Below are positions 1 to 64,000 of a stretch of 64,000 bases of DNA, piece after piece. The notes beneath the pieces are model-generated. The model saw only the letters and a list, made by a program, of their open reading frames with translations. It ran no database searches and had not been told where the DNA came from. Numbering within the stretch: position 1 is the stretch's first letter; each line of letters begins with the position of its first letter. Source of the DNA: Neoechinorhynchus agilis (taxonomy: Eukaryota; Animalia; Acanthocephala); assembly GCA_051530055.1 (NCBI GenBank), contig CM121342.1, positions 10,679,480-10,743,479 of the forward strand, in the 5' to 3' direction. Both the position numbers and the translations under genes were made by a program.

Positions 1-690
1 AGCATCGTGATGTTCGGGAGTAGATGGTGGATTTCATTTTCCACATTTGAATCAAAAACGCAGCTCCCTAGAAGACTCAGCCGGTCTAGAGTTATCAAGA
101 AACTTTCCTCGAAGGATACGAGGCGTATTTTGATTACCGCAGTGAGGGACGCCTCCGAACTATCGCCAGCGGAAAGTACTGGTCTGGGGAAAGCAAAGAG
201 CCGTATCCAAGAGGAGTCTGAATTTTGCTCGAAGCAGTCCAGCAGAGGTGTGGTGAATCCTTTAGCTACTAGATATCGTGCGCCCTTTGGGATCCGTTTC
301 AGAATGTTTCTGGAAAGAACACGCACGCGATCAGCAGCGGAAGGAAGACTCCCGGCGTCATCGGGGAGCGTCGACGGATTTTTTGGTGTTGCAGGTTGAA
401 GCGATCGCGGGATTTGACCAGATCCCCAACAACGTGATTTTGACGGCCCATGAATGCGCAAAACCCCCAATTTCGCGATTGAAAAAGAATCTAAACAAAC
501 GGGCGGTGTCCAGGTAGCGTTGGGCGTTTCTTTGGTCTTTTCATTTGGCTCGCTTCGCTCGGGTACGGCATCGGTGTCGCCGGTGGTGGAGGCGGCATCG
601 CGGAATATCGCTGATGACCGATGCACCAAGCAGGTTTCGGAATTAATTCTCAAACAATGCACTCACACTGTTAGGGGAAATTATTAAAAT
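1..690 (-). mobile_element. CRE-like (RLE-type) non-LTR retrotransposon fragment, internally deleted
   Basis: The minus strand reads NILKRIPKGARYLVAKG...NSDSSWIRLFAF (pre-RT region typical of CRE-like ORFs), joined near position 170 to RLSLLGSCVFDSNVENEI. The latter matches the post-RT region of the CRE copy at ~38560-38610. The RT core is missing. Confidence 0.7.
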
Positions 691-699
691 CAAAAATCT

Positions 700-3600
700 T
701 TTTAATCGATTATTTTGAGCGTAAATTTTTGCTATGAACAGTATTAAAAAATTAAATGTCCCAAGGCCTCACCGAAAAGTCACCATTTTTAGACTTCGAG
801 AGCAAAGCAGATTTTTCTTTAGGTTTAATTAATAAGATGATTTAATCGCAAAGAGAACCTTTGGGTACAGAAGATGCATAGGTACTGCCAATGGAGGTTC
901 TTCATCCTATTTGTTCAAGTTCGTCCAATTGAGTGTATTGTGGGCCTAGTGCGTTGAGTGTATCCAATCGAAGGGGGTCTTGCTCAAAGTCTCCAGGAAG
1001 GTGCTAACGAATTTGGGTCTTTGTTTAGGGGGACGTCCTCTTGAGTGGCTTGATTATCTAAACCTAAGTTACGTGCTCTAATTGCCTTCGCTTTAGCCGT
1101 TTTCAGTAGACGTTTGAACTTACTCACGTCAAATTCAATACTGAGATTACATGCAAAAGTGTAGCCAAGAATTGTTATTTCGAGTGAAATTTAGTGCCAA
1201 ATTCAGATGAAAAAAGCTGCTATAGAATTCCCGCTATCGACGTTTCCCAACAACCTACTTCGATTTGAGAATAAATTGTGTTTTTTGAGGGTTGAGGGTG
1301 AAACCCATTTGACGTAGAATAGGGTTGAGCCAGATAAATAATTCATGTAGTTTCTCTGGCCGATAGTTGGGTTCTTTTATTACAACCGTAATGTCATCGG
1401 CATAAACAGTGACGTCTTTACACACTTTACAGTTATGAAATATGAACTGTGAGGCTAAACAAAATAAGATCGGGGAAAGTGGTGACCCTTGTGGAACACC
1501 TCTCGTTTGAAAATAAATAGTACGAGAGAGATAGTCTTGGAAGAAGAATCGTTTTGAGCACAGAGAATTGTAGATTCTTAAAATAAGAATATATGGGAAG
1601 TGGAAGTATTTTAGAATGTGTGTAATGAATTCAATATTTATAAAATCTAATGCTTTAAAAATATCAAACGAAATCAAAATATTCATTAATTTCTAATAAT
1701 TATTAAAAATTTGACACAATCTCCGAAATTGCCGAGTGCACTGACCTATTCGATAAGAAACCATGACATCTCGGGTCTATGCAGTTATTGTCCAAAGCAA
1801 ATCGAAAAACTAGTTTGGCTAGGACGCGTTCATAGATCTAAACAAGAGAGTTCTGAATCGAAATGGGTCTAACGTCCCCTCCAGAGGCCACCTTCCTGCG
1901 CTTCTTCGTTAGGAAGATCCTTTTTACAAAATTGATTTCTGTCCACCTCCGGTGGAGCGTAAGTGAAGACCTGTGACATACCTGTTTAATTCTCTCGTGA
2001 AATCCAATTTATGGCCTTAAAACAGGCTGGCGATCCATTATTTGAGATTTTATCTTTTGAATTCCAATAGCTAACAATATGGAGAGATTTGCCCAGAATT
2101 CGGCATCAACAGGGTTGCCTTAACTCTTTGCTAACATAAGATTCCTTCCATATAAGCGGAGTAATCCAGGAGAATCGGAGTCAGTTCTCGTTCTTGCCAT
2201 CGATGTGAGAAAGTCACTACTTGATGTAATTAAAAATTGATTAATATCAGCGAGAGGCGAAGTATTTTGCGTAAAGAAAAACCTGAGCGCCATATTAAAT
2301 AATTGAACGTCAAGCAACCCCATTTTGAATTTTCTATTTAACAATTGGTTCCGTTCGAGATCGCAACCAATCATGTTCAGCTCGGCGGAAAAAGGCATTC
2401 TTAGTAATGGCTTAAGGTTTGAGTGGGCAACCTTTCCTCCACTGGCAGAGATCATAATATGAAGATTCCGAAGAAGATTGAAAGGTGGGAAAATCTTTGG
2501 ACAGGATTTCTAGTGAGTCGCAAGTTGAGGTCACTGCAGTTTGCCATTTTTGGGAGGAGTCACTGAAATCACCATAAATAAAATCTATTTCTGAATTAAG
2601 AATATTCTTTAGACAGTTTTTTATTTCTGTCAAATATATTTTCCGAGGTGGTCTGATATAGTCATTACAGGCGAGGTTTCCGTTGAATTTAAAGAAGATT
2701 CAGTATGAAAGATTGAGAGACAGATGGCGTTCAGAGATGTGGGAAATATGGATAGCAGTCCTTGAGAGGGATTCGAATAGGGTGGCGTAATAAAAGAAGA
2801 ATGATCTTTCAATAAAAACTGAATATTACCCCGGAAGGTTATTCGTAGACTAGAGATTTGGTCTCTTGGTTAAAGCAGATGTCAAAGCTGGTAATCTGAG
2901 AAATCAGGCGCCTAAACCCCACTGAGCCCCCTGCGTTCCATTGCACCAGCCTGAGACTCATTGCAATCTGCCCCTTTGGATGAGATTGTGAACACCTTCT
3001 ACGCAAATCTGCTTCTGTTCCTCAATCACTTGCTTTACATAAGCTTCTACATCGTTGGCTTTGAACGATTTGTTCTGAGGATCGTCCTCCAAGGAGGAGT
3101 GTTGATGATATCGTTTAGCTGGCGAAGATTTCGCATTAAGAGTCATGGAAAGCTTGCCTAGGATATAATATTTTCAATTGAACATTGCTTGGTGGTTTTC
3201 TCGGTCATAATGATGAGTGGTGGTCCTGAGCGCAAAAAGCATCGTCTTTTTTTTGAGGGACATTTTTGATCCGAGTGACCCAATTTTTAAGGTTAATGTT
3301 GCAACGTGGAAATACGTATTCGTCCTGCGCTGATATCTGATGAGCAAAAAATCGAAGTCCGTTGATTGGAAGAATTACGTAGATGTCGTCAAATCATATC
3401 GCGTATATGAATCGGAGCCTTAATGACGGCTCAAGGAATCGGTTTGCTCGTTTTGGTTGATTTTAGAAAGAATAAGATGGAACATCCGAACTTGTTCGAG
3501 AAATTGCGGCGATCCTCTGCGTCAATGTTTGGAGGTAAGTCGCCCGAAATGATAAATGTCGAGTAGAAACCTGAGTCCGACACTGTGAGATCCGGTTATC

Positions 3601-4091
3601 ACCAAATCGTATGATGAATTCTCTATAGTGTTGAAGGAATTCGTACGATACAAAGTTGATCTTCCTGAGGTTCCTCCGAAGTATTATATCGAGTGACTAC
3701 GATGACACTCGTCTTCAAGGGTATTGATCCACGGAGGAACATATAATTTGTGCATCCCATCCCTTGGATGGATGGATTTCGATTGCTGGGAAATCGTATA
3801 CGGCCATTTTCTAATTGGTTATTCAATGAATTGGTGACTGTTCCAGAGATGAAAATCCTCCTTTGTTTGTTGATGGTTTGTGCAAGAATCTTTGAAATCT
3901 ACACATAAGTTGGAGTTTGTGGGTTGCGTGTGAAATGCTTTTAGTTTAATTGACTTTATGATACGAATTTGCGCTTTGTAATTTTATTGATTTGATTGCA
4001 GTTTTTAAATGCGGCAAGGCGATTGCTTTGTTACAATTCCGAATTTGCGCAACACATAAAAAATGTATTGTTCATTGTTTTTAACTTATAA
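700..4091 (-). mobile_element. AT-rich LINE, family G, near full length and decayed (ORF1 zinc knuckles ~3150-3330, APE ~2400-2800, RT 1255-1900)
   Basis: RT motifs GVPQGSPLSPILF and VYADDI lie in ORF 1255-1686. Frameshifted CCHC-like residues lie upstream. The 5' end (ttaacttataa) is identical to the copy ending at 41354, with different flanks. Confidence 0.85.
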
Positions 4092-4129
4092 AATTTGAAC
4101 GCCTCCCGCGAATCGAATAACTTTTATTT

Positions 4130-6474
4130 TAATTCTTTTTTCTTAAACCCTTAATACTTTCAATTTTTTTATTAAGATTAATGTCCTTGAAGTGCCGTAA
4201 ACATGAAATTGTTATAGGTCGACTTTATGAGCGTTAAAAGAAAAAACATGCAGTAGTTTAAAATGTAATCCTACGAAGGATATCACTAAACATTATGGGT
4301 TATGTTTTTTGGGTGAAAATGTTTCAAAAATCGGACAACCTAAAAATTAAGTTTGAGGCAAATCATTTAATTTTATCATTCATTATTACTGTTGGGTGAA
4401 ACGTCTGGGTGTCCGCACAAAACAAATTTAATTTTATGCATCATTAGAATACGAGCGACGTATTTCGACTTTCTCCGTTCGTGATTTACGTTGGCTTAAA
4501 ACAAGAACTTCAATTTTCCAGAACTTTTGAAAGATTGAAAAAGGTCTCCAAAGTTGTCCATTGGTTATTGTTTTTCCGGTAACAATTTGTTTTCTTGTCC
4601 ACAGACTCAAAGAGTTATATTGTATTTTTGATAAAACCAAAAGGATGCCTTGTTACCTTGAAACATATCATCTAACCAACACGAGTTTAGGAGTAAAGAC
4701 AAATTCTCCTGAACGATTTGTTAATGGAAGCTTTTTCCGCTATTTTATCGTTAGACCACTGACGGCTGTTGGTTGGATTTTCTAATTGTCGCTATGATTT
4801 TAATTATGATTCTTTTACACGCTAAACACGAAAATCGAATTCATCTTTATTTCGATAAAAATGTCTTGTTGCCATTCTACCCACTAACTAATGATTTTGG
4901 TTCCACTGAACTTCCAAGGGTATTTTTAACTTTTGCATACACTGGTTCAATTAATTCTTTATGTTTTTTGTTTGCCACATGATTAATCATCTTTTCTAAT
5001 ATTTCAATGATTTGTGACGCTTGAACTTCTTCAGCCGTTATTTCCTTTGCCATGATTTCCTGGAACATTCGACGAATCCAGTCTAGATTCCATATACTGT
5101 AATCCTTATGAAGTCCAATACGCAATCCTCTGCAATAAAAGGACAAATCGTGATTGATTGGTTTAAGCGATTCTTGGGTCCTTTCAGTGGCCTCCGAACT
5201 TTTCTCACTGTGCGATGATCCTGCACATTTAACAAGCTTCTTTTTTCTGGGAAATGATTTCCTGGCTTCACAATTAAAGACGTATTTCCGGCGCTTTGGG
5301 GCAGCTATAACGACTTCCTTCCGATCCAATGATTCAGACATTTTCGCTGATTTGTCGTTGACGCTTTCGGCAGCGCTAGGTTCTTCGCTCATTGGAAATG
5401 TGCGCTTTCTCTTCAGCGAGGCTTTCAACTCCTCAGAACTTTTTGCTGCGTCTAATCTTGCCTCTCGGATTGTTTCGCCGAATTTGTCGGCCAATTTCTG
5501 TATGAGGTATTTATACCGAATGTTTTTTGTATTATTGTTCATCTGCAACAACATCGGAACTACTCCTGAGCGCTGGATTTCCTCCGCGGAGAATTCTCCA
5601 TAGATCATTTCTCCAAATACTCGACATACCCAATCTCCGCTGATTATTGTAAAATTTTTGTCAATGCCGAAAGAGAGTTTATAGGCAATTTCTCCAAGCA
5701 TTCCATTCTGCGTCGACGTTTCTCCTCTTAAATTATCCTTTTTGATTTTTTCTTTCATTAATATTTTATCTTTATTGTTTACCGGCTTTCTGCTGATTTC
5801 AGCCGAGCCTTTAGAAATCTTTTCATCACCACCTTTAGCCTTTGAGTCAGCCTTTATTTGCCATTCACTGATGTTTGAGGATAATTGGACTTTAACTTCA
5901 TGACCCGTATCCTGTGCCGGACGTTTGATTTCTGTATTTTCGAATGATTGTGAATTTTTTCTTTTGCGGTTCGCTACATTTTTATCTTCGGTTGAAGCTT
6001 TCGTCATATCTGGAGCTGATTGAACATTCGGAGGTCGAGTTCTCGTTTCGTCTTCTTTGCCGATATTGGTTTCTTGAGCCTTGTTCATCGATATTACTTT
6101 TATGGGAGTGATATGATCTAAGTTTGCATCATTCACGTTGCGCTTTTGAGACGGGAAATCACATTGTGTTTGTGTTTTCTCAATAGTACATATTTACTTG
6201 ATTTTCCATGTTTATTGAATTGACAAATAATAGAAATACTAATTACAAAAATAATTTAAAGCTCAAGACGCTAAAAAACAATTCGAAACGTTTGCATAGA
6301 AAAAATAGATTCTTTATCACAATGTTATCCTGTGGACTAAATAAGCTCGGGCAACGGTTGCGCCTTTGTCCACTTGAGCACCATTTAAAGCGTACCACTG
6401 TTTTCCCAATGAAAATTTAAAATTAATTCTTGCTTTATTATTGAGTCCATCGGTTAAACTGAACGAAGCGATTA
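4130..6474 (-). repeat. Copy 1 of the repeat unit carrying the double-domain ORF
   Basis: Closely matches 30920-33100, 33875-36052 and (inverted, partial) 42655-43420. Confidence 0.9.
4877..6136 (-). CDS. Unknown basic protein (419 aa from GTG; ~403 aa from ATG at 6088) with two internal ~78-aa helical repeats resembling LEDGF-IBD/TFIIS-N fold
   Basis: Longest intact ORF of a 4-copy repeat unit. aa154-218 align ungapped to aa338-402 (about 23/65 identical by manual count). NLS-like RKRK, KRKR and KRRK motifs lie in disordered segments. An AATAAA follows the stop on the minus strand. Confidence 0.7.
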   Translation of the reverse strand: MNDANLDHITPIKVISMNKAQETNIGKEDETRTRPPNVQSAPDMTKASTEDKNVANRKRKNSQSFENTEIKRPAQDTGHEVKVQLSSNISEWQIKADSKAKGGDEKISKGSAEISRKPVNNKDKILMKEKIKKDNLRGETSTQNGMLGEIAYKLSFGIDKNFTIISGDWVCRVFGEMIYGEFSAEEIQRSGVVPMLLQMNNNTKNIRYKYLIQKLADKFGETIREARLDAAKSSEELKASLKRKRTFPMSEEPSAAESVNDKSAKMSESLDRKEVVIAAPKRRKYVFNCEARKSFPRKKKLVKCAGSSHSEKSSEATERTQESLKPINHDLSFYCRGLRIGLHKDYSIWNLDWIRRMFQEIMAKEITAEEVQASQIIEILEKMINHVANKKHKELIEPVYAKVKNTLGSSVEPKSLVSG

Positions 6475-9400
6475 TATATATAACGGCGTGTACAAAATGT
6501 TTCTCGATATATCCTAATTTTTATCCGAATTTCGGTTGCAAATGTTTTAGGTAGTTGTTTTTGTTTTTCCCTCTCTCCATCAGCTTTATGATCGATCTCA
6601 AGATCCAGCCACGTGTTAGAGAGTGAAGAACTAAAACCTTTTCATATAAGGACTCCATTTTTGTCGATTGATTATGAATGTGTCGTCAGGTTTTTAATAA
6701 TAAGCTTTTTCTATCCTTCTTTTTCATGTCTTTCATCGGTTCTTTTAACCAATTTGTTTCTTCAATCTTTAGACGTGACATTCCGTGTGTGTATTCAAAG
6801 TAGTAATTTCCTTGCTCTATTTGTATTCGTGCTTTTTTCTCGCTTCAAGTTGCGACATGCTTCATATATAAAACCTCTATCTATAGCATCAAACGCTCTG
6901 CTAATATCTAATTGTACTACTGCTTTGTGCACCTTTGAGTGAGTACTGTTCAATCTATGAAGTTCTATCGATAAAGTGTTCACGCTTTTGCCCTTTATAA
7001 AACCATGAAAGATATTTGGGATCTTTTTTTTTCGATAATAAATCCATAAGGTATTATTCAAGCACCTTTCCATAATAGAAATAACTGGGTTTTGAATTGC
7101 GATTAAACGCACCTCCGTTAGAGACATTATTCTGTTCTTATTTTTTGGAATTATCATCTTCTTCACTATGTTAAATTTCATTAGTTCAAAAAAGGACATG
7201 TCCTTATCCATTTTGGTCCAAAATAAAACTTTATTTCGTTCATCTAGCATATCCATTACCTTGGGAGAGACATCTTTTCCATTCATGGCCAAAGAGGAGT
7301 TGCCCTTCCAACTTTTAAGTACCTGTTCTATATTTATATCCCCGAAGGAACATTTTTCCTTCTCAGTCCATATGTATGGGTTTTTTTGCCCCCAATATAT
7401 GGTATAATAAAATCCGTTCTATTACATTAGTGTATGAAATTTCCCCTATCCGAGAGGCTGCTTTCATTTTCCAGTCAGTTCTCCTTTTCTTTAAAATTGT
7501 GTCCCAGAATTTTTTCTTCAGAATGCCTGAAAGTGATAGATTTAATCTATCTTTTTCTATACTCTCCTAATATAAATTTTTATAAAATTTCCCCATCCAG
7601 TACTGAGAACCCAGAGAATCTCCGTTGGCTTCGCAAATTCGTGCCATGCGGTAGTTCGCTGCATTTGGTCCAAAAGCACGATTACTCCTAACTGGCCTAA
7701 CAGTAATTTGTAATTTTTTTTTGCAGCAATCGATACCATGCTATTAAATGCCCCCATAGAAACCATACCTTTATCATTTAACAGAGATGATAGGGTTTCA
7801 TTAAAAAGCTTAATGGCCACAGGACTATAAAAATCGACTTTTGTTCTCAGTCCATAGGAACCTAGAATATATATTAGCATGTCATGGCCCATTTTTTTGT
7901 TATCAAAAAATTGTCCGGTAACATTTGCCACCAAGTTTAATTCCTTCCTGGAGAACATGAGGTCTAAATAAGAGTGAGAGTTTTTCGAGTGGAAGGTGGG
8001 TGAGCTCGACATATGAACGTTATAGTTCGAAGACCAGTGATTCAGTGCCACCGCCCCATTTGAGTTAAAGTCCCCTAGTATCAAGTCCGGTTTCCATTCT
8101 AGCAACCATTTCTCTACGTTTTTTTTGAAGAAAGATATTTTTTGGGAGCTATATATAAGTTGCCTACAATGAGACTAGCCAGATTAAATCCTTCTTCCTT
8201 TAAAAAATTACTTATCGAAATTATTTGGATTGCATAGTTTACGGTTTTGGATTGCACTAATAATTTTGGACAGAGGGACTTATGAACCGTTGTTTGTAAT
8301 CCTCCCGAGAAACCCATTTTATTATTAGGGCATTACCGTTATTTATAGGTGCTAATACTACAGTAATGTAATCCAAGTTTTCAATCAGGGATTGTTGTCC
8401 TGTCTCCTGCATACAAAATTTTTTCGTAGAGTCCCAATTTATCGCCTGTTTCAAGAAATTAGATAATGTTGAAATTTTCGAAACATTATATGTTATAATA
8501 TTAAAATTATGACTTAGGTAATTTATGGGCCTTATCATATTAAATTTTGTTTGATAATGAGGTTTTCCCCCTTTTACCTCCCGTGATTCCATTTCTATTT
8601 GATATTATGCTTCCTCCTCTGCTCTTTTTTGTAATTTGCTTTTCTGGTTGCGCCACCTTTCCACTGTTACCAGATGTAATTACTATTTCCTCTATGTCTG
8701 AACTTGATTCTGATGAAACTTCACTGCCCCCTCGCCCTCCGCAGTTGGGGCAACACTGTCTATTAATGCTACTACATTGTTCCTTACCGTGGTTTTCTGA
8801 GCAAAACACACATTTGATTTCGTTATTGCACTCCCAGGTTCTGTGCCCTTTTGGCATTGGGTTAGAATGAAATCATGTATTGATGTTTTATTTTGACTTG
8901 AAAATTCTATCCAGTAAGCCAAAAACGGAAAATTGCGTCCTTTAATTTTATTAATCGTGTCTTGGGTTCCCGCAACTAAAATCGCATATGGATCCATTGT
9001 TGGATTTTTTCTTAAATATTTAATTGGGTCAACGCCAAACACTTTTTTTATCTCCTGGAACTCTTCCTTACTGAGGTCTGGAGGTGGATTAAGCATAGGA
9101 ATAGTAGATCCCCGAGATATATCGTCAAATGTAATTTTCTTTTCCTCAAAAATTCCTTTAAAACTTTTTAAGCCATCCATTCCGAAGAAAAAAATCAAAA
9201 CTACCCATTTGGTGTTCACCACATTTTTAATTTGGAATACCAGCTGTTTCGTAAGCTTACTAGGTTCTAAGAACTTTTTATAAGATTCCTTTATTAGACA
9301 GTTTATCGTTAAATTTCCCAATCCTCTTTTAGTCTAGGCAATCTCTGGAATGCTGTTCCCATCCTCAAGTTACCCAAATCATGGTGGGGCCGAAAAACCA

Positions 9401-9811
9401 TTATTATTGAGACCCACTGTTTCATATTCACCCCTTTGCCGACTGTAGACTTGGTGGGGGTCCGCAAAAACGTTATCCGTCATAACCACCTCATCTTCTT
9501 TATTTTCTGAGCAGTTTTCCTTCAGATTCCTTCTTTGGTGGTGGGCCAGAAAAACACTATCATTAATAACCACCTTTTTCTCCGGGTAACGTGGATATCG
9601 CACACACTCATAACTAACCTAAGCAGGATCTTCATCCACTTCCATTCCTCTTTCTATAGAAGGTTCCTTCGCATTATCATAATCAACCTCCATCTGACCC
9701 CCTCCTCGGTCATCCGGAGGATCGGGGTCCCATAAATCTCGATCATTCGAACTTTGTGTCAGAGCGCAGTTTTTTTAACAAAGAATTGCGCGACATGTGA
9801 TTATTGTACCC
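6475..9811 (-). mobile_element. AT-rich LINE, family A, internally deleted
   Basis: ORF1 8692-9321 plus CCHC knuckles 8540-8857. APE 7557-8317 (LGDFNS, YLDLMF). RT N-half 6795-7292 (HGFIKGKS, QLDISRAFD); no QG/YADD half is seen. Probable ~9-bp TSD aagcgatta (6466-6474) / aggcgatta (9813-9821). (TA)n tail. Confidence 0.85.
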
Positions 9812-9827
9812 AAGGCGATTAAGTAAA

Positions 9828-12800
9828 GACACACACAAACTGTGAATCATTTAGAACGAAAAAAAACCGTGCGCTATTTTTTGTTTAATTTTGCGCTCTG
9901 ATAAAATCAAAGAAACAGCCTAGTAAGCAGCCGATATCTTCTAGTATATTGGAAGATATGGCCACTACACTTTCCGGTTCAAGTTTTCCTCTGGTTTCGG
10001 ACGTAGTTATTTCCCACACGTGTGATTGTCAGGTTAGGATTTATTGTGCCCCAGTTTCTAACATTATTAAACGTCCAACCAAGAAGGATGATTTTGCTGT
10101 GAAGATCTCAAAGGAAGCTTTGGGTACCAGATCACCTGCTGAGCTTACACGAACCTATTTTTCACGTTATTTGGTCATTGGCGGCAAAGCGTCTCTTAGG
10201 CATTTCAACATCAAGAGGTTATTCGCTGCCAAGTTTCATATTATCTTCTGCTTTTTCAATGCGGAAGGGAGGGACTTATTTTTCAAAATGTTGACGGGCT
10301 TGGATATTACGTTTGTTTATCTTTCAAGAAGGGTGACCATTAGAATGTTTAATGCGCCTCAAGAACTGGATGCAGAAGGTTTTCGATTGGTAGAGAAGGA
10401 ATTAGGTGTGAAACCGATAAAATACCTATTCAGTCCAAATTCGGTTTCAGCATATTCACTTCTTTGTTCTGCCCCGGTGGAGACTGCAGACATATTGGCT
10501 TCCTCAGGTCGTGCTATCATGTCACACTGGGTGACCTTCTCCAGGTATCAGGAGTCAATTTACGACTTCAACCTGACTATATGCCAAAAATGCTCTGTAT
10601 GGGGACATACGGAATCAGGCTGCAAGTCTTCGCCGAGATGCATCTTTTGCGCTGGCTCCCACCATAAAAGGGACCGTAAGGCACAGGATAATCCTCTCTG
10701 CGCGAATTGTGGAAAGAGACACCCAGCCTTTGCTAGGAAGTGCAAGTCTCACACAATCCTTCATGGATACAGAGAATAGTAAGGGATGGGCTACTTACAA
10801 TCCTCATCCAGTTCACAGTGCTGACAACACTAAACAATCTGTTCGTAAGAAAGTGCAGCCTTGTATCTTGGAGGACATTTCACCCTTCCCTACTGACTCT
10901 ATTACTATATCCCACTCATCATCCCAAATGAGTTTAAACTTTGAAAACGAATTCTCTTAAAATCCATGCTTGCGTGGATTGTTGAGGGACTGACAAATCC
11001 GGATTTTGCTTCTCTTGCAAATGGACTATCCTTACAAGAAAATACCTCATTTAATAAAATTAGGGAAATGATTAATTTCTCTTCTACGAAAAGACAAATC
11101 TCACCATACTCTAGAGAATTGGACGAATCAAATCCAAAACGTAACAGATCTTAATATAACGGCAGAGCCTCTATGGACCCCTGACTCAAATTTTTCTTTT
11201 ATAACACATAATGCCTCTAGAGCATATAAACTTCCCACTCACCTTTCTGACTGTATAAACTCTTCTTATACGGATCTTCTCTTTTTTTCCAGAAACTGGT
11301 CCATTATCCAAACTATAAGTGCTTTCTCTTATCTCCACGTTTTACTAATCCCTCATCTAGTATAGGATTTTCCGGCGGACTTCAACTTTTTATCCTGGAT
11401 TAGTATGCCCCGAGCTGCTCTTTCAGGAGAAGAACGAGATCTTTGCGATCCAGATCGTGTCTATTAAAAACGCTCTATACGGCTCCTTCTCACCCTCTAA
11501 TCTCCATTTAACGATATGCAATCTCTATATTCAACCCAAGAAAGTTAACTCTTTTACCAAAATGTATATTAACTTCTTATTATTTTGAGATCCCGACTTT
11601 TTAGTTGGGGACTTCAATACTAATTTTTTCTCAGGCCTCAGACCGTTCTTTAAATCTCAAGACTTTTTATTACCTAAATTTCCATCTTTTCATAACTTTA
11701 GTTCAAACAGGCACTCCTTTTTGGATGGTGCAATTCTTAAAAAGAACTTTCCGTTACTCTTTTATCCCTCTCATTAATTACAGGTCCAGTATCTCCTGGG
11801 ACATGGTTTTATTTTATTTCAATCCAACGGACTCTCACTTAGAGATTTTATTATTTTAAATGACATATCCATACGAAATTTTAATAATGAACTTAGTTCC
11901 TTGTTCTCTAAAAGGAACTTGATTTCTTTTAGCATCTTTAACGACCTCATTTTACTTTCTGTAAAGAAACATCTTATCACTCAATCTTACATTAAGCGTC
12001 CTCCTGTATGTAGGACTGCAAATATTTTTTATAAAAAAGCAATCATTGCTAATCTTTTTAATAACAAAACTCTTCATGATTTCCTCATGAAGAAATTTTA
12101 CACTGAAAAATTCTTCTTTCAGATTGAACAGGAGACGAAAACCCTAGTGAATCTCAAACTTTTTGGCAAAGGTTTTTTGTCGACCATTTTAAACAAAAAA
12201 CCATCTTGTTGGAGAGCAAAGGCTGCCAATTGGATTGATTCAATTTCTTATCCCAAGGTGATTGAGGAAATTTTAAATGCGCATACATTCTCGGCTAACG
12301 CAGCCCCTCCTCTTCCCATTTTTAATAAAAAATTATTCTCTTGGAACTTAGAAATTAATTTTCTATTGGAATCGTGTAGATATCACGGTTCCGTGTCTAA
12401 TAATTCAATGAGCTGCTCCCCGAAAATCTTCGCTGCTATTAGCGAAGAGATTAAATGTTTATTCTTTTCAAAATTAAAATTTACAAAACTAGATTTTGAT
12501 GATCTTCTTCATATTAATATAGTGAAGAAAGTCTTTTTACCGAAAACCAAGGGTATTATTTCAAAACCGGCTCATATTAGAGTAATTTTAATTCAGAATC
12601 CTATAATCTCCTGCGTAGAAAGAGTTGTAAATTGACTTTTATACACGTTTTGGGAAACTAAGAAGCTTATTCCTTCTTACTTCCATGGTTTTATCAAAGG
12701 TAAAGGCGTTAACACCTTACTTGATTCCCTTAACTGTATGAACAATATTAAATTTGTTCAAAAAATTCTTATTCAGCTTGACCTGAACAAAGCATTTGAT

Positions 12801-13971
12801 GCTTTGGATAGAACCTTTTTATACAAAGCTCTTGAGGAGCTAAAAATTCCTCTGAATCTTATAAAAAAATCAATTACTTACTTGAATCAAAGTCCTTTTA
12901 TTATGAGGTGGATCCCTCAAAAACCAAATTCTTTTCCCGCTTGGGGGTCCCCCAAGGCTCTTTACTATCCCCTATTCTCTTCCTTATCTGCCTTATTTTT
13001 ATCTTTAAGAAATTGAAACTACCCAGGGGTATCTTTCCTCTTATATATGCAGACGATATCTTTCTCTTCTGCAAGGCCAGGTCTTGTCCCTCTCTTTTAT
13101 GCAACATTCAAGCAGCTCTGAGTACCCTTAGCTCAGAGTTGAAATTGGCTAATCTAGCCACCAATACGAATAAAACCTTTTTTATCCCCCTCACTAACTC
13201 GCTCTCTTCTTGGAAAGTTTTAATCAATAATTTAATTAAACACCACAATTTTAACTCCTCCAACATTAAGAAATTTACCAGGGTTCTAGGAATCGACTTC
13301 CCCTCCAAGACATTTAGATTTTAATTAATTCTTCGATTAATAATACCTTTCTAAAAATCAAATATGTTCTTAATAGAGCCAGATATCTTGATTTGAATTT
13401 TAACATTATATTAACCGTTCTAAAAACTCTCATTGGAGGATCCATCTGTTTTTTCGGGAGAGGTCGCCCTCCTGAACTTAGGTTTGCCTTCTTTTTTAGA
13501 TGTTTTAATAAGCTTCATAAACTTTTATCAAATTATAATCTTATCCATGAGCCTCTTTTATCTTTCCTCTCACGCTTATTTTTGGGAAAAATCTTATTCT
13601 TCCCTTCATTTTCTAATAAAGGTAAGTTCTTTATATCTAATGAACAGGTATTCTACTTTCCCTCTCCTTCTAAGCCTAACTTCAGCGCACAATGCTCCAA
13701 CACAATTCGATTGGAATTCAATGATGCACACACTTTTTTTACAATAAGTAATTTCTTAATGGATAAAGATAGGAAATGGTTAATGGCAAGAAAGTAATAC
13801 TACCAGGATAAAAGATTAATCTGGTCTTTTGGACCTCCGAGGTGGTCTGAGATCGACCTAATACCTGAGGTTCAACAGAGCAGACGAAGGACCAACGATA
13901 ACTTCTAGACTAACGAAAAATCCTAGTTGTTATCTTACTAGTTGTATGGCCGTGTTAAATAAATAAATAAA
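9828..13971 (+). mobile_element. AT-rich LINE, family B, full length (4.14 kb) with frameshifts
   Basis: ORF1 9949-10779 has three CCHC-type knuckles (CQKCSVWGH...CIFCAGSH...CANCGKRH). Decayed APE ~11160-11900. RT 11901-13797 (LDLNKAFD, GVPQGSLLSP, YADDI). (AAAT)n tail. TSD attaagtaaa 9818-9827 / atcaagtaaa 13972-13981. Confidence 0.9.
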
Positions 13972-14005
13972 ATCAAGTAAATGCAGTTGAATACTTATCA
14001 CACAT

Positions 14006-16056
14006 CGCGAACAAGCGTTCGTTCATGCGCTCTAATATAGTTGGGAACAAAAATTGCGCTAAAGCGAAACCAAAGGAAAAGGTACCACCAGATCCTCCGG
14101 ATATTCGAGGGAGAATTATGATAAAGAACAACAACAAGGTTGATTTGTCTGCAAGTGAGAAGGGAGTTCTCGCCGGTAGGCTTCGGTTAAAGCCCGTGGC
14201 ACATCCCCGTTTAAAGCATTACATCGTGAACCCACTAGTCTTGATTTTTTGGTTCCATCCTCAGACTCTTCTCCCCCGCCCAACTGGGTGAGCAATTCTC
14301 CATCTTTCTTAAGAGAATCTCTCAGCCCTCAGAAGCTGGGTCACATTTCTCATGACGATTTGGTTCCTGGTCTTATCAAAGAAATTAACCAACTAAAAGA
14401 ACTAGTGAGCTCTGTTATCCAAATTATTAAAATAAATTTCCTGGCCATCCGAAATAAAAATGACAATTCGGTTTATACAATTAACGCAGCAATTAAAAGG
14501 TCACACTTCCCTCCTCTCAAGGAAACTGATTTAATAAGCAAGCGAGGGAGATCCTCATCGTTCTCCGAGTAAATGACTAGATCCCTGGATTCACCTTCTC
14601 AATCTATAATGCTTCTAGAGGTTCATACCACCCTTCTAAAATTTTTCAAATTGTATCAGATACTTTGGCAGATATATTATTTTTTCAAGAGTCGGGATTT
14701 CGTACTCTTGTTAATCTACAAATATATTAAGTTGTCGTGCTGAATCCCATGTCATCCTAGGGAAACTTGTTAATGGGCTTCTCCGGTGGTTTACAAATTT
14801 TTGTTAAAAAGTCCCTAAAACCTAAAATGCTATTTCAACTCAAGAATGATATATTTGCAATACAAAAAATTGCTATTAGGAACCCACTTTCCTCTATTAA
14901 TCCATCAACAGGCGAAATACTCACCATAGCAAATTTTTATGTCGTGCCTCGGAAAGCGAGCTGCTTTATAAAGAATTACATAAATATAATTACCTTATGG
15001 GACCCTGACATCATTTGTGGTGATTTTAACAGCAATGGCCTTTGTGCCTTTATTTCCTTTTTCAGGGAATATCGAGTGCTCCTCTCTGAGTATGCATCCT
15101 TTCATAATTATACTAAGAACCATCATTCCTTTTCGGAGGGAGCTTTTATCACAACATCGATTGGGTCTAATTCTTGTCCTATCATCCAAGCTCAATCTCA
15201 ACAATATTTAGGACATGATTTTATTCGACGTTGATCGAATTAAATCTAGAAGTCGTCTTGAGGCCAATACTCGATCCATTGAAGAATTTAATTCCCAAAT
15301 ATACTCGCTCTTATCATCTAACAACACTATTACTTTAACAAACTTAAATAATATAATTACTACCGCTATGAATACTCATCTCACTAAATATCGTTTTATT
15401 AAGACAAACTTTATGCGCTCCAGCAGCTTCCTGCTGCAGCGAATCAGCGCGGCGATCCAACACGGCAATGCCGCGGCCATCAAGGAAGCTGCCGAACAAT
15501 CATAACGTATGAGTGTGTAATGAATAATAATAATCTAAATAAGCAAATTTTTTTGATAAATATTCTATACTTGCCAATTTGAGAAATGATGTGACCCTCC
15601 AGAAGGATGCTATTTCCAAATTCTTTTCTACAGTGCATTATGATTCCCTCGCTCGGGATAAAAAGCGACTTTTATCAGTGTCAGCGTTCACTAAAGAATT
15701 TTGGAATAAAATTCTTAAACGGATATTTATTTCTTGGAAATATTTGGCTGTAAATTGGATTGGGACAATTTCTTACCCAGCAGTAGTCGAACAAATTCTT
15801 AATGCTCACACATTCTCCACTTTCCTGCACCCACCTTTGTCTACCTTCACTGATAAACATTTTAGTTGGTACTTCACTACTGCCGAGCTTTAAAAATTCT
15901 GGAAAATTAATCCCTCTAGGGCAAATAACTTTTCTTGTTTCTCCCTCTTAAGTTTTTCATTAGTCTCCGAAGGGAATAAGATCTGTTTCTCTGAAAATTT
16001 TTACGACAAAATCAATATAAATGACTTAATCGAGATGAATATTGTCAGGAAAATTA
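14006..16056 (+). mobile_element. AT-rich LINE, family C, 5' half with deleted ORF1 and no RT core
   Basis: APE motifs IANFYVVP and ICGDFNS (14767-15234). The linker is homologous to family B (AVNWIGTISYP vs AANWIDSISYP). It breaks off at 16056 into the PLE remnant through ttaac microhomology. Confidence 0.8.
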
Positions 16057-16248
16057 ACTGAACGAGGCGATTAAGTAAATGCAGTTGAATGCTTATCACA
16101 CATTCGAAACATCAAAATCAATTTAATTTCCACAGTTCATAATGTGATTGGCTATTGTTGAGGAAGCATCGTAACGCCTAAATGCTTTTTTCTGTGTTGT
16201 GCGATCCCTTTCTTTAGTCTTGGTTTGATTTCTACCACAAATTTAGCT
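16055..16248 (-). mobile_element. Penelope-like GIY-YIG 3' remnant (target region)
   Basis: Same sequence as 33085-33280, whose minus strand reads as a degenerate GIY-YIG segment. Confidence 0.6.
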
Positions 16249-16249
16249 G

Positions 16250-19200
16250 GGCGCCTTTATTTTAGCAAATCGTCCATAACGTAACTGTCACAAAGCATCT
16301 ATTTTGAAATAACGGTCAGAGTGCATAACGATGAGACTCGAGTTTTCTACATAAAGCCCTTTCTCGGTTTGTGTTCACACAAAAAAATCGTTTTTTCGAT
16401 AGAAAATTAACGAATTTGACGGTTATTTGAATTGATGAATTTGCGCATCAAGGAAAATGGTTATACGCGCAAATTTAGAATTTCGCTTCGCGCGTGATAA
16501 AACTATTGATACGAGATGCTTCGAGCCGCCTGATGGCGGTGATGTGGATTACTTAGAGATGATGGATGTCAATAAGGAGAAGGGTTGTTTGCGTGAGAGT
16601 GGGGCAGGCAAAAGAATGCCTGCCGATGTTGCTGTATATAATGTTAAGGGTAATGAGATCGCCCAAAGGGTTTCTATCCTTGGAGAGGACAGTTTGTTTC
16701 CAGTTACTGATGAAGTTATGAAAAATAAGGTTTCTCTCAAAAAATGGTACTATTTTCCGAAAAATGTCAAACTCATTTCGTTAAATATCTGTCTGAAAAA
16801 AGATCCCTTAAATGGATTTCTCTAAGAAATGCAATGTTCTCATTCAGAATAGTCCCCCAGAAATGGACTAAGAAGCAAAAAAATATATGGGTGATAAGTT
16901 AGGAATAAGTTTTCTGAAGTATCTGTTAAAATCGAATTCCCAATTACCTTATGGAATGTTATGTCAAATTGATATAGACAACGCTACCAGACGGGCCGAT
17001 ATTTTTAAGAATATCGTGGCTAAATCAAAGTCGGTCTACCCTCTATGCTCCAGTCGGAGGACTCCAATATCCCTCAACAGTCGACATCTTCAAACGATCT
17101 AATTTCTCCAAATCGATCTGCAGCCTCTTCGCAAATTAAATTTTTCCTCAAATCGAGAAAGTCAGGACTTCCAATTTCTAAAATCATGGTGAAAGGCGAT
17201 AAACACGTACGGGAACACACTTTGCGAGCAATCCTCTTATGCTTTCAACTGCTTCGAATCACTTTTCTCGCTTAAATCAGGATCGGTTCAAGACGACCAC
17301 ATTTTTCCTCAATGCAATTTTTGTCGAACATGGGGCCACTTTGCTCAACATTGTCCTGACCCTGCTTCTCCAAGATGCAGCAATTGCGCAAAAACTGACC
17401 ATGCATCGGACAATTGTCCCAACAGAGACAATAAGCGATGCACGAATTGCAATTTACCACGCCCCGCTTTCTACAGAGGATGCCCAGAATTCAAAACGTA
17501 TTGGCTATGGACTATTAGTAAAGATCATAATGTTACACCTCGATACCGCTCCTTGTATCCTCCAACAACAACTTCAATGCACTCGGCACCTCTCACCTTC
17601 TGCCACTTCGTGCCCCAATGTTCGGACTTCATCAACTCAATTTTTGCACGTCGATCAATTTGAGCGGCGTCTGGATGAAGTTTGTAACAGGCTTTTCACC
17701 ATGATACAAGCCCGACTCACAGAAGCGATCACTACACTCAAAAGGAAGATCAGCCCTCTCCTCAATAATTTGGACAATCTTCCGAATTTACTTTCCTCAT
17801 GCATTCCACTTGCGGATAACTGTGCACGTAAAAGGGTTGGTAATTCGGACTTGGATACTCAAAGTTTCAAAAACAAGCCATAACACCCAATCTGTTCCCA
17901 TCTGAAAATCCTGATTCCCTTATGGACGTCGAGGTATCAGACGCTAAATTCGTCACTAACATCATCGCGAATCAATCCTCGATTATCAAAAATTGCACTG
18001 CATCCCTCACATCCAATGGAGCTGCCAGAATTCTATGATGACTCAATGGCTCAGGTAACTGTGATGGATCTGAGGGTGCTACAATGGAACTGCGGTGGGG
18101 CGACAAATTTAGCCAGACTAGCTTGTTTTATATCAGGTGTTTCGATTTTCTTCATACAAGAAACCAAAAGCATTTTTAATTCAGATCAACTATATACTAA
18201 TTTCCCCCAATTCCACTCTCCCTTTTTCACTTTTTTATCACTACTCCAGTACCTCATGCTTCTCAGGTACCTTTATCGGGTTTCCAATCAACCCTAAACC
18301 CCAAGTTAATTTCGTCATTTTCCTCAATTGACATGCCACTTTTTTATAATTTCCTTCAATGAAAAAATTATCTCTCGTAAATCTTTACATCAGACCAAAC
18401 TTCATTCACAAACCTTCCATTAAAAATAAAGTGAAGTGGATCCTCAAAGCCAACATAGATTTTATCGTTGTGGATCTCAACGATCCATCTTTAAAATGGA
18501 CAATCTGCCATTAATTCCGTGAAGTCTTCCCATAATCTAGCCATACACACCTCGCCCTCCTTTCACAATCTCACCACTAACGTCCATTCTTTTTTAGACC
18601 TTCGATTCAAGTAGATTGACAAATTTCTTCTTTTGACTTCCTTGGTCATGATATTTTATTTTGGTCTCTTGGTCCTAGCAATGTTTTACGTAAAGTCTAT
18701 CACAATTCTCCACTCAATGTTGCCTTTTTCGGTTTTGTTAGTCGGAATCTCCTTGGTTTCTTTTTTACTAAAAATAACCGTCGTCATACTCTTCCTTATG
18801 TCAACAACGCCCTTAATTCAGTTGCTGAGACGAATCACTGGCGATTCGACTAAAGGAGCATTCCTTCTACGCTGCATCCGTCCTTTCGACCGTTACACCA
18901 GGACGGCAGCTGAGTGATCCAGAGCGGTGGTGTGAATGATCTTATTGTTTAAAATAAAGATCGCAATTGAAAACTTTAAAATTCCATTTTATTTTATACT
19001 GTAAGATCCTTCTCTCGTCCATACGAAAGCCGTTCTCTTCGCTTTCTTGGGCGGCAACTTTTCTTAGTCAATCGTTCCCCCTCCTGGTTAAATTTGTTAT
19101 CGAATCATTATTGGGGTGCCTGGTGCCGAATTCATCAACAAAAGGACGCGGACCTTCTTGCTGACCTACAAACTTTCACATCAAAATGGTGGAACACTTC

Positions 19201-19891
19201 CCAGAGGAAAAAACTGACACCTTGGAAATCCAAGTTATCTTCTTGGATGAAATCGTCGCCCTTAGAGAACATTCTTAGCTCCGTGTTTGGTTTTCACTCC
19301 ATAAGATGCACCAATAAAAGGCCGAATATTACCTTTCGTTGAATTCCACTTAATCGTGTGGATCTGAATCCAAATGACATTGTTGAAGCTTGATTCACCA
19401 AACCGAAATTAGCATCTTCAAACTCTCATTCATGCACTAAAATTCTTGCACTTCTTCCCCGCGACTGCATCGCGAAATTAGCTAATCTAATGCTTATTTG
19501 CTCTCCTTTCGGCTAGCGAGATATCAACACTTCTCGTCGTATATTTCTTGTCAAAAACGGAAAGAAATTGGTAACTCAGACAAGCGACCTTCGCCCGATT
19601 TCCATTCAAAACCCGTCTGTTACTATCTACGAACGAGCATTGGCTATACGTTTAAATATCTTCCAAAATGAACACAGGTTTATCTCGCACCGTTGTCACG
19701 GCTTTCACAAGGGTAAATCTGTACATTCCGTTGTGGCTGATATTTATTCGAATTTCTCTAACTCCACACGACTGATTCGGACTATCATTACTGTCGATAT
19801 GTCCCAAGCTTTCGACAGGATCTTCCTCTCTTTCATTACCCAAATCTTGGAATTTTTTCAATGTGCCGCACAATTTTATCTCTCGAATCTA
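16250..19891 (+). mobile_element. AT-rich LINE, family D (mosaic, 3' truncated)
   Basis: A frame overlapping ORF 17239-17883 encodes CNFCRTWGHFAQHC...CSNCAKTDH...CTNCNLPRPAFYRGC. APE starts LQWNCGG...IQETK (~18060). RT 19568-19880 (DLRPISIQNP, CHGFHKGKS, VDMSQAFD). Confidence 0.8.
18815..18960 (+). mobile_element. Short CRE-like 3'-end fragment inserted in family D
   Basis: gagacgaatcactggcgat...ttacaccaggacggcagctgagtgatccaga is shared with the CRE 3' end at ~60885-60985. Confidence 0.7.
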
Positions 19892-20468
19892 CAACATCTT
19901 ATTCACGAAATCTTTTTATCATGAAGATGACCCAAGCGTCCGTGGCGTTTGGCAACGTTTATGGGTCAAAAGAATCCGTCCAAACATGCCATGGGAAAAA
20001 ATCCCAAGAGACGCTTAGCAGACACGAGATCATGCCGCTCCAGCGCCTCACCCAAGTACCGGCTATTCCGATTCTCGCCTTTCAACATCTTATTCACGAA
20101 ATCTTTTTATCATGAAGATGACCCAAGCGTCCGTGGCGTTTGGCGACGTTTATGGGTCCGAGAATCCGTCCAAACATGCCATGGGAAAAAATCCCAAGAG
20201 ACGCTTAGCAGACACGAGATCATGCCGCTCCAGCGCCTCACCCAAGTACCGGCTATTCCGATTCTCGCCTTTCAACATCTTATTCACGAAATCTTTTTAT
20301 CATGAAGATGACCCAAGCGTCCGTGGCGTTTGGCGACGTTTATGGGTCAAAAGAATCCGTCCAAACATGCCATGGGAAAAAATCCCAAGAGACGCTTAGC
20401 AGACACGAGATCATGCCGCTCCAGCGCCTCACCCAAGTACCGGCTATTCCGATTCTCGCCTTTCAACA
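19892..20468. repeat. Three tandem ~191-bp units
   Basis: Units start at 19892, 20083 and 20273, are bounded by caaca microhomology, and differ at only a few positions. Confidence 0.95.
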
Positions 20469-22920
20469 CATATAGCGATCTTTCGGAATGCGGTAAAATC
20501 GCGTTGAAGTCACCGGCTATTAGGAGGGTGTCTCTGTTCGGTACATCATATAATGCTTAGGCTAGATTTCCATAAAATCCTTCAACCGCCTCTTCATCCG
20601 ACGAGGAGGTCGGTAAATACACGCCAAAAGCATAGAGATTTCTCGACCGAAGCTTTATGCTGACACGAAGGATTCGGTCAGCTATAATATTGCGGGTCAA
20701 AAACGCTGAAACATTCACAGTTGATGGGCTGCCAACCGACCACAAGTTGGTGATGTGTCAGTTGAGCATGAGTGACTCGTTGTTCCGTACGCCTCAACAT
20801 CCTCCACGTCCGTTCTATGGCGCCCTCGCTAATGAGGAGAAGAGGAAAGAGTTCGATATCGAACTAGAGAATCAACTGAGCTAGATGCCAGCTGCTGAAA
20901 CGGATATTGATTTTTATTACAAGTCAATCTGCGACGCAGTGACCGAAGCGGCCGAGAAAACCCTCCCAAAAATGAGGCATATAAAAGCTGCAAAGGTTAT
21001 ATGGCAGGAGGACTGTGAATTTATGGCAATGGCTGAGCAGATCAAAACTCTAAGAAAAAGAGGAAAACGATCTGAGGCTCGCATTGCAAGTCTTGAACTT
21101 GCCAACCTCTGTAATGAAAAGCAAAAAGCATCGATAGAGGATGCAGTTCGTGGGATCGCATATAAGGAAGGTTTTGTTCGTACCTCCTTAGCATGGGGAG
21201 CGATAAACACTCTCACAGGAAGATCCCAAAGACAGCCAACTTTGGTTGAAGGTCCCTCCCCGGAAATCAGAAAAAAGAGAATCGCAAATTATTTTGCGGA
21301 AATTCTCAATTCGCCATTATCGTCTTTGGAAGTGAATCCTGTACTTCCAAAAGGCACAATCATCCCAAGCCCTGGGAAGCGATCGCTGCGGCGAAAATGA
21401 TGCGTGCGGGACGTGCATCAGGCCCAGATGGGATAATGGCAGAGGTACTGAGGTTTGAATCTATTGCCAGAAAAATCATACCGATAATGAATGGCATAAT
21501 GAATGGTGGTTCAGTACCTCAAATCTGGCAAACGGCGCATTTAACAATGATCCCCAAGAAATGCTGCTCGACAAAGGTGGAGGACTACAGAGGTATATCC
21601 TTGATGTCCAACACGGCAAAACTTTTCAGCAGCATTTTGAGGCGCCGAATTCAGCCAATCCTCGAACCGTTTCTAAGAATTGAACAGAACGGCTTCAGGA
21701 AAGATCGATGCACTACGGAGCACATATTGGCTTTGAGTAGGATCCTCGAGGAGGAAGGAATTCATCAAACGGATGTGACGCTGGTATTTGTTGATTTCCG
21801 TCGAGCTTTCGATTCGGTAAATCGAACAATGATTGGCGGTATCTTAAAGGAGTATGGAGTGCCGCCGATCATTGTCACATCCTGTATGGCATTATATAAA
21901 AAAACAAGGTCCGCCGTAAAGACAGCTGACGGTTTGACAGAACACTTTTCCACCACTTCAGGTGTTCTGCAGGGCGACACATTGGCTCCTTTCCTCTTCA
22001 TCTTGGTGCTTGATTGGGTAATGAGATGGGCACTACCGAATGATGAAGATGGATTTCTTCTGTTGAGGAAAAGAGGTCGCAGGTATCCTGAGATACGCGC
22101 CTCCTACATGGCATATGCCGACGACATCGTATTGATGTCCTCAACAGTCGAAGGAGCTCAACGCATGCTAAATAGACTGTGCGAGAGGGCGAGTATGATT
22201 GGTCTGACCATCAACTTGAAAAGGACGGAATTCTTGACGATTCCGCATGTCGCGCATACAATCTCTGGCGAAGGGCCGAATGGCGTTGAGCAATTAAAAC
22301 AGATAGAGCGGTATGTCTATCTGGGAGCTGTCGTTCCTGAGGTGAGTGCGGATGTCAGCCGACGGAGAGCTATAGCTTGGAGAGCAATGGGACAACTTAA
22401 GCCACTGTTTGACAGTGAGTCTTTGCCAAATGAACTGCGTTCGCAGCTGTTCAGGGCTCGAATTGAGAGCATTCTCTACTACAATGCAGAGACCTGGACA
22501 ATGTCGCCAACGGCGACGAGGCAGTTGGACCAAAATCATTCATCTCTCTTACGTGCGGCGTTCAAGGCCAGATGGTCAGATAAAGTGACCAACAAAGCAC
22601 TGTATAAGAGAGCCGGAGTCCAACCGCCCAGTGAATATTTGCGCCGCAGACGACTGCAGTTCACGGGCAATATAATTCGGTCCGAGGCATCTTGCCCACA
22701 GGTCGTGCAACAGTTCCTTTTCTGGAAGCCAACGACATTGTATCGTAAAGGCCAAGGGAACTGTCGTACATACGATGACCTGATTTTAAGAGACGCGAAT
22801 TGCCCGCATAACAGGACTGCTGTCGTGTATTTTAGACCCCTTGCGGAGTCTAATTCTATTTGACGGGCTTATACCTACGGTGCAACGTAGGAAAGTACCG
22901 TTGCATACAATACAATACAA
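19892..22920 (+). mobile_element. RTE-clade LINE with inverted 5' segment
   Basis: Plus strand: APE end (TDHKLV), then RT ORF 21397-22863 (SGPDGI, YRGISL, FVDFRRAFD, GVLQGDTLAP, YADDI) and a (TACAA)3 tail. Minus strand 19892-20690: mid-APE (DRILRVSI, GVYLPTS, IAGDFNA). Confidence 0.9.
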
Positions 22921-23635
22921 TGTCCAAAGCAAATCGAAAAACTAGTTTGGCTAGGACGCGTTCATAGATCTAAACAAGAGAGTTCTGAATCGAAATGGGC
23001 TTAACGTCCCCTCCAGAGGCCACCTTCCTGCGCTTCTTGGTTAAGAAGATCCTTTTTGCAAAATTGATTTCTGTCCACTCTTCCGGTGGAGCGTGAATGA
23101 AGGCCTGTGCAATATCTGTTAAATTCTCTCGTGAAATCCAATTTGTGGCCTTAAAACAGGCTGACGATCCATTATTTGAGATTTTATCTTTTGAATTCCA
23201 ATAGCTAACTATATCGAGAGATTTGCCCAGAATTTGGCATCAACATGGTTGCCTTAACTCTTTGCTAACATAAGATTCCTTCCATATAAGCGGAGTAATC
23301 CAGGAGAACCGGAGTCAGTTCTCGTTCTTGCCATCGATGTGAGAAAGTCACTACTTGATGTAATTAAAAATTGATTAATATCAGCTAGAGAGGCGAAGTA
23401 TTTTGCGCAAAGAAAAACCTGAGCGCCAGATTAAATAATTGAACGTCAAGGAACCCCATTTTGAATTTTCTATTTAACAATTGGTTTGCTTTACATAAGC
23501 TTCTACATCGTTGGCTTTGAACGATTTGTTCTGAGGATCATCCTCCAAGGAGGAGTGTTGATGACATCGTTTAGCTGGCGAAGATTTCGCATTAAGAGTC
23601 ATGGAGCTTGCCCAAGATATAATATTTGTAATTGA
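22921..23635 (-). mobile_element. Family G LINE partial copy with internal deletion
   Basis: Matches 1790-2350, then jumps at ~23487 to the 3031-3180 equivalent. Confidence 0.9.
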
Positions 23636-23824
23636 GCTCATAAATGCCTCGAAATGAGAAGAGTCTTTCTTCGAGGCCTTGAATGGTCGCCGTTATCTTC
23701 ATAATCCGCAAACATTCTCAATTTGGTGGATTATGAAGATAACGGCGACCATTCAAGGCCTCGAAGGAAGACTCTTCTCATTTCGAGGCATTTATGAGCT
23801 CAATTACAAATATTATATCTTAGG
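23611..23824. repeat. Near-perfect foldback inverted repeat (~96-bp arms, ~20-nt loop)
   Basis: 23612-23707 is the reverse complement of 23728-23823 with only a few mismatches. Confidence 0.95.
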
Positions 23825-23829
23825 CTCCG

Positions 23830-25050
23830 TTTATGATGATATTCAGATTACAGCGAGATGAACTATCCATTATTCTATCGATGTTTGCCATTTCAACTTT
23901 TTTCGAACATGCTTCTGTCTTTGCGTTGAGCTATCGTGCTAAATCAGAGTCAATGAAGTTGGTTGTGCTTCCGCTGTCTACGAGTGCCTTCGATGCATAC
24001 CCTTCGATTTCTATATCCATAATTGAGTCCTTGAGTTCAGCATCATATCCTTTAGTAGCACTTGAGGCGATGGTCGAAACCGTGGCTTGCAGACCGCATT
24101 TCGTGCTGTCCTGCGATGATACCATCTTCCGCAGAACCGACAGTTTCTTTGTGCTCGTTGAATCGTAGCGACTATATATTCTTCGCTGGACGGCATCTCA
24201 GTCTGATTTTCCATACGATCTTTCGTTGAAATTGAATTAAGTATTGAATCGCGATTCCAGGGCAAATACTCGTTCGCTTGATCTTGTGCGACCTCAAGTG
24301 TTAGTGCTAGTTGAAATGCTTTGGTTTTATCGATATCATTCTACTCCAATAAACGCTGTCGAATGCTGTTAGAGCTGATTCCCGAAATAAAAGTGTCACA
24401 CAACAGCATGCCTTTTGATTGTTCAGCAGTTAGTGGTTCAAATGAGCACTTTCTTGCAAGGGTTTCTAAGCTCTCGATATATTGAGTGATCGTCTGCCCT
24501 GTTTGTTGCTTGGTTGTACACAACTTGTGACGTTGAAAGATATTGTTACTGCGCTTCACGAAAAGTTTTGAGAGAACATCGATTGCTTCTTCATATGATG
24601 GAGAGTCGACAACTCGTTCGTACACTTGAGCAGATACGCTTACTCGCAACAGATCGATTTTGTCGTTTTCGTCATGAGTATTGGAGCGTCGGAGAAACAA
24701 TTCAAATCGGTACCGCTAGTGTCGCTATAATTGTTCAGCCTCTGGGTTCTCAATCGCGATCGTCAAGACGTCTGGTTTGAAGTATTTGTCCGCCAATGGA
24801 CTATACTTGTAGTCTGAATCCATATTGATTGGACGAACGGCACACGTTTGCTTTTTTTTAGTTAATAAAATTGTTATATACCAGTTGTGAGGTTTTTATT
24901 AACTAAAAAAACAATCGTGGCAAACCACTTAATAATAATAATTTTTTATTAACAGCACATGTTTAGTTACAATTTTGTATACCGACTGATCATTTTATGT
25001 ACTCCTTCCTATTTGTACAACCATTTATCCATATTGTTCGATAACGACAT
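23830..25050 (-). mobile_element. Ty3/Gypsy-like LTR retrotransposon remnant (gag, knuckle, protease)
   Basis: Gag-like 24341-24700 (QQTGQTITQYIESLETLARKC...DTFISGI), CRFCG knuckle, and aspartyl protease ALVDSGSTTNFI (23931-24125). LTR limits are uncertain. Confidence 0.85.
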
Positions 25051-25059
25051 ATAATCTTC

Positions 25060-28000
25060 GTGACTCAGAAAGTTGGCTTCTTTAAGTAGGACCTCACCAA
25101 ATGTATGCCGCCGTTCGAGTGGACGACCGCGGCTAAAAAATGATAGGGCTGAGATTGCCCATATTTTCCATACTTGCCTTTGTTTCACATAGTTAAGCTG
25201 TAATTTTAACGCTCTGTGGTGATAGCGTTTAGCTAATTTTAGAATTTTTTAAACTGTAAAATATCCGGTTTTTCGTTAAGTCTAGAGTTAAAAGTGTAGC
25301 CTGATATTTTTATTTTGTTAACCGATGTTTTACTTTCCTGGTTGCGCATGGGTAGTAGCTGTTTTCTAATTATTCCTTTTAATTTTTTTATTGATATAAG
25401 AGCTTCCCGCCACAGCCATAATTTTGGTTTTATTTGGATTTAGTTTAAGACCCATTATTTGTGATTGCCTATCTAAGAAATCCACAAGAGCTGTGAGAAC
25501 TGGCAATTCCCACGCATTTTCAGTACAAATCGTCGCACTGATGTCATCCGCATAGAGGATTGTTTTAACCCCTTTCCTATTAAAATACGAGATATACTGC
25601 ATGGTAATTAAGAAAAGGATAGGTGACAATGAGCTACCTTGAGGTAGACCTTTTGCTGCGTATAAAATTTCCTGGTCTTTATCGTCTTCAAAATAGAATG
25701 ACTTTGTCATCAGAATATCCTTGATACGGATTAAAATGCCTTATGGAAAATACAGAAAAGACATAGTTGATCAGGAATTGAAGATTTATGTTGTCGTAAG
25801 CAGCCGAAAAGTCAAAAGAGATTAAACATTTATATCTGCAATTGTTGCTAAATAGAGATTTATAGATTTCGTTGACAGCCGATGTGACAGAACGTCCTTG
25901 GAAAAACCCGTGGCAATTGCTACTTATAACATCCTTGTCGATACAAAATTTCATAAAATAGTCGGCAATCGCCTTTTCATAAATTGATACCAAGGAATTT
26001 TGAATTGATGTGGGTCTTATGTCCGATGGGGCTGCAATTTTCCGTTTGTTTGCTTTCGCAATCAATATCCTTCTTGAAGTGTTTATTTGAAGCCATTCTT
26101 GCCTAGATGCACGAAGGAGACATGAAACAATTAATGTTCTAATTGGATACTCCACATATTTTAGACATTTACATGGAGCACTTAGATTATTCGATGATAA
26201 TTTTCCCATTCTGTTCCAAATTTTGATTATGTCTTCGGGAACTAAATCTCCTTTATTCAAAGATTGTAGACGGGGAAGTTTCAACCACTCATTTTCAGGT
26301 GGTTCATTTTTTGCGTCAAAGGAAAGACTTACGAAGATTTCCTTCAAAACTGTTGCAGGGGAAGATGATCTCATCCACCCAACAGCCTTATCGTTCCATC
26401 TTGTGAATTTCGTTTTTTTGATAATCTTCCAAAATGATTTTGAGGATGTGGAGAGGTTTTTTTTCTTTCCTGTGGTGAACCAAGTGGAGGTTATAGTTGC
26501 ACGTCCAGTATTTTTTACTCCAAATTTTTTTCCATTAGAATATCCTGGTGTTGGTCGGCTATTTTAATTTTTGATGCGCAATGGCGAAGGAAATTAGAAG
26601 ATATATTATTCCGCATCGAGTAATAAGGTATTGAGAGGAAGGTATGTGAAAAATCGCTAAGTAACGAATTCCATTCGTATAAATTGCGAATACCATGTAT
26701 CAAGGATTGTTTAATTGTCAGGTTAAAAAAGGCCACGTTAATTGGTGAAAAGCGGTATCTTCTAAATAAAGTCCTCCGAAATTCTCCAGTAGATGATATC
26801 ATGGTAACTGTTTTCTGGTATGGCGACCTGCTTTATGACCGAGAAACATTTTAGTCGGTCCAATGGCACAAAACACCCGTCGTACCATGAGTTTACATTT
26901 GTTGAAGTACGATGAAAAGTGGGCTGAGTGGGGGTTAGGAATGCATGTGTACTCTCTCTGTTAGCTATGACCTTGGTCCATTTTCCCGGGGGATCATTAA
27001 AATCCCCAAATAAAAAGATATTGCCCAGACATATAAGGTTATTGATGATAGATTTGGTTACCTCCTTATGCATGAGACTAGGTCTCACATAGATATTACC
27101 CACCAATATTTCCTTATCATTGTATCGGATTTGAAAAATCGCAAATGACACATTTTCACCAGTGAAGCCTTGAATAAGAGAGGCTAGTAATTTTTTCTTG
27201 AAGATCGTCAATAAACCGCTTGAATTCGGTTTTAGAGGGAATGTGGGGAAAACATCGTATTCCAAAAGTAAGGATGATGCAAGTATATTTGAGTCTATTG
27301 TGGCTTTTTTTGCTTCCCGAATGCAAATTATATCCTCCTTTATGGGTTTTAAAAATTTATACCTAATTAGTGCCACGGCTCCACCCGAGTTCCATTGTAG
27401 GCAAGTAATGTTTAGTGGTGCTTGCGAGGGCCTACTAGGTATCATTTAGTGTTATCGGTTAAAGCATTTGAGTCGTTTGTAAACATTCGACTTTCAACAA
27501 TTTTGAAAGTATTCCGCTGAGTTTTCGATTTAATTTTGTCCGACTTAATAGATCCACTTCTCTTACCTGTGTGGGTTGCCACTGGGTGAGCATCATTTCT
27601 ATTAGGTAACGATTGATTGTTGATGTTCGTTGGCATCATTAATGTTGGTAGTTGTATTTGTTGAGCTAGCTGATTCTGAAAGGTATTGAACAGTGTCATG
27701 ATGCGTTGGGGCATTTCGTGTAGGACATTCTCCATGATTTTTTGGTATAAGTCCTCTTCATTAATGGTGGTCGGTATTGTTGTTGAAGACGTCTGTTGGA
27801 TATCCACAGCTTTTTTGATGAGTATTGGATATTTTAGCTGTAATTTGATAGTTGCTGGAATTCGATCTCATAAATCCTGATTTATATGCGTCGGAGTATG
27901 ATTTGAAGCAAGGACATCCTTCGTAGTAACTCCGATGGTTCTCTGCGCAATTGCCACATTTGATATTAGTGTTTGTGCATGCGGACATGTGATGATTCTC

Positions 28001-28330
28001 GGAGCAATAACAGCATTTTTGTTTTTTGTTTAGACAATTTTGGTTCCAGTGTCCCCATTGAAGACAAATGCTGCATTGTGGATAAATTAAATTGCAGTCA
28101 CTGTTGGAATTTCTGGAGAATCTGATTTCCATACATTGAAATATCCACTGTTGGGACAAGGTTTGAGGAAATTACCCCACGTCTCTTCTTTAGATGCTAT
28201 TGGTATTGCTGTGATTTTGGAAACATAATTCTCTTTTTTGATTGGTCTATCAATGTAGTTGTATTGTGTACGATTATAGTCGTTGCTTGAAGTCTGCTGA
28301 TATTCCTCTGATGAAGATAGGTTTTGCATT
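25060..28330 (-). mobile_element. AT-rich LINE, family E, near full length with frameshifts
   Basis: ORF1 knuckles CSICLQWGH...CCYCSENH...CGNCAENH (27761-28159). APE 26762-27445 (LQWNSGG, LFGDFND). RT 25366-26374 (DIRPTSIQN, CHGFFQGRS, GLPQGSSLSP, YADDI). Confidence 0.9.
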
Positions 28331-28629
28331 TAGGTAAGTATCATTTCCTTACCACACATTCCATTCTGGTTAAAGGTTGAGGTTTGACAGCAGCTGCTCT
28401 CTTGCCTTTGAGGATATCGGAATCCTCATCGAGAAGTTGGTTGAACGAGTGTCTCCACCCCTGTTCCTCCATGGTCATCAGGAGGATCAGGTTCTCTCGA
28501 AATCGTAGTTGTTGTTGGCACGCATTTTTCATTGTTACGAAAATTGCGCATTTTTGACAAAACCACTAGGTGCAATATCGATTACCACTTCTGTAACGCA
28601 ATGTAGATTTATCGCTACAAGGACCCAAA

Positions 28630-29090
28630 AAACGCTTTCCCTGCCAAGCATTCTAGAACCCACTAATCTTTGCAGATTAGATTGGCGTGGCTGTCTTCCT
28701 TGGCGGGAGGGAAAATGGTTGTTGTGGGATGCAACTTGTGTGGACACGTTGGCAAACTCCAACATCAGCCACTCGAAAAAAGGTTCAGGAGGAGCGACGA
28801 CGGCGGCAGAGGAGCGGAAATGCTCGAAATACAGGGAGCTAATCCGAAACTACCATTTTGTCCTCTTCGGTGTGGAAACGTATGGGGCCTTGGGAGGGTC
28901 GGCACTGGCCCTTGTGAAGGACTTGGGGGAACGAATCAACGCGGCGACTGGAGAGCCAAGATCGACTTCGTTCCTAGCCCAAAAAATAAGCATTGCGGTG
29001 CAGTGGGGCAATGCGGCCAGCATTTTGGCCAGCGCCGATGAATAGGAGCGGAGAGGTTGTAAACAATGCACAGATTGCGTATAAAAATTA
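28630..29090 (+). mobile_element. CRE-like RLE C-terminal fragment
   Basis: LPWREGKWLLWDATCVDT...FGVETYGALG...ISIAVQWGNAASI, the RLE tail of CRE-like elements. Confidence 0.85.
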
Positions 29091-29094
29091 AATG

Positions 29095-30169
29095 TCTTTT
29101 TTTAAAAATAAATAATCTTATGGAAACTAAATCTGTTTATTATGACATAGAACCTGGCCGTACTCGTTTTTTCTCTAAATACGGTGTACCACAGGGATCT
29201 CCATTGTCCCCTACTCTGTTTCTAATTGTAATTATATATTTTTAAGAATATTGTGGCTAAATCAAAATCGGTGTACCCTCTGATTTACGCAGATGACATT
29301 TTTTATCTTTTGTAAACGTAAAAGTAGGACTTTCCTCTTAAATCATATAGATTCCTTTTTAATAAGGTTACAGAACAGCCTCAAGGAAGGTAATTTAGTC
29401 GTTAATCCATCGAAAACAGTTATCCTACCACAAGATCTGGCTTCGCATTCAACATTTTCAGCTTTTTTATTCAAGAGACACAACCGAATACTTGGCATAG
29501 ATGAAATATCAAATAGGCAACGTTTTTGATTAATTCCTCGCTCTCTGGAATATTTTATAAAGCAAGAAATCTCTTGAATCGTATGCTTCGCATTGGGCTC
29601 ACTTTTAATTATATTTATAGAATTTCAATTACGCTTTTAGGAGGTTCATTATGTTTCTTTGCAATGGGGCGTCCTCCTGAATTTCGATTGGCCTTTTTCA
29701 ATCAGTTTATTAAAAAAACTGAGTCTCCTCCCGACCTCACATCGTATTGTTTACTAAAATCTGGTATTATTCTCCTCATTTTCCAGCCAATAAATTTTTA
29801 TTTTTTAAGAATGAAATTTATTTAGTCTCTTTAAAAGCGAAGGCACTAAATATCAAACCTGATCATATTCTGATAAAACTTAATCTCACCAAGAAGCTTG
29901 ACTTTTATATTTTATTCACTAATTTAATTCAAAAGGACAAACTGGAAATTATTGTGTAATTGAGTCTTTATTTTAGACCAGTAAACAGGTCAGTTTTTTC
30001 TATGGAGGGAAAGGAGGAGTCCGGGGAGTACTGAGATCTACTCTAACTCGAGACTTCCTTTCTCGTCTTACTACTAACATATACATTGAGATTTGGATAA
30101 TGTATGCAAATTCACAGATTCTTTAAAAAAGACATTGAATATATGCGCAACAAATAAATAAATATAAAA
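29095..30169 (+). mobile_element. AT-rich LINE, family F, 5'-truncated
   Basis: GVPQGSPLSP and IYADDI motifs. The C-terminus is homologous to family B (GGSLCFFAMGRPP). An A-rich tail abuts tcacacat at 30170. Confidence 0.85.
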
Positions 30170-31506
30170 TCACACATTTGTGTCATCAAATTCAATTTGC
30201 TTTCCACAGTTCCTAACATGATTGGCTATTGCCAGGGAAGCATCGTAACGCCTAAATGATTTTTGTGTTGTGCGATCCCTTTCTTTAGTCTTGGTTTGAT
30301 TTCTACCACAAATTTAGCTGAGCAGTCTTTGCAGTGGGCAGCGTATGTAACTTCATGCTTTTCACATTTTGACTTATTTTTAAGGATGCCTGCAAGGTTT
30401 TACCACCGTTTTGTAGTACACAAAATTATCGTCTTGTCGCAGGGAAGGCAAATCTCATTTAAGATCCGATGGGAACAAGTGAACGCCCGATAGTATTGCA
30501 GATTCCGAAGTGTAGGATTCAAAGTAAACGCCTGTTGATAAGGGTCTTAAACTTGGCTTGAAGGTCAAATGTTTTTTTCGGGTGAATATCTCGGAGTATT
30601 TCGATAATTTGTTTATTCCGACGAACCGTCCTCCAGTTCCTTAGGGGACTCTCTTATACTACAATTGATTGGCACAGAGCATAAAGGGGCTTTAGGGTGC
30701 ACGCATTGAACGCGAAATGCTGATTTAGCGAATGAATGTAAACGGGATTTCGTCGAGGGTCGTCGTAAACACACGTATCAAATCTCCAAGTTTCGCCACT
30801 ATCATGGGTTTCGCTGATCGAGGGATACGCCGGATTAAGCGAACGTTCCGTCCTATGAGGTTCCTTAGTGCAGTCAAATCTTAATTGACCGGAATGATTG
30901 TGGGTATAATATTTTCCGGGCAGCAGTAGTTTAAAATGTAATCCTACGAAGGATATCGCTGGATATTATGGGTTATGTTTTTTCGGTGAAAATGTTTCAA
31001 AAATCGGACAACCTAAAAATTAAGTTTGGGGCAAATAATTTAATTTTATGCATCATTAGAATACGAGCGACGTATTTCGACTTTCTCCGTCCGTGATTTA
31101 CGTTGGCTTAAAACAAGAACTTCAATTTTCCAGAACTTTTGAATGATTGAAAAAGGTCTCCAAAGTTGTCCATTGGTTATTGTTTTTCCGGTAGGACAAT
31201 TTGTTTTCTTGTCCTCAAAATTTTGGGAGCTAAGACTTAAAGAGTTATATTGTATTTTTGATAAAACCAAGAGGATGCCTTTTTACCTTGAAACATATCA
31301 TCTAACCAACACGAGTTTAGGAGTAACGACAAATTCTCCTGAACGATTTGTTAATGGAAGCTTTTTCCGCTATTTTATCGTTAGACCACTGACGGCTATT
31401 GGTTGGATTTTCTAATTGTCGCTATGATTTTAATTATGATTCTTTTACACGCTAAACACGAAAATCGAATTCATCTTTATTTCGATAAGAATGTCTTGTT
31501 GCCATT

Positions 31507-32718
31507 CTACCCACTAACTAAAGATTTTGGTTCCACTGAACTTCCAAGAGTATTTTTAACTTTTACATACACTGGTTCAATTAATTCTTTATGTTTTTTG
31601 TTTGCCACATGATTAATCATCTTTTCTAATATTTCAATGATTTGTGACGCTTGAACGTCTTCAGCTGTTATATCCTTTGCCATGATTTCCTGGAACATTC
31701 GACGAATCCAGTCTAGATTTCATATCCTGTAATCCTTATGAAGTCCAATACGCAATCCTCTGCAATAAAATGACAAATCATGATTAATTGGTTTAAGCGA
31801 TTCTTGGGTCCTTTCAATGGCCTCGGAACTTTTCTCACTGTGCGATGATCCTGCAGATTTAACAAGATTCTTTTTTCTGGGAAATAATTTCCTGGCTTTA
31901 CAATTAAAAACGTATTTCCGGCGCTTTGGGGCAGCTATAACGACTTCTTTCTGATCCAATGATTCAGACATTTTCGCTGATTTGTCGTCGACGCTTTGGG
32001 CAGCGCTAGGTTCTTCGCTCATTGGAAATGTGCGCTTTCTCTTCAGCGAGGCTTTTAACTCCTCAGAACTCTTTGCTGCGGCTAATCTTGCCTCTCGGAT
32101 TGTTTCGCCGAATTTGTCGGCCAATTTCTGCATGAGGTATTTATACCGAATGTTTTTTGTATTATTATTCATCTGCAACAACATCGGAACTACTCCTGAG
32201 CACTGGATCTCCTGCGCAGAGAATTCTCCATAGATCATTTCTCCAAATACTCGGCATACCCAATCTCCGCTGATTATTGTAAAATTTTTGTCAATGCCGA
32301 AAGAGAGTTTATAGGCAATTTCTCCAAGCATTCCATTTTGCGTCGTCGTTTCTCCTCTTAAATTATCCTTTTTGGTTTTTTCTTTCATCAATATTTTATC
32401 TTTATTGTTTACCGGCTTTCTGCTAATTTCAGCCGAGCCTTTAGAAATCTTTTCATCACCACCTTTAGCCTTGGAGTCAGCCCTTGTTTGCCATTCACTG
32501 ATGTTTGAGGATAATTGGACTTTAACTTCATGACCCGTATCCTGTGCCGGACGTTTGATTTCTGTATTTTCGAATGATTCTGAATTTTTTCTTTTGCGGT
32601 TCGCTACATTTTTATCTTCGGTTGAGGCTTTCGTCATATCTGAAGCTGATTGAAAATTCGCAGGTCGAGTTCTCGTTTCGTCTTCTTTGCCGATATTTGT
32701 TTCTTGAGCCTTGTTCAT
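31507..32718 (-). pseudogene. Copy 2 of double-domain ORF, one frameshift near 31720
   Basis: ORFs 31720-32718 and 31507-31698 together reproduce the 4877-6088 protein. Confidence 0.85.
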
Positions 32719-33094
32719 CGATATTACTTTTATAGGAGTGATATGATCTCAGTTTGCATCATTCACGTTGCGCTTTTGAGACGGGAAATAACATTGTGTT
32801 TGTGTTTTCTCAATAGTACATATTTACTTGATTTTCCATGTTTATTGAAGTGACAAATAATAGAAAAACTAATTACAAAAATAATTTAAAGCTCAAGACG
32901 GTAAAAAACAATTCCAAATGTTTGCATAGAAAAAATAGATTCTTTATCGCAGTGTTATCCTGTGGACTAAATAAGTTCGGGCAACGGTTGCGCCTTTGTC
33001 CACTTGAACCCATGGAAAGCGCTGCATTGTTTTTCCCAACGGAAATTTAAAACTAATTATGGCTTTATTATTCGGTCCATCGGTTTAACTGAAC

Positions 33095-33875
33095 AAGGCG
33101 ATTAAGTAAATGCAGTTGAACGCTTATCACACATTCGCGTCATCAAATTTAATTTGATTTCCACAGCTCCTAACATGATTGGCTATTGCTAGGGAAGCAC
33201 CGTAACGCCTAAATGTCTTTTGTGTTGTGCGATCCCTTTCTTTAGTCTTGGTTTGATTTCTACCACAAATTTAGCTGAGCTGTCTTTGCAGTGGGCCGCG
33301 TATGTAACTTCATGCTTTTCACATTTTGACTTATTTTTAAGGATGCCTGCAAGGTTTTACCACCGTTTTGTAGTACACAAAATTATCGTCTTGTCGCAGG
33401 GAAGGCAAATCTCATTTAAGATCCGATGGGAACAAGTGAAGGCCCGGTAGTATTGCAGATTCCGAAGTGTAGGATTCGAAGTAAACGCCTGTGGAGAAGG
33501 GTCGGAAACTTGACTTGAAGGTCAAATGTTTTTTTCGGGTGATTATCTCGGAGTATTTCGATAATTTGTTTATTCCGACGAACCGTCCTCCAGTTGCTAA
33601 GGGCTCTCAAATACTACAATTGATTGGCACAGAGCATAAAGGGGCTGTAGGGTGCACTCATGGAACGTGAAACGCTGATTTAGCGAATGAATGTAAAGGG
33701 GATTTCGTCGAGGGTCGTCGTAAACGCACGTATCAAATCTCCAAGTTTCGCCACTATCATGGGTTTCGCTGATCGAGGGATACGCCGGATTAAGCGAACG
33801 TTCCGTCCTATGAGGTTCCTTAGTGCAGTCAAATCTTCATTGGCCGGAATGATTGTGGGTATAATATTTTCCGGG
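33095..33875 (-). mobile_element. Degenerate Penelope-like RT thumb + GIY-YIG (also 30170-30920)
   Basis: Across frameshifts the minus strand gives FDTCVYDDPRRNPLYIH, RALSNWRTVRRNKQIIEILRDNHP, LAGILKNK, YAAHCKD.SAKFVVEIKPRLKKGIAQHK and AIANHVRSCGNQIKFDDANV, in the order expected for a PLE ORF. Confidence 0.7.
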
Positions 33876-34459
33876 CAGCAGTAGTTTAAAATGTAATCCT
33901 ACGAAAGATATCGCTGGATATTATGGGTTATGTTTTTTCGGTGAAAATGTTTCAAAAATCGGACAACCTAAAAATTATGTTTGGGGCAAATCATTTAATT
34001 TTATGCATCATTATAATACGAGCGACGTATTTCGACTTTCTCCGTCCGTGATTTACGTTGGCTTAAAACAAGAACTTCAATTTTCCAGAACTTTTGAAAG
34101 ATTGAAAAAGGTCTCCAAAGTTGTCCATTGGTTATTGTTTTTCCGGTAGGACAATTTGTTTTCTTGTCCTCAAAATTTTGGGAGCTTAGACTTAGAGTTA
34201 TATTGTATTTTTGATAAAACCAAAAGGATGCCTTGTTACCTTGAAACATATTATCTAACCAACACGAGTTTAGGAGTTAAGACAAATTCTCCTGAACGAT
34301 TTTTTAATGGAAGCTTTATCGGCTATTTTATCGTCCGATCACTGACGGCTATTGGTTGGATTTTCTAATTGTCGCTATGATTTTAATTATGATTCTTTAA
34401 CACTCTAAATACAAAAATCGAGTTCATCTTTATTTCGAAAAAAATGTCTTGTTGCCATT

Positions 34460-35671
34460 CTACCCACTAACTAATGATTTTGGTTCCACTGAACTTCCAA
34501 GGGTATTTTTAACTTTTGCATACACTGGTTCAATTAATTCTTTATGTTTTTTGTTTGCCACATGATTAATCATCTTTTCTAATATTTCAACGATTTGTGA
34601 CGCTTGAACTTCTTCAGCTGTTATTTCCTTTGTCATGATTTCCTGGAACATTCGACGAATCCAGTCTAGATTCCATATACTGTAATCCTTATGAAGTCCA
34701 ATACGCAATCCTCTGCAATAAAACGACAAATCATGATTAATTGGTTTAAGCGATTCTTGGGTCCTTTCAATGGCCTCCGAACTTTTCTCACTGTGCGATG
34801 ATCCTGCAAATTTAACAAGCTTCTTTTTTCTGGGAAATGATTTCCTGGCTTCACAATTAAAGACATATTTCCGGCGCTTTGGGGCAGGTATAACGACTTC
34901 CTTCTGATCCAATGATTCAGACATTTTCGCTGATTTGTCGTCGACGCTTTGGGCAGCGCTAGGTTCTTCGCTCATTGGAAATGTACGCTTTCTCTTCAGC
35001 GAGGCTTTCAACTCCTCAGAACTTTTTGCTGCGGCTAATCTTGCCTCTCGGATTGTTTCGCCGAATTTGTCGGCCAATTTCTGTATGAGGTATTTATACC
35101 GAATGTTTTTTGTATTATTGTTCATCTTCAACAACATCGGAACTATTCCTGAGCGCTGGATTTCCTCCGCGGAGAATTCTCCATAGATCATTTCTCCAAA
35201 TACTCGGCATACCCAATCTCCGCTGGTTATTGTAAAATCTTTGTCAATGCCGAAAGAGAGTTTATAGGCAATTTCTCCGGCATTCCATTTTGTCGACGTT
35301 TCTCCTCTAAATTATCTCGTTTGGTTTTTTCTTTCATCAATATTTATATTCTTTATTGTTTACCGGCTTTCTGCTAATTTCAGCCGAGCCTTTAGAAATC
35401 TTTTCATCACCACCTTTTGCCTTGGAGTCAGCCTTTGTTTGCCATTCACTGATGTTTGAGGATAATTGGACTTTAACTTCATGACCCGTATCCTGTGCCG
35501 GACGTTTGATTTCTGTATTTTCGAATGATTCTGAATTTTTTCTTGCGGTTCGGTTAAGTATTTTTTATCTTCGGTTGAGGCTTTCGTCATATCTGAAGCT
35601 GATTGAAAATTTCGTGGTCGAGTTCTCGTTTCGTCTTCTTTGCCGATATTTGTTTCTTGAGCCTTGTTCAT
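34460..35671 (-). pseudogene. Copy 3 of double-domain ORF, frameshifted in the N-terminal part
   Basis: ORFs 35360-35671 and 34460-35191 match the copy-1 protein. The C-terminal domain is intact. Confidence 0.85.
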
Positions 35672-36199
35672 CGATATTACTTTTATAGGAGTGATATGAT
35701 CTCAGTTTGCATCATTCACGTTGCGCTTTTGAGACGGGAAATAACATTGTGTTTGTGTTTTCTCAATAGTACATATTTACTTGATTTTCCATGTTTATTG
35801 AAGTGACAAATAATAGAAAAACTAATTACAAAAATAATTTAAAGCTCAAGACGGTAAAAAACAATTCCAAATGTTTGCATAGAAAAAATAGATTCTTTAT
35901 CGCAGTGTTATCCTGTGGACTAAATAAGTTCGGGCAACGGTTGCGCCTTTGTTCACTTGAAACCATGGAAAGCGCTCCATCGTTTTTCCCGACGGAAATT
36001 TAAAACTTATTATGGCTTTATTATTCGGTCCATCGGTTTAACTGAACAAGGCATTTGAGATAAGGTATTGAAGAAGGTATAGTTGACTAATCACGTTCCC
36101 AATATAGAGAATCTTTATTACGTACGCCACGCGATTCTATGCTAAAGGCTAAAATCATCTAAAAAATCCGTTGTTTAATTAACGGTTATTAAGTAATGA

Positions 36200-38940
36200 T
36201 TTGTAAGGTGCGGAACAACTTCTTTGATTTTATTAACATTCACCGGTTACACACACAACAGCAAAACGTTTCAACAATCACCACCGTCCACGAAGAAGAG
36301 GCATCGCTCTCCCCTCAGTGGTCGCGATCACACTCGCTGCGTTTCCTCTTTGGATCGCGAGACCAATGTTTTGGCGTAGGAAGGCACCAGCTCCTGTATT
36401 TCCTTTCTTAGCCTGGAGTCTACCCGATAAATCCTTCGTAAATCTAAGTGCCGAGCTACCGAGCGCACCAAGAGTCTCCACTCCGAAGGATACAAAAACG
36501 TGAGACCTACTTAATTCTTTATATTTCGCCACTTTTCGATCCTCCGCGGAAGTAGCTGCTCTCCCCCTGGGGACTGCACCACAAACCTCCTGTTACTTGC
36601 CGCGAACGTGTCTGCACACGTGGCGTCCCAGAGAAAACACTTGCCTTCTCGCCACGGGAATACAGTTACGCCATCCGGACGAGGACCATCGAGTCGGCAC
36701 TGGTTGCTCGGCTCTAAAATGTTTGGGACGTTCATCGCATTTAGGGCACGCGAAATTACGTCGTTCAATTCAGCATGCCGTGAGAAACGACCCCCTGATT
36801 TGTTGCAAACAAGACCATGTCTCCCCAGTGGATCCACGATCATTCCAAACTGGCAACGATGTTCGACACAAATCGATAGACCTAATCTGAGGGAAACTCC
36901 GATCCGAACTGCTTCGTCTACGAGGAGTGTTCCTGCGAATGCAATGGGTAGCCACTCAAATTTCAGAGTTACAAAAGGCCATCTCATCTTTTGCAAATGG
37001 TTCTTTAGCGGCGTCACGTGGAAAGAAGACAAGTTTTATTATTATATCTACATTGGTCAAATGCTTGTTGTCCTTCCTTCATTCGGCGAAAGGAAACTTC
37101 TTCCGGCTGCCCGTCATTCACGTGTAAGAAGTCGCCGCCACATACCTCCCCTCCAGTGTCGCCGCACTAATCCGTTCCGTCCTGGAAACGTGCCGGTCTT
37201 TATACTTGACGACCGCAGCGAGTCGTCTGTTGCTTGAGAGGCGGTACCGGGGGCAGCACCGGATCAGTGATTTGTGGTACAAGACATGTTTGCAGCACCT
37301 TGTCGAAGGTGCTTTATCGCGTCTCGGCATCGTAAAGCTTCCTGCTGAAGGATAGAACTACCAGGTGCCGTCTTTGGCCCGTAGTTTGTGGGCTGCGCCG
37401 ACTGCCAGTGCTGAGGCATCGGTGACATTGGCGAACGCTGCTTCCTTGTTGGATTGAGCAAGGAGGTCCGCGTGTCACGACGCTGCGCTGGGCCTGATGT
37501 CGAGCAACCGACTTGAACCTCGGTGTGATGACGGCGTGTTGCTGGCAGCTGGGCCTGGTCAGGAAGCTGACCAGGCCGGTCTCGTCGGGGTCACCAATTT
37601 AGCGGCGTCACGGAAAGAAGACGAAGTATTTTAATATTATTATTATCTACATTGGTCAAATGCTTGTCGTCCTTCCTTCATTCGGCGAAAGAAGTCGCCG
37701 CCACAGTTCGGGTCACGGGCTTGACGGACTAAGGCCTCAGCACCTAAAGGACATGATGTCCTTTTCAACTGGTGAAGCAGCTCTCTCTCTAGGAAGTGCG
37801 CTTTCTAGAATAGTCGACCGCCTGACTGGAGAGGACCTGAACCCCGTTGCAAAGGACCTATTTTTCGGAGCCTCATTGTGTGCCCTCACAAAAAAAGAAG
37901 GTGTGATCCGTCCCATCGCCGTATCTTCGACGATACGCCGACTCGCAGGAAAAATTCTCTGCAAACGTATTACAGAGAAAACCGGACAGCAACTTTGTCC
38001 ATTCCAACTGGGCTGCTGCACATCCTGCGGGGCGGAAGCTATTGTCCACTCGCTCCGAAACTTTGCTACGAGAAGCTCAGAGCCGTGCGTGATTCTTAAG
38101 TGCGATTTTCGGAACGCCTTTAACTTTCTCAATAGAGAAAACATGTTCTGCGCAATTAGGGATCACGCACCAGAAGCCTTCCAGTATTTTCTCAATGCCT
38201 ACGGGACGGCGACTCCTTTGCTTTTCGAAGATTACCTCATTTGGTCCGAAAGAGGAGTGCAGCAAGGAGATCCCCTCGGTCCAATCTCATTCTCCCTAAC
38301 AGTAAATCCAATAGCTCATTCTCTCCATTCCAGCTTCAACGCTTGGTACTTGGATGACACTACGCTCGGAGGTGATCCCTCCGTTGTACTGCGCGATTTG
38401 GAGACGCTGATTAGGGAGACCTCGAAGATGGGCATTGAGCTTAATGCTGGAAAATGTGAGCTCCTTGTACTGAATATTGGAGACGCCGCCAAAGTCAAAG
38501 AACTAATGGCTGGGTTCGAAGCCGTAGCTCCAGGCCTGAAACTCGTGACTCGGGAACAACTCAGCCTCCTGGGCAGTTGCGTCTTCGATTCAAATGTGGA
38601 AGATGAGATCGGCCATATCATACCGAAACTTTCGTTGCTGTGCGATAGGATGTGCGCTCTCTCGGCTCATGAAGCCTTGTTTCTCATAAAGAACGCGCTT
38701 TGTCCCCTTTGGGGTAGAGACGTATGGAGCGCTCGGCAGCTCGGCACTCACTCTGCTCCAGGATCTCTCGAAGAAATTGAGAGAGGCAACCGGAGACTCA
38801 AGAGCAGGCGTATTCCTTCGACAAAATATCTCGCTAGCAGTACAACGGGACAATGCTGCCAGCGTGATGGCGACGGTCGAGGAAGGACAAAAGCTGGAAT
38901 TCGGCGGGAGGTGGTGAGTGTGTTAATTGTCGAGAGATGA
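36200..38940. mobile_element. Scrambled CRE-like element(s): RLE (-), N-terminal part (-), RT and RLE tail (+)
   Basis: 36278-37003 minus: HGLVCNKSGGRFSRHAELND, RPDGVT, LWDATCADT. 37690-38697 plus: GLDGLRPQHLKD, IRPIAV, DFRNAFN, GVQQGDPLGP, YLDD. 38697-38910 continues VPFGVETYG after an internal deletion. Confidence 0.9.
37004..37691 (+). repeat. ~90-bp direct repeat pair (37004-37092 and 37598-37691) at CRE breakpoints
   Basis: tttagcggcgtcacg...tctacattggtcaaatgcttgt.gtccttccttcattcggcgaaag occurs twice. Confidence 0.9.
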
Positions 38941-38944
38941 AGAT

Positions 38945-41354
38945 TGATTGAATACATTTATATTTATAAAATCTAATGCTTTAAAAATATCAAACGAAAT
39001 CAAAATATTCATTAATTTCTAATAATTATTAAAAATTTGACACAATCTCCGAAATTGCCGAGTGCACTGACTTATTCGGTAAGAAACCATGACATCTCGG
39101 GTCTATGCAGTTATTGTCCAAAGCAAATCGAAAAACTAGTTTGGCTAGGACGCGTTCATAGATCTAAACAAGAGAGTTCTGAATCGAAATGGGCTTAACC
39201 TCCCCTTCAGAGGCCACCTTCCTGCGCTTCTTCGTTAGGAAGATCCTTTTTACAAAATTGATTTCTGTCCACTCTTCCGGTGGAGCGTGAGTGAAGACCT
39301 GTGCAATATCTGTTAAATTCTCTCGTGAAATCCAATTTGTGGCCTTAAGACAGGCTGACGATCCATTATTTGAGATTTTATCTTTTGAATTCCAATAGCT
39401 AACAATATGGAGAGATTTGCCCAGAATTCAGCATCAACAGGGTTGCCTTAACTCTTTGCTAACATAAAATTCCTTCCATATAAGCGGAGCAATCCAGGAG
39501 AATCGGAGTCAGTTCTCATTCTTGCCATCGATGTGAGAAAGTCACTACTTGATGTGATTAAAAATTGGTTAATATCAGCGAAAGAGGCGAAGTATTTTGC
39601 GTAAAGAAAAACCTGAGCGCCATATTAAATAATTGAACGTCAAGGAACCCCATTTTGAATTTTCTATTTAACAATTGGTTCCGTTCGAGATCGCAACAAA
39701 TCATGTACAGCTCGGCGGAAAAAGGCATTCTTAGTAATGGCTAAAGGTTTGAGTGTGCAACCTTTCCTCCACTGGCAGAGATCCTAATATGAAGATGCCG
39801 AAGAAGATTGAAAGGTGGGAAATCTGGGGACAGGATTTCAAGTGAGTCGCAAGCTAGGATCACTGCATTTAGCAATTTTTGGGAGGAGTCACTGAAATCA
39901 CCATAAATAAAATCTGTTTCTGAATTTAGAATATTCTTTAGACAGTTTTTAATTTCTGTCAAATACATTTTCCGAGGTGGTCTGATATAGTCATTACAGG
40001 CGAATGGCGTTTAAAGATGTGGGAAATATGGATAGCAGTCCTTGAGAGGAATTCGAATAGGGTGGCGTAATAAAACAAGAATGATCTTTCAATAAAAACT
40101 GAATATTACCCCGGAAGGTTATTCGAATACTAGAGATTTGGTCTCTTGGTTAAAGCAGATGTCAAAACTGGTAATCTGAGAATTCAGGCGCCTAAACCCC
40201 GCTGAGCCCCCTGCGTTCCATTGCACCAGCCTGAGACTCATTGCAATCCGCCCCTTTGGATGGGATTGTGAACACCTTCGGCGCAAATCTGCTTCTGTTC
40301 CTCAATCACTTGCTTTACATAAGCTTCTACATCGTTGGCTTTGAACGATTTGTTCTAAGGATCATCCTCCAAGGAAGAGTGTTGATGACATCGTTTTGCT
40401 GGCGAAGATTTCTCATTAAGAGTCATGGAGCTTGCCTAGGATATAATATTTGCAATTGAACATTGCTTGGTGGTTTTCTCGGGTGGTGGTCCTGAGCGCA
40501 AAAAGCATCGTCCTTTTGAGGGACATTTTTGATCCGAGTGACCCGGTTTTTAAGGTTAATGTTGCAACGTGGAAATACGTATTCGTCCTGCGCTGATATC
40601 TGATGAGCAAAAATCGAAGTCCGTCGATTGGAAGAATGACGTAGATGTCGTCAAATCATATCGCGTATATGAATCGGAGCCTTAATGACGGCTCAAGGAA
40701 TCGGTTTGCTCGTTTTGGTTGATTTTAGAAAGAATAAGATGGAACATCCGAACTTGTTTGAGAAGTCGCGGCGATCCTCTGCGTCAATGTCTGGAGGTAA
40801 GTCGTCCGAAATGATAAATGTCGAGTAGAAACCTGAGTCCGATACTGTGAGATCCGGTTATCACCAAATCGTGAGATGAAGTCTCTATAGTGTTGAACGA
40901 ATTCGTACGATACAAAGTGGATCTTCCTGAGGTTCCTCCGAAGTATTATATCGAGCGACTACGATGACACTCGTCTTCAAGGGTTTTGATCCACGGAGGA
41001 ACATATAATTTGTGCATCCCGTCCCTTGGATGGATGGATTTCGATTGCTGGGAAATCGTATACGGCCATTTTCTAATTGGTTATTCAATGAATTGGTGAC
41101 TGTTCCAGAGATGAAAATCCTCCTTTGTTTGTTGATGGTTTGTGCAAGAATCTTTGAGATCTACACATAAGTTGGAGTTTGTGGGTTGCGTGTGAAACGT
41201 TTTTAGTTTAATTGACTTTATGATACGAATTTGCGCTTTGTAATTTTATTGATTTGATTGCAGTTTTTTTAATGCGGCAAGGCGATCGCTTTGTCACAAT
41301 TCCGAATTTGCCGAACACATAAAAAATGTATTGTTCATTGTTTTTAACTTATAA
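38945..41354 (-). mobile_element. Family G LINE copy (5' portion)
   Basis: Matches 1632-4091 with small deletions. Confidence 0.92.
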
Positions 41355-41355
41355 T

Positions 41356-41910
41356 CATCCGCGTTCCAGGGTCGGTGTTGTTAATAAAGTCATTGTTGCG
41401 CTGGCACATTTCGTTCAACCTGCACTGCTTGTCACAAATCTGATTCGTAGCTGTTGTTGTTGGTATAGTTGTTCGTTAATAAACTAATAGGAATTACTAA
41501 AGCGCTCTTTCGTCGATGCAAAATTGAGCTCAGTATTCCAACCAACAGATCAACCCCAATTCGGACATGCCCAGTTTACGGTTTGTTCCTACTATCCTCC
41601 CCCCCCGAGGTTTTGAGTGATTGTGCATAAGTTTCTCAAGGGGATCAGATGGAACATTCTATTGACGCGTCAAAGTTTAAGCGTCCGGTTAGAAAAGAAG
41701 ACTTTGTTATTAAAATTCCCAAGGAAGCCATGGGTACTAAATCCCCCTCGTATTTTTCGTGCAATTACTACGGGAAGTACATACAGCCTAGTGGTCGAGA
41801 TAAGTCGATGAATTTTCTGATTAAGAGGTTCTCGGTGACTGAATTCCACATTCGATTTGTATTCTTCGATGTGGCAGATAAAGACCTATTTTCTAAGATG
41901 TTGGGGCATG
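41356..41910 (+). mobile_element. 5' end/ORF1 start of another B-related LINE
   Basis: KRPVRKEDFVIKIPKEAMGTKSP...FHIRFVFFD aligns to family B ORF1 KRPTKKDDFAVKISKEALGTRSP...FHIIFCFFN. Confidence 0.75.
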
Positions 41911-42655
41911 AGGAAAGTAAATTCGGAAGATTGTCCAAATTATTGAGGAGAGGGCTCAGCTTCCTTTCGAGTGTAGTGATCGCTTCTGTGAGTCGGGCTT
42001 GTATCATGGTGAAAAGCCTGTTACGGACTTCATCCAGTCGCCACTCAAATTGATCGACGTGCAAAAATTGAGTTGATGAAGTCCGAACATTGGGGCACGA
42101 AGTGGCAGAAGGTGAGAGGTGCCGAGTGTATTGAAGTTGTTGTTGGAGGATACAAGGAGCGGTATCGAGGTGTAACATTATGATCTTTACTTATAGTCCA
42201 TAGCCAATACGTTTTGAATTCTGGGCATCCTCTGTAGAAAGCGGGGCGTGGTAAATTGCAATTCGTACATCGCTCATTGTCTCTGTTGGGACAATTGTCC
42301 GATGCATGGTCAGTTTTTGCGCAATTGCTGCATCTTGGAGAAGCAGGGTGAGGACAATGTTGAGCAAAGTGGCCCCATGTTCGACAAAAATTGCATTGAG
42401 GAAAAATGTGGTCGTCTTGAACCGATCCTGATTTAAGCGAGAAAAGATATTCGAAGCAGTTGAAAGCATAAGAGGATTGCTCGCAAAGTGTTTTTGAGGA
42501 AAAATTTAATTTGCGAAGGGGCTGCAGATCGATTTGGAGAAATTAGATCGTTTGAAGATGTCGACTGTTGAGGGATATTGGAGTCCTCCGACTGGAGCAT
42601 AGAGGGTAGACCGATTTTGATTTAGCCACGATATTCTTAAAAATATCGGCCCGCC
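41905..42655 (-). mobile_element. Inverted copy of family D ORF1 mosaic
   Basis: Reverse complement of ~16990-17805 with an internal deletion. Confidence 0.9.
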
Positions 42656-43420
42656 TGGCAAACAAAAAACATAAAGAATTAATTGAAATAGTGTATGCAA
42701 AAGTTAAAAATACCCTTGAAGTTCAGTGGAACCAAAATCATTAGTTAGTGGATAGAATGGCAACAATACATTTTTATCGAAATAAAGATGAACTCGATTT
42801 TTGTACTTAGAGTGTTAAAGAATCATAATTAAAATCATAGCGACAATTAGAAAATCCAACAAATAGCCGTCAGTGATCGAACGATAAAATAGCCGATAAA
42901 GTTTCCATTAACAAATCGTTCAGGAGAATTTATCTTTACTCCTAAACTCGTGTGGGTTAGATGATATGTTTCAAGGTAACAAGGCATCCTTTTGGTTTTA
43001 TTAAAAATACAATAAAACTCTTGGAGTCTTAGCTCCCAAAATGGTGAGGATAAGAAAACAAATTGTCCTACCGGAAAAACAATAACCAATGGACAACTTT
43101 CGAGAACTTTTTCAATCTTTCAAAAGTTCTGGAAAATAGAAGTTCTTGTTTTAAGCCAACGTAAATCACTGACGGAGAAAGTCGAAATACGTCGCTCGTA
43201 TTCTAATGATGCATAAAATTAAATGATTTGCCTCAAACTTAATTTTTAGGTTGTCCGATTTTTGAAATATTTTCACCGAAAAAACATAGCCCGTAATATC
43301 CAGTGATATCCTTCGTAGGATTACATTTTAAACTACTGCATGTTTTTTCTTTTAACGCTCATAAATTCGACCAATAACAATTTCGTGTTTAATCTTAATA
43401 AAAAATTGAAAGTATTCAGT
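42655..43420 (+). repeat. Partial copy 4 of the double-domain unit (last codons and downstream region)
   Basis: gcaaacaaaaaacataaagaattaattgaa...ccaaaatcattagttagtggatag plus the downstream flank shared with 4130-4870. Confidence 0.9.
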
Positions 43421-43479
43421 ATTATTAAAACTCACGGCTCATACAAACAAACACACAAATCATTTCCTTAATTCTTTAG

Positions 43480-43870
43480 TTTATGCGTGCTAGCATGTCG
43501 TTTGCCCAAGACAACTGTGAGTTGAGGGACGATCTCTTAAATCCGTCACAGCAGCCTCGAGTACCCTTCTTTATTAAGCTTCCTCGAGACCAAAAGAAAG
43601 TTTTGTTACTATTTACGACCAGATTGGCTTTCCTAAGTTCCGAAGACAAAGAATTCATAAAATTAGCTATATTATTAGTTAGGATTGAAGATGTTCTAGC
43701 TTTACAAAATAGAAATATATCATCCGCATAAACTAGCGGAAATATGGAAGAAGATTTCTTTAATTTTAAAAAAATATATATGAAGACAATTAAGAATAAG
43801 TTGGGCGAGAAGGGAGAGCCTTGAGGAACGCCATACTTAGAGAAAAATTTAGTGTGAAAATTAACGCATT
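43480..43870 (-). mobile_element. AT-rich LINE RT fragment (F/B-like)
   Basis: The minus strand reads GVPQGSPFSPNLFLI, followed by a frameshifted YADD region. Confidence 0.7.
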
Positions 43871-44013
43871 TGACCGTTATTTGAATTTATCAAAAAACAC
43901 GGCCACCCAATGTCCTGAGGTTTCCTATAACCTCAGCTTTACGAGAGCAATTGATCTCGAACCCATCTTCAAACTCAAAGCTTCTGTTGGAGGACTCCAA
44001 TATCCCTCAACAG

Positions 44014-47000
44014 ACACACACTCTTCTTATAGCTTTCTCTCATACTAGAGAGGTCGCTTTACCAGCTTGTCCTCAAAAATCAAACTTCACCCGATCGTCT
44101 TGGGTCCTCCATCACACTATCTATCCATCGTTTTTCGGCCTTCCCCGTTTCCTCTTCCCCTTGGCCTCAGTACGTCCGTCGCTCTTTATCCAATCGTATT
44201 CCGCTCGTTGATCGACATGATGGAACCATCGCATTCTTCTTTTGGCTATCAATTCTTGTGCCTGCTCGACGTCGAACACTTTTCTAGTCTCGGCATTGGG
44301 TATTTTATCCCTGCGTGTTACTCCAGCTAACCATCTCAGCATCCTCATTTCATTTACAATCAATCTCTGCACGTCCTTCTTTTTTGTAGCCCAAGTCTCC
44401 GCTGCGTATACCATTGCAAGTCTTACCACTGCTTTGTACACGCTCCCTTTGAGCTTGTTCAGGAGACGTTTATCGCACAGGATGCCCGTAACTCTTTTCC
44501 AGTTATTCCACTCGTATTGAACTCTTTGTCCGATCTCTTGTGCAAGTTCACAGGACATGTTTAACAGGCTGCCCAGATATTTGAAGTTGTTCCTCTTTTC
44601 GAAATTAACTCCCTGCATGCCTACTTCGCCTGGTCCCATATCGTTTTGCTCCTGCTAATTTTCAGGCCATTGCTTTCTAAGTGCTGTCGCCAATTCTCCA
44701 ACATTTTCTCGAGTGCCACCGAGTCCCTCGCCGTAAGCACCAGATAATCTGCAAATAATATCGTCCAGGGCGCGCTCATCTTCATCTCTGCATTTCCTAG
44801 GACATCGATGACTGTTGCGAACAAGAATGGGATAAGCACTGAACCTTGATGTAGACCAATGGACACCTGGAAATAATATGTCCTTCCTATTTGACATTGC
44901 ACGCTGGTGTAACGCTTTTCATACATCGTTTTGATCGTGATCACATAATGCTCTGGACAGTTTCTCTTCCTCAAACAGGCCCAAATAAGGTCTCGGGCAC
45001 GGTGTCATATGCTTTCTCCAGGTCGATGAACACACTGTGCAACGGACAATGCTTCTCATTAAATTTTTCATACAGCTGCCTTAGCACGAAGATCGCGTCG
45101 ATTGTGCTTCTACCTGGCATAAAGCCGCGCTGGTCTTCGCTGATTTTGATCTCCTCTCTAATCCTATTGTCAACAATTTGCTCCCACAATTTCATTGTGT
45201 GGAACATCAGCTAGATGCCACCGTAATTGCTACACCGCAGAATATTTCCTTTACCCTTAAAAATCGGCACAAGTATGCTTCTTTGCCATGCTGACGGAAT
45301 ATTTTGCTCTGCATCTATCTTTCGAAAGTCTAGTAAGCAGTTTGACTCCGAAGGCGTCCAAACATTTCCATAACTCAATCGGGATGTTATCTGGACCGGT
45401 ACTCTTACCAATCTTCATCTTTCTGATCTGCGATGCGACGTCATCGTATGAATACGGTCTAGCCATATTGATATTCGGCTGTGCTTGTTAAATAGGCAAT
45501 CTTTTATTCTCTGTGTTCAGGCGGGATCCGAAGTACTCCTTCCATCTGTTCAAAATATCGTTGTCTTGATCAAGCATCCTACCCTCACTGTCGTTGATCA
45601 TTTTGTGCCGTACGATGTCCCTTGACATTTTGTCCTGGATTTTAGCCAACTTGAAGATAATATTCCTCCCATTATCTCTCTCCAGCTGGTCATATAGCTC
45701 TTGATCGGCTTCCCTCTTTGCTTTGGCGCATTCTCGGGCAGCCTTCCTTTTTGCGTCTTTGTACGCATCTTTATTATGGGTTGAAGAATCGAAATCTAAA
45801 ATTTTCCTCGCTGCTCTTTTTTGACTGATGGCGTCCTTGACCGTTTGATTCCACCACCATGCACCTTTGTTCGGAGGTAGGGGTTTCCCCGACGTCATTC
45901 CCAAGATGATTTTGGCTTCCCGGAGGATAACTTCGACCGTCTCATCTCACCAGGTATCAACTTCGCCCACGTTCTCGCTTAGTTTCTGGGTGAGCACAAT
46001 CCTCATCTTTTCTTTGAGGATATGATCTTTTAACTTCCACCACTTGATTTTTCGTAAGATGCTCGTGTCTGCCGCTTGCAACCCCAATCCTGAGGTCGGC
46101 CACGAGTACGCTGTGTTGCATCGCACACTCTTCGCCTAATATTGTTTTGACATTGCAGACTTCGCCCCACTTCGCTATCAGGTACAAAATAAAATCGATT
46201 TGACCTTCCACCGCTCGAGTATGTGTGTAGGTGTCTTGGATCTTTTTGAAATTAAGTATTCGAAATATTAAAATCCAACGCTGTTGCATAATCCAACAGT
46301 TTTACACCCTCGGCGTTTCTTGATCCCTCACTGTCCACAATGGATTCGCTCGTTTCCCTCTCTCGGTCCAACGTGTCCGTTGAAATCTCCAGTTATCACA
46401 TGTCATTCCCCCATAGTCCTTCTCAATTCATATAGATCCAGCCAAAATTCATCTTTCGCCTCCTCGCTGCAACCGACCTGCGGGGCGTATGCCGCCACTA
46501 CTGTCGTGATTTCACCACTCACGTTTATCTTCACCGCCATAACTCGATCACTTGTTCTTTTCACTTCCATTACATCGTCGACTTGGTCTTTAGCAATTAC
46601 AATACCGACTCCGTTTCTACCATTTGTTCCGCCACTATAAATTAGTTTATAACCTTCTCCCAGTTCTTTAGCCTTGCATCCTTTCCGTCGTACTTCTTGT
46701 ATGCCGAGTATCTGAATTTTTCTTCTCCTCATCAAATCTACCACTTCTCGACTTCTCCCTGTCATAGAACCAACATTCAGAGAACCAATTCTCATTTTTA
46801 TGACGACTCTTTTCTTTAGCCAGGCCCGTCGTTGACCCGGTAACCCTAATTCATTTTTCGCATCCTCCGGGCGCCGAATCTGCGCGTCGCATAAGAGGCA
46901 CGCCCTAGTCAGATCGTTCGAAATTAAGGGACTTGACATTGGCATAGATAGTTTTGACACGGGTTTTTACGCCCGGATGCCCTTCCTGACGTCAACCCTC

Positions 47001-47040
47001 CCCATTTACCCGGGCCTGGGACCGGCACCGAGTTTCCACG
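44014..47040 (-). mobile_element. RTE-clade LINE, essentially full length (3.03 kb), decayed, inserted in a family D fragment
   Basis: APE 46403-46960 (IGSLNVGSM, LGIQEVR, AYAPQVG). RT 44121-45466 (GPDNIP, GFMPGRST, DLEKAYD, GLHQGS, FADYL). Exact 15-bp TSD aatatccctcaacag at 43999-44013 and 47041-47055. Confidence 0.95.
46993..47040 (-). ncRNA. Twister ribozyme 3' half at the RTE 5' end (5' strand with cleavage site absent)
   Basis: The minus strand reads UGCCGGUCCCAGGCCCGGGUAAAUGGGGAGGG, closely matching the recalled twister core UGCCGGUCCCAAGCCCGGAUAAA..GGAGGG. Confidence 0.75.
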
Positions 47041-47850
47041 AATATCCCTCAACAGGCGACATCTTCAAACGATCTAATTTCTCCAAATCGATCTGCAGCC
47101 TCTTTGCAAATTAAATTTTTCTTAACTTCAAGAAAGTCAGGACTTCCAATTTCTGCCATCATGGTGGAAGGCGATAGACACGTTCGGGACACACTTTTCG
47201 AGCAATCCTCTTATGCTTTCAACTGATGCTTTGAAATCTTAACCAGGATTTATATTTGGCTTCGAGGATGAAATTAATGAAACTGTTCTAGTTTTGTTTG
47301 ACGCTGTTTGCATCTTCCCCTAATTTGGCAGGGTTTGACTATTTTTGCTATTACCCACCAATTGAACATTTAGCTCTATGCACCTCTAATGCCTTTGTGT
47401 TTTTTTTGTGTATTTTGTGGGAAATTGTATTAATGCGACTTAGGCTTGGTCTATAAAGTCACGACAGAAAATCTTGCACTCGAAGTTGAGCGAAAACCAT
47501 GTGAACCTTAGCTCTTCAAGGCTAGTATTCTACATGGAAGCTGTTGAACACCAAACCGCGACACCTTTTACTCTCATTGCATTGAACATTTTATATGCAA
47601 TAAGTCTAAAACTATCATAAACTCGCAATACCTTTAAGGGACAGCGCCGCATCTCAGTTCACCTTTCATCGTCCTACTTTCCTCCATACAACCTATTAAT
47701 TTTCTTCACCTAAAATACGTTTCTCTCCCTTTATTCTTCGTCTCTGCACTCTTATCTTCTATAGTAACTACTCCAGCAACATTTACTGACCCAGCCTTAA
47801 TAAATTCCCTAAAACAATGTCAAAAAGACAGTCGTATATACTGTTTAGGC

Positions 47851-47948
47851 CTACAATCGCGATAAATGATTATTTATTAAAGACGTTTCAAACCTCGCCG
47901 GGTTCATCCGAAACGTCTTTAATAAATAATCATTTACCGCGGGTGTAG
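47851..47948. repeat. Inverted repeat, ~39-bp arms, 20-nt loop; loop resembles a broken hammerhead core as found at PLE termini
   Basis: Arms 47851-47889 and 47910-47948. The minus strand reads cGGAUGAacccggcgaggtttGAAAC. Confidence 0.75.
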
Positions 47949-48129
47949 ACTTCTAAACAATAATTCCAATCACATTCCCCGGTATCTCACATATCGACAC
48001 AGTCGGATATACGTTTGCAAACAGTAAAAGATAAACATATTCTAGATTTAAAGAAGAGTTGCATCCAGAATTCATCGAAACAGAAACTTCATCATCATCA
48101 ACCAAGCAAACAGTAAACCTTTGAGGTAT

Positions 48130-48560
48130 TTTTATCTACAAATACAATGACGAGGTTGTATGCATTTTTTGTTCCAGCCCGAAAGCAACATATAAGTTTG
48201 GCAGTGGAAAAGTGGGATGAATGGAAACTTGATTACTTTAAGAGACATATTGGTCAGAAAAGTCACATTGATTCAGTTATAGACTTGCACAAAGCGAATT
48301 GGGTGCAATCGTGCGGATGATAACTAAAAGCGATGAAGATCGTGATTCAAGCGGTTAGACTTTTGATTGATAATGTAATTTTTGCTGTTAAAATGAACAC
48401 GTCGATGCTCAGTGTATAAGATATTAATGATCGTGTTGCAAAGGATACTGAAGTTCCTGAAAACTCTCGTAGGTGAAACTGCTTTTGAGATGATTTTATG
48501 ACTGAATTGCGAGGGTCAGCTTGCAAAACGCTATTTGGCGGATAGTCAAATCGACCTCTC
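48130..48560 (+). mobile_element. Degenerate DNA-transposase fragment, probably hAT-related
   Basis: Across stops: KWDEWKLDYFKETYWSEKSHIDSVIDLHK...RLLIDNVIFAVKMNTSMLSV.DINDRVAK. It resembles a region I recall from hAT/ZNF862-like transposases; not verified. Confidence 0.4.
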
Positions 48561-49065
48561 GTGACAATGAATCTATTGAGAAGGCAATAAATTTTATATT
48601 TTTTAAGCCTGGCTTGCCGGTAACTTTTATTCTGTGTTTAAGTGTGGCCTTTTTCCCCGGCTGATAATTTTATTGCTTGGACACACAGCCCACTGATCTG
48701 AGCAAGGGAAGCGCGTAAAATCACCTAACACCCTGAACCATACGGTTATGAGTTTTGCATATCTCGCCGGATTCTCAACCTCCCGAGGTGCTGGGACTCA
48801 TCATTGATTTCCCTCCCTTCAGCAGTTTCCGCGTTGTCAAAAAATTGGAGGGAACGTCAAAAAATTATGGAATTTCTATTTGTACGACTATTCGTCTTAT
48901 TTCATAATGTGATTTACTAGCGTACACAACGTTCTAATATTATCGAATTCGACCATAACAAACAAATCGTATACTTATGATTAGATCATCAAAAACTTAT
49001 TTGTAAGCTTTGAAGCAAATATATACTGAAGGAGTTTTGAACACCAACCCCATTTTTATAACCAC

Positions 49066-49976
49066 ATGCACTATCCCAATTCGATTAACAAGTTTCTTAT
49101 CATCGAACTACAACAAAAAGCATTACTGCTCGTTAAAATGAACAACTGCGAACGTGAAAGTCATTTCTGTGGATATCCTAATTGTCATCGAAACTTTATA
49201 TTTTATGGGGATTTTCTATTGCATCTCGATAATGAACATCGCCCTCGGAATGGGCATGAGGGTAAATTGGAATGCCAATACAGACTCATACGTCGTATCG
49301 AACACAAATTGGCTAAGGAGAAGGCCCTTCTTGAACAAATGGTTGCACTTAGGCAAGAGCAGTTCATGCTGACATGCTCGGTCAAACGATATCAAGATGA
49401 GATGAACTTTAACGAAGACGCAAACCGTAACAAGATCCGCAAACAATGTTTTCCGGACGAAATATTCTGTCCCAGACAGGAGCCTATTATGCCACAAAAT
49501 TCAGGTTTAAATAAAGACCAAGAATATAAGGAAGAGATGTACTTAAATGCAGACGCGAATCGCGAAAAGGTCCGCAAACAATGCCTTCTGGTCGAAAGTG
49601 CGGCTCGGGGCAAAATCAGTTCATGCCTAGAAGCTCGGTCAAGCGATACCAAGATGAGATAGATGTGATTCGGGACGCTAAGTGCCCTAAGAGCGAAAAG
49701 CCCCGGTTGGATAGTTGGCACGAAGAACGGAAATTTATAGCCAGAATGGAAGCATTGAGTTTTTTAAATGGTAGATACTCTTTCTTTTCGGCGTACAATG
49801 TATGCAGCAAATTCTTTAGAAGCCGAGATGATTCGATACAGAGGATTTCCCCTTAAGCCCCCGGAGACGTATGTAGGCCTCATAAAGCAAGCCATCGCCG
49901 AAACTTCTGAACGGTGCCTTAGCGTACATTGCATCTACAAGTGGTTTCGCGATACATTTGCATATTTTCGTCGACA
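49066..49976 (+). pseudogene. FoxP-like transcription factor, forkhead domain truncated in this window
   Basis: C2H2 finger + leucine zipper (CGYPNCHRNF...FLLHLDNEH...IRRIEHKLAKEKALLEQM). Forkhead N-half KPPETYVGLIKQAI...IYKWFRDTFAYFRR. One frameshift near 49600 and a candidate 37-nt intron at 49771-49807. No second half of the forkhead domain was found. Confidence 0.75.
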
Positions 49977-50345
49977 GATTTCTCAACCGCATGTATACCT
50001 ATTCGGTTGTCGTTATTTTAGCAATTTACGCCGTTGAAAGAAATTTTTACTTTAGACCGATATTTCGAAGTTTCACTCCATCGTTAGGGTGCTGAAATAC
50101 ACACGCAATGAAGGTGGCACTTCGGTTCAAAGACGCCGCTTGAAGAATACTTTCTTGTTCCAACGATTTTAGCCTCTTGTAGCTTCGCAGTGTATTTGAT
50201 TATGTCAGCGAGAATCGGTTTGGTAAACCGCATGTTGATCAGTTGGTAGATTGTGGAATGATTTCTCAACCGATTGTAGAACTTTTCGAATGTCGTTATT
50301 TAACAATTTACGCGGTTGAAACGAAATGCTTGATTTAGGACGAAT
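49977..50345 (-). repeat. Two diverged ~65-bp direct copies (49977-50042, 50262-50326) in a possible PLE-derived remnant
   Basis: atttctcaaccg...tgtcgttattt.a.caatttacgc.gttgaaa is repeated. The minus frame ISFQPRKLLNNDIRKVLQSVEK weakly resembles PLE ORF N-termini. Confidence 0.4.
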
Positions 50346-51558
50346 ATTTCGGAGTATTATTGCTTCTTCGTCAGGGTCCTCAGAAATCCACTTGTTTAAT
50401 TAAAACAAAGCATTGCGATAGCTGTAATCGGTGTTGACGCAATGTGATTTCTGCCCGGTGCTCTGAATGTTAAAGTGAAGAAACTCATTGAAACGCGAGT
50501 AAACGGCGAACGTAACTATTTTTTCGCCGGCAATTTTAAAATCACTGGAAACTTTTTGAAAAGAGGGGGTGTCGCCCTTTTGTATGCCTTTTAATATGCG
50601 CTAATTTGATAGATCAGTTTAAATTGGTAGCGACTTTCGAAAAATTTCATTGGGGCGTGCAGATTTTGGAGCCGCTTTTCGAATCAACTTTAATAATGAC
50701 ATTGAAAACACCAAAAATAATCTGGCGTGTTGAATATCTATTTATTGACGTATTTTCATTTTTTCTGGTTAAACTCCTCGTCATGATTATTATTTGCGAA
50801 TTAAAAAATCAAAGAAAAGTATCAGCTGTGCGCACAATGGAGGATAAAGATATTTCTCCGTTCCCATCGGAACTTTCAGCGTTCGAACTTGTAACTTTAA
50901 GAGCGATAGTGATTCAATGACAAAGGAGATTGGATTTATGCTAAGAATTACGAATTCGGGAATGAAGCAAATGTATTTAGGAATTATTGTTCGGTGAAGA
51001 CCTAAGCAATAATTCCAATCATATTCCTCGGTACCTCATATATCGACATTTTCAGGTGTAGTAATTTCAATGAAATTCAAATCTAATCTTGGCTGAATCT
51101 TTTATCAGATTTCAAATCATAAGAACCATAATGCAAAAAAATCAACGTAATTACTAAGTTAGTGGTGATAAAAGTTTACCGCCGTTATGGCTTCGCTATT
51201 TTTTTGAGCTTCCGTAATTTTCCACCAATTGTAAAACAATAAAGAATCTATTTATTTTATTACACTTCAAATATTATTTTATTACTCATCCGAAGAAATT
51301 CTAATTGATGTATTGAATTTTTACACTTTAAACAATGATAAATATAATGGTTTAATTAATTTTGCTGAAAGAAGAATCACGTGTCCACTCAGAAGCAGCC
51401 GAGCACAAAAACGATAATTGGTAACAAACCAATCAGAATTCAAAGTTTGCTTTTAGCGCAGTAAGGGTTCAGACTACGTTCGCGTTGCATTTCAACTTAC
51501 TACCAACGCTCACAACATTATCTCTTAGTGATCCAAAGCTTCAATACAAAATTCAACA

Positions 51559-52656
51559 ATGCGTAGAAACGTACCCAACGACACCACAATCGGCGATGTC
51601 CTTCGAGAAATGGAAGAAGTTGTATATGAACAAAATCTTAAATTGCATCTGGATATTGCTGCAAATAAGGCAAAAGTCGTTCAGAATTGCCCTGATAAGT
51701 CCGGACAAAGTACACTGGATGAAATAATGAATCAGAAGGACAAGGCAGCAATTCTGGATTTGTGGGAGACAAGTATTCTGATGAAGGAGTGTAATGAACT
51801 CGTGAAACACGGCGATCAATTGAACAATTGTACAAACATCGCAGATTTTGGGGAAAGAATTGCTCTAATGAAGATGCATCACGCCAGAATCCGGGATCAA
51901 ATGGATCAATTAGATCCCATCAGATTCAAAAATGCGGTATCAGCTGCACTAGCCTCTCAATACCACCATCTATTAAGATTCGAACCACCTGTAAGGCGTC
52001 CAAAACCTTGGTCAGATTTAACGGAAGCTGAATGGAAGGTTGATTTAAGAAAAAGAAGGCAAACAAATGCTGAAAGAAATCTAAACAGATTAGCTCCTGA
52101 TCAATTCAAGAAAGTTGTATCAAATATTATGGTCGGCAATTTCGATCAGATTATAACTGGACCCAAATCCTCATTCATTCCATCAGACTATGATCCTTAT
52201 GATCGGATTAGAAATGTAGAGAAAAAATTGGCGTTTATTAGGAAACAAAGAGAAGATATTCGTGCCCAATTAAAACGGCTAGAACCAAAAACACGAAGTC
52301 AAGAATCTCTCAAAAATGAAATCCAAGATCTGGACAATTCATTGGTATTGCCAAGTAAAGGATGCTTTCATCTACAATCAGCAATGAGTCATGCATGGAA
52401 ATCGGTCGCCTCCTTAAAAATTTCATGGCCAGCGGTACGAAGGAGGATCGAAAATCTCATCCCGAATCGATATCCGGAAACGTCCAGTATGCGAAACTTT
52501 ACCTTCGCTAGTGCTAGAGAACGATTTAACCGTTTTTATGCGTTAAAGGAACCTCCAAAATTTCTTGAAGGTCGACCTATGATCAGACCGCCGCCGCCAC
52601 CACCTCGCTCGAGAGCTAAATCAGCTCATATCCGAAAAATGGACTATAAATACTGA
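51559..52656 (+). CDS. Uncharacterised 365-aa helical/coiled-coil protein with C-terminal PPPPPP
   Basis: Long intact ATG-initiated ORF in an AT-rich context, with AATAAA at ~52703. No family recognised. Confidence 0.75.
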   Translation: MRRNVPNDTTIGDVLREMEEVVYEQNLKLHLDIAANKAKVVQNCPDKSGQSTLDEIMNQKDKAAILDLWETSILMKECNELVKHGDQLNNCTNIADFGERIALMKMHHARIRDQMDQLDPIRFKNAVSAALASQYHHLLRFEPPVRRPKPWSDLTEAEWKVDLRKRRQTNAERNLNRLAPDQFKKVVSNIMVGNFDQIITGPKSSFIPSDYDPYDRIRNVEKKLAFIRKQREDIRAQLKRLEPKTRSQESLKNEIQDLDNSLVLPSKGCFHLQSAMSHAWKSVASLKISWPAVRRRIENLIPNRYPETSSMRNFTFASARERFNRFYALKEPPKFLEGRPMIRPPPPPPRSRAKSAHIRKMDYKY

Positions 52657-53994
52657 AGTACTTGGTCATCAAACGGTGACCTATTGTTTCCAATGTTTTG
52701 TAAATAAAAACACTTTAAAATTTCTGTTCGGAAAAACCCATTTAAAAACAATAGTTTTTACTGCGATCTTTTTTAGCCAAATAGTAGGGAATTTGAGTTA
52801 AATCATAAACGAAAAAAAAATAGTTTAAAATTTTATGTAAATTTATAATTAGTGTAGTACAGCTTTCAAACACTGCATAATTAATAGTTTTAATAATTTT
52901 AATCTAAGATATTCCTCCCATAACGAAACAGATATCTTAGCCTTTGCAAACCACAAAAAATGCACAAAAGGAAAGCTTTCAAATTTCCATTTGTTGCATA
53001 TGAGGAGATGCCAAAGTGCCTGTGAAATCACTTGGGTCTGTAAAACATACGGTATCATTAACAAAATATTTAGGCAAATTTTATCCAATAAAGTTTTATC
53101 TCTAGGTCAAATCTGATTGATAATTAATTAAGTCTTGTGAAATACCATTTGATTTTCCAACCGCATGATTGATAAAGTTTTATTTTTAAATTCCCACTTG
53201 GGCGGGCTGTAGGCATGGCGTTTGCGAAGACAATGCGAGCGAAAGCTCTGGACATCAGCTAGACAAAGTCCCATAACTGCTCAAAAAGCTCCTGAGGAAG
53301 CCGTAAGACGTCGAAAGCTCGAAAATAAAGATACTCTTTATCACTGCAACAACCCGCCCAATTGTCGATTTAAAAATAATACTTGATTAATTAAAGGATC
53401 TCGTGGTCGCATTTAAATGTGCTTCAATTTGAAGCTCTATTAAAAAATAAATAAAAAATTATGGTCTAATCTATCTACTTTTCCGCAAACCAAAGGTAGC
53501 AAAAATTATATACGTGTATTTAAGTTTCAAATAGACGGCGAATACACAATTTCCTATTTTGACAGAATTTCCACAAAATTGATACGATTTACCACCTTCT
53601 AAACATTTGGGTTTTAATAGAATTTTACGTTGTTATATGGCGGCAGAAAAATTGGAGTAATTTATTTATTGGATTCGATATTTCGGCTCAATATTGTGTC
53701 TTTATGGAGGTTATTTGTATTTTATTCGTACTTTAATGTCATCAATATAACGTTCGTCATTTTCTTAAATTTCATTATTTTGAAAGGTTTTAGGTTGTAA
53801 ACCCATTTCCATCTTCACAGAATTCAGAAAAGTAAAAACGAAGGTTTTATACTTCGATTGTAGAGCCTTATTTTTAATTACTGGCGAAAATAAGCCTAAA
53901 ACGATTGAATTTTAATGTCAGTTCGAATCAGTAAAATCGCTGACACAAACATCGCGTGCATCGTCGTTCGTGGCGGGTTGTTAAAAAAGTGATC

Positions 53995-54180
53995 ATGGAC
54001 AAATCCAAAATGGAAGATAAAAGGTTACCACCGTGCAAACATAAAGAACTTTCGGAAGCGGAAAAGGAAGGAGTGGAGGCGATAATTGCAAAGTACAAAG
54101 AACGGACCAGATTTAACAACAACTTCAAAACGGTTGAAGATGTGATTGAACGTCTGTTCGGTAAATCTGAAAATGAATAA
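53995..54180 (+). CDS. Possible small charged protein (~61 aa)
   Basis: ATG-initiated, purine-rich, protein-like composition in an AT-rich region. No homology recognised. Confidence 0.35.
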   Translation: MDKSKMEDKRLPPCKHKELSEAEKEGVEAIIAKYKERTRFNNNFKTVEDVIERLFGKSENE

Positions 54181-55523
54181 ATTGCTAGATATATTTAATT
54201 ATTTCTTTTTTTAAAAGACTTATGAAAACTAAAACATGCCGTTGTTTCATAGAATCGTCAAAAAAATTAGAATCCGATAAATCAAAAACTTCAAAAAAGT
54301 GTATACTTATTTTACAAACTTGAGCCTTGGAAATAAATTTTTAAGAAAACTTTTAATTCAGCTATTTCTTATGACCGTAAAAAGGGTCAATGCATTTCCC
54401 TTGTGCAATGAAGATATGAAATATCGATTAGACTTAAAAACCCACAATGAATCTCGAGCAGAATAACTTCATTAAATACAAAAACTATTGGGAAAACGTC
54501 GATTGTGTCGTTATAAAAAATTGCTATTCGTTTGAACCAATCTAGTTTTTCATTTAAAAAACGGATAATAATTTATTTTTTTTAGAAATACGATAATTGA
54601 TATTCGAGCCGATAATGATGACGAACGATACGAATTTGGCACAAAATCGATAACACAAAATGGGGAATTTATGGGAATAATTTAATCGTTGAAGATTGAA
54701 TTGTTTATATTGGTTGTTTTATGGCGAAGCAATTAAAATGATTTTTTCGGGCACGCAGTGAAACAAAATGGGATGGTTTCGATTATGTAGGCAATATTCA
54801 TTTGCCAAGTGGAAAAGGCGGACTTTAGGCTCAATCTTAGGACAATGTACATTGATCAATTCTCCACGTGAATTTTTTTACCTTAATTAAAAAAATGCGT
54901 ACGATATTGTGTGCGCTGAATCACCATATAAAACAACCAATAATTTAATTGATAAAACATACTGAATTGATCATATAAAAGAAAATCCATCGGGATTGTA
55001 AATTTTGACTTGTGGTGAAGATATTCCCAGTTAAGTATCGGCAATACAATGAAAGGCAATAAAGCGAATTTCAGCTTACAACTAGCTGCCAGTGACGTAG
55101 TAAAAAAACAATAGAACACACGATAAAGTGCAGGGTTTACAAGCGGATGCACGGTCCCCGAACCGTGTTAGATGATTGATAAGGTGAGGTTTGCTCTCTT
55201 TCGAAATATTTCAGAAGAATAAAATGATTTTTAACCGGGTGCTTCTCGTCACCACAAGTCAAAATATTGAATTGAGGAGATAATTTGTTTTCAAGTACGT
55301 GTGTGTAAACATTTTACCTACATTGTACTCGATGATCAGAACATGTTCAACTACCAGAATGCCAAAGGACTTTTTTAACCTGACCAATTCTTTAGGTTTG
55401 CTTACGTGTCATTGTCCTTTCTTTCGTTTCCTCATCTTTCCGCCTCTCCGCCTCCAAGCATGACGTCTCACACGCACATCGTCTTTTCACAATCGTCGAA
55501 CGCTTCTCATTTCGCTTTCAGGG

Positions 55524-56051
55524 ATGGTTCCGCCTCCGAAATCCAAGCAAGCGGATGATTTTGTCCCGGATCAAGAACGTCTTCGGAAGTTGGCGTCAAC
55601 AGCGCCGTCAAAAATTGGCGGAAAGGGCACTATAAGACGTCGTGCTAAAAGGACTCACCATCACCATCACCAAGGTGGCGTGGATGATGAACGAAAGCTC
55701 CAGGCGACTTATAAACGTTTGGCAATGAATACAGTATCAGGAATCGAAGAAGTCAATTTCTTCAAGACAAACGGTGAGGTTATGCACTTTACTAGTCCAA
55801 AGGTCCAGGCAAGTATTGGCTCTAATACGTTTGCTATCACTGGACCTTATCAAAGTCAAGAAATCGGGAAAATGCTACCGGGAATCGTCAGTCAACTCGG
55901 TGCTGATCTCTTCACTCGAAAATTCGCTAATGTGGTTCCTGAGGTCGCGGTTGAAGCACAAAGTAGCGCAGTAGCAGCTGAAACCGAAGATATTGCTGAT
56001 GAAATCCCAGAACTTGTGAGTGCTGATTTTGAAGAAGCGTCAATGGCCTAA
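55524..56051 (+). CDS. BTF3: Nascent polypeptide-associated complex beta subunit / BTF3
   Basis: KIGGKGTIRRRAKR...KLQATYKRLAMNTVSGIEEVNFFKTNGEVMHFTSPKVQASIGSNTFAITG...MLPGIVSQLG. Confidence 0.95.
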   Translation: MVPPPKSKQADDFVPDQERLRKLASTAPSKIGGKGTIRRRAKRTHHHHHQGGVDDERKLQATYKRLAMNTVSGIEEVNFFKTNGEVMHFTSPKVQASIGSNTFAITGPYQSQEIGKMLPGIVSQLGADLFTRKFANVVPEVAVEAQSSAVAAETEDIADEIPELVSADFEEASMA

Positions 56052-57837
56052 AAAAGACGGCAATAATGATGCGCTCATAATTGACAGTATTTGGCGGTCC
56101 TGAATAGAAAGAAGGTTGATTGATCTAAAGGTTTTACAGTTTTTATAATCTATTTCGAGTGTAAATGATACGTTATCCATGGCACACAGTTAAAAATAGC
56201 TTTGATCTGCTCTAAATTCCCATTACCGTGCGGTTTATTTGGTTTGGTTCTCCTTGTGGCATTGTTTTTGATGAAGATAGAGTAATCGTTATTTGAGCGA
56301 TAAACAACACTGGTACAAAACTATGGAAAATGCGGATTCGGTGAGCTCGGGGTCAATGAAAGCTTCTTAGGTTGGGTATTTTCTCGGGTTAGTATTTTAT
56401 AAATATCTCCGGAAAGTCTGCCGCACCGTCATGGTATTGGGCGCAGATCAGTGCTTACTTTACCTGGGATGTGTGCCCAAATTTAGCCGTGTATGGATAA
56501 CTTAATTTACATTAGAGAAATTGTGTTTTTTATCAAGAATACTGTCCAGCGATATCGTCGAATGATCTTTTATAATGGACCTAAAAAATTTAAGCTGTCT
56601 ACAAGTTGAAGTCGAATTATTTGATCGATTTAAACGAAAATTGTGTTCCATAAAAACATTTTTGAATCATTATCAGAAAAGTTCGAATTATAGTGGAGGT
56701 ACTCCCACGGATACGGGGTATTTTTTGCTAAGAAATATTTCGCGACACAAAACAAGTACTATTTTGTAAAGAAGTTAAGAAAAAGCGGATATCGATTTAT
56801 TATTCGTCCGTTTAGACGGATTTCTTCAGGTCTAAAAAGTAGAGGTAAGTCACGCGCCTGATCGTTGAAGCAATGACACATTCCAATCGAATGAGGTGGA
56901 TTATAAGCTAAAACTCAGAATAAAGTCACCGTGGCCTACTTCTTAGATATGAAGCAGTCCGACGAAACGAAATATTAATAATATCTATTTTTCTTATGAC
57001 CAAAAGCTACAATTTTGTAGATGACTGATAAGACGAGGCTCCCTCTTTCGAAATATTTCTTAATTCAATAAAATGCCTGTTAACCGCCAATATCTTCACC
57101 ACAATTCTAACTTTTTTTTAAAGGTGGACATCCACGATTTAGTACAGAAAGCAAATACTTAAAAACGAGGTTAATTTCCCAAAATCCGATTCAGTCAACT
57201 CATTGGAGTTTATCGAGACTGCCCATGAATTGCCCTTTCTCGTAGCGTAATAAAAGTGTAACTTACGTTCACAAAATCATCATTCCTTTTACACAAGCAT
57301 CCATAGTTACATATAATATAACTTCAAAAATAAGTGCAACTCTAAAAGGTTAATGAAGCTTTCTAGACTTGATGCAGTAATGTATTTTTCTAAGTGTGCT
57401 TTTTATATTATCTATTTAAAGACAAATCAAGTGGAAGCCACGAAAAAGAAGAAACTCGATTGATGTTTGAGTATTTCGAGTTGAAACAGGAAATCCTCCA
57501 AGAAAACTGCTTCAGAATCAACGACGGATCGAGCTTTTATTCTTACTCGAAATTTAGATCCCGACGCGGTTTGAGGTTTAGCGCAGTTATTGGCGTTCAC
57601 AAGACTCAAAGTGGATGTTCATTCGAAAGTTCAATGATTTCAACCACCAGCAAACATGCAAAAAAGGTCAACTCATTGCTTCTGCTTAAGTATAAAAAAT
57701 TTAAAATAAGATTTGTATCATGCAATCAACCTAGCAGACGAGATACTTTGCTAAGTGTTAAATGAAAACACGCAAAAACACATTGACGATCGGTGGTGCT
57801 TTTTATGATCGAAGGAATAATTTGACAATTCCTCACA

Positions 57838-58506
57838 TCACGGGATGGTTGCGGTTGCAACATTGAGCCTCTGTGTTAGTGCAGCGTGTCTTTTGGCGAG
57901 TATAAAGACGAGGAGACCGTGAAGAAAGAGAAATGATCCAAATCCAAATAAAAGTAGAAACAATCCTACTCTCATTGATTGATTATCGATCGGTCTTGAT
58001 TGAATAACAAGAGCCCATTTAACAATAAATAAGCCGAATCCACTGAAAGCTCCACAGCGGACAGCCAAAGTGGACGCTAGACAAAGTATAATAAGGAGTC
58101 CAAGACCGTTGAGGGCGAAAGCCACTGCAAAACCGAGGAGGAACATCCAAGCGGATCCGATATCGTCCTCTCGGCCACTGTACAGGTTTCTGTAGAAGTA
58201 TTCACTGATATGGAACACTCTTAAAGGGAAAAAGGCTTGATCATTACGCCGGGAATTTGAGGGATTAGGTGGATGCTGCGTGGATCCGGTGGCGTCACCT
58301 CCAGCGGGCACTTCAGGGACGTGATTGGTATCATATTTGTAAGTAAATTGTGGATCATCTTCATTGGACTGCGCAGTTCGTTCCTCTTGTTGTTGTTGTT
58401 TGTTTACTACATCTTTATAGGTCGGCGGAGGGCTCGCTTCATTATCGATTGGACATTGAACGGGGTTTGGTGCTGCTGTTGATGCTGCTGCGGCGGCGGC
58501 ACTCAT
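57838..58506 (-). CDS. NDFIP: NEDD4-family interacting protein-like (PPxY motif, three TM helices)
   Basis: PPPTY motif; IGSAWMFLLGFAVAFALNGLG...RCGAFSGFGLFIVKW resembles the NDFIP1/2 membrane region. ATG at 58506. Confidence 0.85.
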   Translation of the reverse strand: MSAAAAAASTAAPNPVQCPIDNEASPPPTYKDVVNKQQQQEERTAQSNEDDPQFTYKYDTNHVPEVPAGGDATGSTQHPPNPSNSRRNDQAFFPLRVFHISEYFYRNLYSGREDDIGSAWMFLLGFAVAFALNGLGLLIILCLASTLAVRCGAFSGFGLFIVKWALVIQSRPIDNQSMRVGLFLLLFGFGSFLFLHGLLVFILAKRHAALTQRLNVATATIP

Positions 58507-59453
58507 ACCGGATATCTCTAGAGTTGCTTTTATGATATAGTAGAAAACGTTAGCGGCATGCTGTAAATATCGACGAAAAAAGGAGAGGCTCAAGTAATGC
58601 TACTTTGGCGTTGTGCGCAAGTCGATAAAAAGGCGGCGACGATGTTTATATACGGGAAAATGGCAGAGAATTCAAAGACGTTTTGCTCTAATATCAAATT
58701 TTCGGCTGAGAAAATTAGACTGATGAGGAGAAATTAACTCGTGAAATGTTTCAAGCTCACACCAAAATTCTTACTTGATTATCCCGAACGATTTTCTTTG
58801 TAGAATGGAAGCAGAAAAAGTGAAGGAATTTATTGTACTCGGTGCAATCTTGGGTCTTTCATCCTAAAACATGAACAATTCAATCCAAAAAACCCACTTA
58901 TTCGCGGCTCGTTATTTTCGACAAGGACGTAGAAACAAACCGTGAAAATGTGTCATTATCGAGAGATATTTTTACACTTATTGAGTTTTTTCACAATGAA
59001 GGGCTTAAAAGTAATACGATTTGGAATTTTTTTAAAAACAAACAAAAATGATCGGCTCTAAATCTTAATTTTTTGTACGAAAAATACGTTTTTCTTTATT
59101 AAACCCGTTATTTCTGCAGCCGTAAACGAACGATACTTCAATCTCCCATGAAATAAGGTTACATGCTACCCTCCACAAAAACCAACTGAAAATACGTGAA
59201 GGCGTTACGAAATAAACGTAAAATGGAAGCAGAACAGCGCTTTTTCGTTTTCTTCCGGATACGGAATTCGCCTGTTTTTAGGATACGTCATAAACGCTCG
59301 AAAGCGATAAATTGGCAACGAAAAACATCGAGATTCGCACAAATTCTTTGGGAGAATTTTGCCTTATCACTCTCTAGAGCTTATTTCACGTATTCTCATC
59401 AAAATACAATTTCAGCATTCTTTAAACATTGTAAAGAAATTATCCATTATAGT

Positions 59454-59582
59454 TTCAGTTTCAATTAGCGATGTTTGATTCAGAAATTGATTTATCTTGA
59501 AAATTTTCGGCCTTTTCGTTGGTCTTCGAAGATTTTCAAGATAAATCTATTTCTGAATCAAACATCGCTAATTGAAACTGAA
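59454..59582. repeat. Inverted repeat, 56-bp arms, 17-nt loop
   Basis: 59454-59509 pairs with 59527-59582 with about 2 mismatches. Confidence 0.95.
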
Positions 59583-59769
59583 TTCTTTAAACAATGTATT
59601 CCTTTTGTATAAACCATTTCTAAAGAAATTACTGCTTTCGTATTCTGATCTAACTTGAATCTATAAAATCGTAAAATCACTCCATTGAAACCCATCGCTT
59701 CCTTCTCGGCATTTTTAAATTGGGAAATTGGTTGTAGGCCAGGCAAACTATCGTAAAAGATTTTCAAAA

Positions 59770-60990
59770 CCTGGCCTCCGGGATAGAATTGATCATTCTA
59801 GACCTGTTGAGTCTTCTGGGCTGTTGTATTTTTGGTTCTAATGTTGAAGCAGGGAGTGCCAATTTTCAACCTCAACTTTCGGTGCTGTGCGAACGAGTTG
59901 ATGAATTATCTTCACACGAGGCTCGTTTTCTGATCAAGAACACCATCTTTATTCCCTGCGCACAGCACCTTTTTTTAGACATAGGAAGAAGCTGGCAAAA
60001 GTGGACGAGACGGTGAAAGCTTCTCTTGAGAAAATTTTAAATACTCAGTTGTCGGACGAGGCTTGGCGACAAACTTCGTTGCCTGTGTTGTCCAGCGGTT
60101 TGGTATCTGAATAACAGACGATATTTCTCTGCCAGCTTATTTGGGATCGCATGAAGTAAGCCGCAAAATAGTTCCATCCGTTTTTGGCGAGAATTACACT
60201 TTGGATGAAGATTTCGTGGAGGCTCTTAATCTTTGGTGTGGAGATTCAGGCAGTGAGCAGGTCCCCGTCAATGGTTGCAAACAATCAGCTTGGGACTCAC
60301 CCTTGGTAGCGAGAATTCAATACTCTTTAATTTCCGATTCTCGTGACCTGGTGAATCGAACTCGATTGGCGGCAGTCTCTACAAGAGAATTGGGTGCTTG
60401 GCTCAACGCTATCTCAATCGCTTCTGTGGGTTCCCTTCTCTCCGACGAGACAGTAAGGATTGTAGTGTCCCTGAGATTTGGGGTACCGATGTGCACATCC
60501 CATCGCTGCCGTTGAGGAGCGACCGTGGAACCATCGGGGCGCCATGATCTCGTCTGTCGGCAATCAGGCGGACAGTACTCACGACACGCCGAAGTGAACG
60601 CAATTCTTAGTCGTGCCCTAAATACTGTGAATGATCAAAACATCCTAGAGCCGAGCAATCTCTGCCAATTCGATGGCCGCCGTAGACCGGACGGTATCAC
60701 TGTAATCCCGTGGCGAGAAGGAAAATGCCTTCTCTAGGACGCCATTCGCAGCCAGCAACATAAAGTTCGCCACCATTAAACCAGGGGGAGCAGCAACCAT
60801 CGCTGAGGAACGCAAAAGGACCAAATACTTTGACCTGAATCGAAATCATTGCCCAGGACCTGGTCAATCAATTGTCTAAGAGATTGAGACGAATCACTGG
60901 CGATCAGAGATGGCTGTGCAACGGGACGGAACGCTGCATCCCTCCTTTGAACCATTACACCAGGACGGCAGCTGAGTGATCCAGATCGTT
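59770..60990 (+). mobile_element. CRE-like 3' half, decayed
   Basis: LSLLGCCIFGSNVE, SSHEARFLIKN, GAWLNAI, LRFGVPMC, YSRHAEVN, RPDGITVIPWREGKCLL. Confidence 0.85.
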
Positions 60991-61578
60991 GTAAAGAAGT
61001 TGTTTTCGTGGATATATTTTGCATGGTGATAAAAAGTGTCAAAAAATTGGCTGCTAGTTGGTTGTTTCGTGTTTTTGATTTGCCAAATAAGTGGAAATAA
61101 CCATTCTTAAGTTTATACGCTATCGATTTAGTCGGTTTCCAACAAAGGCTGACAAAAGATTTCCAATTATTGAGACTTTAAACATATTTCGGATATTGGG
61201 TAAGTGGAACACACATTTTTGAAGATTTTCAATGCTCCACAATAAAATGGAAGAGGCACATTTATGTAGAAATCAATTATGTGATTGCGATTTGGTGAAA
61301 GACAGCAATTATTTAAAATATTTAACAATGGAAAAACGAATAAATTGGGCATTTGCGAAAAAAAATTTATGCATGAAAGATTTTGTTATGGATATTTTTG
61401 TGAACAATTTTCCCATTCCTACTGACTTAAAAAAAGGCGAAAGAAATACGTGAATTTCTCTCATTGAAGAGAACTTTGATTTCACGCGGATTGCATTGAT
61501 TCTGTGATTGACTCATTTAGAACTGTGAGTGAAAATAGAAGGTTCGTCGATGGTAACTGTGTTCAATTGCAGATTTCG

Positions 61579-62684
61579 ATGTTCAATTCAAATACGATTG
61601 TTCATGGCATGTACGCCACATTTCGACAGTTCCTGAACTACATTTCGAATATTAGAGGCCACGAAGATCGTGAGGTCGAAGTGTGGTTATGCGGGGAGAA
61701 GGAGTCTTTGAACTGTTCAAAAGCTGAGGAAATATTTGAGAAGGAAATATTAAAGAGGTATTGGTTTACGTATAGAAGAGGATTTTCGTTTCGATGTAAA
61801 AATGGAAAGGAGATTTCGACTGATGCAGGTTGGGGATGTATGTTGCGTTGTGGTCAAATGATCTTAGCGGAAGCGATTCGAAGAATGGGATTGATCAGTG
61901 ACGACACGAAAATGATCGCTCTTTTCGATGATTGTGAAGCTTGTAGATTTTCGATTAACAATATCCTTCAAGAACGCGAAATGGATTTGAGCGTCGAGAG
62001 TAGAGTAGACGAGTGGTTCGGTCCGAATATGATCTCTCAAATACTCAAAAGACTATGCAGTGATGGCGCATTTTTATACGTTCATGTAGCAATGGATAAT
62101 ACCATCGTTCTTGACAAAGTCTACACTGATTGGATCAATAAATCAATACATGCTCGTTTGTACAGTTTGTGAATCTACAACGAAAACAAACAAGTTTGTC
62201 TAAACCTCTTTTGTTACTGATTCCTTTGATGGTGGGCATCAGCGAATTCGATAAACGACGGTCCGCAACACTAAAGCGATTGTTAAGAAACGATTGCTCA
62301 GTTGGATTCATCGGTGGACGGCCGAAACATGCTTTATTCTTTTTTGGTTTATGGGGAACGGATAATCTCCTTTATTTAGATCCTCACACCCTTCAACAAT
62401 GCACATTCGGAAATGGAGAAAAAAGGAATGAAACTTTTCATTGTAGAGATTGCAGTTACATTTCGTTTGAGAAACTCGATCCCAGTTTAGCGCTAGGATT
62501 TGTTTGTGATAACGTTCAATCGTTCAACCAATTGATTCGTGAATTAAGTACAATCATACAGGAGGACGCACTCCACAAAGAGATCGGTGAACCGACTAGT
62601 ATTTATCCACTTTTTGAAATCGTTCAAAGACAGCAGGAATTCGATGGATCCGTTGATTGTGACGATATTCTTATGACATTTTGA
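61579..62684 (+). CDS. ATG4: ATG4 cysteine protease (peptidase C54), two exons visible
   Basis: WFTYRRGF, catalytic DAGWGCMLRCGQM, EWFGPN, PLLLLIPL, GFIGGRPKHALFF, YLDPH. The frame change is resolvable by a GT-AG intron at 62119-62165 (47 nt) or 62160-62194 (35 nt). The true 5' start is uncertain. Confidence 0.93.
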
Positions 62685-63334
62685 TCAACGTTGAACACTG
62701 TACAAGTATATTTGTATTATTCTAGTTGTTATAAATTATCTAATAATTAAATTTCTCAAAGCAGCTAAAGTTTTATAGCATCCGTATTTGCACAAAATAA
62801 CATTTTGTTTGCTTTGTACAATCACAGAGTCTGCGTTTACCTCAATCCGGGAAGTAATGAATGTTTAAAGATTCTTGAAACTGAATAAACGCTGATCAAT
62901 AATCGATTTTTTTGTATTTATTTCACGAAACATATTGTCGAACTTGATGTCCTTTAGTCTGCGGTCGTCAAGAGAATTGTAAAGAGGCTATCAATAGATC
63001 GTTGCAAAGAATTTTTTTCGTGAGATTAATTTATTAAAATATTTCGTTTGTCACCTCGAGATAGACGGGCGAAATTTTGTGAAAAGAGAACTAATAAATC
63101 AATCTCCCTCCTTTCTCAATCGCCAATATTGTTTTTGATGAGGATGAAATAAAGAAAAATTATTTAATACTTTTGGTTCTCTACGCGTGGGACTTCTTCA
63201 GAATTTTTAGTTATAAAAAGACGATTACGTTCCACTCGTTGATGACCAAAAATATTAATAACTTTCAGAATATTTTTATTTGAAATTAAGTCACACGACC
63301 TTTACAGGTATTTACGAATATTCACGCCACCATT

Positions 63335-63440
63335 CTCTGGTCGAAAGGACGGATCCAGCGCTCCTTTCCATTGCAGAGTCAGTCTTATGTTTTGCAGGAG
63401 GAATGCTCCAGCTATTGGATCGGGGTCCTACGCCGTGGAA
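63335..63440 (-). mobile_element. Small CRE-like 3' remnant
   Basis: The reverse complement contains atccgtcctttcgacc, shared with the fragment at ~18875-18893. Confidence 0.45.
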
Positions 63441-64000
63441 AATCATTTTCCTTATTTTGCATTCAAACAAAAATTAAGAGAATTCGGTCGTGGATTTTCA
63501 ATGGTTTCTAAGAATCATTTGAATATACGGATGTCTTAAATAGAATATAAACTTAATCGCATGTTCAAGTGATTTTATTTAAATAAGGATAACCCGCTAC
63601 CTCCAACAATGATTTTAAGGAGAACGATTTAAGAAACGACAACTGATTCGCGTTAGCTACAAAGGTCAAAGTTCATACAATCTTAAGTTAACCTAAAAAG
63701 TCTAAGCCGCATTAAGTAAGGAAAAGTGATGAACACAGAACGCTCTTTTAAAATGATAAACTGGATCGATTATATTTTTTAAACTTAAGAATCTAATAAA
63801 TGAGCTATTTAAGAAAAGGGTTGAGGGAGCCATAAATTCGGTAGCGTTCACTTATTCGCCTTTAAAAACAATTTTACTGGAATTGATTGGAAGCGGTGTT
63901 GTTGCGAAAGAAGTAATTGATGGATTCTGTGGTTTTCGGCACTTTTACCATTAATATAGATTTTATTTCTGGATTTAATCAGCTTCTACTTATTAGCCAA

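Follow-up and report, generated by a model that had tools for sequence, protein, structure and literature searches.

We identified a gene in the acanthocephalan Neoechinorhynchus agilis whose product carries two divergent TFIIS N-terminal domains (TNDs), a known docking module of transcription factors. It lies in a stretch of 64,000 nucleotides of chromosome CM121342.1, hereafter called the window. The open reading frame (ORF) at positions 4877-6136 on the minus strand is a real N. agilis gene that has been locally multiplied. We consider it rather likely that this ORF is an intact two-TND member of a gene family specific to N. agilis, duplicated locally, whose product would serve in the nucleus as a bivalent reader of disordered TND-interacting motifs. 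Features of the gene, its copies and its surroundings are listed in Table 1.

Table 1. Coordinates of the gene, its copies and neighbouring elements in the window.
Feature	Coordinates	Strand	Remarks
Copy 1, intact CDS	4877..6088	-	403 aa; stop codon 4877-4879
N-terminal basic low-complexity region	5699..6088	-	predicted disordered; RKRK cluster
TND 1	5456..5698	-	aa 147-227 of the 419-aa ORF; five-helix TFIIS-N-type bundle
Basic linker	5135..5455	-	KRKR, KRRK and RKKK clusters; least constrained part, pN/pS 0.78
TND 2	4904..5164	-	aa about 325-411; homologous to TND 1
Repeated DNA segment around copy 1	4147..6472	-	~385 bp 5' of the ATG, CDS and ~730 bp 3'
Copy 2, pseudogene	30923..33104	-	within 2937-bp tandem duplication block 30169-33099
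Copy 3, pseudogene	33878..36052	-	within second tandem block 33126-36052
Fragment 4	42656..43419	+	CDS end and 3' untranslated part; inverted orientation
LINE piece	6490..9388	-	upstream of copy 1; ORF1-like, endonuclease-like, N-terminal part of RT
Repeat insertion	830..3946	+	downstream of copy 1; missing from paralogous locus L004

The ORF is uninterrupted and would encode 419 amino acids if counted from the GTG codon at 6136. The true start of copy 1 is probably the ATG at 6088, giving a product of 403 amino acids that begins MNKAQ, because the stretch upstream of this ATG contains a stop codon in four other aligned copies (copies 2 and 3, and both copies at the paralogous locus L001). The original prediction described a repeated gene, and a tblastn search of the window indeed recovered two further broken copies and a 3' fragment. 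Copy 2 matches the coding sequence at 31510-32766 with 94% identity and has one premature stop, created by the change of a tryptophan codon inside TND 2. Copy 3 matches at 34463-35719 and has an N-terminal region broken by two frameshifts; it is annotated as ACOME3_007127, in a gene model that includes an artificial intron. The coding part of fragment 4, found by tblastn at 42631-42752 on the plus strand, comprises the last ~40 codons. Of the three copies in the window, copy 1 alone is unbroken; among all six distinct copies four are intact, namely copy 1, ACOME3_007154, ACOME3_007244 and ACOME3_007246. The coding sequence is without introns in every copy. A 61-bp insertion at 4365-4425, inside the repeated segment, is present in copy 1 only.

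The protein consists of two homologous domains set in basic sequence. Internal repeats at an offset of 184 residues had been proposed, and at this offset the two repeats share 25 of 78 residues in an ungapped alignment. Comparison of the two halves of the protein by BLASTP gives E=2e-15 with 33% identity, and the Smith-Waterman score of repeat 1 against repeat 2 is 118, where 2000 shuffles give 25.5 +/- 4.4 (z ~21). A profile built from paralogous domains alone, with no window sequence included, scores the two repeats almost equally, at 60.6 bits for residues 147-227 and 60.7 bits for residues 335-411. To judge from these sequence comparisons, both repeats of the ORF carry the same domain, with an extra 7 amino acids after helix 1 in TND 2. 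The linkers are, as described originally, basic, rich in NLS-like clusters (RKRK, KRKR, KRRK and RKKK) and apparently disordered. Lysine and arginine make up 21-23% of their residues, their pI is 9.6-9.8, and their pLDDT is low in a single-sequence model. The protein as a whole has a pI of 9.5 and four such basic clusters. A PWWP domain, said earlier to be lacking, was found by a Pfam scan neither in the ORF nor in the longer gene model P0002, and no other Pfam domain turned up in either, besides a weak HEAT-repeat match of the window ORF (E=0.05). Nor does the ORF represent a piece of some single-copy PWWP-IBD gene.

The nature of the repeated domain emerged from profiles and structure models of the domain. 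The entire protein gave no match to PDB sequences with phmmer, and a single-sequence AlphaFold model of the 403-residue product (pLDDT 45) was too poor for use. A profile of 15 domain instances (A4) matched the N-terminal domain of MED26 among PDB sequences (5odd and 6zv3; E=7e-7 and 9.5e-7), covering the whole domain. The same search placed the PPP1R10 TND at E=0.14 and returned no LEDGF chain at E<=10. Aligned by hhalign to MED26 residues 9-87, A4 gave a probability of 89.7% and E=1.9e-6. The domain of one paralogue also matched Pfam PF08711 with E=0.0096 and 16.2 bits, a score below the gathering score of 20.6 bits.

An AlphaFold2 model of TND 1, computed with A4 as the alignment, reached a pLDDT of 97.3 and a pTM of 0.83 and consists of five helices (2-12, 22-34, 39-45, 47-55 and 58-96). 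The best Foldseek match of this model in the PDB is the MED26 TND (6zv3; TM 0.70/0.75, rmsd 1.8 A, probability 1.00), and the top 30 matches are nearly all IWS1/Spn1, PPP1R10, LEDGF IBD, TFIIS domain I, Elongin A and HRP2. A library of viral structures contained no meaningful match. The alignment-based model covers TND 1, and the assignment of TND 2 comes from the sequence profile and from its homology to TND 1. Judged by profile and model together, the repeats are divergent TNDs (PROSITE PS51319, Pfam PF08711) that are closest to MED26.

The helical bundle of TFIIS-N or IBD type that had been proposed is thus the fold recovered by the MED26 profile match, the AlphaFold model and the Foldseek matches to TNDs. 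The more specific identification with the LEDGF IBD did not hold, as MED26 is nearest by both sequence and fold, and nothing marks the worm TNDs as an integrase-binding subtype. The register given originally for LEDGF, with ITAEEV over VTMQQA, nevertheless agrees on the position of the conserved threonine with the HMM alignment to MED26 (ITKEAL), through which it was judged.

The likeness to MED26 extends over ~79 aligned residues, with the same order of five helices, a conserved threonine that opens helix 3, and a hydrophobic pattern in common across helices 2-5. However, identity between the MED26 and worm domains is only ~18%, and MED26 combines one TND with middle and C-terminal Mediator-binding regions, whereas two TNDs are the only domains of the worm protein. 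The Pfam families Med26_M and Med26_C have no match in the ORF. An orthologue of MED26 was therefore rejected as an identification, given the two TNDs and the lack of MED26-specific Pfam families.

The integrase-binding domains (IBDs) of LEDGF/p75 and HRP2 belong to the same TND superfamily and match the model with TMq values of 0.48-0.64 in Foldseek; those of the LEDGF IBD (0.56-0.64) rank below MED26, IWS1 and PPP1R10. In contrast to the worm protein, which has neither a PWWP domain nor an AT-hook region, proteins of the LEDGF/HRP2 type combine an N-terminal PWWP domain with a single, C-terminal IBD. The worm domains are not known to share the integrase-contacting loops or the FxGF pocket of the IBD. 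The fold is also common to TFIIS, IWS1/Spn1, PPP1R10/PNUTS and Elongin A according to Foldseek. To our knowledge, TNDs are single docking modules within larger proteins, where they stand beside other functional domains. The worm family differs in having arrays of one to five TNDs, two in this ORF, with nothing but basic disordered linkers between them. A text search of the literature for tandem TNDs yielded no paper describing them.

Relatives of the protein were sought in an exhaustive HMMER search of 1.84 billion representative proteins. It recovered only P0001 and P0005-P0008, all from N. agilis. A plant LRR protein (P0009, E=4e-4) that also appeared in this search was judged from its sequence to be a false positive. 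When the domain alignment was used in a word-indexed homology search, one more protein appeared, the 155-residue fragment P0010. The related proteins contain one to five such domains each, and the same divergent TND is present in five or more further gene clusters of N. agilis. Several deeply diverged paralogue families keep the domain at 15-35% identity. Proteins of this family are recorded in the NCBI genome annotation only. As far as these searches indicate, the family is specific to Neoechinorhynchus agilis (Acanthocephala).

The gene models of the assembly come from an RNA-seq-guided pipeline (PMC12690905), which is not in itself proof of transcription, and the N. agilis transcriptome paper, in its text and one supplement, contains neither locus tags nor TND terms. 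Several gene models of the family are artefacts, in which introns were invented to skip frameshifts or in which the terminal part of a Piwi-like gene was fused on.

The copies have diverged under purifying selection, as far as their substitutions indicate. Pairwise dN/dS among them is 0.28-0.45, and pN/pS rises from 0.25-0.28 within the domains to 0.78 in the linker. Nonsynonymous and synonymous changes stand at 88:59 against a neutral expectation of 2.75-3.9:1, and variable sites are distributed over the three codon positions as 49/25/70 (p=2.6e-5). Neutral evolution, which was to be considered for an amplified ORF of this kind, does not fit these values, and the selection is strongest in the two TNDs. 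All 403 codons are open in the four intact copies, despite DNA divergence of up to 7%. Divergence is about equal in the ORF (3.5-7%) and in the untranslated flanks (2-10%), so constraint is visible only in the ratio of nonsynonymous to synonymous changes and in the codon-position pattern.

These values bear on the alternative that the ORF is a decaying, non-functional duplicate and that the frame of copy 1 is open merely through recent duplication. Two of the three copies in the window being broken would agree with such decay, as would the patchwork of repeats around them and an ORF that has diverged no less than its flanks. We nonetheless think decay unlikely. It would have to accommodate the low dN/dS together with the contrast between domains and linker, a nonsynonymous deficit and a third-position excess that are both significant, open frames in most of the distinct copies, and a domain retained in several deeply diverged paralogue families.

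The arrangement of the copies suggests how the gene was multiplied. All two-TND copies are located at 10.68-11.14 Mb, within ~0.45 Mb of CM121342.1. Copies 2 and 3 sit in one pair of 2937-bp tandem blocks, and copy 1 has 5' and 3' flanks in common with the loci L001 and L004 once inserted repeats are removed. At L004 the intact copy ACOME3_007154 is flanked by an innexin gene and a WD40/CAF1C gene. In the assembly as it stands, L001 and L005 form a 14.7-kb inverted duplication with 100% identity. Flanks both upstream and downstream are common to the copies pairwise, the pattern of tandem and segmental duplication. To judge from this arrangement, local duplication of both kinds multiplied the two-TND gene within this part of the chromosome, and LINE elements entered the region afterwards. 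The 5' edge of the repeated segment is sharp, reads A|TC in all contexts, and is identical to the nucleotide in three flanking contexts; such an identical edge is not predicted by plain segmental duplication. At the 3' side the ends differ between copies and mark no true terminus, and copy 1 continues in line with L004 past the point where the segment seems to stop.

The surroundings are rich in retroelements, as first described, with LINE fragments that have Pfam matches to RVT_1 and Exo_endo_phos. The whole region is a patchwork of repeats, and bases 1634-4091 are found again at 38960-41354, immediately downstream of the RT ORF at 37660-38940. The LINE piece upstream of copy 1, whose endonuclease-like stretch is without a Pfam match, is missing from L001 and does not belong to the gene. 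To judge from their absence at paralogous loci, the LINE pieces beside copy 1 are insertions.

LINE machinery abundant nearby could also have spread the gene itself, in which case the copies would be processed retrocopies of one parent mRNA. Every copy has an intronless coding sequence, the sharp 5' edge common to all copies resembles a transcription start, and an AATAAA, which in copy 1 precedes an A-rich stretch, lies ~20 nt before the point at which fragment 4 diverges. Copy 1 and L004, however, remain collinear well beyond that point, and flanks on both sides are held in common pairwise. The copies are moreover clustered rather than dispersed and have neither a clean poly(A) tract nor a target-site duplication. 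We regard retrocopying as very unlikely. Intronless, locally amplified copies of a TND gene exist in primates as ELOA2/ELOA3. They offer a precedent for a TND gene that turns intronless and multiplies in a local cluster; they retain the full Elongin A architecture, however, and show no sign of a common origin with the worm gene.

The original prediction went further and took the gene for mobile-element cargo, an IBD-only protein that could serve as a tether or a decoy for integrases, transposases or elongation factors. Such a role might help or counter retroelements. We find the cargo reading highly improbable, even though the TND superfamily includes the LEDGF IBD, whose chains are among the Foldseek matches, three copies lie within LINE-rich DNA, and the 5' edge recurs in three flanking contexts. 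A 2431-bp segment with a five-TND paralogue gene is in addition 99.96% identical on two chromosomes, between unrelated flanks. Against the cargo reading, the LINE pieces that adjoin copy 1 are missing at L001 or L004, no enzyme gene is constantly linked to the copies, one copy lies between host genes (innexin and WD40), and the nearest relative is MED26 and not LEDGF. Nor do the clustering of the two-TND copies and their pairwise common flanks speak for a mobile carrier. When the repeated segment and its edges were searched for TIRs and LTRs, nothing emerged except short repeats attributable to chance and the 61-bp local insertion in copy 1, and neither target-site duplications nor poly(A) were seen at the copy edges. 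There was no Rfam match at gathering thresholds in the whole window, and hence no hammerhead ribozyme of the type of Penelope-like elements, and no integrase among 20 window ORFs scanned against Pfam. Helitron-like ends (5' TC, and 3' CTRR with a hairpin) were considered and rejected, as no 3' end matches and the collinearity of copy 1 with L004 extends further than the apparent end. Tethering of an integrase or transposase by this protein is pure speculation.

For the locally duplicated, intact two-TND gene that we favour, a function is suggested by TNDs of known role. TNDs are docking platforms for disordered TND-interacting motifs, which they bind by a surface that combines a basic patch with two shallow hydrophobic pockets (PMC9987994). 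By analogy with the TNDs of TFIIS, MED26, IWS1, PPP1R10, Elongin A and LEDGF (PMC9987994), the worm protein would be nuclear, and each TND would dock a short disordered motif of another transcription or elongation factor. With one motif docked by each TND, the two-TND protein could form a bivalent bridge between such factors or a competitor (sponge) for them.

A more far-reaching reading would treat acanthocephalan 'TND-array' proteins, with two to five TNDs on a basic disordered string and no further domain, as multivalent motif hubs or sponges whose amplification and near-identical five-TND copies reflect an ongoing conflict. We hold this to be decidedly unlikely. Under such a reading the conflict may involve motif-mimicking retroelement proteins, or it may lie in a germline-specific rewiring of transcription elongation.

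A family made of tandem TNDs only would lend itself naturally to the multivalent reading of TND-interacting motifs, and could show effects of valency on the assembly of elongation complexes. For acanthocephalan biology it represents a lineage-specific, amplified and probably nuclear family in a parasite whose gene set is reduced, and the "hypothetical proteins" of this family in GCA_051530055.1 can now be named. The domains also provide divergent TND scaffolds for the comparison of binding specificity. Residue conservation among them peaks in helices 3-4 and at a lysine of helix 5, a pattern that would be compatible with a conserved surface. This near-invariant lysine aligns at or beside the conserved Trp/Phe of canonical TNDs, and the surface of the worm domain may be altered accordingly.

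Both internal repeats of the two-domain ORF are divergent TFIIS N-terminal domains (TNDs), and this is evident from sequence profile and fold matches alike. When a profile of 15 domain instances was compared with all PDB chain sequences, all four best matches were to MED26, a Mediator subunit, in its N-terminal domain; the entries holding this domain alone, 5odd and 6zv3, gave E-values of 7e-7 and 9.5e-7. Profile positions 3–81 align to MED26 residues 9–87, with a probability of 89.7% and E=1.9e-6 against this segment (hhalign), and the PPP1R10 TND follows after MED26 at E=0.14. Among the paralogous domains, one matches the TFIIS helical bundle-like family of Pfam (PF08711) under the gathering score, with E=0.0096. 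Repeat 1 is predicted as five helices (mean pLDDT 97.3, pTM 0.83; AlphaFold2 with the same alignment), and the top PDB match of this model in Foldseek is the MED26 TND 6zv3 (TM 0.70/0.75, rmsd 1.8 Å, probability 1.00). IWS1/Spn1, the PPP1R10 TND, the LEDGF IBD, TFIIS domain I and the Elongin A TND come next, yeast and human 'LW' domains and the HRP2 IBD stand further down, and nearly all of the top 30 belong to this single superfamily. A viral structure library yielded no match for the domain model.

The original prediction, made from raw sequence, proposed a fold of the LEDGF IBD / TFIIS-N type. The fold turned out right at the superfamily level, as the MED26, IWS1 and LEDGF IBD matches show, but the LEDGF subtype did not stand, since MED26 is closest. 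The register against LEDGF given there agrees with the HMM alignment to MED26, and the Pfam scan of the protein confirmed the absence of a PWWP domain. The same scan found no other Pfam domain and none of the C-terminal regions of MED26, in which the worm protein differs from its nearest TND subtype.

The ORF is present at 4877–6136 on the minus strand as first described, its start having been counted from a GTG. The first ATG lies downstream, at 6088, and the product is most likely a protein of 403 amino acids with the N-terminus MNKAQETN, because the stretch from GTG to ATG contains a stop codon in four other aligned copies (copies 2 and 3 of the window, and both copies at L001, another locus on CM121342.1). 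The proposed internal repeat is borne out by four measures: in BLASTP the halves of the ORF match over 84 columns at 33% identity (E=2e-15); 25 of 78 positions are identical at the ungapped 184-aa offset originally given; the Smith-Waterman alignment scores 118, where shuffled sequences score 25.5 ± 4.4; and a profile made only from other proteins' domains scores aa 147–227 and aa 335–411 equally, at ~60.6 bits. The segments preceding and separating the repeats are basic, as had been noted, with 21–23% K+R and NLS-like RKRK, KRKR, KRRK and RKKK clusters, and many of their residues are small or polar.

Across 5.8 billion proteins, a word-indexed search returned nothing beyond near-identical copies of the two-TND gene. 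Run exhaustively against 1.84 billion representative proteins, a HMMER profile of the two repeats recovered five real clusters, all N. agilis "hypothetical proteins": the two-TND gene itself (P0001) and proteins with five domains (P0005, 678 aa), three (P0006), four (P0007), and one preceded by long tandem repeats (P0008). A plant LRR protein also recovered is regarded as a false positive. The 15 domains align almost without gaps across ~86 residues, and conservation is strongest over helices 3–4 (T..EI..SGL...L..M..N) and, within helix 5, at a Lys. The fold is well known and the domain a new, divergent version of it; the arrays form a locally amplified, lineage-specific family. We know of no described protein made up of an array of TNDs, one to five in number (the ORF at 4877–6136 has two), without any other domain, and no paper on tandem or multiple TNDs came up in a text search of the literature.

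Two of these relatives have questionable gene models. At L007:1-2185 (JBMGUZ010000028.1; P0006 / ACOME3_010599), an Argonaute/Piwi-like last exon (...SIPAPCYYAHHVAFRARHY...) is joined to the three-TND gene by a predicted intron. This join is probably an artefact of annotation, because the Piwi-like frame ends at its own stop ~60 codons further on; the two are same-strand neighbours and their adjacency is real. An ORF at 28509–29045 (+) of the window lies inside a repeat also found in L001, and an overlapping frame of the same DNA, 28670–29041, resembles the first ~70 residues of P0007, which suggests that the P0007 model probably begins within a repeat.

The gene is repeated in the window, as had been noted: besides copy 1 (the ORF at 4877–6136), tblastn with the protein detects two full-length copies and a fragment (see table), and the three window copies have ~2.05–2.3 kb of DNA in common at 94–95% identity. 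The public model of copy 3 (P0004 / ACOME3_007127) appears to bypass both frameshifts via invented introns, and that of another copy, P0002 (ACOME3_007244), appears to gain a 90-aa N-terminal extension from upstream DNA; these models are not evidence for intact genes.

Features of the window
Feature	Position	Strand	Remarks
Copy 2	31510-32766		94% identity; one Trp codon changed to stop, within second repeat; tblastn
Copy 3	34463-35719		two frameshifts, N-terminal part; tblastn
3' fragment	42631-42752	+	tblastn
RVT_1	6795-7292
RVT_1	12908-13324
RVT_1	21397-22863
RVT_1	25688-26374
RVT_1	37660-38940
Exo_endo_phos	26762-27445
Exo_endo_phos	46403-46960
FOXP coiled-coil	49066-49662
NAC domain	55524-56051
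NEDD4/Bsd2 family	57838-58593	-
ATG4-type peptidase C54	61504-62172 and 62169-62684		split across two ORFs

Selection was assessed over six distinct copies (three in the window, two at L001 and one at L004, a further locus on the contig), four of which keep all 403 codons open. Pairwise dN/dS is 0.28–0.45, which argues against neutral evolution, and pooled pN/pS rises from 0.25–0.28 for the two TNDs to 0.48 for the N-terminal region and 0.78 for the linker. The six copies show 88 nonsynonymous versus 59 synonymous changes, where 2.75–3.9 to 1 is expected under neutrality, and variable sites per codon position number 49/25/70 (chi-square p=2.6e-5). This pattern points to a protein-coding gene under moderate constraint concentrated on the folded domains, although total divergence of the ORF is not below that of the untranslated flanks and two window copies are dead.

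The surroundings are indeed a retroelement nest, of LINEs with RVT_1 and Exo_endo_phos matches. LINE ORF1-like frames occur at 9949–10779 (+), 8692–9321 (-) and 27761–28159 (-), of which the first and last contain clustered zinc-knuckle-like Cys/His motifs. No frame has a Pfam match at E<=0.01, and the frames come from several different non-LTR elements, most of them truncated.

In sequence comparisons, the two-TND gene does not behave like part of an element; the pattern is one of local duplication, both tandem and segmental, with LINEs inserted afterwards. Copies 2 and 3 arose by simple tandem duplication of a 2937-bp block, and all two-TND copies lie within 10.68–11.14 Mb of one 16.4-Mb chromosome. 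Flanks are common to pairs of copies: the upstream flank of copy 1 to L001 once a LINE piece (6490–9388) and the stretch 10838–12730 are removed, its downstream flank to L004 and L001 once a repeat insertion (830–3946) is removed, and ~0.9 kb of upstream DNA to copy 3 and the second L001 copy. Copy 1 and L004 stay collinear past the apparent 3' end, where L004 has a 440-bp insertion.

However, plain segmental duplication does not explain everything. The 5' edge of the common segment (AATCGCCTTGTTCAG..., AATCGCC..., window 6472) falls on one and the same nucleotide in three upstream contexts that differ (6472, 33104 and 36052), and the tandem-block junction recurs at 16054–16252 as the block tail, 22 bp and only the first 19 bp of the segment. 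Moreover, a 2431-bp segment holding the five-TND paralogue is 99.96% identical between L002:9872-12302 (CM121341.1) and L003:9872-12302 (CM121343.1). The flanks are unrelated, and neither poly(A) nor a TIR or target-site duplication was seen; L003 has a second, inverted copy ~10 kb away. Mobility of some form, or gene conversion, may thus have played a part. Nothing connects this to a retroelement or integrase, and the suggested role as an integrase decoy is without support. Carriage as mobile-element cargo is equally unsupported: no terminal inverted or long direct repeats were found around the gene, an Rfam search of the window gave no match, copies have common flanks, and the intact copy ACOME3_007154 has an innexin gene on one side and a WD40/CAF1C gene on the other.

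Two TND bundles, strung along a basic and probably disordered chain, make up the protein. TNDs lack catalytic activity; their ligands are TND-interacting motifs, short disordered stretches of other transcription factors, which they contact through a basic patch and two pockets, one formed by helices 3–5 and a further shallow one (PMC9987994). The conserved helices 3–4 and helix-5 Lys are compatible with a putative conserved binding face. The worm protein would enter the nucleus and could dock two such motifs simultaneously, so that it might bridge factors or compete with single-TND factors for motifs.

Elsewhere on CM121342.1, two 14.7-kb stretches with two TND-gene copies in each (L001:4001-18693 and L005:1-14693) are 100.000% identical, in opposite orientation and ~12 kb apart (11.095–11.110 and 11.122–11.136 Mb); the explanation is either an assembly artefact or a palindromic duplication of very recent date. 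Exons of ordinary host genes lie in the right-hand part of the window, 49066–62684.

Follow-up and report, generated by a model that had tools for sequence, protein, structure and literature searches.

A local hotspot of LINE insertions in a putative, degenerate Penelope-like remnant of Neoechinorhynchus agilis

The LINE Tx1L of the Tx1 clade inserts in the DNA transposon Tx1D of Xenopus, a specificity known from numerous copies that share a single site. L1 insertions may be 3'-truncated, joined by microhomology or endonuclease-independent, and the endonuclease-independent type usually lacks a target duplication. In 28S rDNA, LINE lineages carrying an APE and lineages carrying a restriction-like endonuclease insert close together (PMC4640811, PMC5035012). 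Penelope-like elements (PLEs), of which 5'-truncated copies are typical, possess a GIY-YIG core with two internal cysteines (CCHH Zn-finger-like) and conserved R, H, E and N residues beyond (PMC8557442).

The DNA considered here is a window of 64,000 nt from Neoechinorhynchus agilis (GCA_051530055.1, chromosome CM121342.1:10679480-10743479), a transposon-dense and repeatedly duplicated region adjoining a FOXP gene of this species. A first-pass annotation had described several LINE families inserted close together in one PLE remnant, and all junctions which it reported were found at the bases given. The corresponding features are collected in Table 1. Inserts were set apart by short pieces of empty-site sequence. 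At least five distinct LINEs displayed an insertion start inside ~45 bases of a single dead Penelope-like element, and the 3' (priming) junctions of LINEs A, B, C, F and K (5/5) all fell inside 44 bp.

Table 1. Features of the window (positions counted from its first letter; "=" indicates the corresponding positions in the tandem copies)
Feature	Position	Strand	Description
Partial unit X	4250-6474		= 30923-33104; terminates in hot segment
Left flank of LINE A	6413-6474		= 33043-33104
LINE A	6475-9810	-	APE domain; RT from motif 1 to motif B
Piece between LINEs A and B	9811-9827		= 33094-33110
LINE B	9828-13974	+	~4.1 kb; (TAAA)n tail
Piece between LINEs B and C	13975-14009		= 33104-33139, minus one base
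LINE C, 5' part only	14010-16053	+	APE up to RT motif 2; 5' junction = 33139
PLE fragment P4, between LINEs C and D	16054-16249		= 33083-33277; window only
LINE D	16250-19930	+	CCHC ORF1, APE, RT up to motif A
LINE F, 3' part	29096-30168	+	RT motif B to (AAAT)n tail
Two tandem 2957-bp units	30169-33125 and 33126-36052		Self-blast identity 95.8%
Degenerate Penelope-like remnant	33040-33879	-	Motifs read from translation and compared with the description in PMC8557442
Empty (uninterrupted) PLE copy	33083-33280		Reference for all insert junctions
Hot segment within empty copy	33083-33139		ttaactgaacaaggcgattaagtaaatgcagttgaacgcttatcacacattcgcg; all PLE fragments align here
Putative priming nicks	33082/83 (C), 33100/01 (B), 33125/26 (F)	-	
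Putative priming nicks	33103/04 (K), 33104/05 (A)	+	
R2-like LINE K, 3' part	36053-36951	-	CCHC and RPD-x15-D nuclease-like C-terminus

LINE A (antisense) and LINE B (sense) are proven insertions, situated 6 bp apart with respect to the empty copy. As had been proposed, both displayed canonical TSDs, 11 bp long for A (caaggcgatta) and 10 bp for B (attaagtaaa), together with (TA)n and (TAAA)n ends. The TSD of A was perfect in the paralogous locus L002 and carried two mismatches in the window; this element ended in its (TA)n tract at 6475 and had suffered an internal deletion after motif B. Its Pfam matches were weak, both below the Pfam cut-offs (RVT_1, E=1.4e-6; Exo_endo_phos_2, E=0.006), while RVT_1 was detected in B with E=2.3e-14. 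C, B and A aligned with one another across their endonuclease regions (E=8e-30 and 6e-18).

LINE C started right after tcacacat, as annotated, but its right junction (33083) turned out to be a breakpoint and no LINE end. The element was 3'-truncated inside the RT, the break at 16053 being joined to 33083 via TTAAC microhomology, and its flanks shared 57 bp of target sequence. We infer its history from these junctions, for which a later deletion mediated by microhomology would account equally well. LINE F ended with ...aaataaataaatataaaa, adjoining tcacacat at 30169/30170, its tail ending against 33126. Both elements were collinear with B, C with 11409-12533 (32-43% aa identity) and F with 12866-13494 (34-62%). 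The left flank of C (to 33139) and the right flank of F (from 33126) overlapped by 14 bp and belonged to different elements, which looks like reuse of one site. A single LINE split into C and F, with a 14-bp TSD, was rejected, because the L002 copy of F, which reaches 5' through RT motif 1, overlaps RT motifs 1-2 of C and displays no DNA similarity to it.

LINE D (RVT_1, E=2.7e-10, Pfam) was found to begin at 16250, close to the position previously described (~16248), but on the separate fragment P4, which is more diverged: it was 89% identical to the tandem copies, versus 95% for the remainder of that copy. The junction corresponded to 33277-33280 of the empty copy, the true 5' end lying at ~16255-16257 after 5-7 nt of filler. 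A copy of D in L002 displayed an identical 5' start and a different, non-PLE flank.

An additional element, LINE K, was absent from the first-pass annotation. Its 3' end adjoins 33103, where the tandem array terminates on the right (36052), and the junction was found in three paralogs. A candidate 'G', considered as the 5' end of a sense LINE at 36053, was rejected on coding sense; the minus strand codes for CCHC and the nuclease-like C-terminus, so that an R2-like LINE in antisense has its 3' end at 36053. The two motifs of K were read by eye, its C-terminus matching neither Pfam nor PDB entries, and an AlphaFold model of this C-terminus was unusable (pLDDT 33). K shared 57-62% aa identity with the C-terminus of a related element whose RT ORF (37603-38937) had R2 proteins as its only PDB matches (E=1.5e-4). 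K is thus grouped as an R2-like (R2-superfamily) candidate, through the RT of its relative and the motifs read by eye. Insertion of K with an 852-bp target deletion, suggested by L002, was abandoned, since 622-1387 proved to be an older neighbour from both the window and the second L002 repeat; the join in L002 thus arose by a secondary deletion. Other K-like R2-type LINEs were encountered at unit position 32865, beside LINE F and beside LINE M.

Only D-family and K-like elements were represented by more than one independent copy, and neither kept to one nucleotide and orientation on insertion; the comparison included a single independent copy each of A, B, C and F. Since D and K types occur at other sites, outside the PLE or outside the hotspot, D and K are not target-specific. 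PLE sequence flanked K, F, C and D on one side only, and their insertion into the PLE is therefore probable, in contrast to insertions proven by TSDs.

The several LINE families of the hotspot were confirmed to be non-alignable at the DNA level, blastn among them returning 40-72-bp matches of chance size only. The bases of the hotspot are shared by elements of two superfamilies, namely the R2-like K and the four APE-type LINEs A, B, C and F. LINEs A, B, C, D and F displayed the APE-type organisation, with an endonuclease upstream of the RT and one orientation. A TSD together with a tail was found for A and B, a tail for F, and 5' junctions only for C and D. Their proteins place A, B, C and F together in a single subclade of APE LINEs (37-49% aa identity mutually, 26-34% to D, E and M), and distant database relatives carry PF14529 and PF00078. 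Protein searches, for which the annotation was predicted on repeat-masked DNA, brought up no additional copies of these four families; among annotated proteins they yielded paralogs of the unit ORF or distant matches only. Likewise, ~90 kb of TE-rich sequence contained no other full copy of these four LINEs, the sole traces being two short fragments (1438-1677 and 43599-43853).

The target itself was recognised by its minus-strand reading, which displayed a Zn-finger-like CxxC and a GIY-YIG-like core. This core with its continuation, read by eye as VTY-AAH-CKDC-SAK-FVVEIKPRLKKGIAQHKxH...AIANHVRSCGNQIKFDD, matched the published pattern (PMC8557442), and the hot segment corresponds to the C-terminal end of this GIY-YIG-like domain. 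The PLE GIY-YIG identity put forward in the first-pass annotation fits these motifs, but neither profile nor exhaustive searches confirmed it. A stitched translation of the remnant had no match in Pfam or PDB profile searches, its minus-strand translation gave neither an RVT nor any other Pfam match, so that no PLE-type RT domain was found, and an exhaustive phmmer search with 30657-30965 (minus strand) retrieved spurious BNR/Asp-box proteins only. The Penelope-like/GIY-YIG identity is, accordingly, a motif reading by eye.

Each 2957-bp unit consisted of the PLE remnant and a 2.1-kb sequence, 'O', whose boundary (30922/30923) was seen three times. O contains a minus-strand ORF of 330-440 aa, which matched N. 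agilis hypothetical proteins only. The head-to-tail arrangement of units holding the remnant recalls the pLTR organisation of PLEs. It differs from the latter in that most of the unit is unrelated sequence with an ORF of its own (O) and in lacking a hammerhead ribozyme, neither hammerhead ribozymes nor other RNAs having been found in the window.

Two paralogous loci hold the same composite at 91-96% identity, each junction having a single origin followed by copying into two or three paralogs. Junctions common to paralogs at such identity indicate old events, each of which occurred once. Chimeric joins from error-prone long reads assembled across repeats would be another source of such junctions. 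The genome was indeed built with Flye from error-prone long reads (PMC12690905), and the C/P4 and P4/D junctions were present in the window only. However, the 5' junction of C and the junctions of A, B, F and K recur in paralogs differing by 4-9%, which are thus distinct real loci, and an assembly artefact is extremely unlikely. The possibility that the clustering traces to a single ancestral event, later duplicated, which the first-pass annotation had named as a refutation, holds in so far as every junction arose once, but at least four to five independent events remain at the ancestral locus. Paralogous copies should generally be regarded with caution in that they inflate apparent event counts, and one-sided junctions do not prove insertion.

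Clustering was evaluated by scan-statistic simulation on the 2957-bp unit, where p varies with the way events are counted. Six of the 17 junction classes fell in 57 bp (p = 1.2e-4) and five out of 16 in 46 bp (p = 1e-3); the most conservative count, in which C and F make up a single site and the breakpoint at 33083 is left out, retained four out of 15 (p = 0.017). The hotspot announced by the first-pass annotation is hence real, its junctions being clustered beyond chance (p = 1.2e-4 to 0.017). A TE nest of the usual type, with some insertions lying close together by luck and then multiplied by segmental duplication, would agree with the conservative value, with the region having been chosen after it had been seen, and with junctions that are all single ancestral events copied into two or three paralogs. 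This reading is highly doubtful, as five LINE 3' junctions counted separately bring p to ~1e-3 to 1e-4 and the nicks of A, K and B all lie within 5 bp. The cluster is real but belongs to a single locus, and does not yet demonstrate LINE homing to PLE sequence.

We infer the nick positions from the junctions, and the cause of the site preference with them. The putative nicks involve both strands and five positions, four out of five being located at the two TTAA sites of the segment, which also contains one TTAT site. Among the 24 TTAA sites of the repeat unit only these two were used, so that an 'A/T-rich nick site' fails to account for the focus. As a common nick motif, GAT(T)AAG was considered at two sites and rejected: T^AAG alone is shared, which is too frequent to be informative. 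A perfect palindrome with 8-bp arms (33142-33158) was observed beside the hot segment.

The structure-directed targeting suggested by the first-pass annotation received no backing, since the DNA fold of the segment was not significant (z-score -0.35), no hairpin was predicted, and only the small neighbouring palindrome was found. A fragile site, prone to nicks or double-strand breaks, might have captured LINE cDNAs (partly in an endonuclease-free manner) and served as a rearrangement breakpoint. The microhomology-joined truncation of C, the one-sided PLE flanks of K, F and D, the palindrome, and both ends of the tandem array falling in the segment would suit this explanation. We nevertheless judge it quite improbable: A and B possess clean 10-11-bp TSDs and intact tails typical of endonuclease-dependent insertion, the fold is not significant, and the many later rearrangements of the region could themselves yield one-sided junctions.

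The account we favour, with about an even chance of being correct, is that the hot segment would be a locally favoured nick and priming spot for LINE endonucleases generally, in neutral dead DNA. Non-LTR retrotransposons would have struck the dead Penelope-like remnant on at least five occasions via target-primed reverse transcription. LINE A would have entered antisense from a nick after ...GATTA and the R2-like LINE K, also antisense, from a nick after ...GATT, while LINE B would have entered in sense from a nick on the opposite strand, after ...CTTAAT. LINE F would have followed in sense a nick after ...GTGAT, and LINE C, likewise in sense, would have been primed or joined at ...GTTAA; LINE D probably landed 140 bp off, at 33277-33280. 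The segment would have been accessible to LINE endonucleases and insertions there cost-free, segmental duplication then copying the entire composite.

We do not think that the hot segment is a dedicated homing site, nicks on both strands and at five positions not being the pattern of a family-specific homing endonuclease. It was also observed, and counts against a generally favoured spot, that the core APE LINEs A, B, C and F all belong to one subclade, a hint of shared specificity. This subclade could have evolved recognition of the ~45-bp stretch of the PLE endonuclease gene as a safe haven, which we consider unlikely. Four of its members occupy 33094-33139, the absence of other full copies from the ~90 kb would be expected, and the distinct elements C and F share their 14-bp TSD-like overlap; target-specific APE clades do exist, and several lineages may share a target gene (PMC4640811, PMC5035012). 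Against this, each of the four was seen once, their orientation and nick position vary, the unrelated K uses the same dinucleotide as A, and D-type and K-type elements are demonstrably non-specific. Moreover, F might just be an insertion into the tail of an older C-type element. Recognition of this stretch by the subclade and perhaps by the R2-like LINE too appears distinctly improbable. If true, it would be a new case in which LINEs belonging to two endonuclease superfamilies have converged on a short target inside another retroelement, a transposon-in-transposon niche comparable to the R1/R2 rDNA niche, and a 57-bp oligonucleotide would be a tractable substrate for work on how LINEs choose targets in a phylum that has hardly been studied.

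Among known systems, microhomology-joined L1 insertions resemble LINE C, whose 3' half is missing and whose join with the target involves 5 nt of microhomology; the flanks of C overlap by 57 bp of target, unlike what is usual for endonuclease-independent L1 insertions. The locus shares with Tx1L and Tx1D a LINE target inside another transposon ('safe haven in a TE'), here with families seen once. As in the 28S rDNA niche (R1, R2, R4, R9 and NeSL-type LINs), distinct LINE lineages crowd one repeated sequence, but each rDNA family occupies the same nucleotide in the same orientation across hundreds of copies, whereas the hotspot families were each seen once and two of them were shown to insert elsewhere. 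The locus is also comparable to TE nests, in which old dead elements are broken by successive LINE insertions with short TSDs and simple-repeat tails, and the whole is afterwards copied by segmental duplication. It differs from these by five priming junctions in 44 bp and three nicks in 5 bp, the ~11 other junction classes of the same unit being spread over ~2900 bp. On present evidence it constitutes a well-documented local insertion hotspot within the TE graveyard of a thorny-headed worm chromosome.

Clustering of LINE ends at one putative Penelope-like element (PLE) remnant, proposed in the first-pass annotation, was confirmed and extended by a sixth element, K, from another superfamily. 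The target was a 2957-bp unit composed of the PLE remnant and a 2.1-kb sequence, 'O'. In self-comparison the unit occurred twice in tandem, at 30169-33125 and 33126-36052 with 95.8% identity, and once more as an incomplete copy (see table; positions on chromosome CM121342.1 of the acanthocephalan Neoechinorhynchus agilis, GCA_051530055.1, are window positions plus 10,679,479). Minus-strand translation of the PLE-like part displayed a CxxC-containing GIY-YIG-like core and then an 'AIANH..H.IKFD' block, matching the PLE endonuclease described in PMC8557442. By eye only, this stretch was read as a putative PLE GIY-YIG endonuclease remnant; Pfam, PDB and exhaustive phmmer searches for its identity returned nothing or spurious Asp-box matches. 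The spurious, sialidase-like matches arose because 'SETHDSGETW', in the translation of 30657-30965 (-), mimics the bacterial BNR/Asp-box repeat (SxDxGxTW). The hot segment, 33083-33139 on the uninterrupted PLE copy to which junction positions refer, lay at the C-terminal end of the GIY-YIG-like domain. 'O' displayed a minus-strand ORF of 330-490 aa that matched no Pfam family and whose sole relatives were four N. agilis hypothetical proteins (ACOME3_007244, ACOME3_007127); a gene family and a transposon protein are both possible.

Features of the hotspot and its surroundings (window positions unless stated otherwise)
Feature	Position	Strand	Remarks
Partial unit copy	4250-6474		self-comparison
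PLE-like part of unit	33040-33879	-	~840 bp
'O' ORF copies	4880-6193, 31720-32718, 34460-35191	-	
'O' ORF copies, L002	10001-11923, 14874-16085		
LINE A	6475-9810	antisense	both flanks caaggcgatta
LINE B	9828-13974	sense	(TAAA)n tail; both flanks attaagtaaa
K	36053-36951	-	CCHC motif, RPD-x15-D nuclease-like C-terminus
R2-like C-termini	28509-29045, 38690-38914, 60111-60876	+	
R2-like C-terminus	36281-37035	-	
R2-like C-terminus, L002	~5073-6419		
Uninterrupted RT ORF, GC-rich element	21397-22863	+	488 aa, RVT_1 E=5.5e-26
Uninterrupted RT ORF, GC-rich element	37660-38940	+	426 aa, RVT_1 E=2.6e-18
191-bp unit, three copies	19892-20468		98% identity
46-bp stretch	16999-17044, 29236-29281, 42602-42646		93% identity
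Palindrome	33142-33158		8-bp arms, perfect
FOXP-type gene, L003	18101-19252		
Duplicated FOXP-type piece	47876-50149		2.3 kb, 96-98% identity; coiled-coil exon in ORF 49066-49662

All fragments described in the first-pass annotation were recovered by short-match searches with the uninterrupted copy. The duplication around LINE A was perfect in L002, a paralogous locus; an internal deletion removed RT motif C onward and left the (TA)n end and the duplication. The duplications of A and B shared four overlapping bases. LINE C started at 33139, following ...tcacacat(-)cgcg, and comprised only a 5' part, which was collinear with B 11409-12533 and extended from the endonuclease as far as RT motif 2. 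Its right end (16053) was an internal break joined to 33083 through TTAAC microhomology, which would fit either a 3'-truncated insertion that was primed internally and produced a 57-bp duplication, or a later microhomology-mediated deletion. LINE F, reduced to RT motif B to tail (collinear with B 12866-13494), terminated with its (AAAT)n tail against 33126. Because their PLE flanks overlapped by 14 bp (33126-33139), C and F were examined as halves of one insertion; this was ruled out, as F of L002 runs 5' through RT motif 1 and lacks DNA similarity to C over the shared stretch.

The start of LINE D, at 16250, was preceded by a PLE fragment of 196 bp (16054-16249, corresponding to 33083-33277) that was 89% identical to the tandem copies; both junctions of this fragment were observed once only. 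The true 5' end of D was confirmed by an L002 copy beginning at the identical base beside a non-PLE flank; D is therefore not PLE-specific. A 191-bp tandem unit ran across the point where the LINE D RT (...ILFTKSFYHEDD) meets part of a GC-rich LINE's endonuclease in antisense; here a junction had itself undergone tandem amplification. The otherwise unrelated D and F shared a 46-bp stretch with a third site.

The junction with K, absent from the first-pass annotation, lay where the array's right end (36052) halted at 33103. The K protein was 57-62% identical to the C-terminus of ORF 37603-38937, whose RT matched only R2 retrotransposon proteins in PDB, and K was called an antisense R2-like LINE with its 3' end adjoining the hot segment. 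Neither profile searches nor structure prediction supported its nuclease domain. A conserved C-terminus common to at least five R2-like LINE copies (CCHC ... EP ... RPDG ... WDATCxD ... AEERKxxKY ... FGVETxGALG) went unrecognised by Pfam and the PDB sequence search. The GC-rich elements with uninterrupted RT ORFs may represent recently active families; neither ORF has an annotated gene on record.

L002 (CM121342.1 11091232-11113154), 380 kb from the window, displayed a contiguous block in the order F / unit / K / unit / A / B / fragment / C, at 91-96% identity and with junction bases identical to those of the window. L003, the 5 kb left of the window, carried a third copy of the 33103-K junction. 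Every junction thus arose once and was then copied, and recurrence validated those of A, B, C, F and K against misassembly. Duplication of a single ancestral event, the refuting case named in the first-pass annotation, was borne out in part, yet the ancestral block still contained these five as separate events. K-like LINEs were present at other sites too, namely at unit position 32865 of L002 and beside other LINEs. The block recurred as a higher-order repeat; its cyclic order, differing between L002 and window, and locus-specific deletions (in L002, A without 6491-9387 and B without 10823-12805) indicate repeated unequal exchange among units.

Unit-derived segments were mapped across ~91 kb and paralogous junctions collapsed to 17 classes, six of which fell inside 57 bp (p = 1.2e-4, simulated junctions placed uniformly on a 2957-bp circle). 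Restriction to five LINE ends (5/16 within 46 bp) gave p = 1e-3; with C and F counted as one site and the breakpoint dropped (4/15 within 46 bp), p was 0.017. The clustering is genuine, though far from overwhelming evidence is not what these values give.

LINEs A, B, C and F formed one APE subclade (37-49% mutual protein identity), and D, E and M (the latter two being further LINEs) a second APE group (38-41%), with 26-34% between groups; at the DNA level the families were indeed non-alignable. Judged from 3' junctions, first-strand nicks would lie at 33103/04 (K) and 33104/05 (A) on the plus strand and at 33100/01 (B), 33125/26 (F) and 33082/83 (C) on the minus strand. Four of the five coincided with two TTAA sites (24 in the unit), and primer ends displayed 2-nt register matches to (TA)n and (AAAT)n tails. 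That nicks fell on both strands, at several positions and from two endonuclease superfamilies speaks for a nicking/priming spot that is favoured locally, and against a homing endonuclease. Dedicated targeting stays alive as a minority view, since one subclade supplied all four APE elements (A, B, C, F) and C and F reused a 14-bp site. The initial proposal that four APE families target the PLE 3' end was upheld only in part: the clustering was retained, the varied nicks and non-specific D oppose it, and structure-directed targeting found no support, the hot segment lacking a predicted hairpin (z = -0.35). A palindrome (ATCAAATT-T-AATTTGAT) lay just outside this segment.

RT and endonuclease fragments occurred on both strands throughout the window, a transposon graveyard with a single notable tandem repeat (TRF) and no structured RNA according to Rfam. 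A FOXP-type gene (FOXP coiled-coil and Forkhead domains) lay just left of the window, with a piece duplicated ~52 kb rightward. The published genome is an error-prone long-read assembly whose repeats were masked ahead of gene prediction (PMC12690905), which is why protein collections are nearly devoid of N. agilis transposon proteins; homology searches in these collections yielded no further A, B, C or F copies and no intact PLE.

Known target-specific LINEs insert at a fixed base in many copies, and their clades include non-specific families too (PMC4640811, PMC5035012). The locus was rated a local hotspot of LINE insertion within dead repeat DNA.

Follow-up and report, generated by a model that had tools for sequence, protein, structure and literature searches.

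A tandem array of an orphan gene and PLE remnants

The window, a stretch of 64,000 nucleotides, comes from Neoechinorhynchus agilis chromosome CM121342.1 (16.4 Mb), where, at ~10.7 Mb, copies of a 403-codon ORF alternate with pieces of a Penelope-like element (PLE). The array is a direct tandem of 30170-33126 (2957 bp) and 33127-36052 with 95.7% identity, and its 2.96-kb unit reads, on the minus strand, a decayed PLE piece (reverse transcriptase (RT) C-terminal region to GIY-YIG), the ORF and its 3' flank. Two full units and a third PLE piece are present in the window. PLE and flank are joined at the motif aaactactgc in both units (30923/30922 and 33878/33877), and the unit boundary (33126/33127) is internal PLE coding sequence, with no new joint. 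The features are:

4147..6474, minus: copy 1, with an intact 403-codon ORF (4877-6088); PLE tail only; native 3' flank runs past aaactactgc
6491-9387: further non-LTR insertion
9388..13971, plus: LINE ending in (AAAT)n, with its insertion point in the PLE tail at ...ACTTAAT/CGCC
13972..14010, minus: PLE piece of ~40 nt (...GTGTGATAAG..ACTTGAT), on the far side of the LINE that split the PLE tail 5' of copy 1
16054..16252, minus: PLE 3' fragment (last 157 nt of body, 26 nt, first 16-19 nt of tail)
30170..30922, minus: PLE remnant at the array's 3' end on this strand; RT C-terminal region, linker and GIY-YIG with stops and frameshifts, cut at ...GTGTGA
30923..31506, minus: native 3' flank of ORF copy 2, stop codon to aaactactgc
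31507..32718, minus: ORF copy 2, 403 codons in gapless alignment to intact copies; nonsense at W333 truncates domain 2
32719..32946, minus: 228 nt 5' of the copy 2 ATG, common to all copies, near-identical in both tandem units
32947..33877, minus: unbroken ~930-nt PLE 3' part separating copies 3 and 2, colinear with the independent PLE copy L002/P0005, in four sections:
33877-33127, minus: RT C-terminus and GIY-YIG
33126-33101, minus: 26 nt, GIY-YIG C-terminal coding
33104-33011, minus: 95-nt tail
33010-32947, minus: ~64 nt, 3'-UTR-like
33878..34459, minus: native 3' flank of ORF copy 3, meeting the PLE at aaactactgc
34460..35671, minus: ORF copy 3 (gene model ACOME3_007127), its frame disrupted by six small N-terminal indels
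35672..36052, minus: upstream region of copy 3 with PLE tail only (35962-36052); no PLE body 5' of this copy
36059..36215, minus: innexin gene fragment running from the end of one exon through the intron into the next exon; 94.9% identity with positions 8806-8962 of the parental locus L003
42656..43419, plus: copy 4, an inverted fragment with the last ~100 nt of the ORF, 3' flank and native extension

A preliminary description of this DNA had put forward the 2.96-kb tandem at 30170-36052, the double-domain ORF, the PLE remnant with GIY-YIG and the joint at aaactactgc; the coordinates proved exact and each of these elements was confirmed, the remnant by HMMER homology. Neither tandem ORF is intact, copy 2 carrying the W333 stop and copy 3 its six indels, which the ACOME3_007127 annotation spans by an intron. 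The units differ by 4.3%, each with its own indels and disabling mutations, and this divergence speaks strongly against an artefact of collapse or duplication in the assembly. A precedent for misassembly in this repeat-rich sequence lies nearby: CM121342.1:11,091,232-11,140,361 forms a 49,130-bp palindrome without a mismatch (100.000% identity), which doubles two gene copies and looks like a fold-back assembly error; with the tandem units this far apart and copies 1, 2, 3 and L003 also mutually divergent, however, we consider it highly improbable that the tandem and the other copies arose in this way. Divergence between the units is uneven: the 290 nt 5' of the ATG are 99.7% identical (1 mismatch), the best-conserved part of the unit, versus ~95% elsewhere, which points to gene conversion.

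The remnant derives from a canonical PLE

The PLE remnant had no match in Pfam or in a word-indexed protein search, and a full HMMER scan of 1.84 billion proteins returned eight matches. Among them were P0005, a PLE fragment of the same genome (E=3e-17, 46% identity), P0009 and P0012, both with RVT_1 and a GIY-YIG at the C-terminus, and GIY-YIG-only fragments. The region from RT C-terminus to GIY-YIG aligns to residues 506-706 of P0009, and the GIY-YIG of P0005 and P0012 are 36% identical. At the DNA level, 33420-33100 is 73% identical to L002/P0005, and the extended alignment of the PLE 3' part to that copy scored 39 versus a null of 15.2 +/- 2.1. Tests of the extension, run with negative controls, gave z of 4.1-4.7, the 3'-UTR homology of the last 64 nt resting on one related copy. 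The remnant holds only the region C-terminal to RVT_1, truncated 5' after the RT core, and no RT core was found adjoining it. As judged by homology, it is a 5'-truncated, decayed canonical endonuclease-positive (EN+) PLE, of which the RT C-terminus, linker and GIY-YIG are left. The fragment at 16054..16252 is a paralogue of the sequence at the internal unit boundary 33126/33127; no further annotated PLE proteins of the P0005/remnant family were found.

The remnant shares with canonical EN+ PLEs (Penelope/Poseidon, Neptune, Nematis) the RT C-terminal region followed by a C-terminal GIY-YIG, and the 5' truncation. The layout is also alike: in the head-to-tail order a PLE copy has its 3' end upstream of the ORF that follows, and a truncated copy in inverted orientation lies close by. 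Craig et al. 2021 (PMC8557442) describe partial tandems, neighbouring copies that are inverted and truncated, and non-autonomous head-to-tail derivatives of PLEs. The phylum fits as well, since in the acanthocephalan P. laevis PLEs account for 8.9% of the genome (PMC8557442). However, the ORF past the PLE 3' end is an unrelated two-domain gene, not an RT-EN ORF, and the PLE is decayed, with no hammerhead ribozyme: Rfam gave no match at the gathering threshold in the whole window, and none even at E<=10 in 30100-33500. Unlike a pseudo-LTR tandem of such elements, each unit encloses 2.1 kb of non-PLE gene sequence. The repeat unit also differs from canonical PLEs in having host flanks in common with other copies, which suggests that it was duplicated as DNA.

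Rotifers and acanthocephalans together form the Syndermata, and the telomeres of rotifers carry Terminons/Athena, giant EN-minus PLEs with accessory ORFs. The array recalls them in that a PLE is associated with a non-RT ORF in Syndermata, a parallel drawn in the preliminary description. Terminons are EN-minus and telomeric, whereas the element described here has GIY-YIG and lies at an interior position (10.7 of 16.4 Mb), the window contains no telomere-type repeats (no runs of three or more) and no hammerhead, and one small ORF stands in place of a giant multi-gene unit. We rejected identity with Terminons/Athena on these grounds.

The ORF family encodes predicted helical bundles

The ORF belongs to an orphan family whose protein relatives come only from N. 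agilis, all within ~430 kb. Its annotated members lie on one chromosome, CM121342.1, from 10.68 to 11.14 Mb; the survey covered annotated proteins and ~150 kb of genome DNA, and unannotated copies may exist elsewhere. Six full-length copies were recovered: copies 1, 2 and 3, the two copies LA and LB, and the copy at L003, a gene-dense locus (RPL22, RING, innexin, intact ORF, WD40, arfaptin) taken as parental. Four independent copies (L003, copy 1, LA and LB) are intact over 403 codons. For most copy pairs dN/dS is 0.28-0.45 across the whole ORF and drops to 0.15-0.25 within the two domains. On these intact frames and substitution patterns, the family is under purifying selection and qualifies as a functional protein-coding gene family.

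The protein consists of an N-terminus and a linker, both disordered, basic and NLS-like, and two domains that are 34% identical (pairwise E=2e-15). AlphaFold, working from a shallow alignment, predicted both domains as helical bundles (pLDDT ~78-80). TND/IBD structures prevailed among the best PDB matches in Foldseek, namely the MED26 TND (TM 0.74-0.79, rmsd 1.3-2.0 A), TFIIS LW, LEDGF IBD, IWS1 and PNUTS, all TND/IBD matches having E-values of only 0.01-1. No Pfam Med26 or LEDGF match was obtained at E<=1, and a profile search with the ORF domains did not find the TND in PDB sequences. Each domain models as a TFIIS-N-terminal/LEDGF-IBD-like bundle. The likeness to TND and LEDGF-p75 IBD bundles lies in the predicted fold of both domains; the difference is that two domains occur in tandem in one orphan protein without sequence-level match in Pfam or PDB.

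LEDGF tethers lentiviral integrase. By analogy, the ORF could be a true accessory gene of an endonuclease-bearing PLE lineage, placed downstream of RT-GIY-YIG, whose bundles would anchor the element, or products of it, on the host transcription-elongation/chromatin machinery; the gene-dense copy would then be a domesticated or truncated insertion. We consider this improbable. No ORF homologue was found beside the related PLE copy L002 of the same genome, and the intact master PLE carrying the ORF that the preliminary description had envisaged did not appear: no such autonomous element was seen in the window or in L001-L006, a small part of the genome.

A short PLE tail is kept upstream of every copy

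PLE 3'-terminal sequence lies ~230 nt from the ATG, 5' of the ORF, in every copy examined. The proposal that the ORF is always preceded by the PLE 3' end holds for this terminal sequence and fails for the 0.75-kb RT-C-terminal/GIY-YIG piece, which precedes one full-length copy in six (copy 2, a pseudogene). Intact copies (L003, 1, LA and LB) keep only ~65-160 nt of PLE tail, and beyond the tail the upstream sequence differs among the full-length copies. Because intact copies lack it, the large remnant is clearly dispensable.

The tail may contribute promoter sequence. That these 65-160 nt supply a transcription start or core promoter would fit either copying history, and is suggested by their retention in 6/6 full-length copies while further upstream sequence differs, by the near-identity of the 290 nt 5' of the ATG, and by the transcription start sites of Penelope and Chlamys-3, which lie in the pLTR (PMC8557442). 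However, gene conversion can account for the high upstream conservation, a single related copy underlies the match of the last 64 nt with a PLE 3' UTR (z 4.1-4.7), the family's gene identifiers are absent from one supplement of the N. agilis transcriptome paper, and the large remnant is not needed. We therefore hold promoter function to be a tentative reading, possible but doubtful.

Shared host flanks point to duplication as DNA

What is the origin of the copies? Next to copies 3 and LB lies a 157-bp piece of the innexin gene, the parental copy's neighbour, and copy 1 and L003 have a contiguous flank in common downstream past the gene's 3' end. The innexin fragment and the parental downstream flank suggest that these copies were made as DNA, and the sharing of flanking host DNA on both sides (innexin upstream, native flank downstream) points to DNA-level duplication. 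Copies 1 and 4 had been thought to diverge at aaactactgc; instead, they and L003 have ~100 nt in common past this motif, the native 3' flank.

Local clustering, co-duplication of a neighbour-gene fragment and flanks, gene conversion, some pseudogenised copies and nested LINE insertions are all as in ordinary segmental or tandem duplication. The array differs from it in its recurrent breakpoints at PLE positions and in the PLE kept 5' of every copy. Indeed, several features argue against duplication as DNA: (i) the AAT/CGCC boundary recurs at the LINE flank of copy 1 and LA and at the innexin-fragment flank of copy 3 and LB; (ii) what lies next to the PLE 5' end (TGCC...) is not the same in the window as in L001; (iii) the retained upstream PLE lengths are nested (~65, 160 and 930 nt), resembling 5' truncation; (iv) copy 4 is inverted and 5'-truncated and ends near the poly(A) signal; (v) copies L003, 1, 2 and 3 form a near-star, burst-like phylogeny with 3.5-4.1% divergence; and (vi) on this model, a deletion would have had to remove most of the PLE at L003.

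Alternatively, the ORF could be the cargo of a PLE-derived composite retroelement, with a unit made up of PLE 3' part, ORF and 3' end, or of a read-through or template-switch chimera. Copying by the PLE reverse transcriptase would then account for the 5' truncations, for the partial tandem with its head-to-tail units and for the inverted, truncated copy, all of them usual features of PLE insertions. Craig et al. 2021 (PMC8557442) also describe host genes that were retrotransposed in trans by PLEs. All copies begin in colinear PLE 3' sequence, with the nested 5' ends given above, except copy 4, which begins inside the ORF and whose inverted 5' end faces the array, as in PLE insertions (PMC8557442). 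In two unrelated 3' contexts, copy 1/L003 and copy 4, the ends lie only a few nt apart, ~17 nt past AATAAA, and the phylogeny is star-like. Like non-autonomous PLE derivatives (MRC1/Chlamys) and host genes copied in trans, the unit is head-to-tail and combines PLE 3'-terminal with unrelated internal sequence; unlike those derivatives, its 3' end is not the PLE 3' end, and its copies are clustered with shared host flanks. These flanks, present on both sides, tell against cargo, and the copies that share them hold longer PLE parts than the gene-dense copy, so that not all can be independent insertions. Moreover, the annotated copies all lie within 430 kb, the last PLE piece of the array is without a 3' end of its own, the internal joints stop 100 nt before the 3' end that the copies have in common, a target-site duplication was not observed, no hammerhead was found even at E<=10, and no master element was found, the related PLE L002 being without the ORF. 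We thus regard the cargo reading as rather unlikely. The preliminary description had inferred a PLE-mobilised or PLE-promoted cargo gene; the clustering within ~430 kb, the shared host flanks and the lack of an upstream PLE segment at most copies do not support mobilisation, and as a whole its PLE reading of the array is partly supported.

On balance we lean, at somewhat better than even, toward a lineage-restricted gene that sat beside a decayed PLE and was multiplied by DNA-level duplication rather than by retroelement transport. According to this history, the 403-codon gene lay ~230 nt past the 3' terminus of a 5'-truncated canonical EN+ PLE, an adjacency that would be ancestral. The PLE-plus-gene segment would have multiplied as DNA within ~430 kb of CM121342.1, in tandem, dispersed and possibly inverted positions, and the head-to-tail array would have arisen with a new joint between the gene's 3' flank (aaactactgc) and the PLE RT C-terminal region. 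Copies may then have been trimmed differently by (AAAT)n-tailed LINE-like insertions into the PLE 3' end, followed by deletions and patchy gene conversion, as both tandem ORFs gained disabling mutations; the order of duplication and trimming is that which we infer. Traces of such trimming are visible in the window: the LINE at 9388..13971 flanks copy 1 and LA on their upstream side, and the array's left PLE piece is cut by a plus-strand element whose (AAAT)n tail ends at 30169. At both flanks the (AAAT)n tails abut PLE sequence, indicating insertions into the PLE.

Structure of the tandem array

A direct repeat search and a self-BLAST of the window both resolved two head-to-tail units with 95.7% identity, matching exactly the coordinates proposed in the preliminary description. 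Two partial units and a short piece are present as well:

Unit copies in the window
4147-6474, minus strand: partial unit with copy 1 of the ORF
16054-16252: short piece across the unit boundary
30170-33126 (2957 bp): tandem unit with copy 2 (ORF 31507-32718, minus strand)
33127-36052: tandem unit with copy 3 (ORF 34460-35671, minus strand)
42656-43419, inverted: partial unit, copy 4

On the minus strand, each unit reads through a decayed stretch, a spacer of ~0.4 kb and a 403-codon ORF into a 584-nt 3' flank, which stops at aaactactgc, right where the next decayed stretch starts. The decayed stretch contains stops and frameshifts, and its GIY-YIG-type motifs are still legible. The sole novel joint within the array is aaactactgc/TGCC..., which sets the 3' flank of the gene against the C-terminal region of a Penelope-like element (PLE) reverse transcriptase (RT). 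The array is not a plain duplication of the single-unit arrangement found in locus L001, because the boundary at 33126/33127 contains 23-27 nt of PLE absent from the outer flanks.

Copies 1 and 4 had been described as entering different sequence past aaactactgc. Instead, both continue for ~100 nt in the same native sequence, which they share with the parental locus L003 and which ends ~17 nt past AATAAA; the common 3' end reads ...GAAAGTATTMAG. No target-site duplications were found around copy 4.

Identity of the decayed stretch

A frame-corrected translation of the remnant (232 residues) gave nothing informative in Pfam, and word-indexed homologue searches with this translation or with P0005, the protein of a related PLE copy, returned the query alone. 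Run in full with HMMER against 1.84 billion representatives, the remnant yielded eight matches: P0005 itself (E=3e-17, 46% identity), encoded by a fragment at 2.07 Mb on the same chromosome (locus L002); P0009 and P0012, each with RVT_1 and, at the C-terminus, a GIY-YIG domain; three GIY-YIG-only proteins; and two evident false positives (a Sushi-repeat and a PPR-repeat protein). The remnant aligns with residues 506-706 of P0009, from just past the RT domain through the GIY-YIG, and the GIY-YIG domains of P0005 and P0012 are 36% identical over 87 residues. These matches bear out the earlier reading of the stretch as a 5'-truncated PLE RT-thumb/GIY-YIG segment, with the architecture of a canonical EN+ PLE, bearing the GIY-YIG endonuclease. 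The comparison with Terminons has to be abandoned: Terminons are EN-minus and telomeric, whereas the N. agilis element carries a GIY-YIG domain and lies inside the chromosome, with no telomeric repeats in the window.

Rfam yielded no hammerhead ribozyme, either at the gathering threshold across the window or at E<=10 in 30100-33500, and inspection by eye turned up no convincing core. A hammerhead was thus ruled out as the cause of the recurrent AAT/CGCC boundary. In L001, no PLE RT sequence was found immediately before the remnant. Further RT-core fragments, sharing 27% identity with P0009 (E 1e-10 to 1e-17), occur in L001 (3148-3789, minus strand) and L002 (12732-13517, plus strand), detached from the remnant itself; the one in L002, 3.7 kb downstream of the PLE piece encoding P0005, could belong to a partial tandem.

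PLE sequence upstream of every copy

How far does the PLE extend towards the gene? L002 DNA aligns with 33420-33100 at 73%, unbroken across 33127/33126, so the unit boundary is internal to the PLE, and ...GTGTGA is followed by 26 nt coding for the ISVQ... portion of the GIY-YIG domain. A wider alignment to the L002 PLE 3' end, running from these 26 nt over the 95 nt that follow (33104-33011) and into the beginning of the sequence common to all copies, scored 39 against 15.2 +/- 2.1 for shuffles. The last ~64 nt alone gave z values of 4.1-4.7 against L002, equalled by 1-3 of 1000 shuffles, with two negative controls. Between copies 3 and 2 there is thus a single unbroken PLE 3' part of ~930 nt (33877-32947), ending ~228 nt upstream of the ATG. 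The 95-nt tail, which matches the L002 PLE 3' end, was also considered as a remnant of the 745 bp that separate the innexin gene from the ORF in L003, and this was rejected because the alignment was no better than with shuffled sequence. A PLE end at ...ACTTAAT beside a (TTTA)n target was rejected because PLE homology extends beyond that point; the AT-rich runs are (AAAT)n tails of antisense LINE-like insertions.

Every copy, including LA and LB, the two ORF copies at 11.09-11.14 Mb, starts within the PLE 3' part, at three depths:

PLE sequence upstream of the ORF copies
Copy 2: ~930 nt
Copies 1, 3, LA and LB: ~160 nt, from AATCGCC
L003: ~64 nt (L003 9707-9770)

The preliminary description counted a lack of the PLE segment in most ORF copies as evidence against itself; most copies do lack the 0.75-kb segment upstream, and its sole bearer, copy 2, is a pseudogene.

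Copying of the gene and later insertions

L003 is gene-dense, with RPL22, a RING protein, an innexin, the ORF, an RbAp48-like WD40 protein, an arfaptin and an ankyrin protein. A 157-bp piece of this innexin gene, with intron sequence and 94.9% identical, adjoins copies 3 and LB on their upstream side (window 36215-36059); in L003 itself, the piece sits 745 bp further from the ORF. Past the 3' end of the gene, copy 1 and L003 share a contiguous flank, broken in L003 by a 448-bp insertion. Because copies share host flanks on both sides and the annotated copies cluster in 430 kb, these comparisons point to copying by duplication of DNA.

Upstream, copy 1 and LA are flanked by a LINE on the plus strand, with its (AAAT)n tail directly against ...ACTTAAT. 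On its far side, ~40 nt of PLE are left (window 13972-14010, L001 7650-7688), so the PLE tail was split there by insertion. At the left flank of the array (<=30169), an (AAAT)n tail abuts ...GTGTGA. Two of the seemingly precise boundaries are explained by these insertions. Among the features that sit less easily with the history favoured below are the innexin-fragment flank, whose junction with the PLE tail falls within 2 nt of the LINE insertion point, the PLE 5' end TGCC..., which adjoins different sequence in L001, and the near-equidistance of L003 and copies 1, 2 and 3.

What is the origin of this family? We lean, with moderate confidence, towards the following history: (i) a 5'-truncated PLE would have lain just upstream of a lineage-restricted gene; (ii) duplication at the DNA level would have multiplied the PLE-plus-gene segment into dispersed copies and the tandem array; and (iii) LINE insertions, deletions, conversion and disabling mutations would have followed. 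A less likely alternative, kept in view because the inspection covered ~150 kb of the genome, is that the ORF is a PLE-borne or PLE-mobilised composite. The nesting of the PLE depths, and a copy 4 that is inverted and 5'-truncated, recall the anatomy of PLE insertions, in which such truncated and inverted forms occur (Craig et al. 2021, PMC8557442), but this reading conflicts with the host flanks that copies share, the clustering of the copies, the missing 3' end of the array's last PLE piece and a related PLE in L002 without the ORF beside it. The locus is a worked example of a transposon-rich acanthocephalan chromosome region building a small family of orphan genes, with tandem and dispersed duplication at the DNA level, gene conversion, bombardment by LINEs and fast pseudogenisation of some copies as the observed steps.

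Divergence among copies

Six independent full-length copies (L003, copies 1, 2 and 3, LA and LB) and one fragment (copy 4) span ~430 kb. L003 and copies 1, 2 and 3 are nearly equidistant (3.5-4.1% divergence). LA and LB cluster together (32 shared sites) although their flanks differ, and the tandem units are 99.7% identical across the 290 nt 5' of the ATG versus ~95% elsewhere, a pattern that suggests gene conversion in both cases. Mismatches between the tandem units are patchy, with 0-4 per 200 nt in 32627-33026 versus 35580-35975 and in 30733-31232 versus 33690-34185, and 8-15 elsewhere. These two low-mismatch tracts, one over the candidate promoter and ORF 5' end and the other across the aaactactgc joint, likewise suggest conversion. 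The retained PLE tail (window 32947-33104, L003 9707-9770) might conceivably act as a promoter, a tentative proposal that, if true, would make it an exaptation of a PLE 3' end. The gene identifiers are absent from the supplement of the N. agilis transcriptome paper.

The ORF and its product

In a collection of 5.8 billion proteins, the ORF is represented by only four clusters, all from N. agilis and all on the 16.4-Mb chromosome CM121342.1, of which the window covers about 10,679,480-10,743,479. ACOME3_007154 lies in L003 at 10.79 Mb; LA, LB and their mirror images lie at 11.09-11.14 Mb (L001, L004, L005, L006). All 403 codons are intact in L003, copy 1, LA and LB. Copy 2 aligns without gaps to the intact copies and has a stop at W333, and in copy 3 six small indels interrupt the N-terminal region, which the annotated model P0004 spans with an intron. 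Pairwise dN/dS is 0.28-0.45 overall and, within the two domains, 0.15-0.25 for most pairs (0.32 for one), as in a protein under constraint; in the linker it is near or above 1 for some pairs.

The product's halves share 34% identity with each other (pairwise E=2e-15), as its earlier description as a double-domain protein implied. Neither Pfam (no informative match) nor sequence comparison of the domains with solved structures (no match) placed it. An AlphaFold2 model from a shallow alignment contains two helical bundles (residues 129-229 and 315-392, pLDDT ~80), the rest being disordered, lysine/serine-rich and bearing KRKR and KRRK motifs. When the whole model or domain 1 alone was compared with the PDB by Foldseek, relatives of the TFIIS N-terminal domain ranked top, with E-values of only 0.01-1: MED26 TND (TM 0.74-0.79, rmsd 1.3-2.0 A), TFIIS LW, LEDGF/p75 IBD, IWS1 and PNUTS. 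We treat a TND/IBD-like nuclear adaptor as a lead from modelling, not a classification. Should a master PLE prove to carry the ORF, we know of no earlier accessory gene in an EN+ PLE, and this one would have a chromatin-tethering-type fold.

Annotation and other features

The P0004 model (34460-35671) looks repaired, its intron skipping the frameshifts of copy 3. P0002 (L001 10001-10309) looks chimeric, with an N-terminal exon from antisense LINE sequence, and P0015 has 580 aa against 492 for P0002 despite their mirror-image loci. CM121342.1:11,091,232-11,140,361 (L001/L004/L005/L006) is a 49,130-bp palindrome, 100.000% identical to its own reverse complement and centred near 11,115,797, which doubles gene models ACOME3_007244-007247. 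Either an inverted duplication of very recent date or a fold-back error of the assembly would produce it, and because the palindrome is perfect its mirror copies are not independent. Gene models spliced around frameshifts and this suspicious palindrome are flagged as annotation problems.

Elsewhere in the window, three 191-bp tandem units (98% identity) occupy 19892-20468. A 2.4-kb dispersed repeat links 1634-4091 with 38960-41354 (93% identity), and 146-194 bp of it recur at L003 12367-12559, downstream of the parental gene copy. Two opposed copies of another repeat, at 17239-17883 (plus strand) and 41768-42178 (minus strand, adjoining copy 4), encode a similar ORF ('...LHLDTAPCILQQQLQ...'). 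No Pfam match was found for the ORFs at 36278-37032 (minus strand) and 28509-29045 (plus strand), which show the pattern CCHC...RPD...D...K and, at the C-terminus, a conserved '...QRGNA' block; by eye, they resemble a non-LTR retrotransposon's restriction-enzyme-like endonuclease or C-terminal domain. Ordinary host genes occupy the right end of the window:

Host genes at the right end of the window
55524-56051: NAC-domain protein (BTF3-like)
57838-58593: NEDD4/Bsd2-family membrane protein
61504-62684: ATG4-type Peptidase_C54, split over two ORFs
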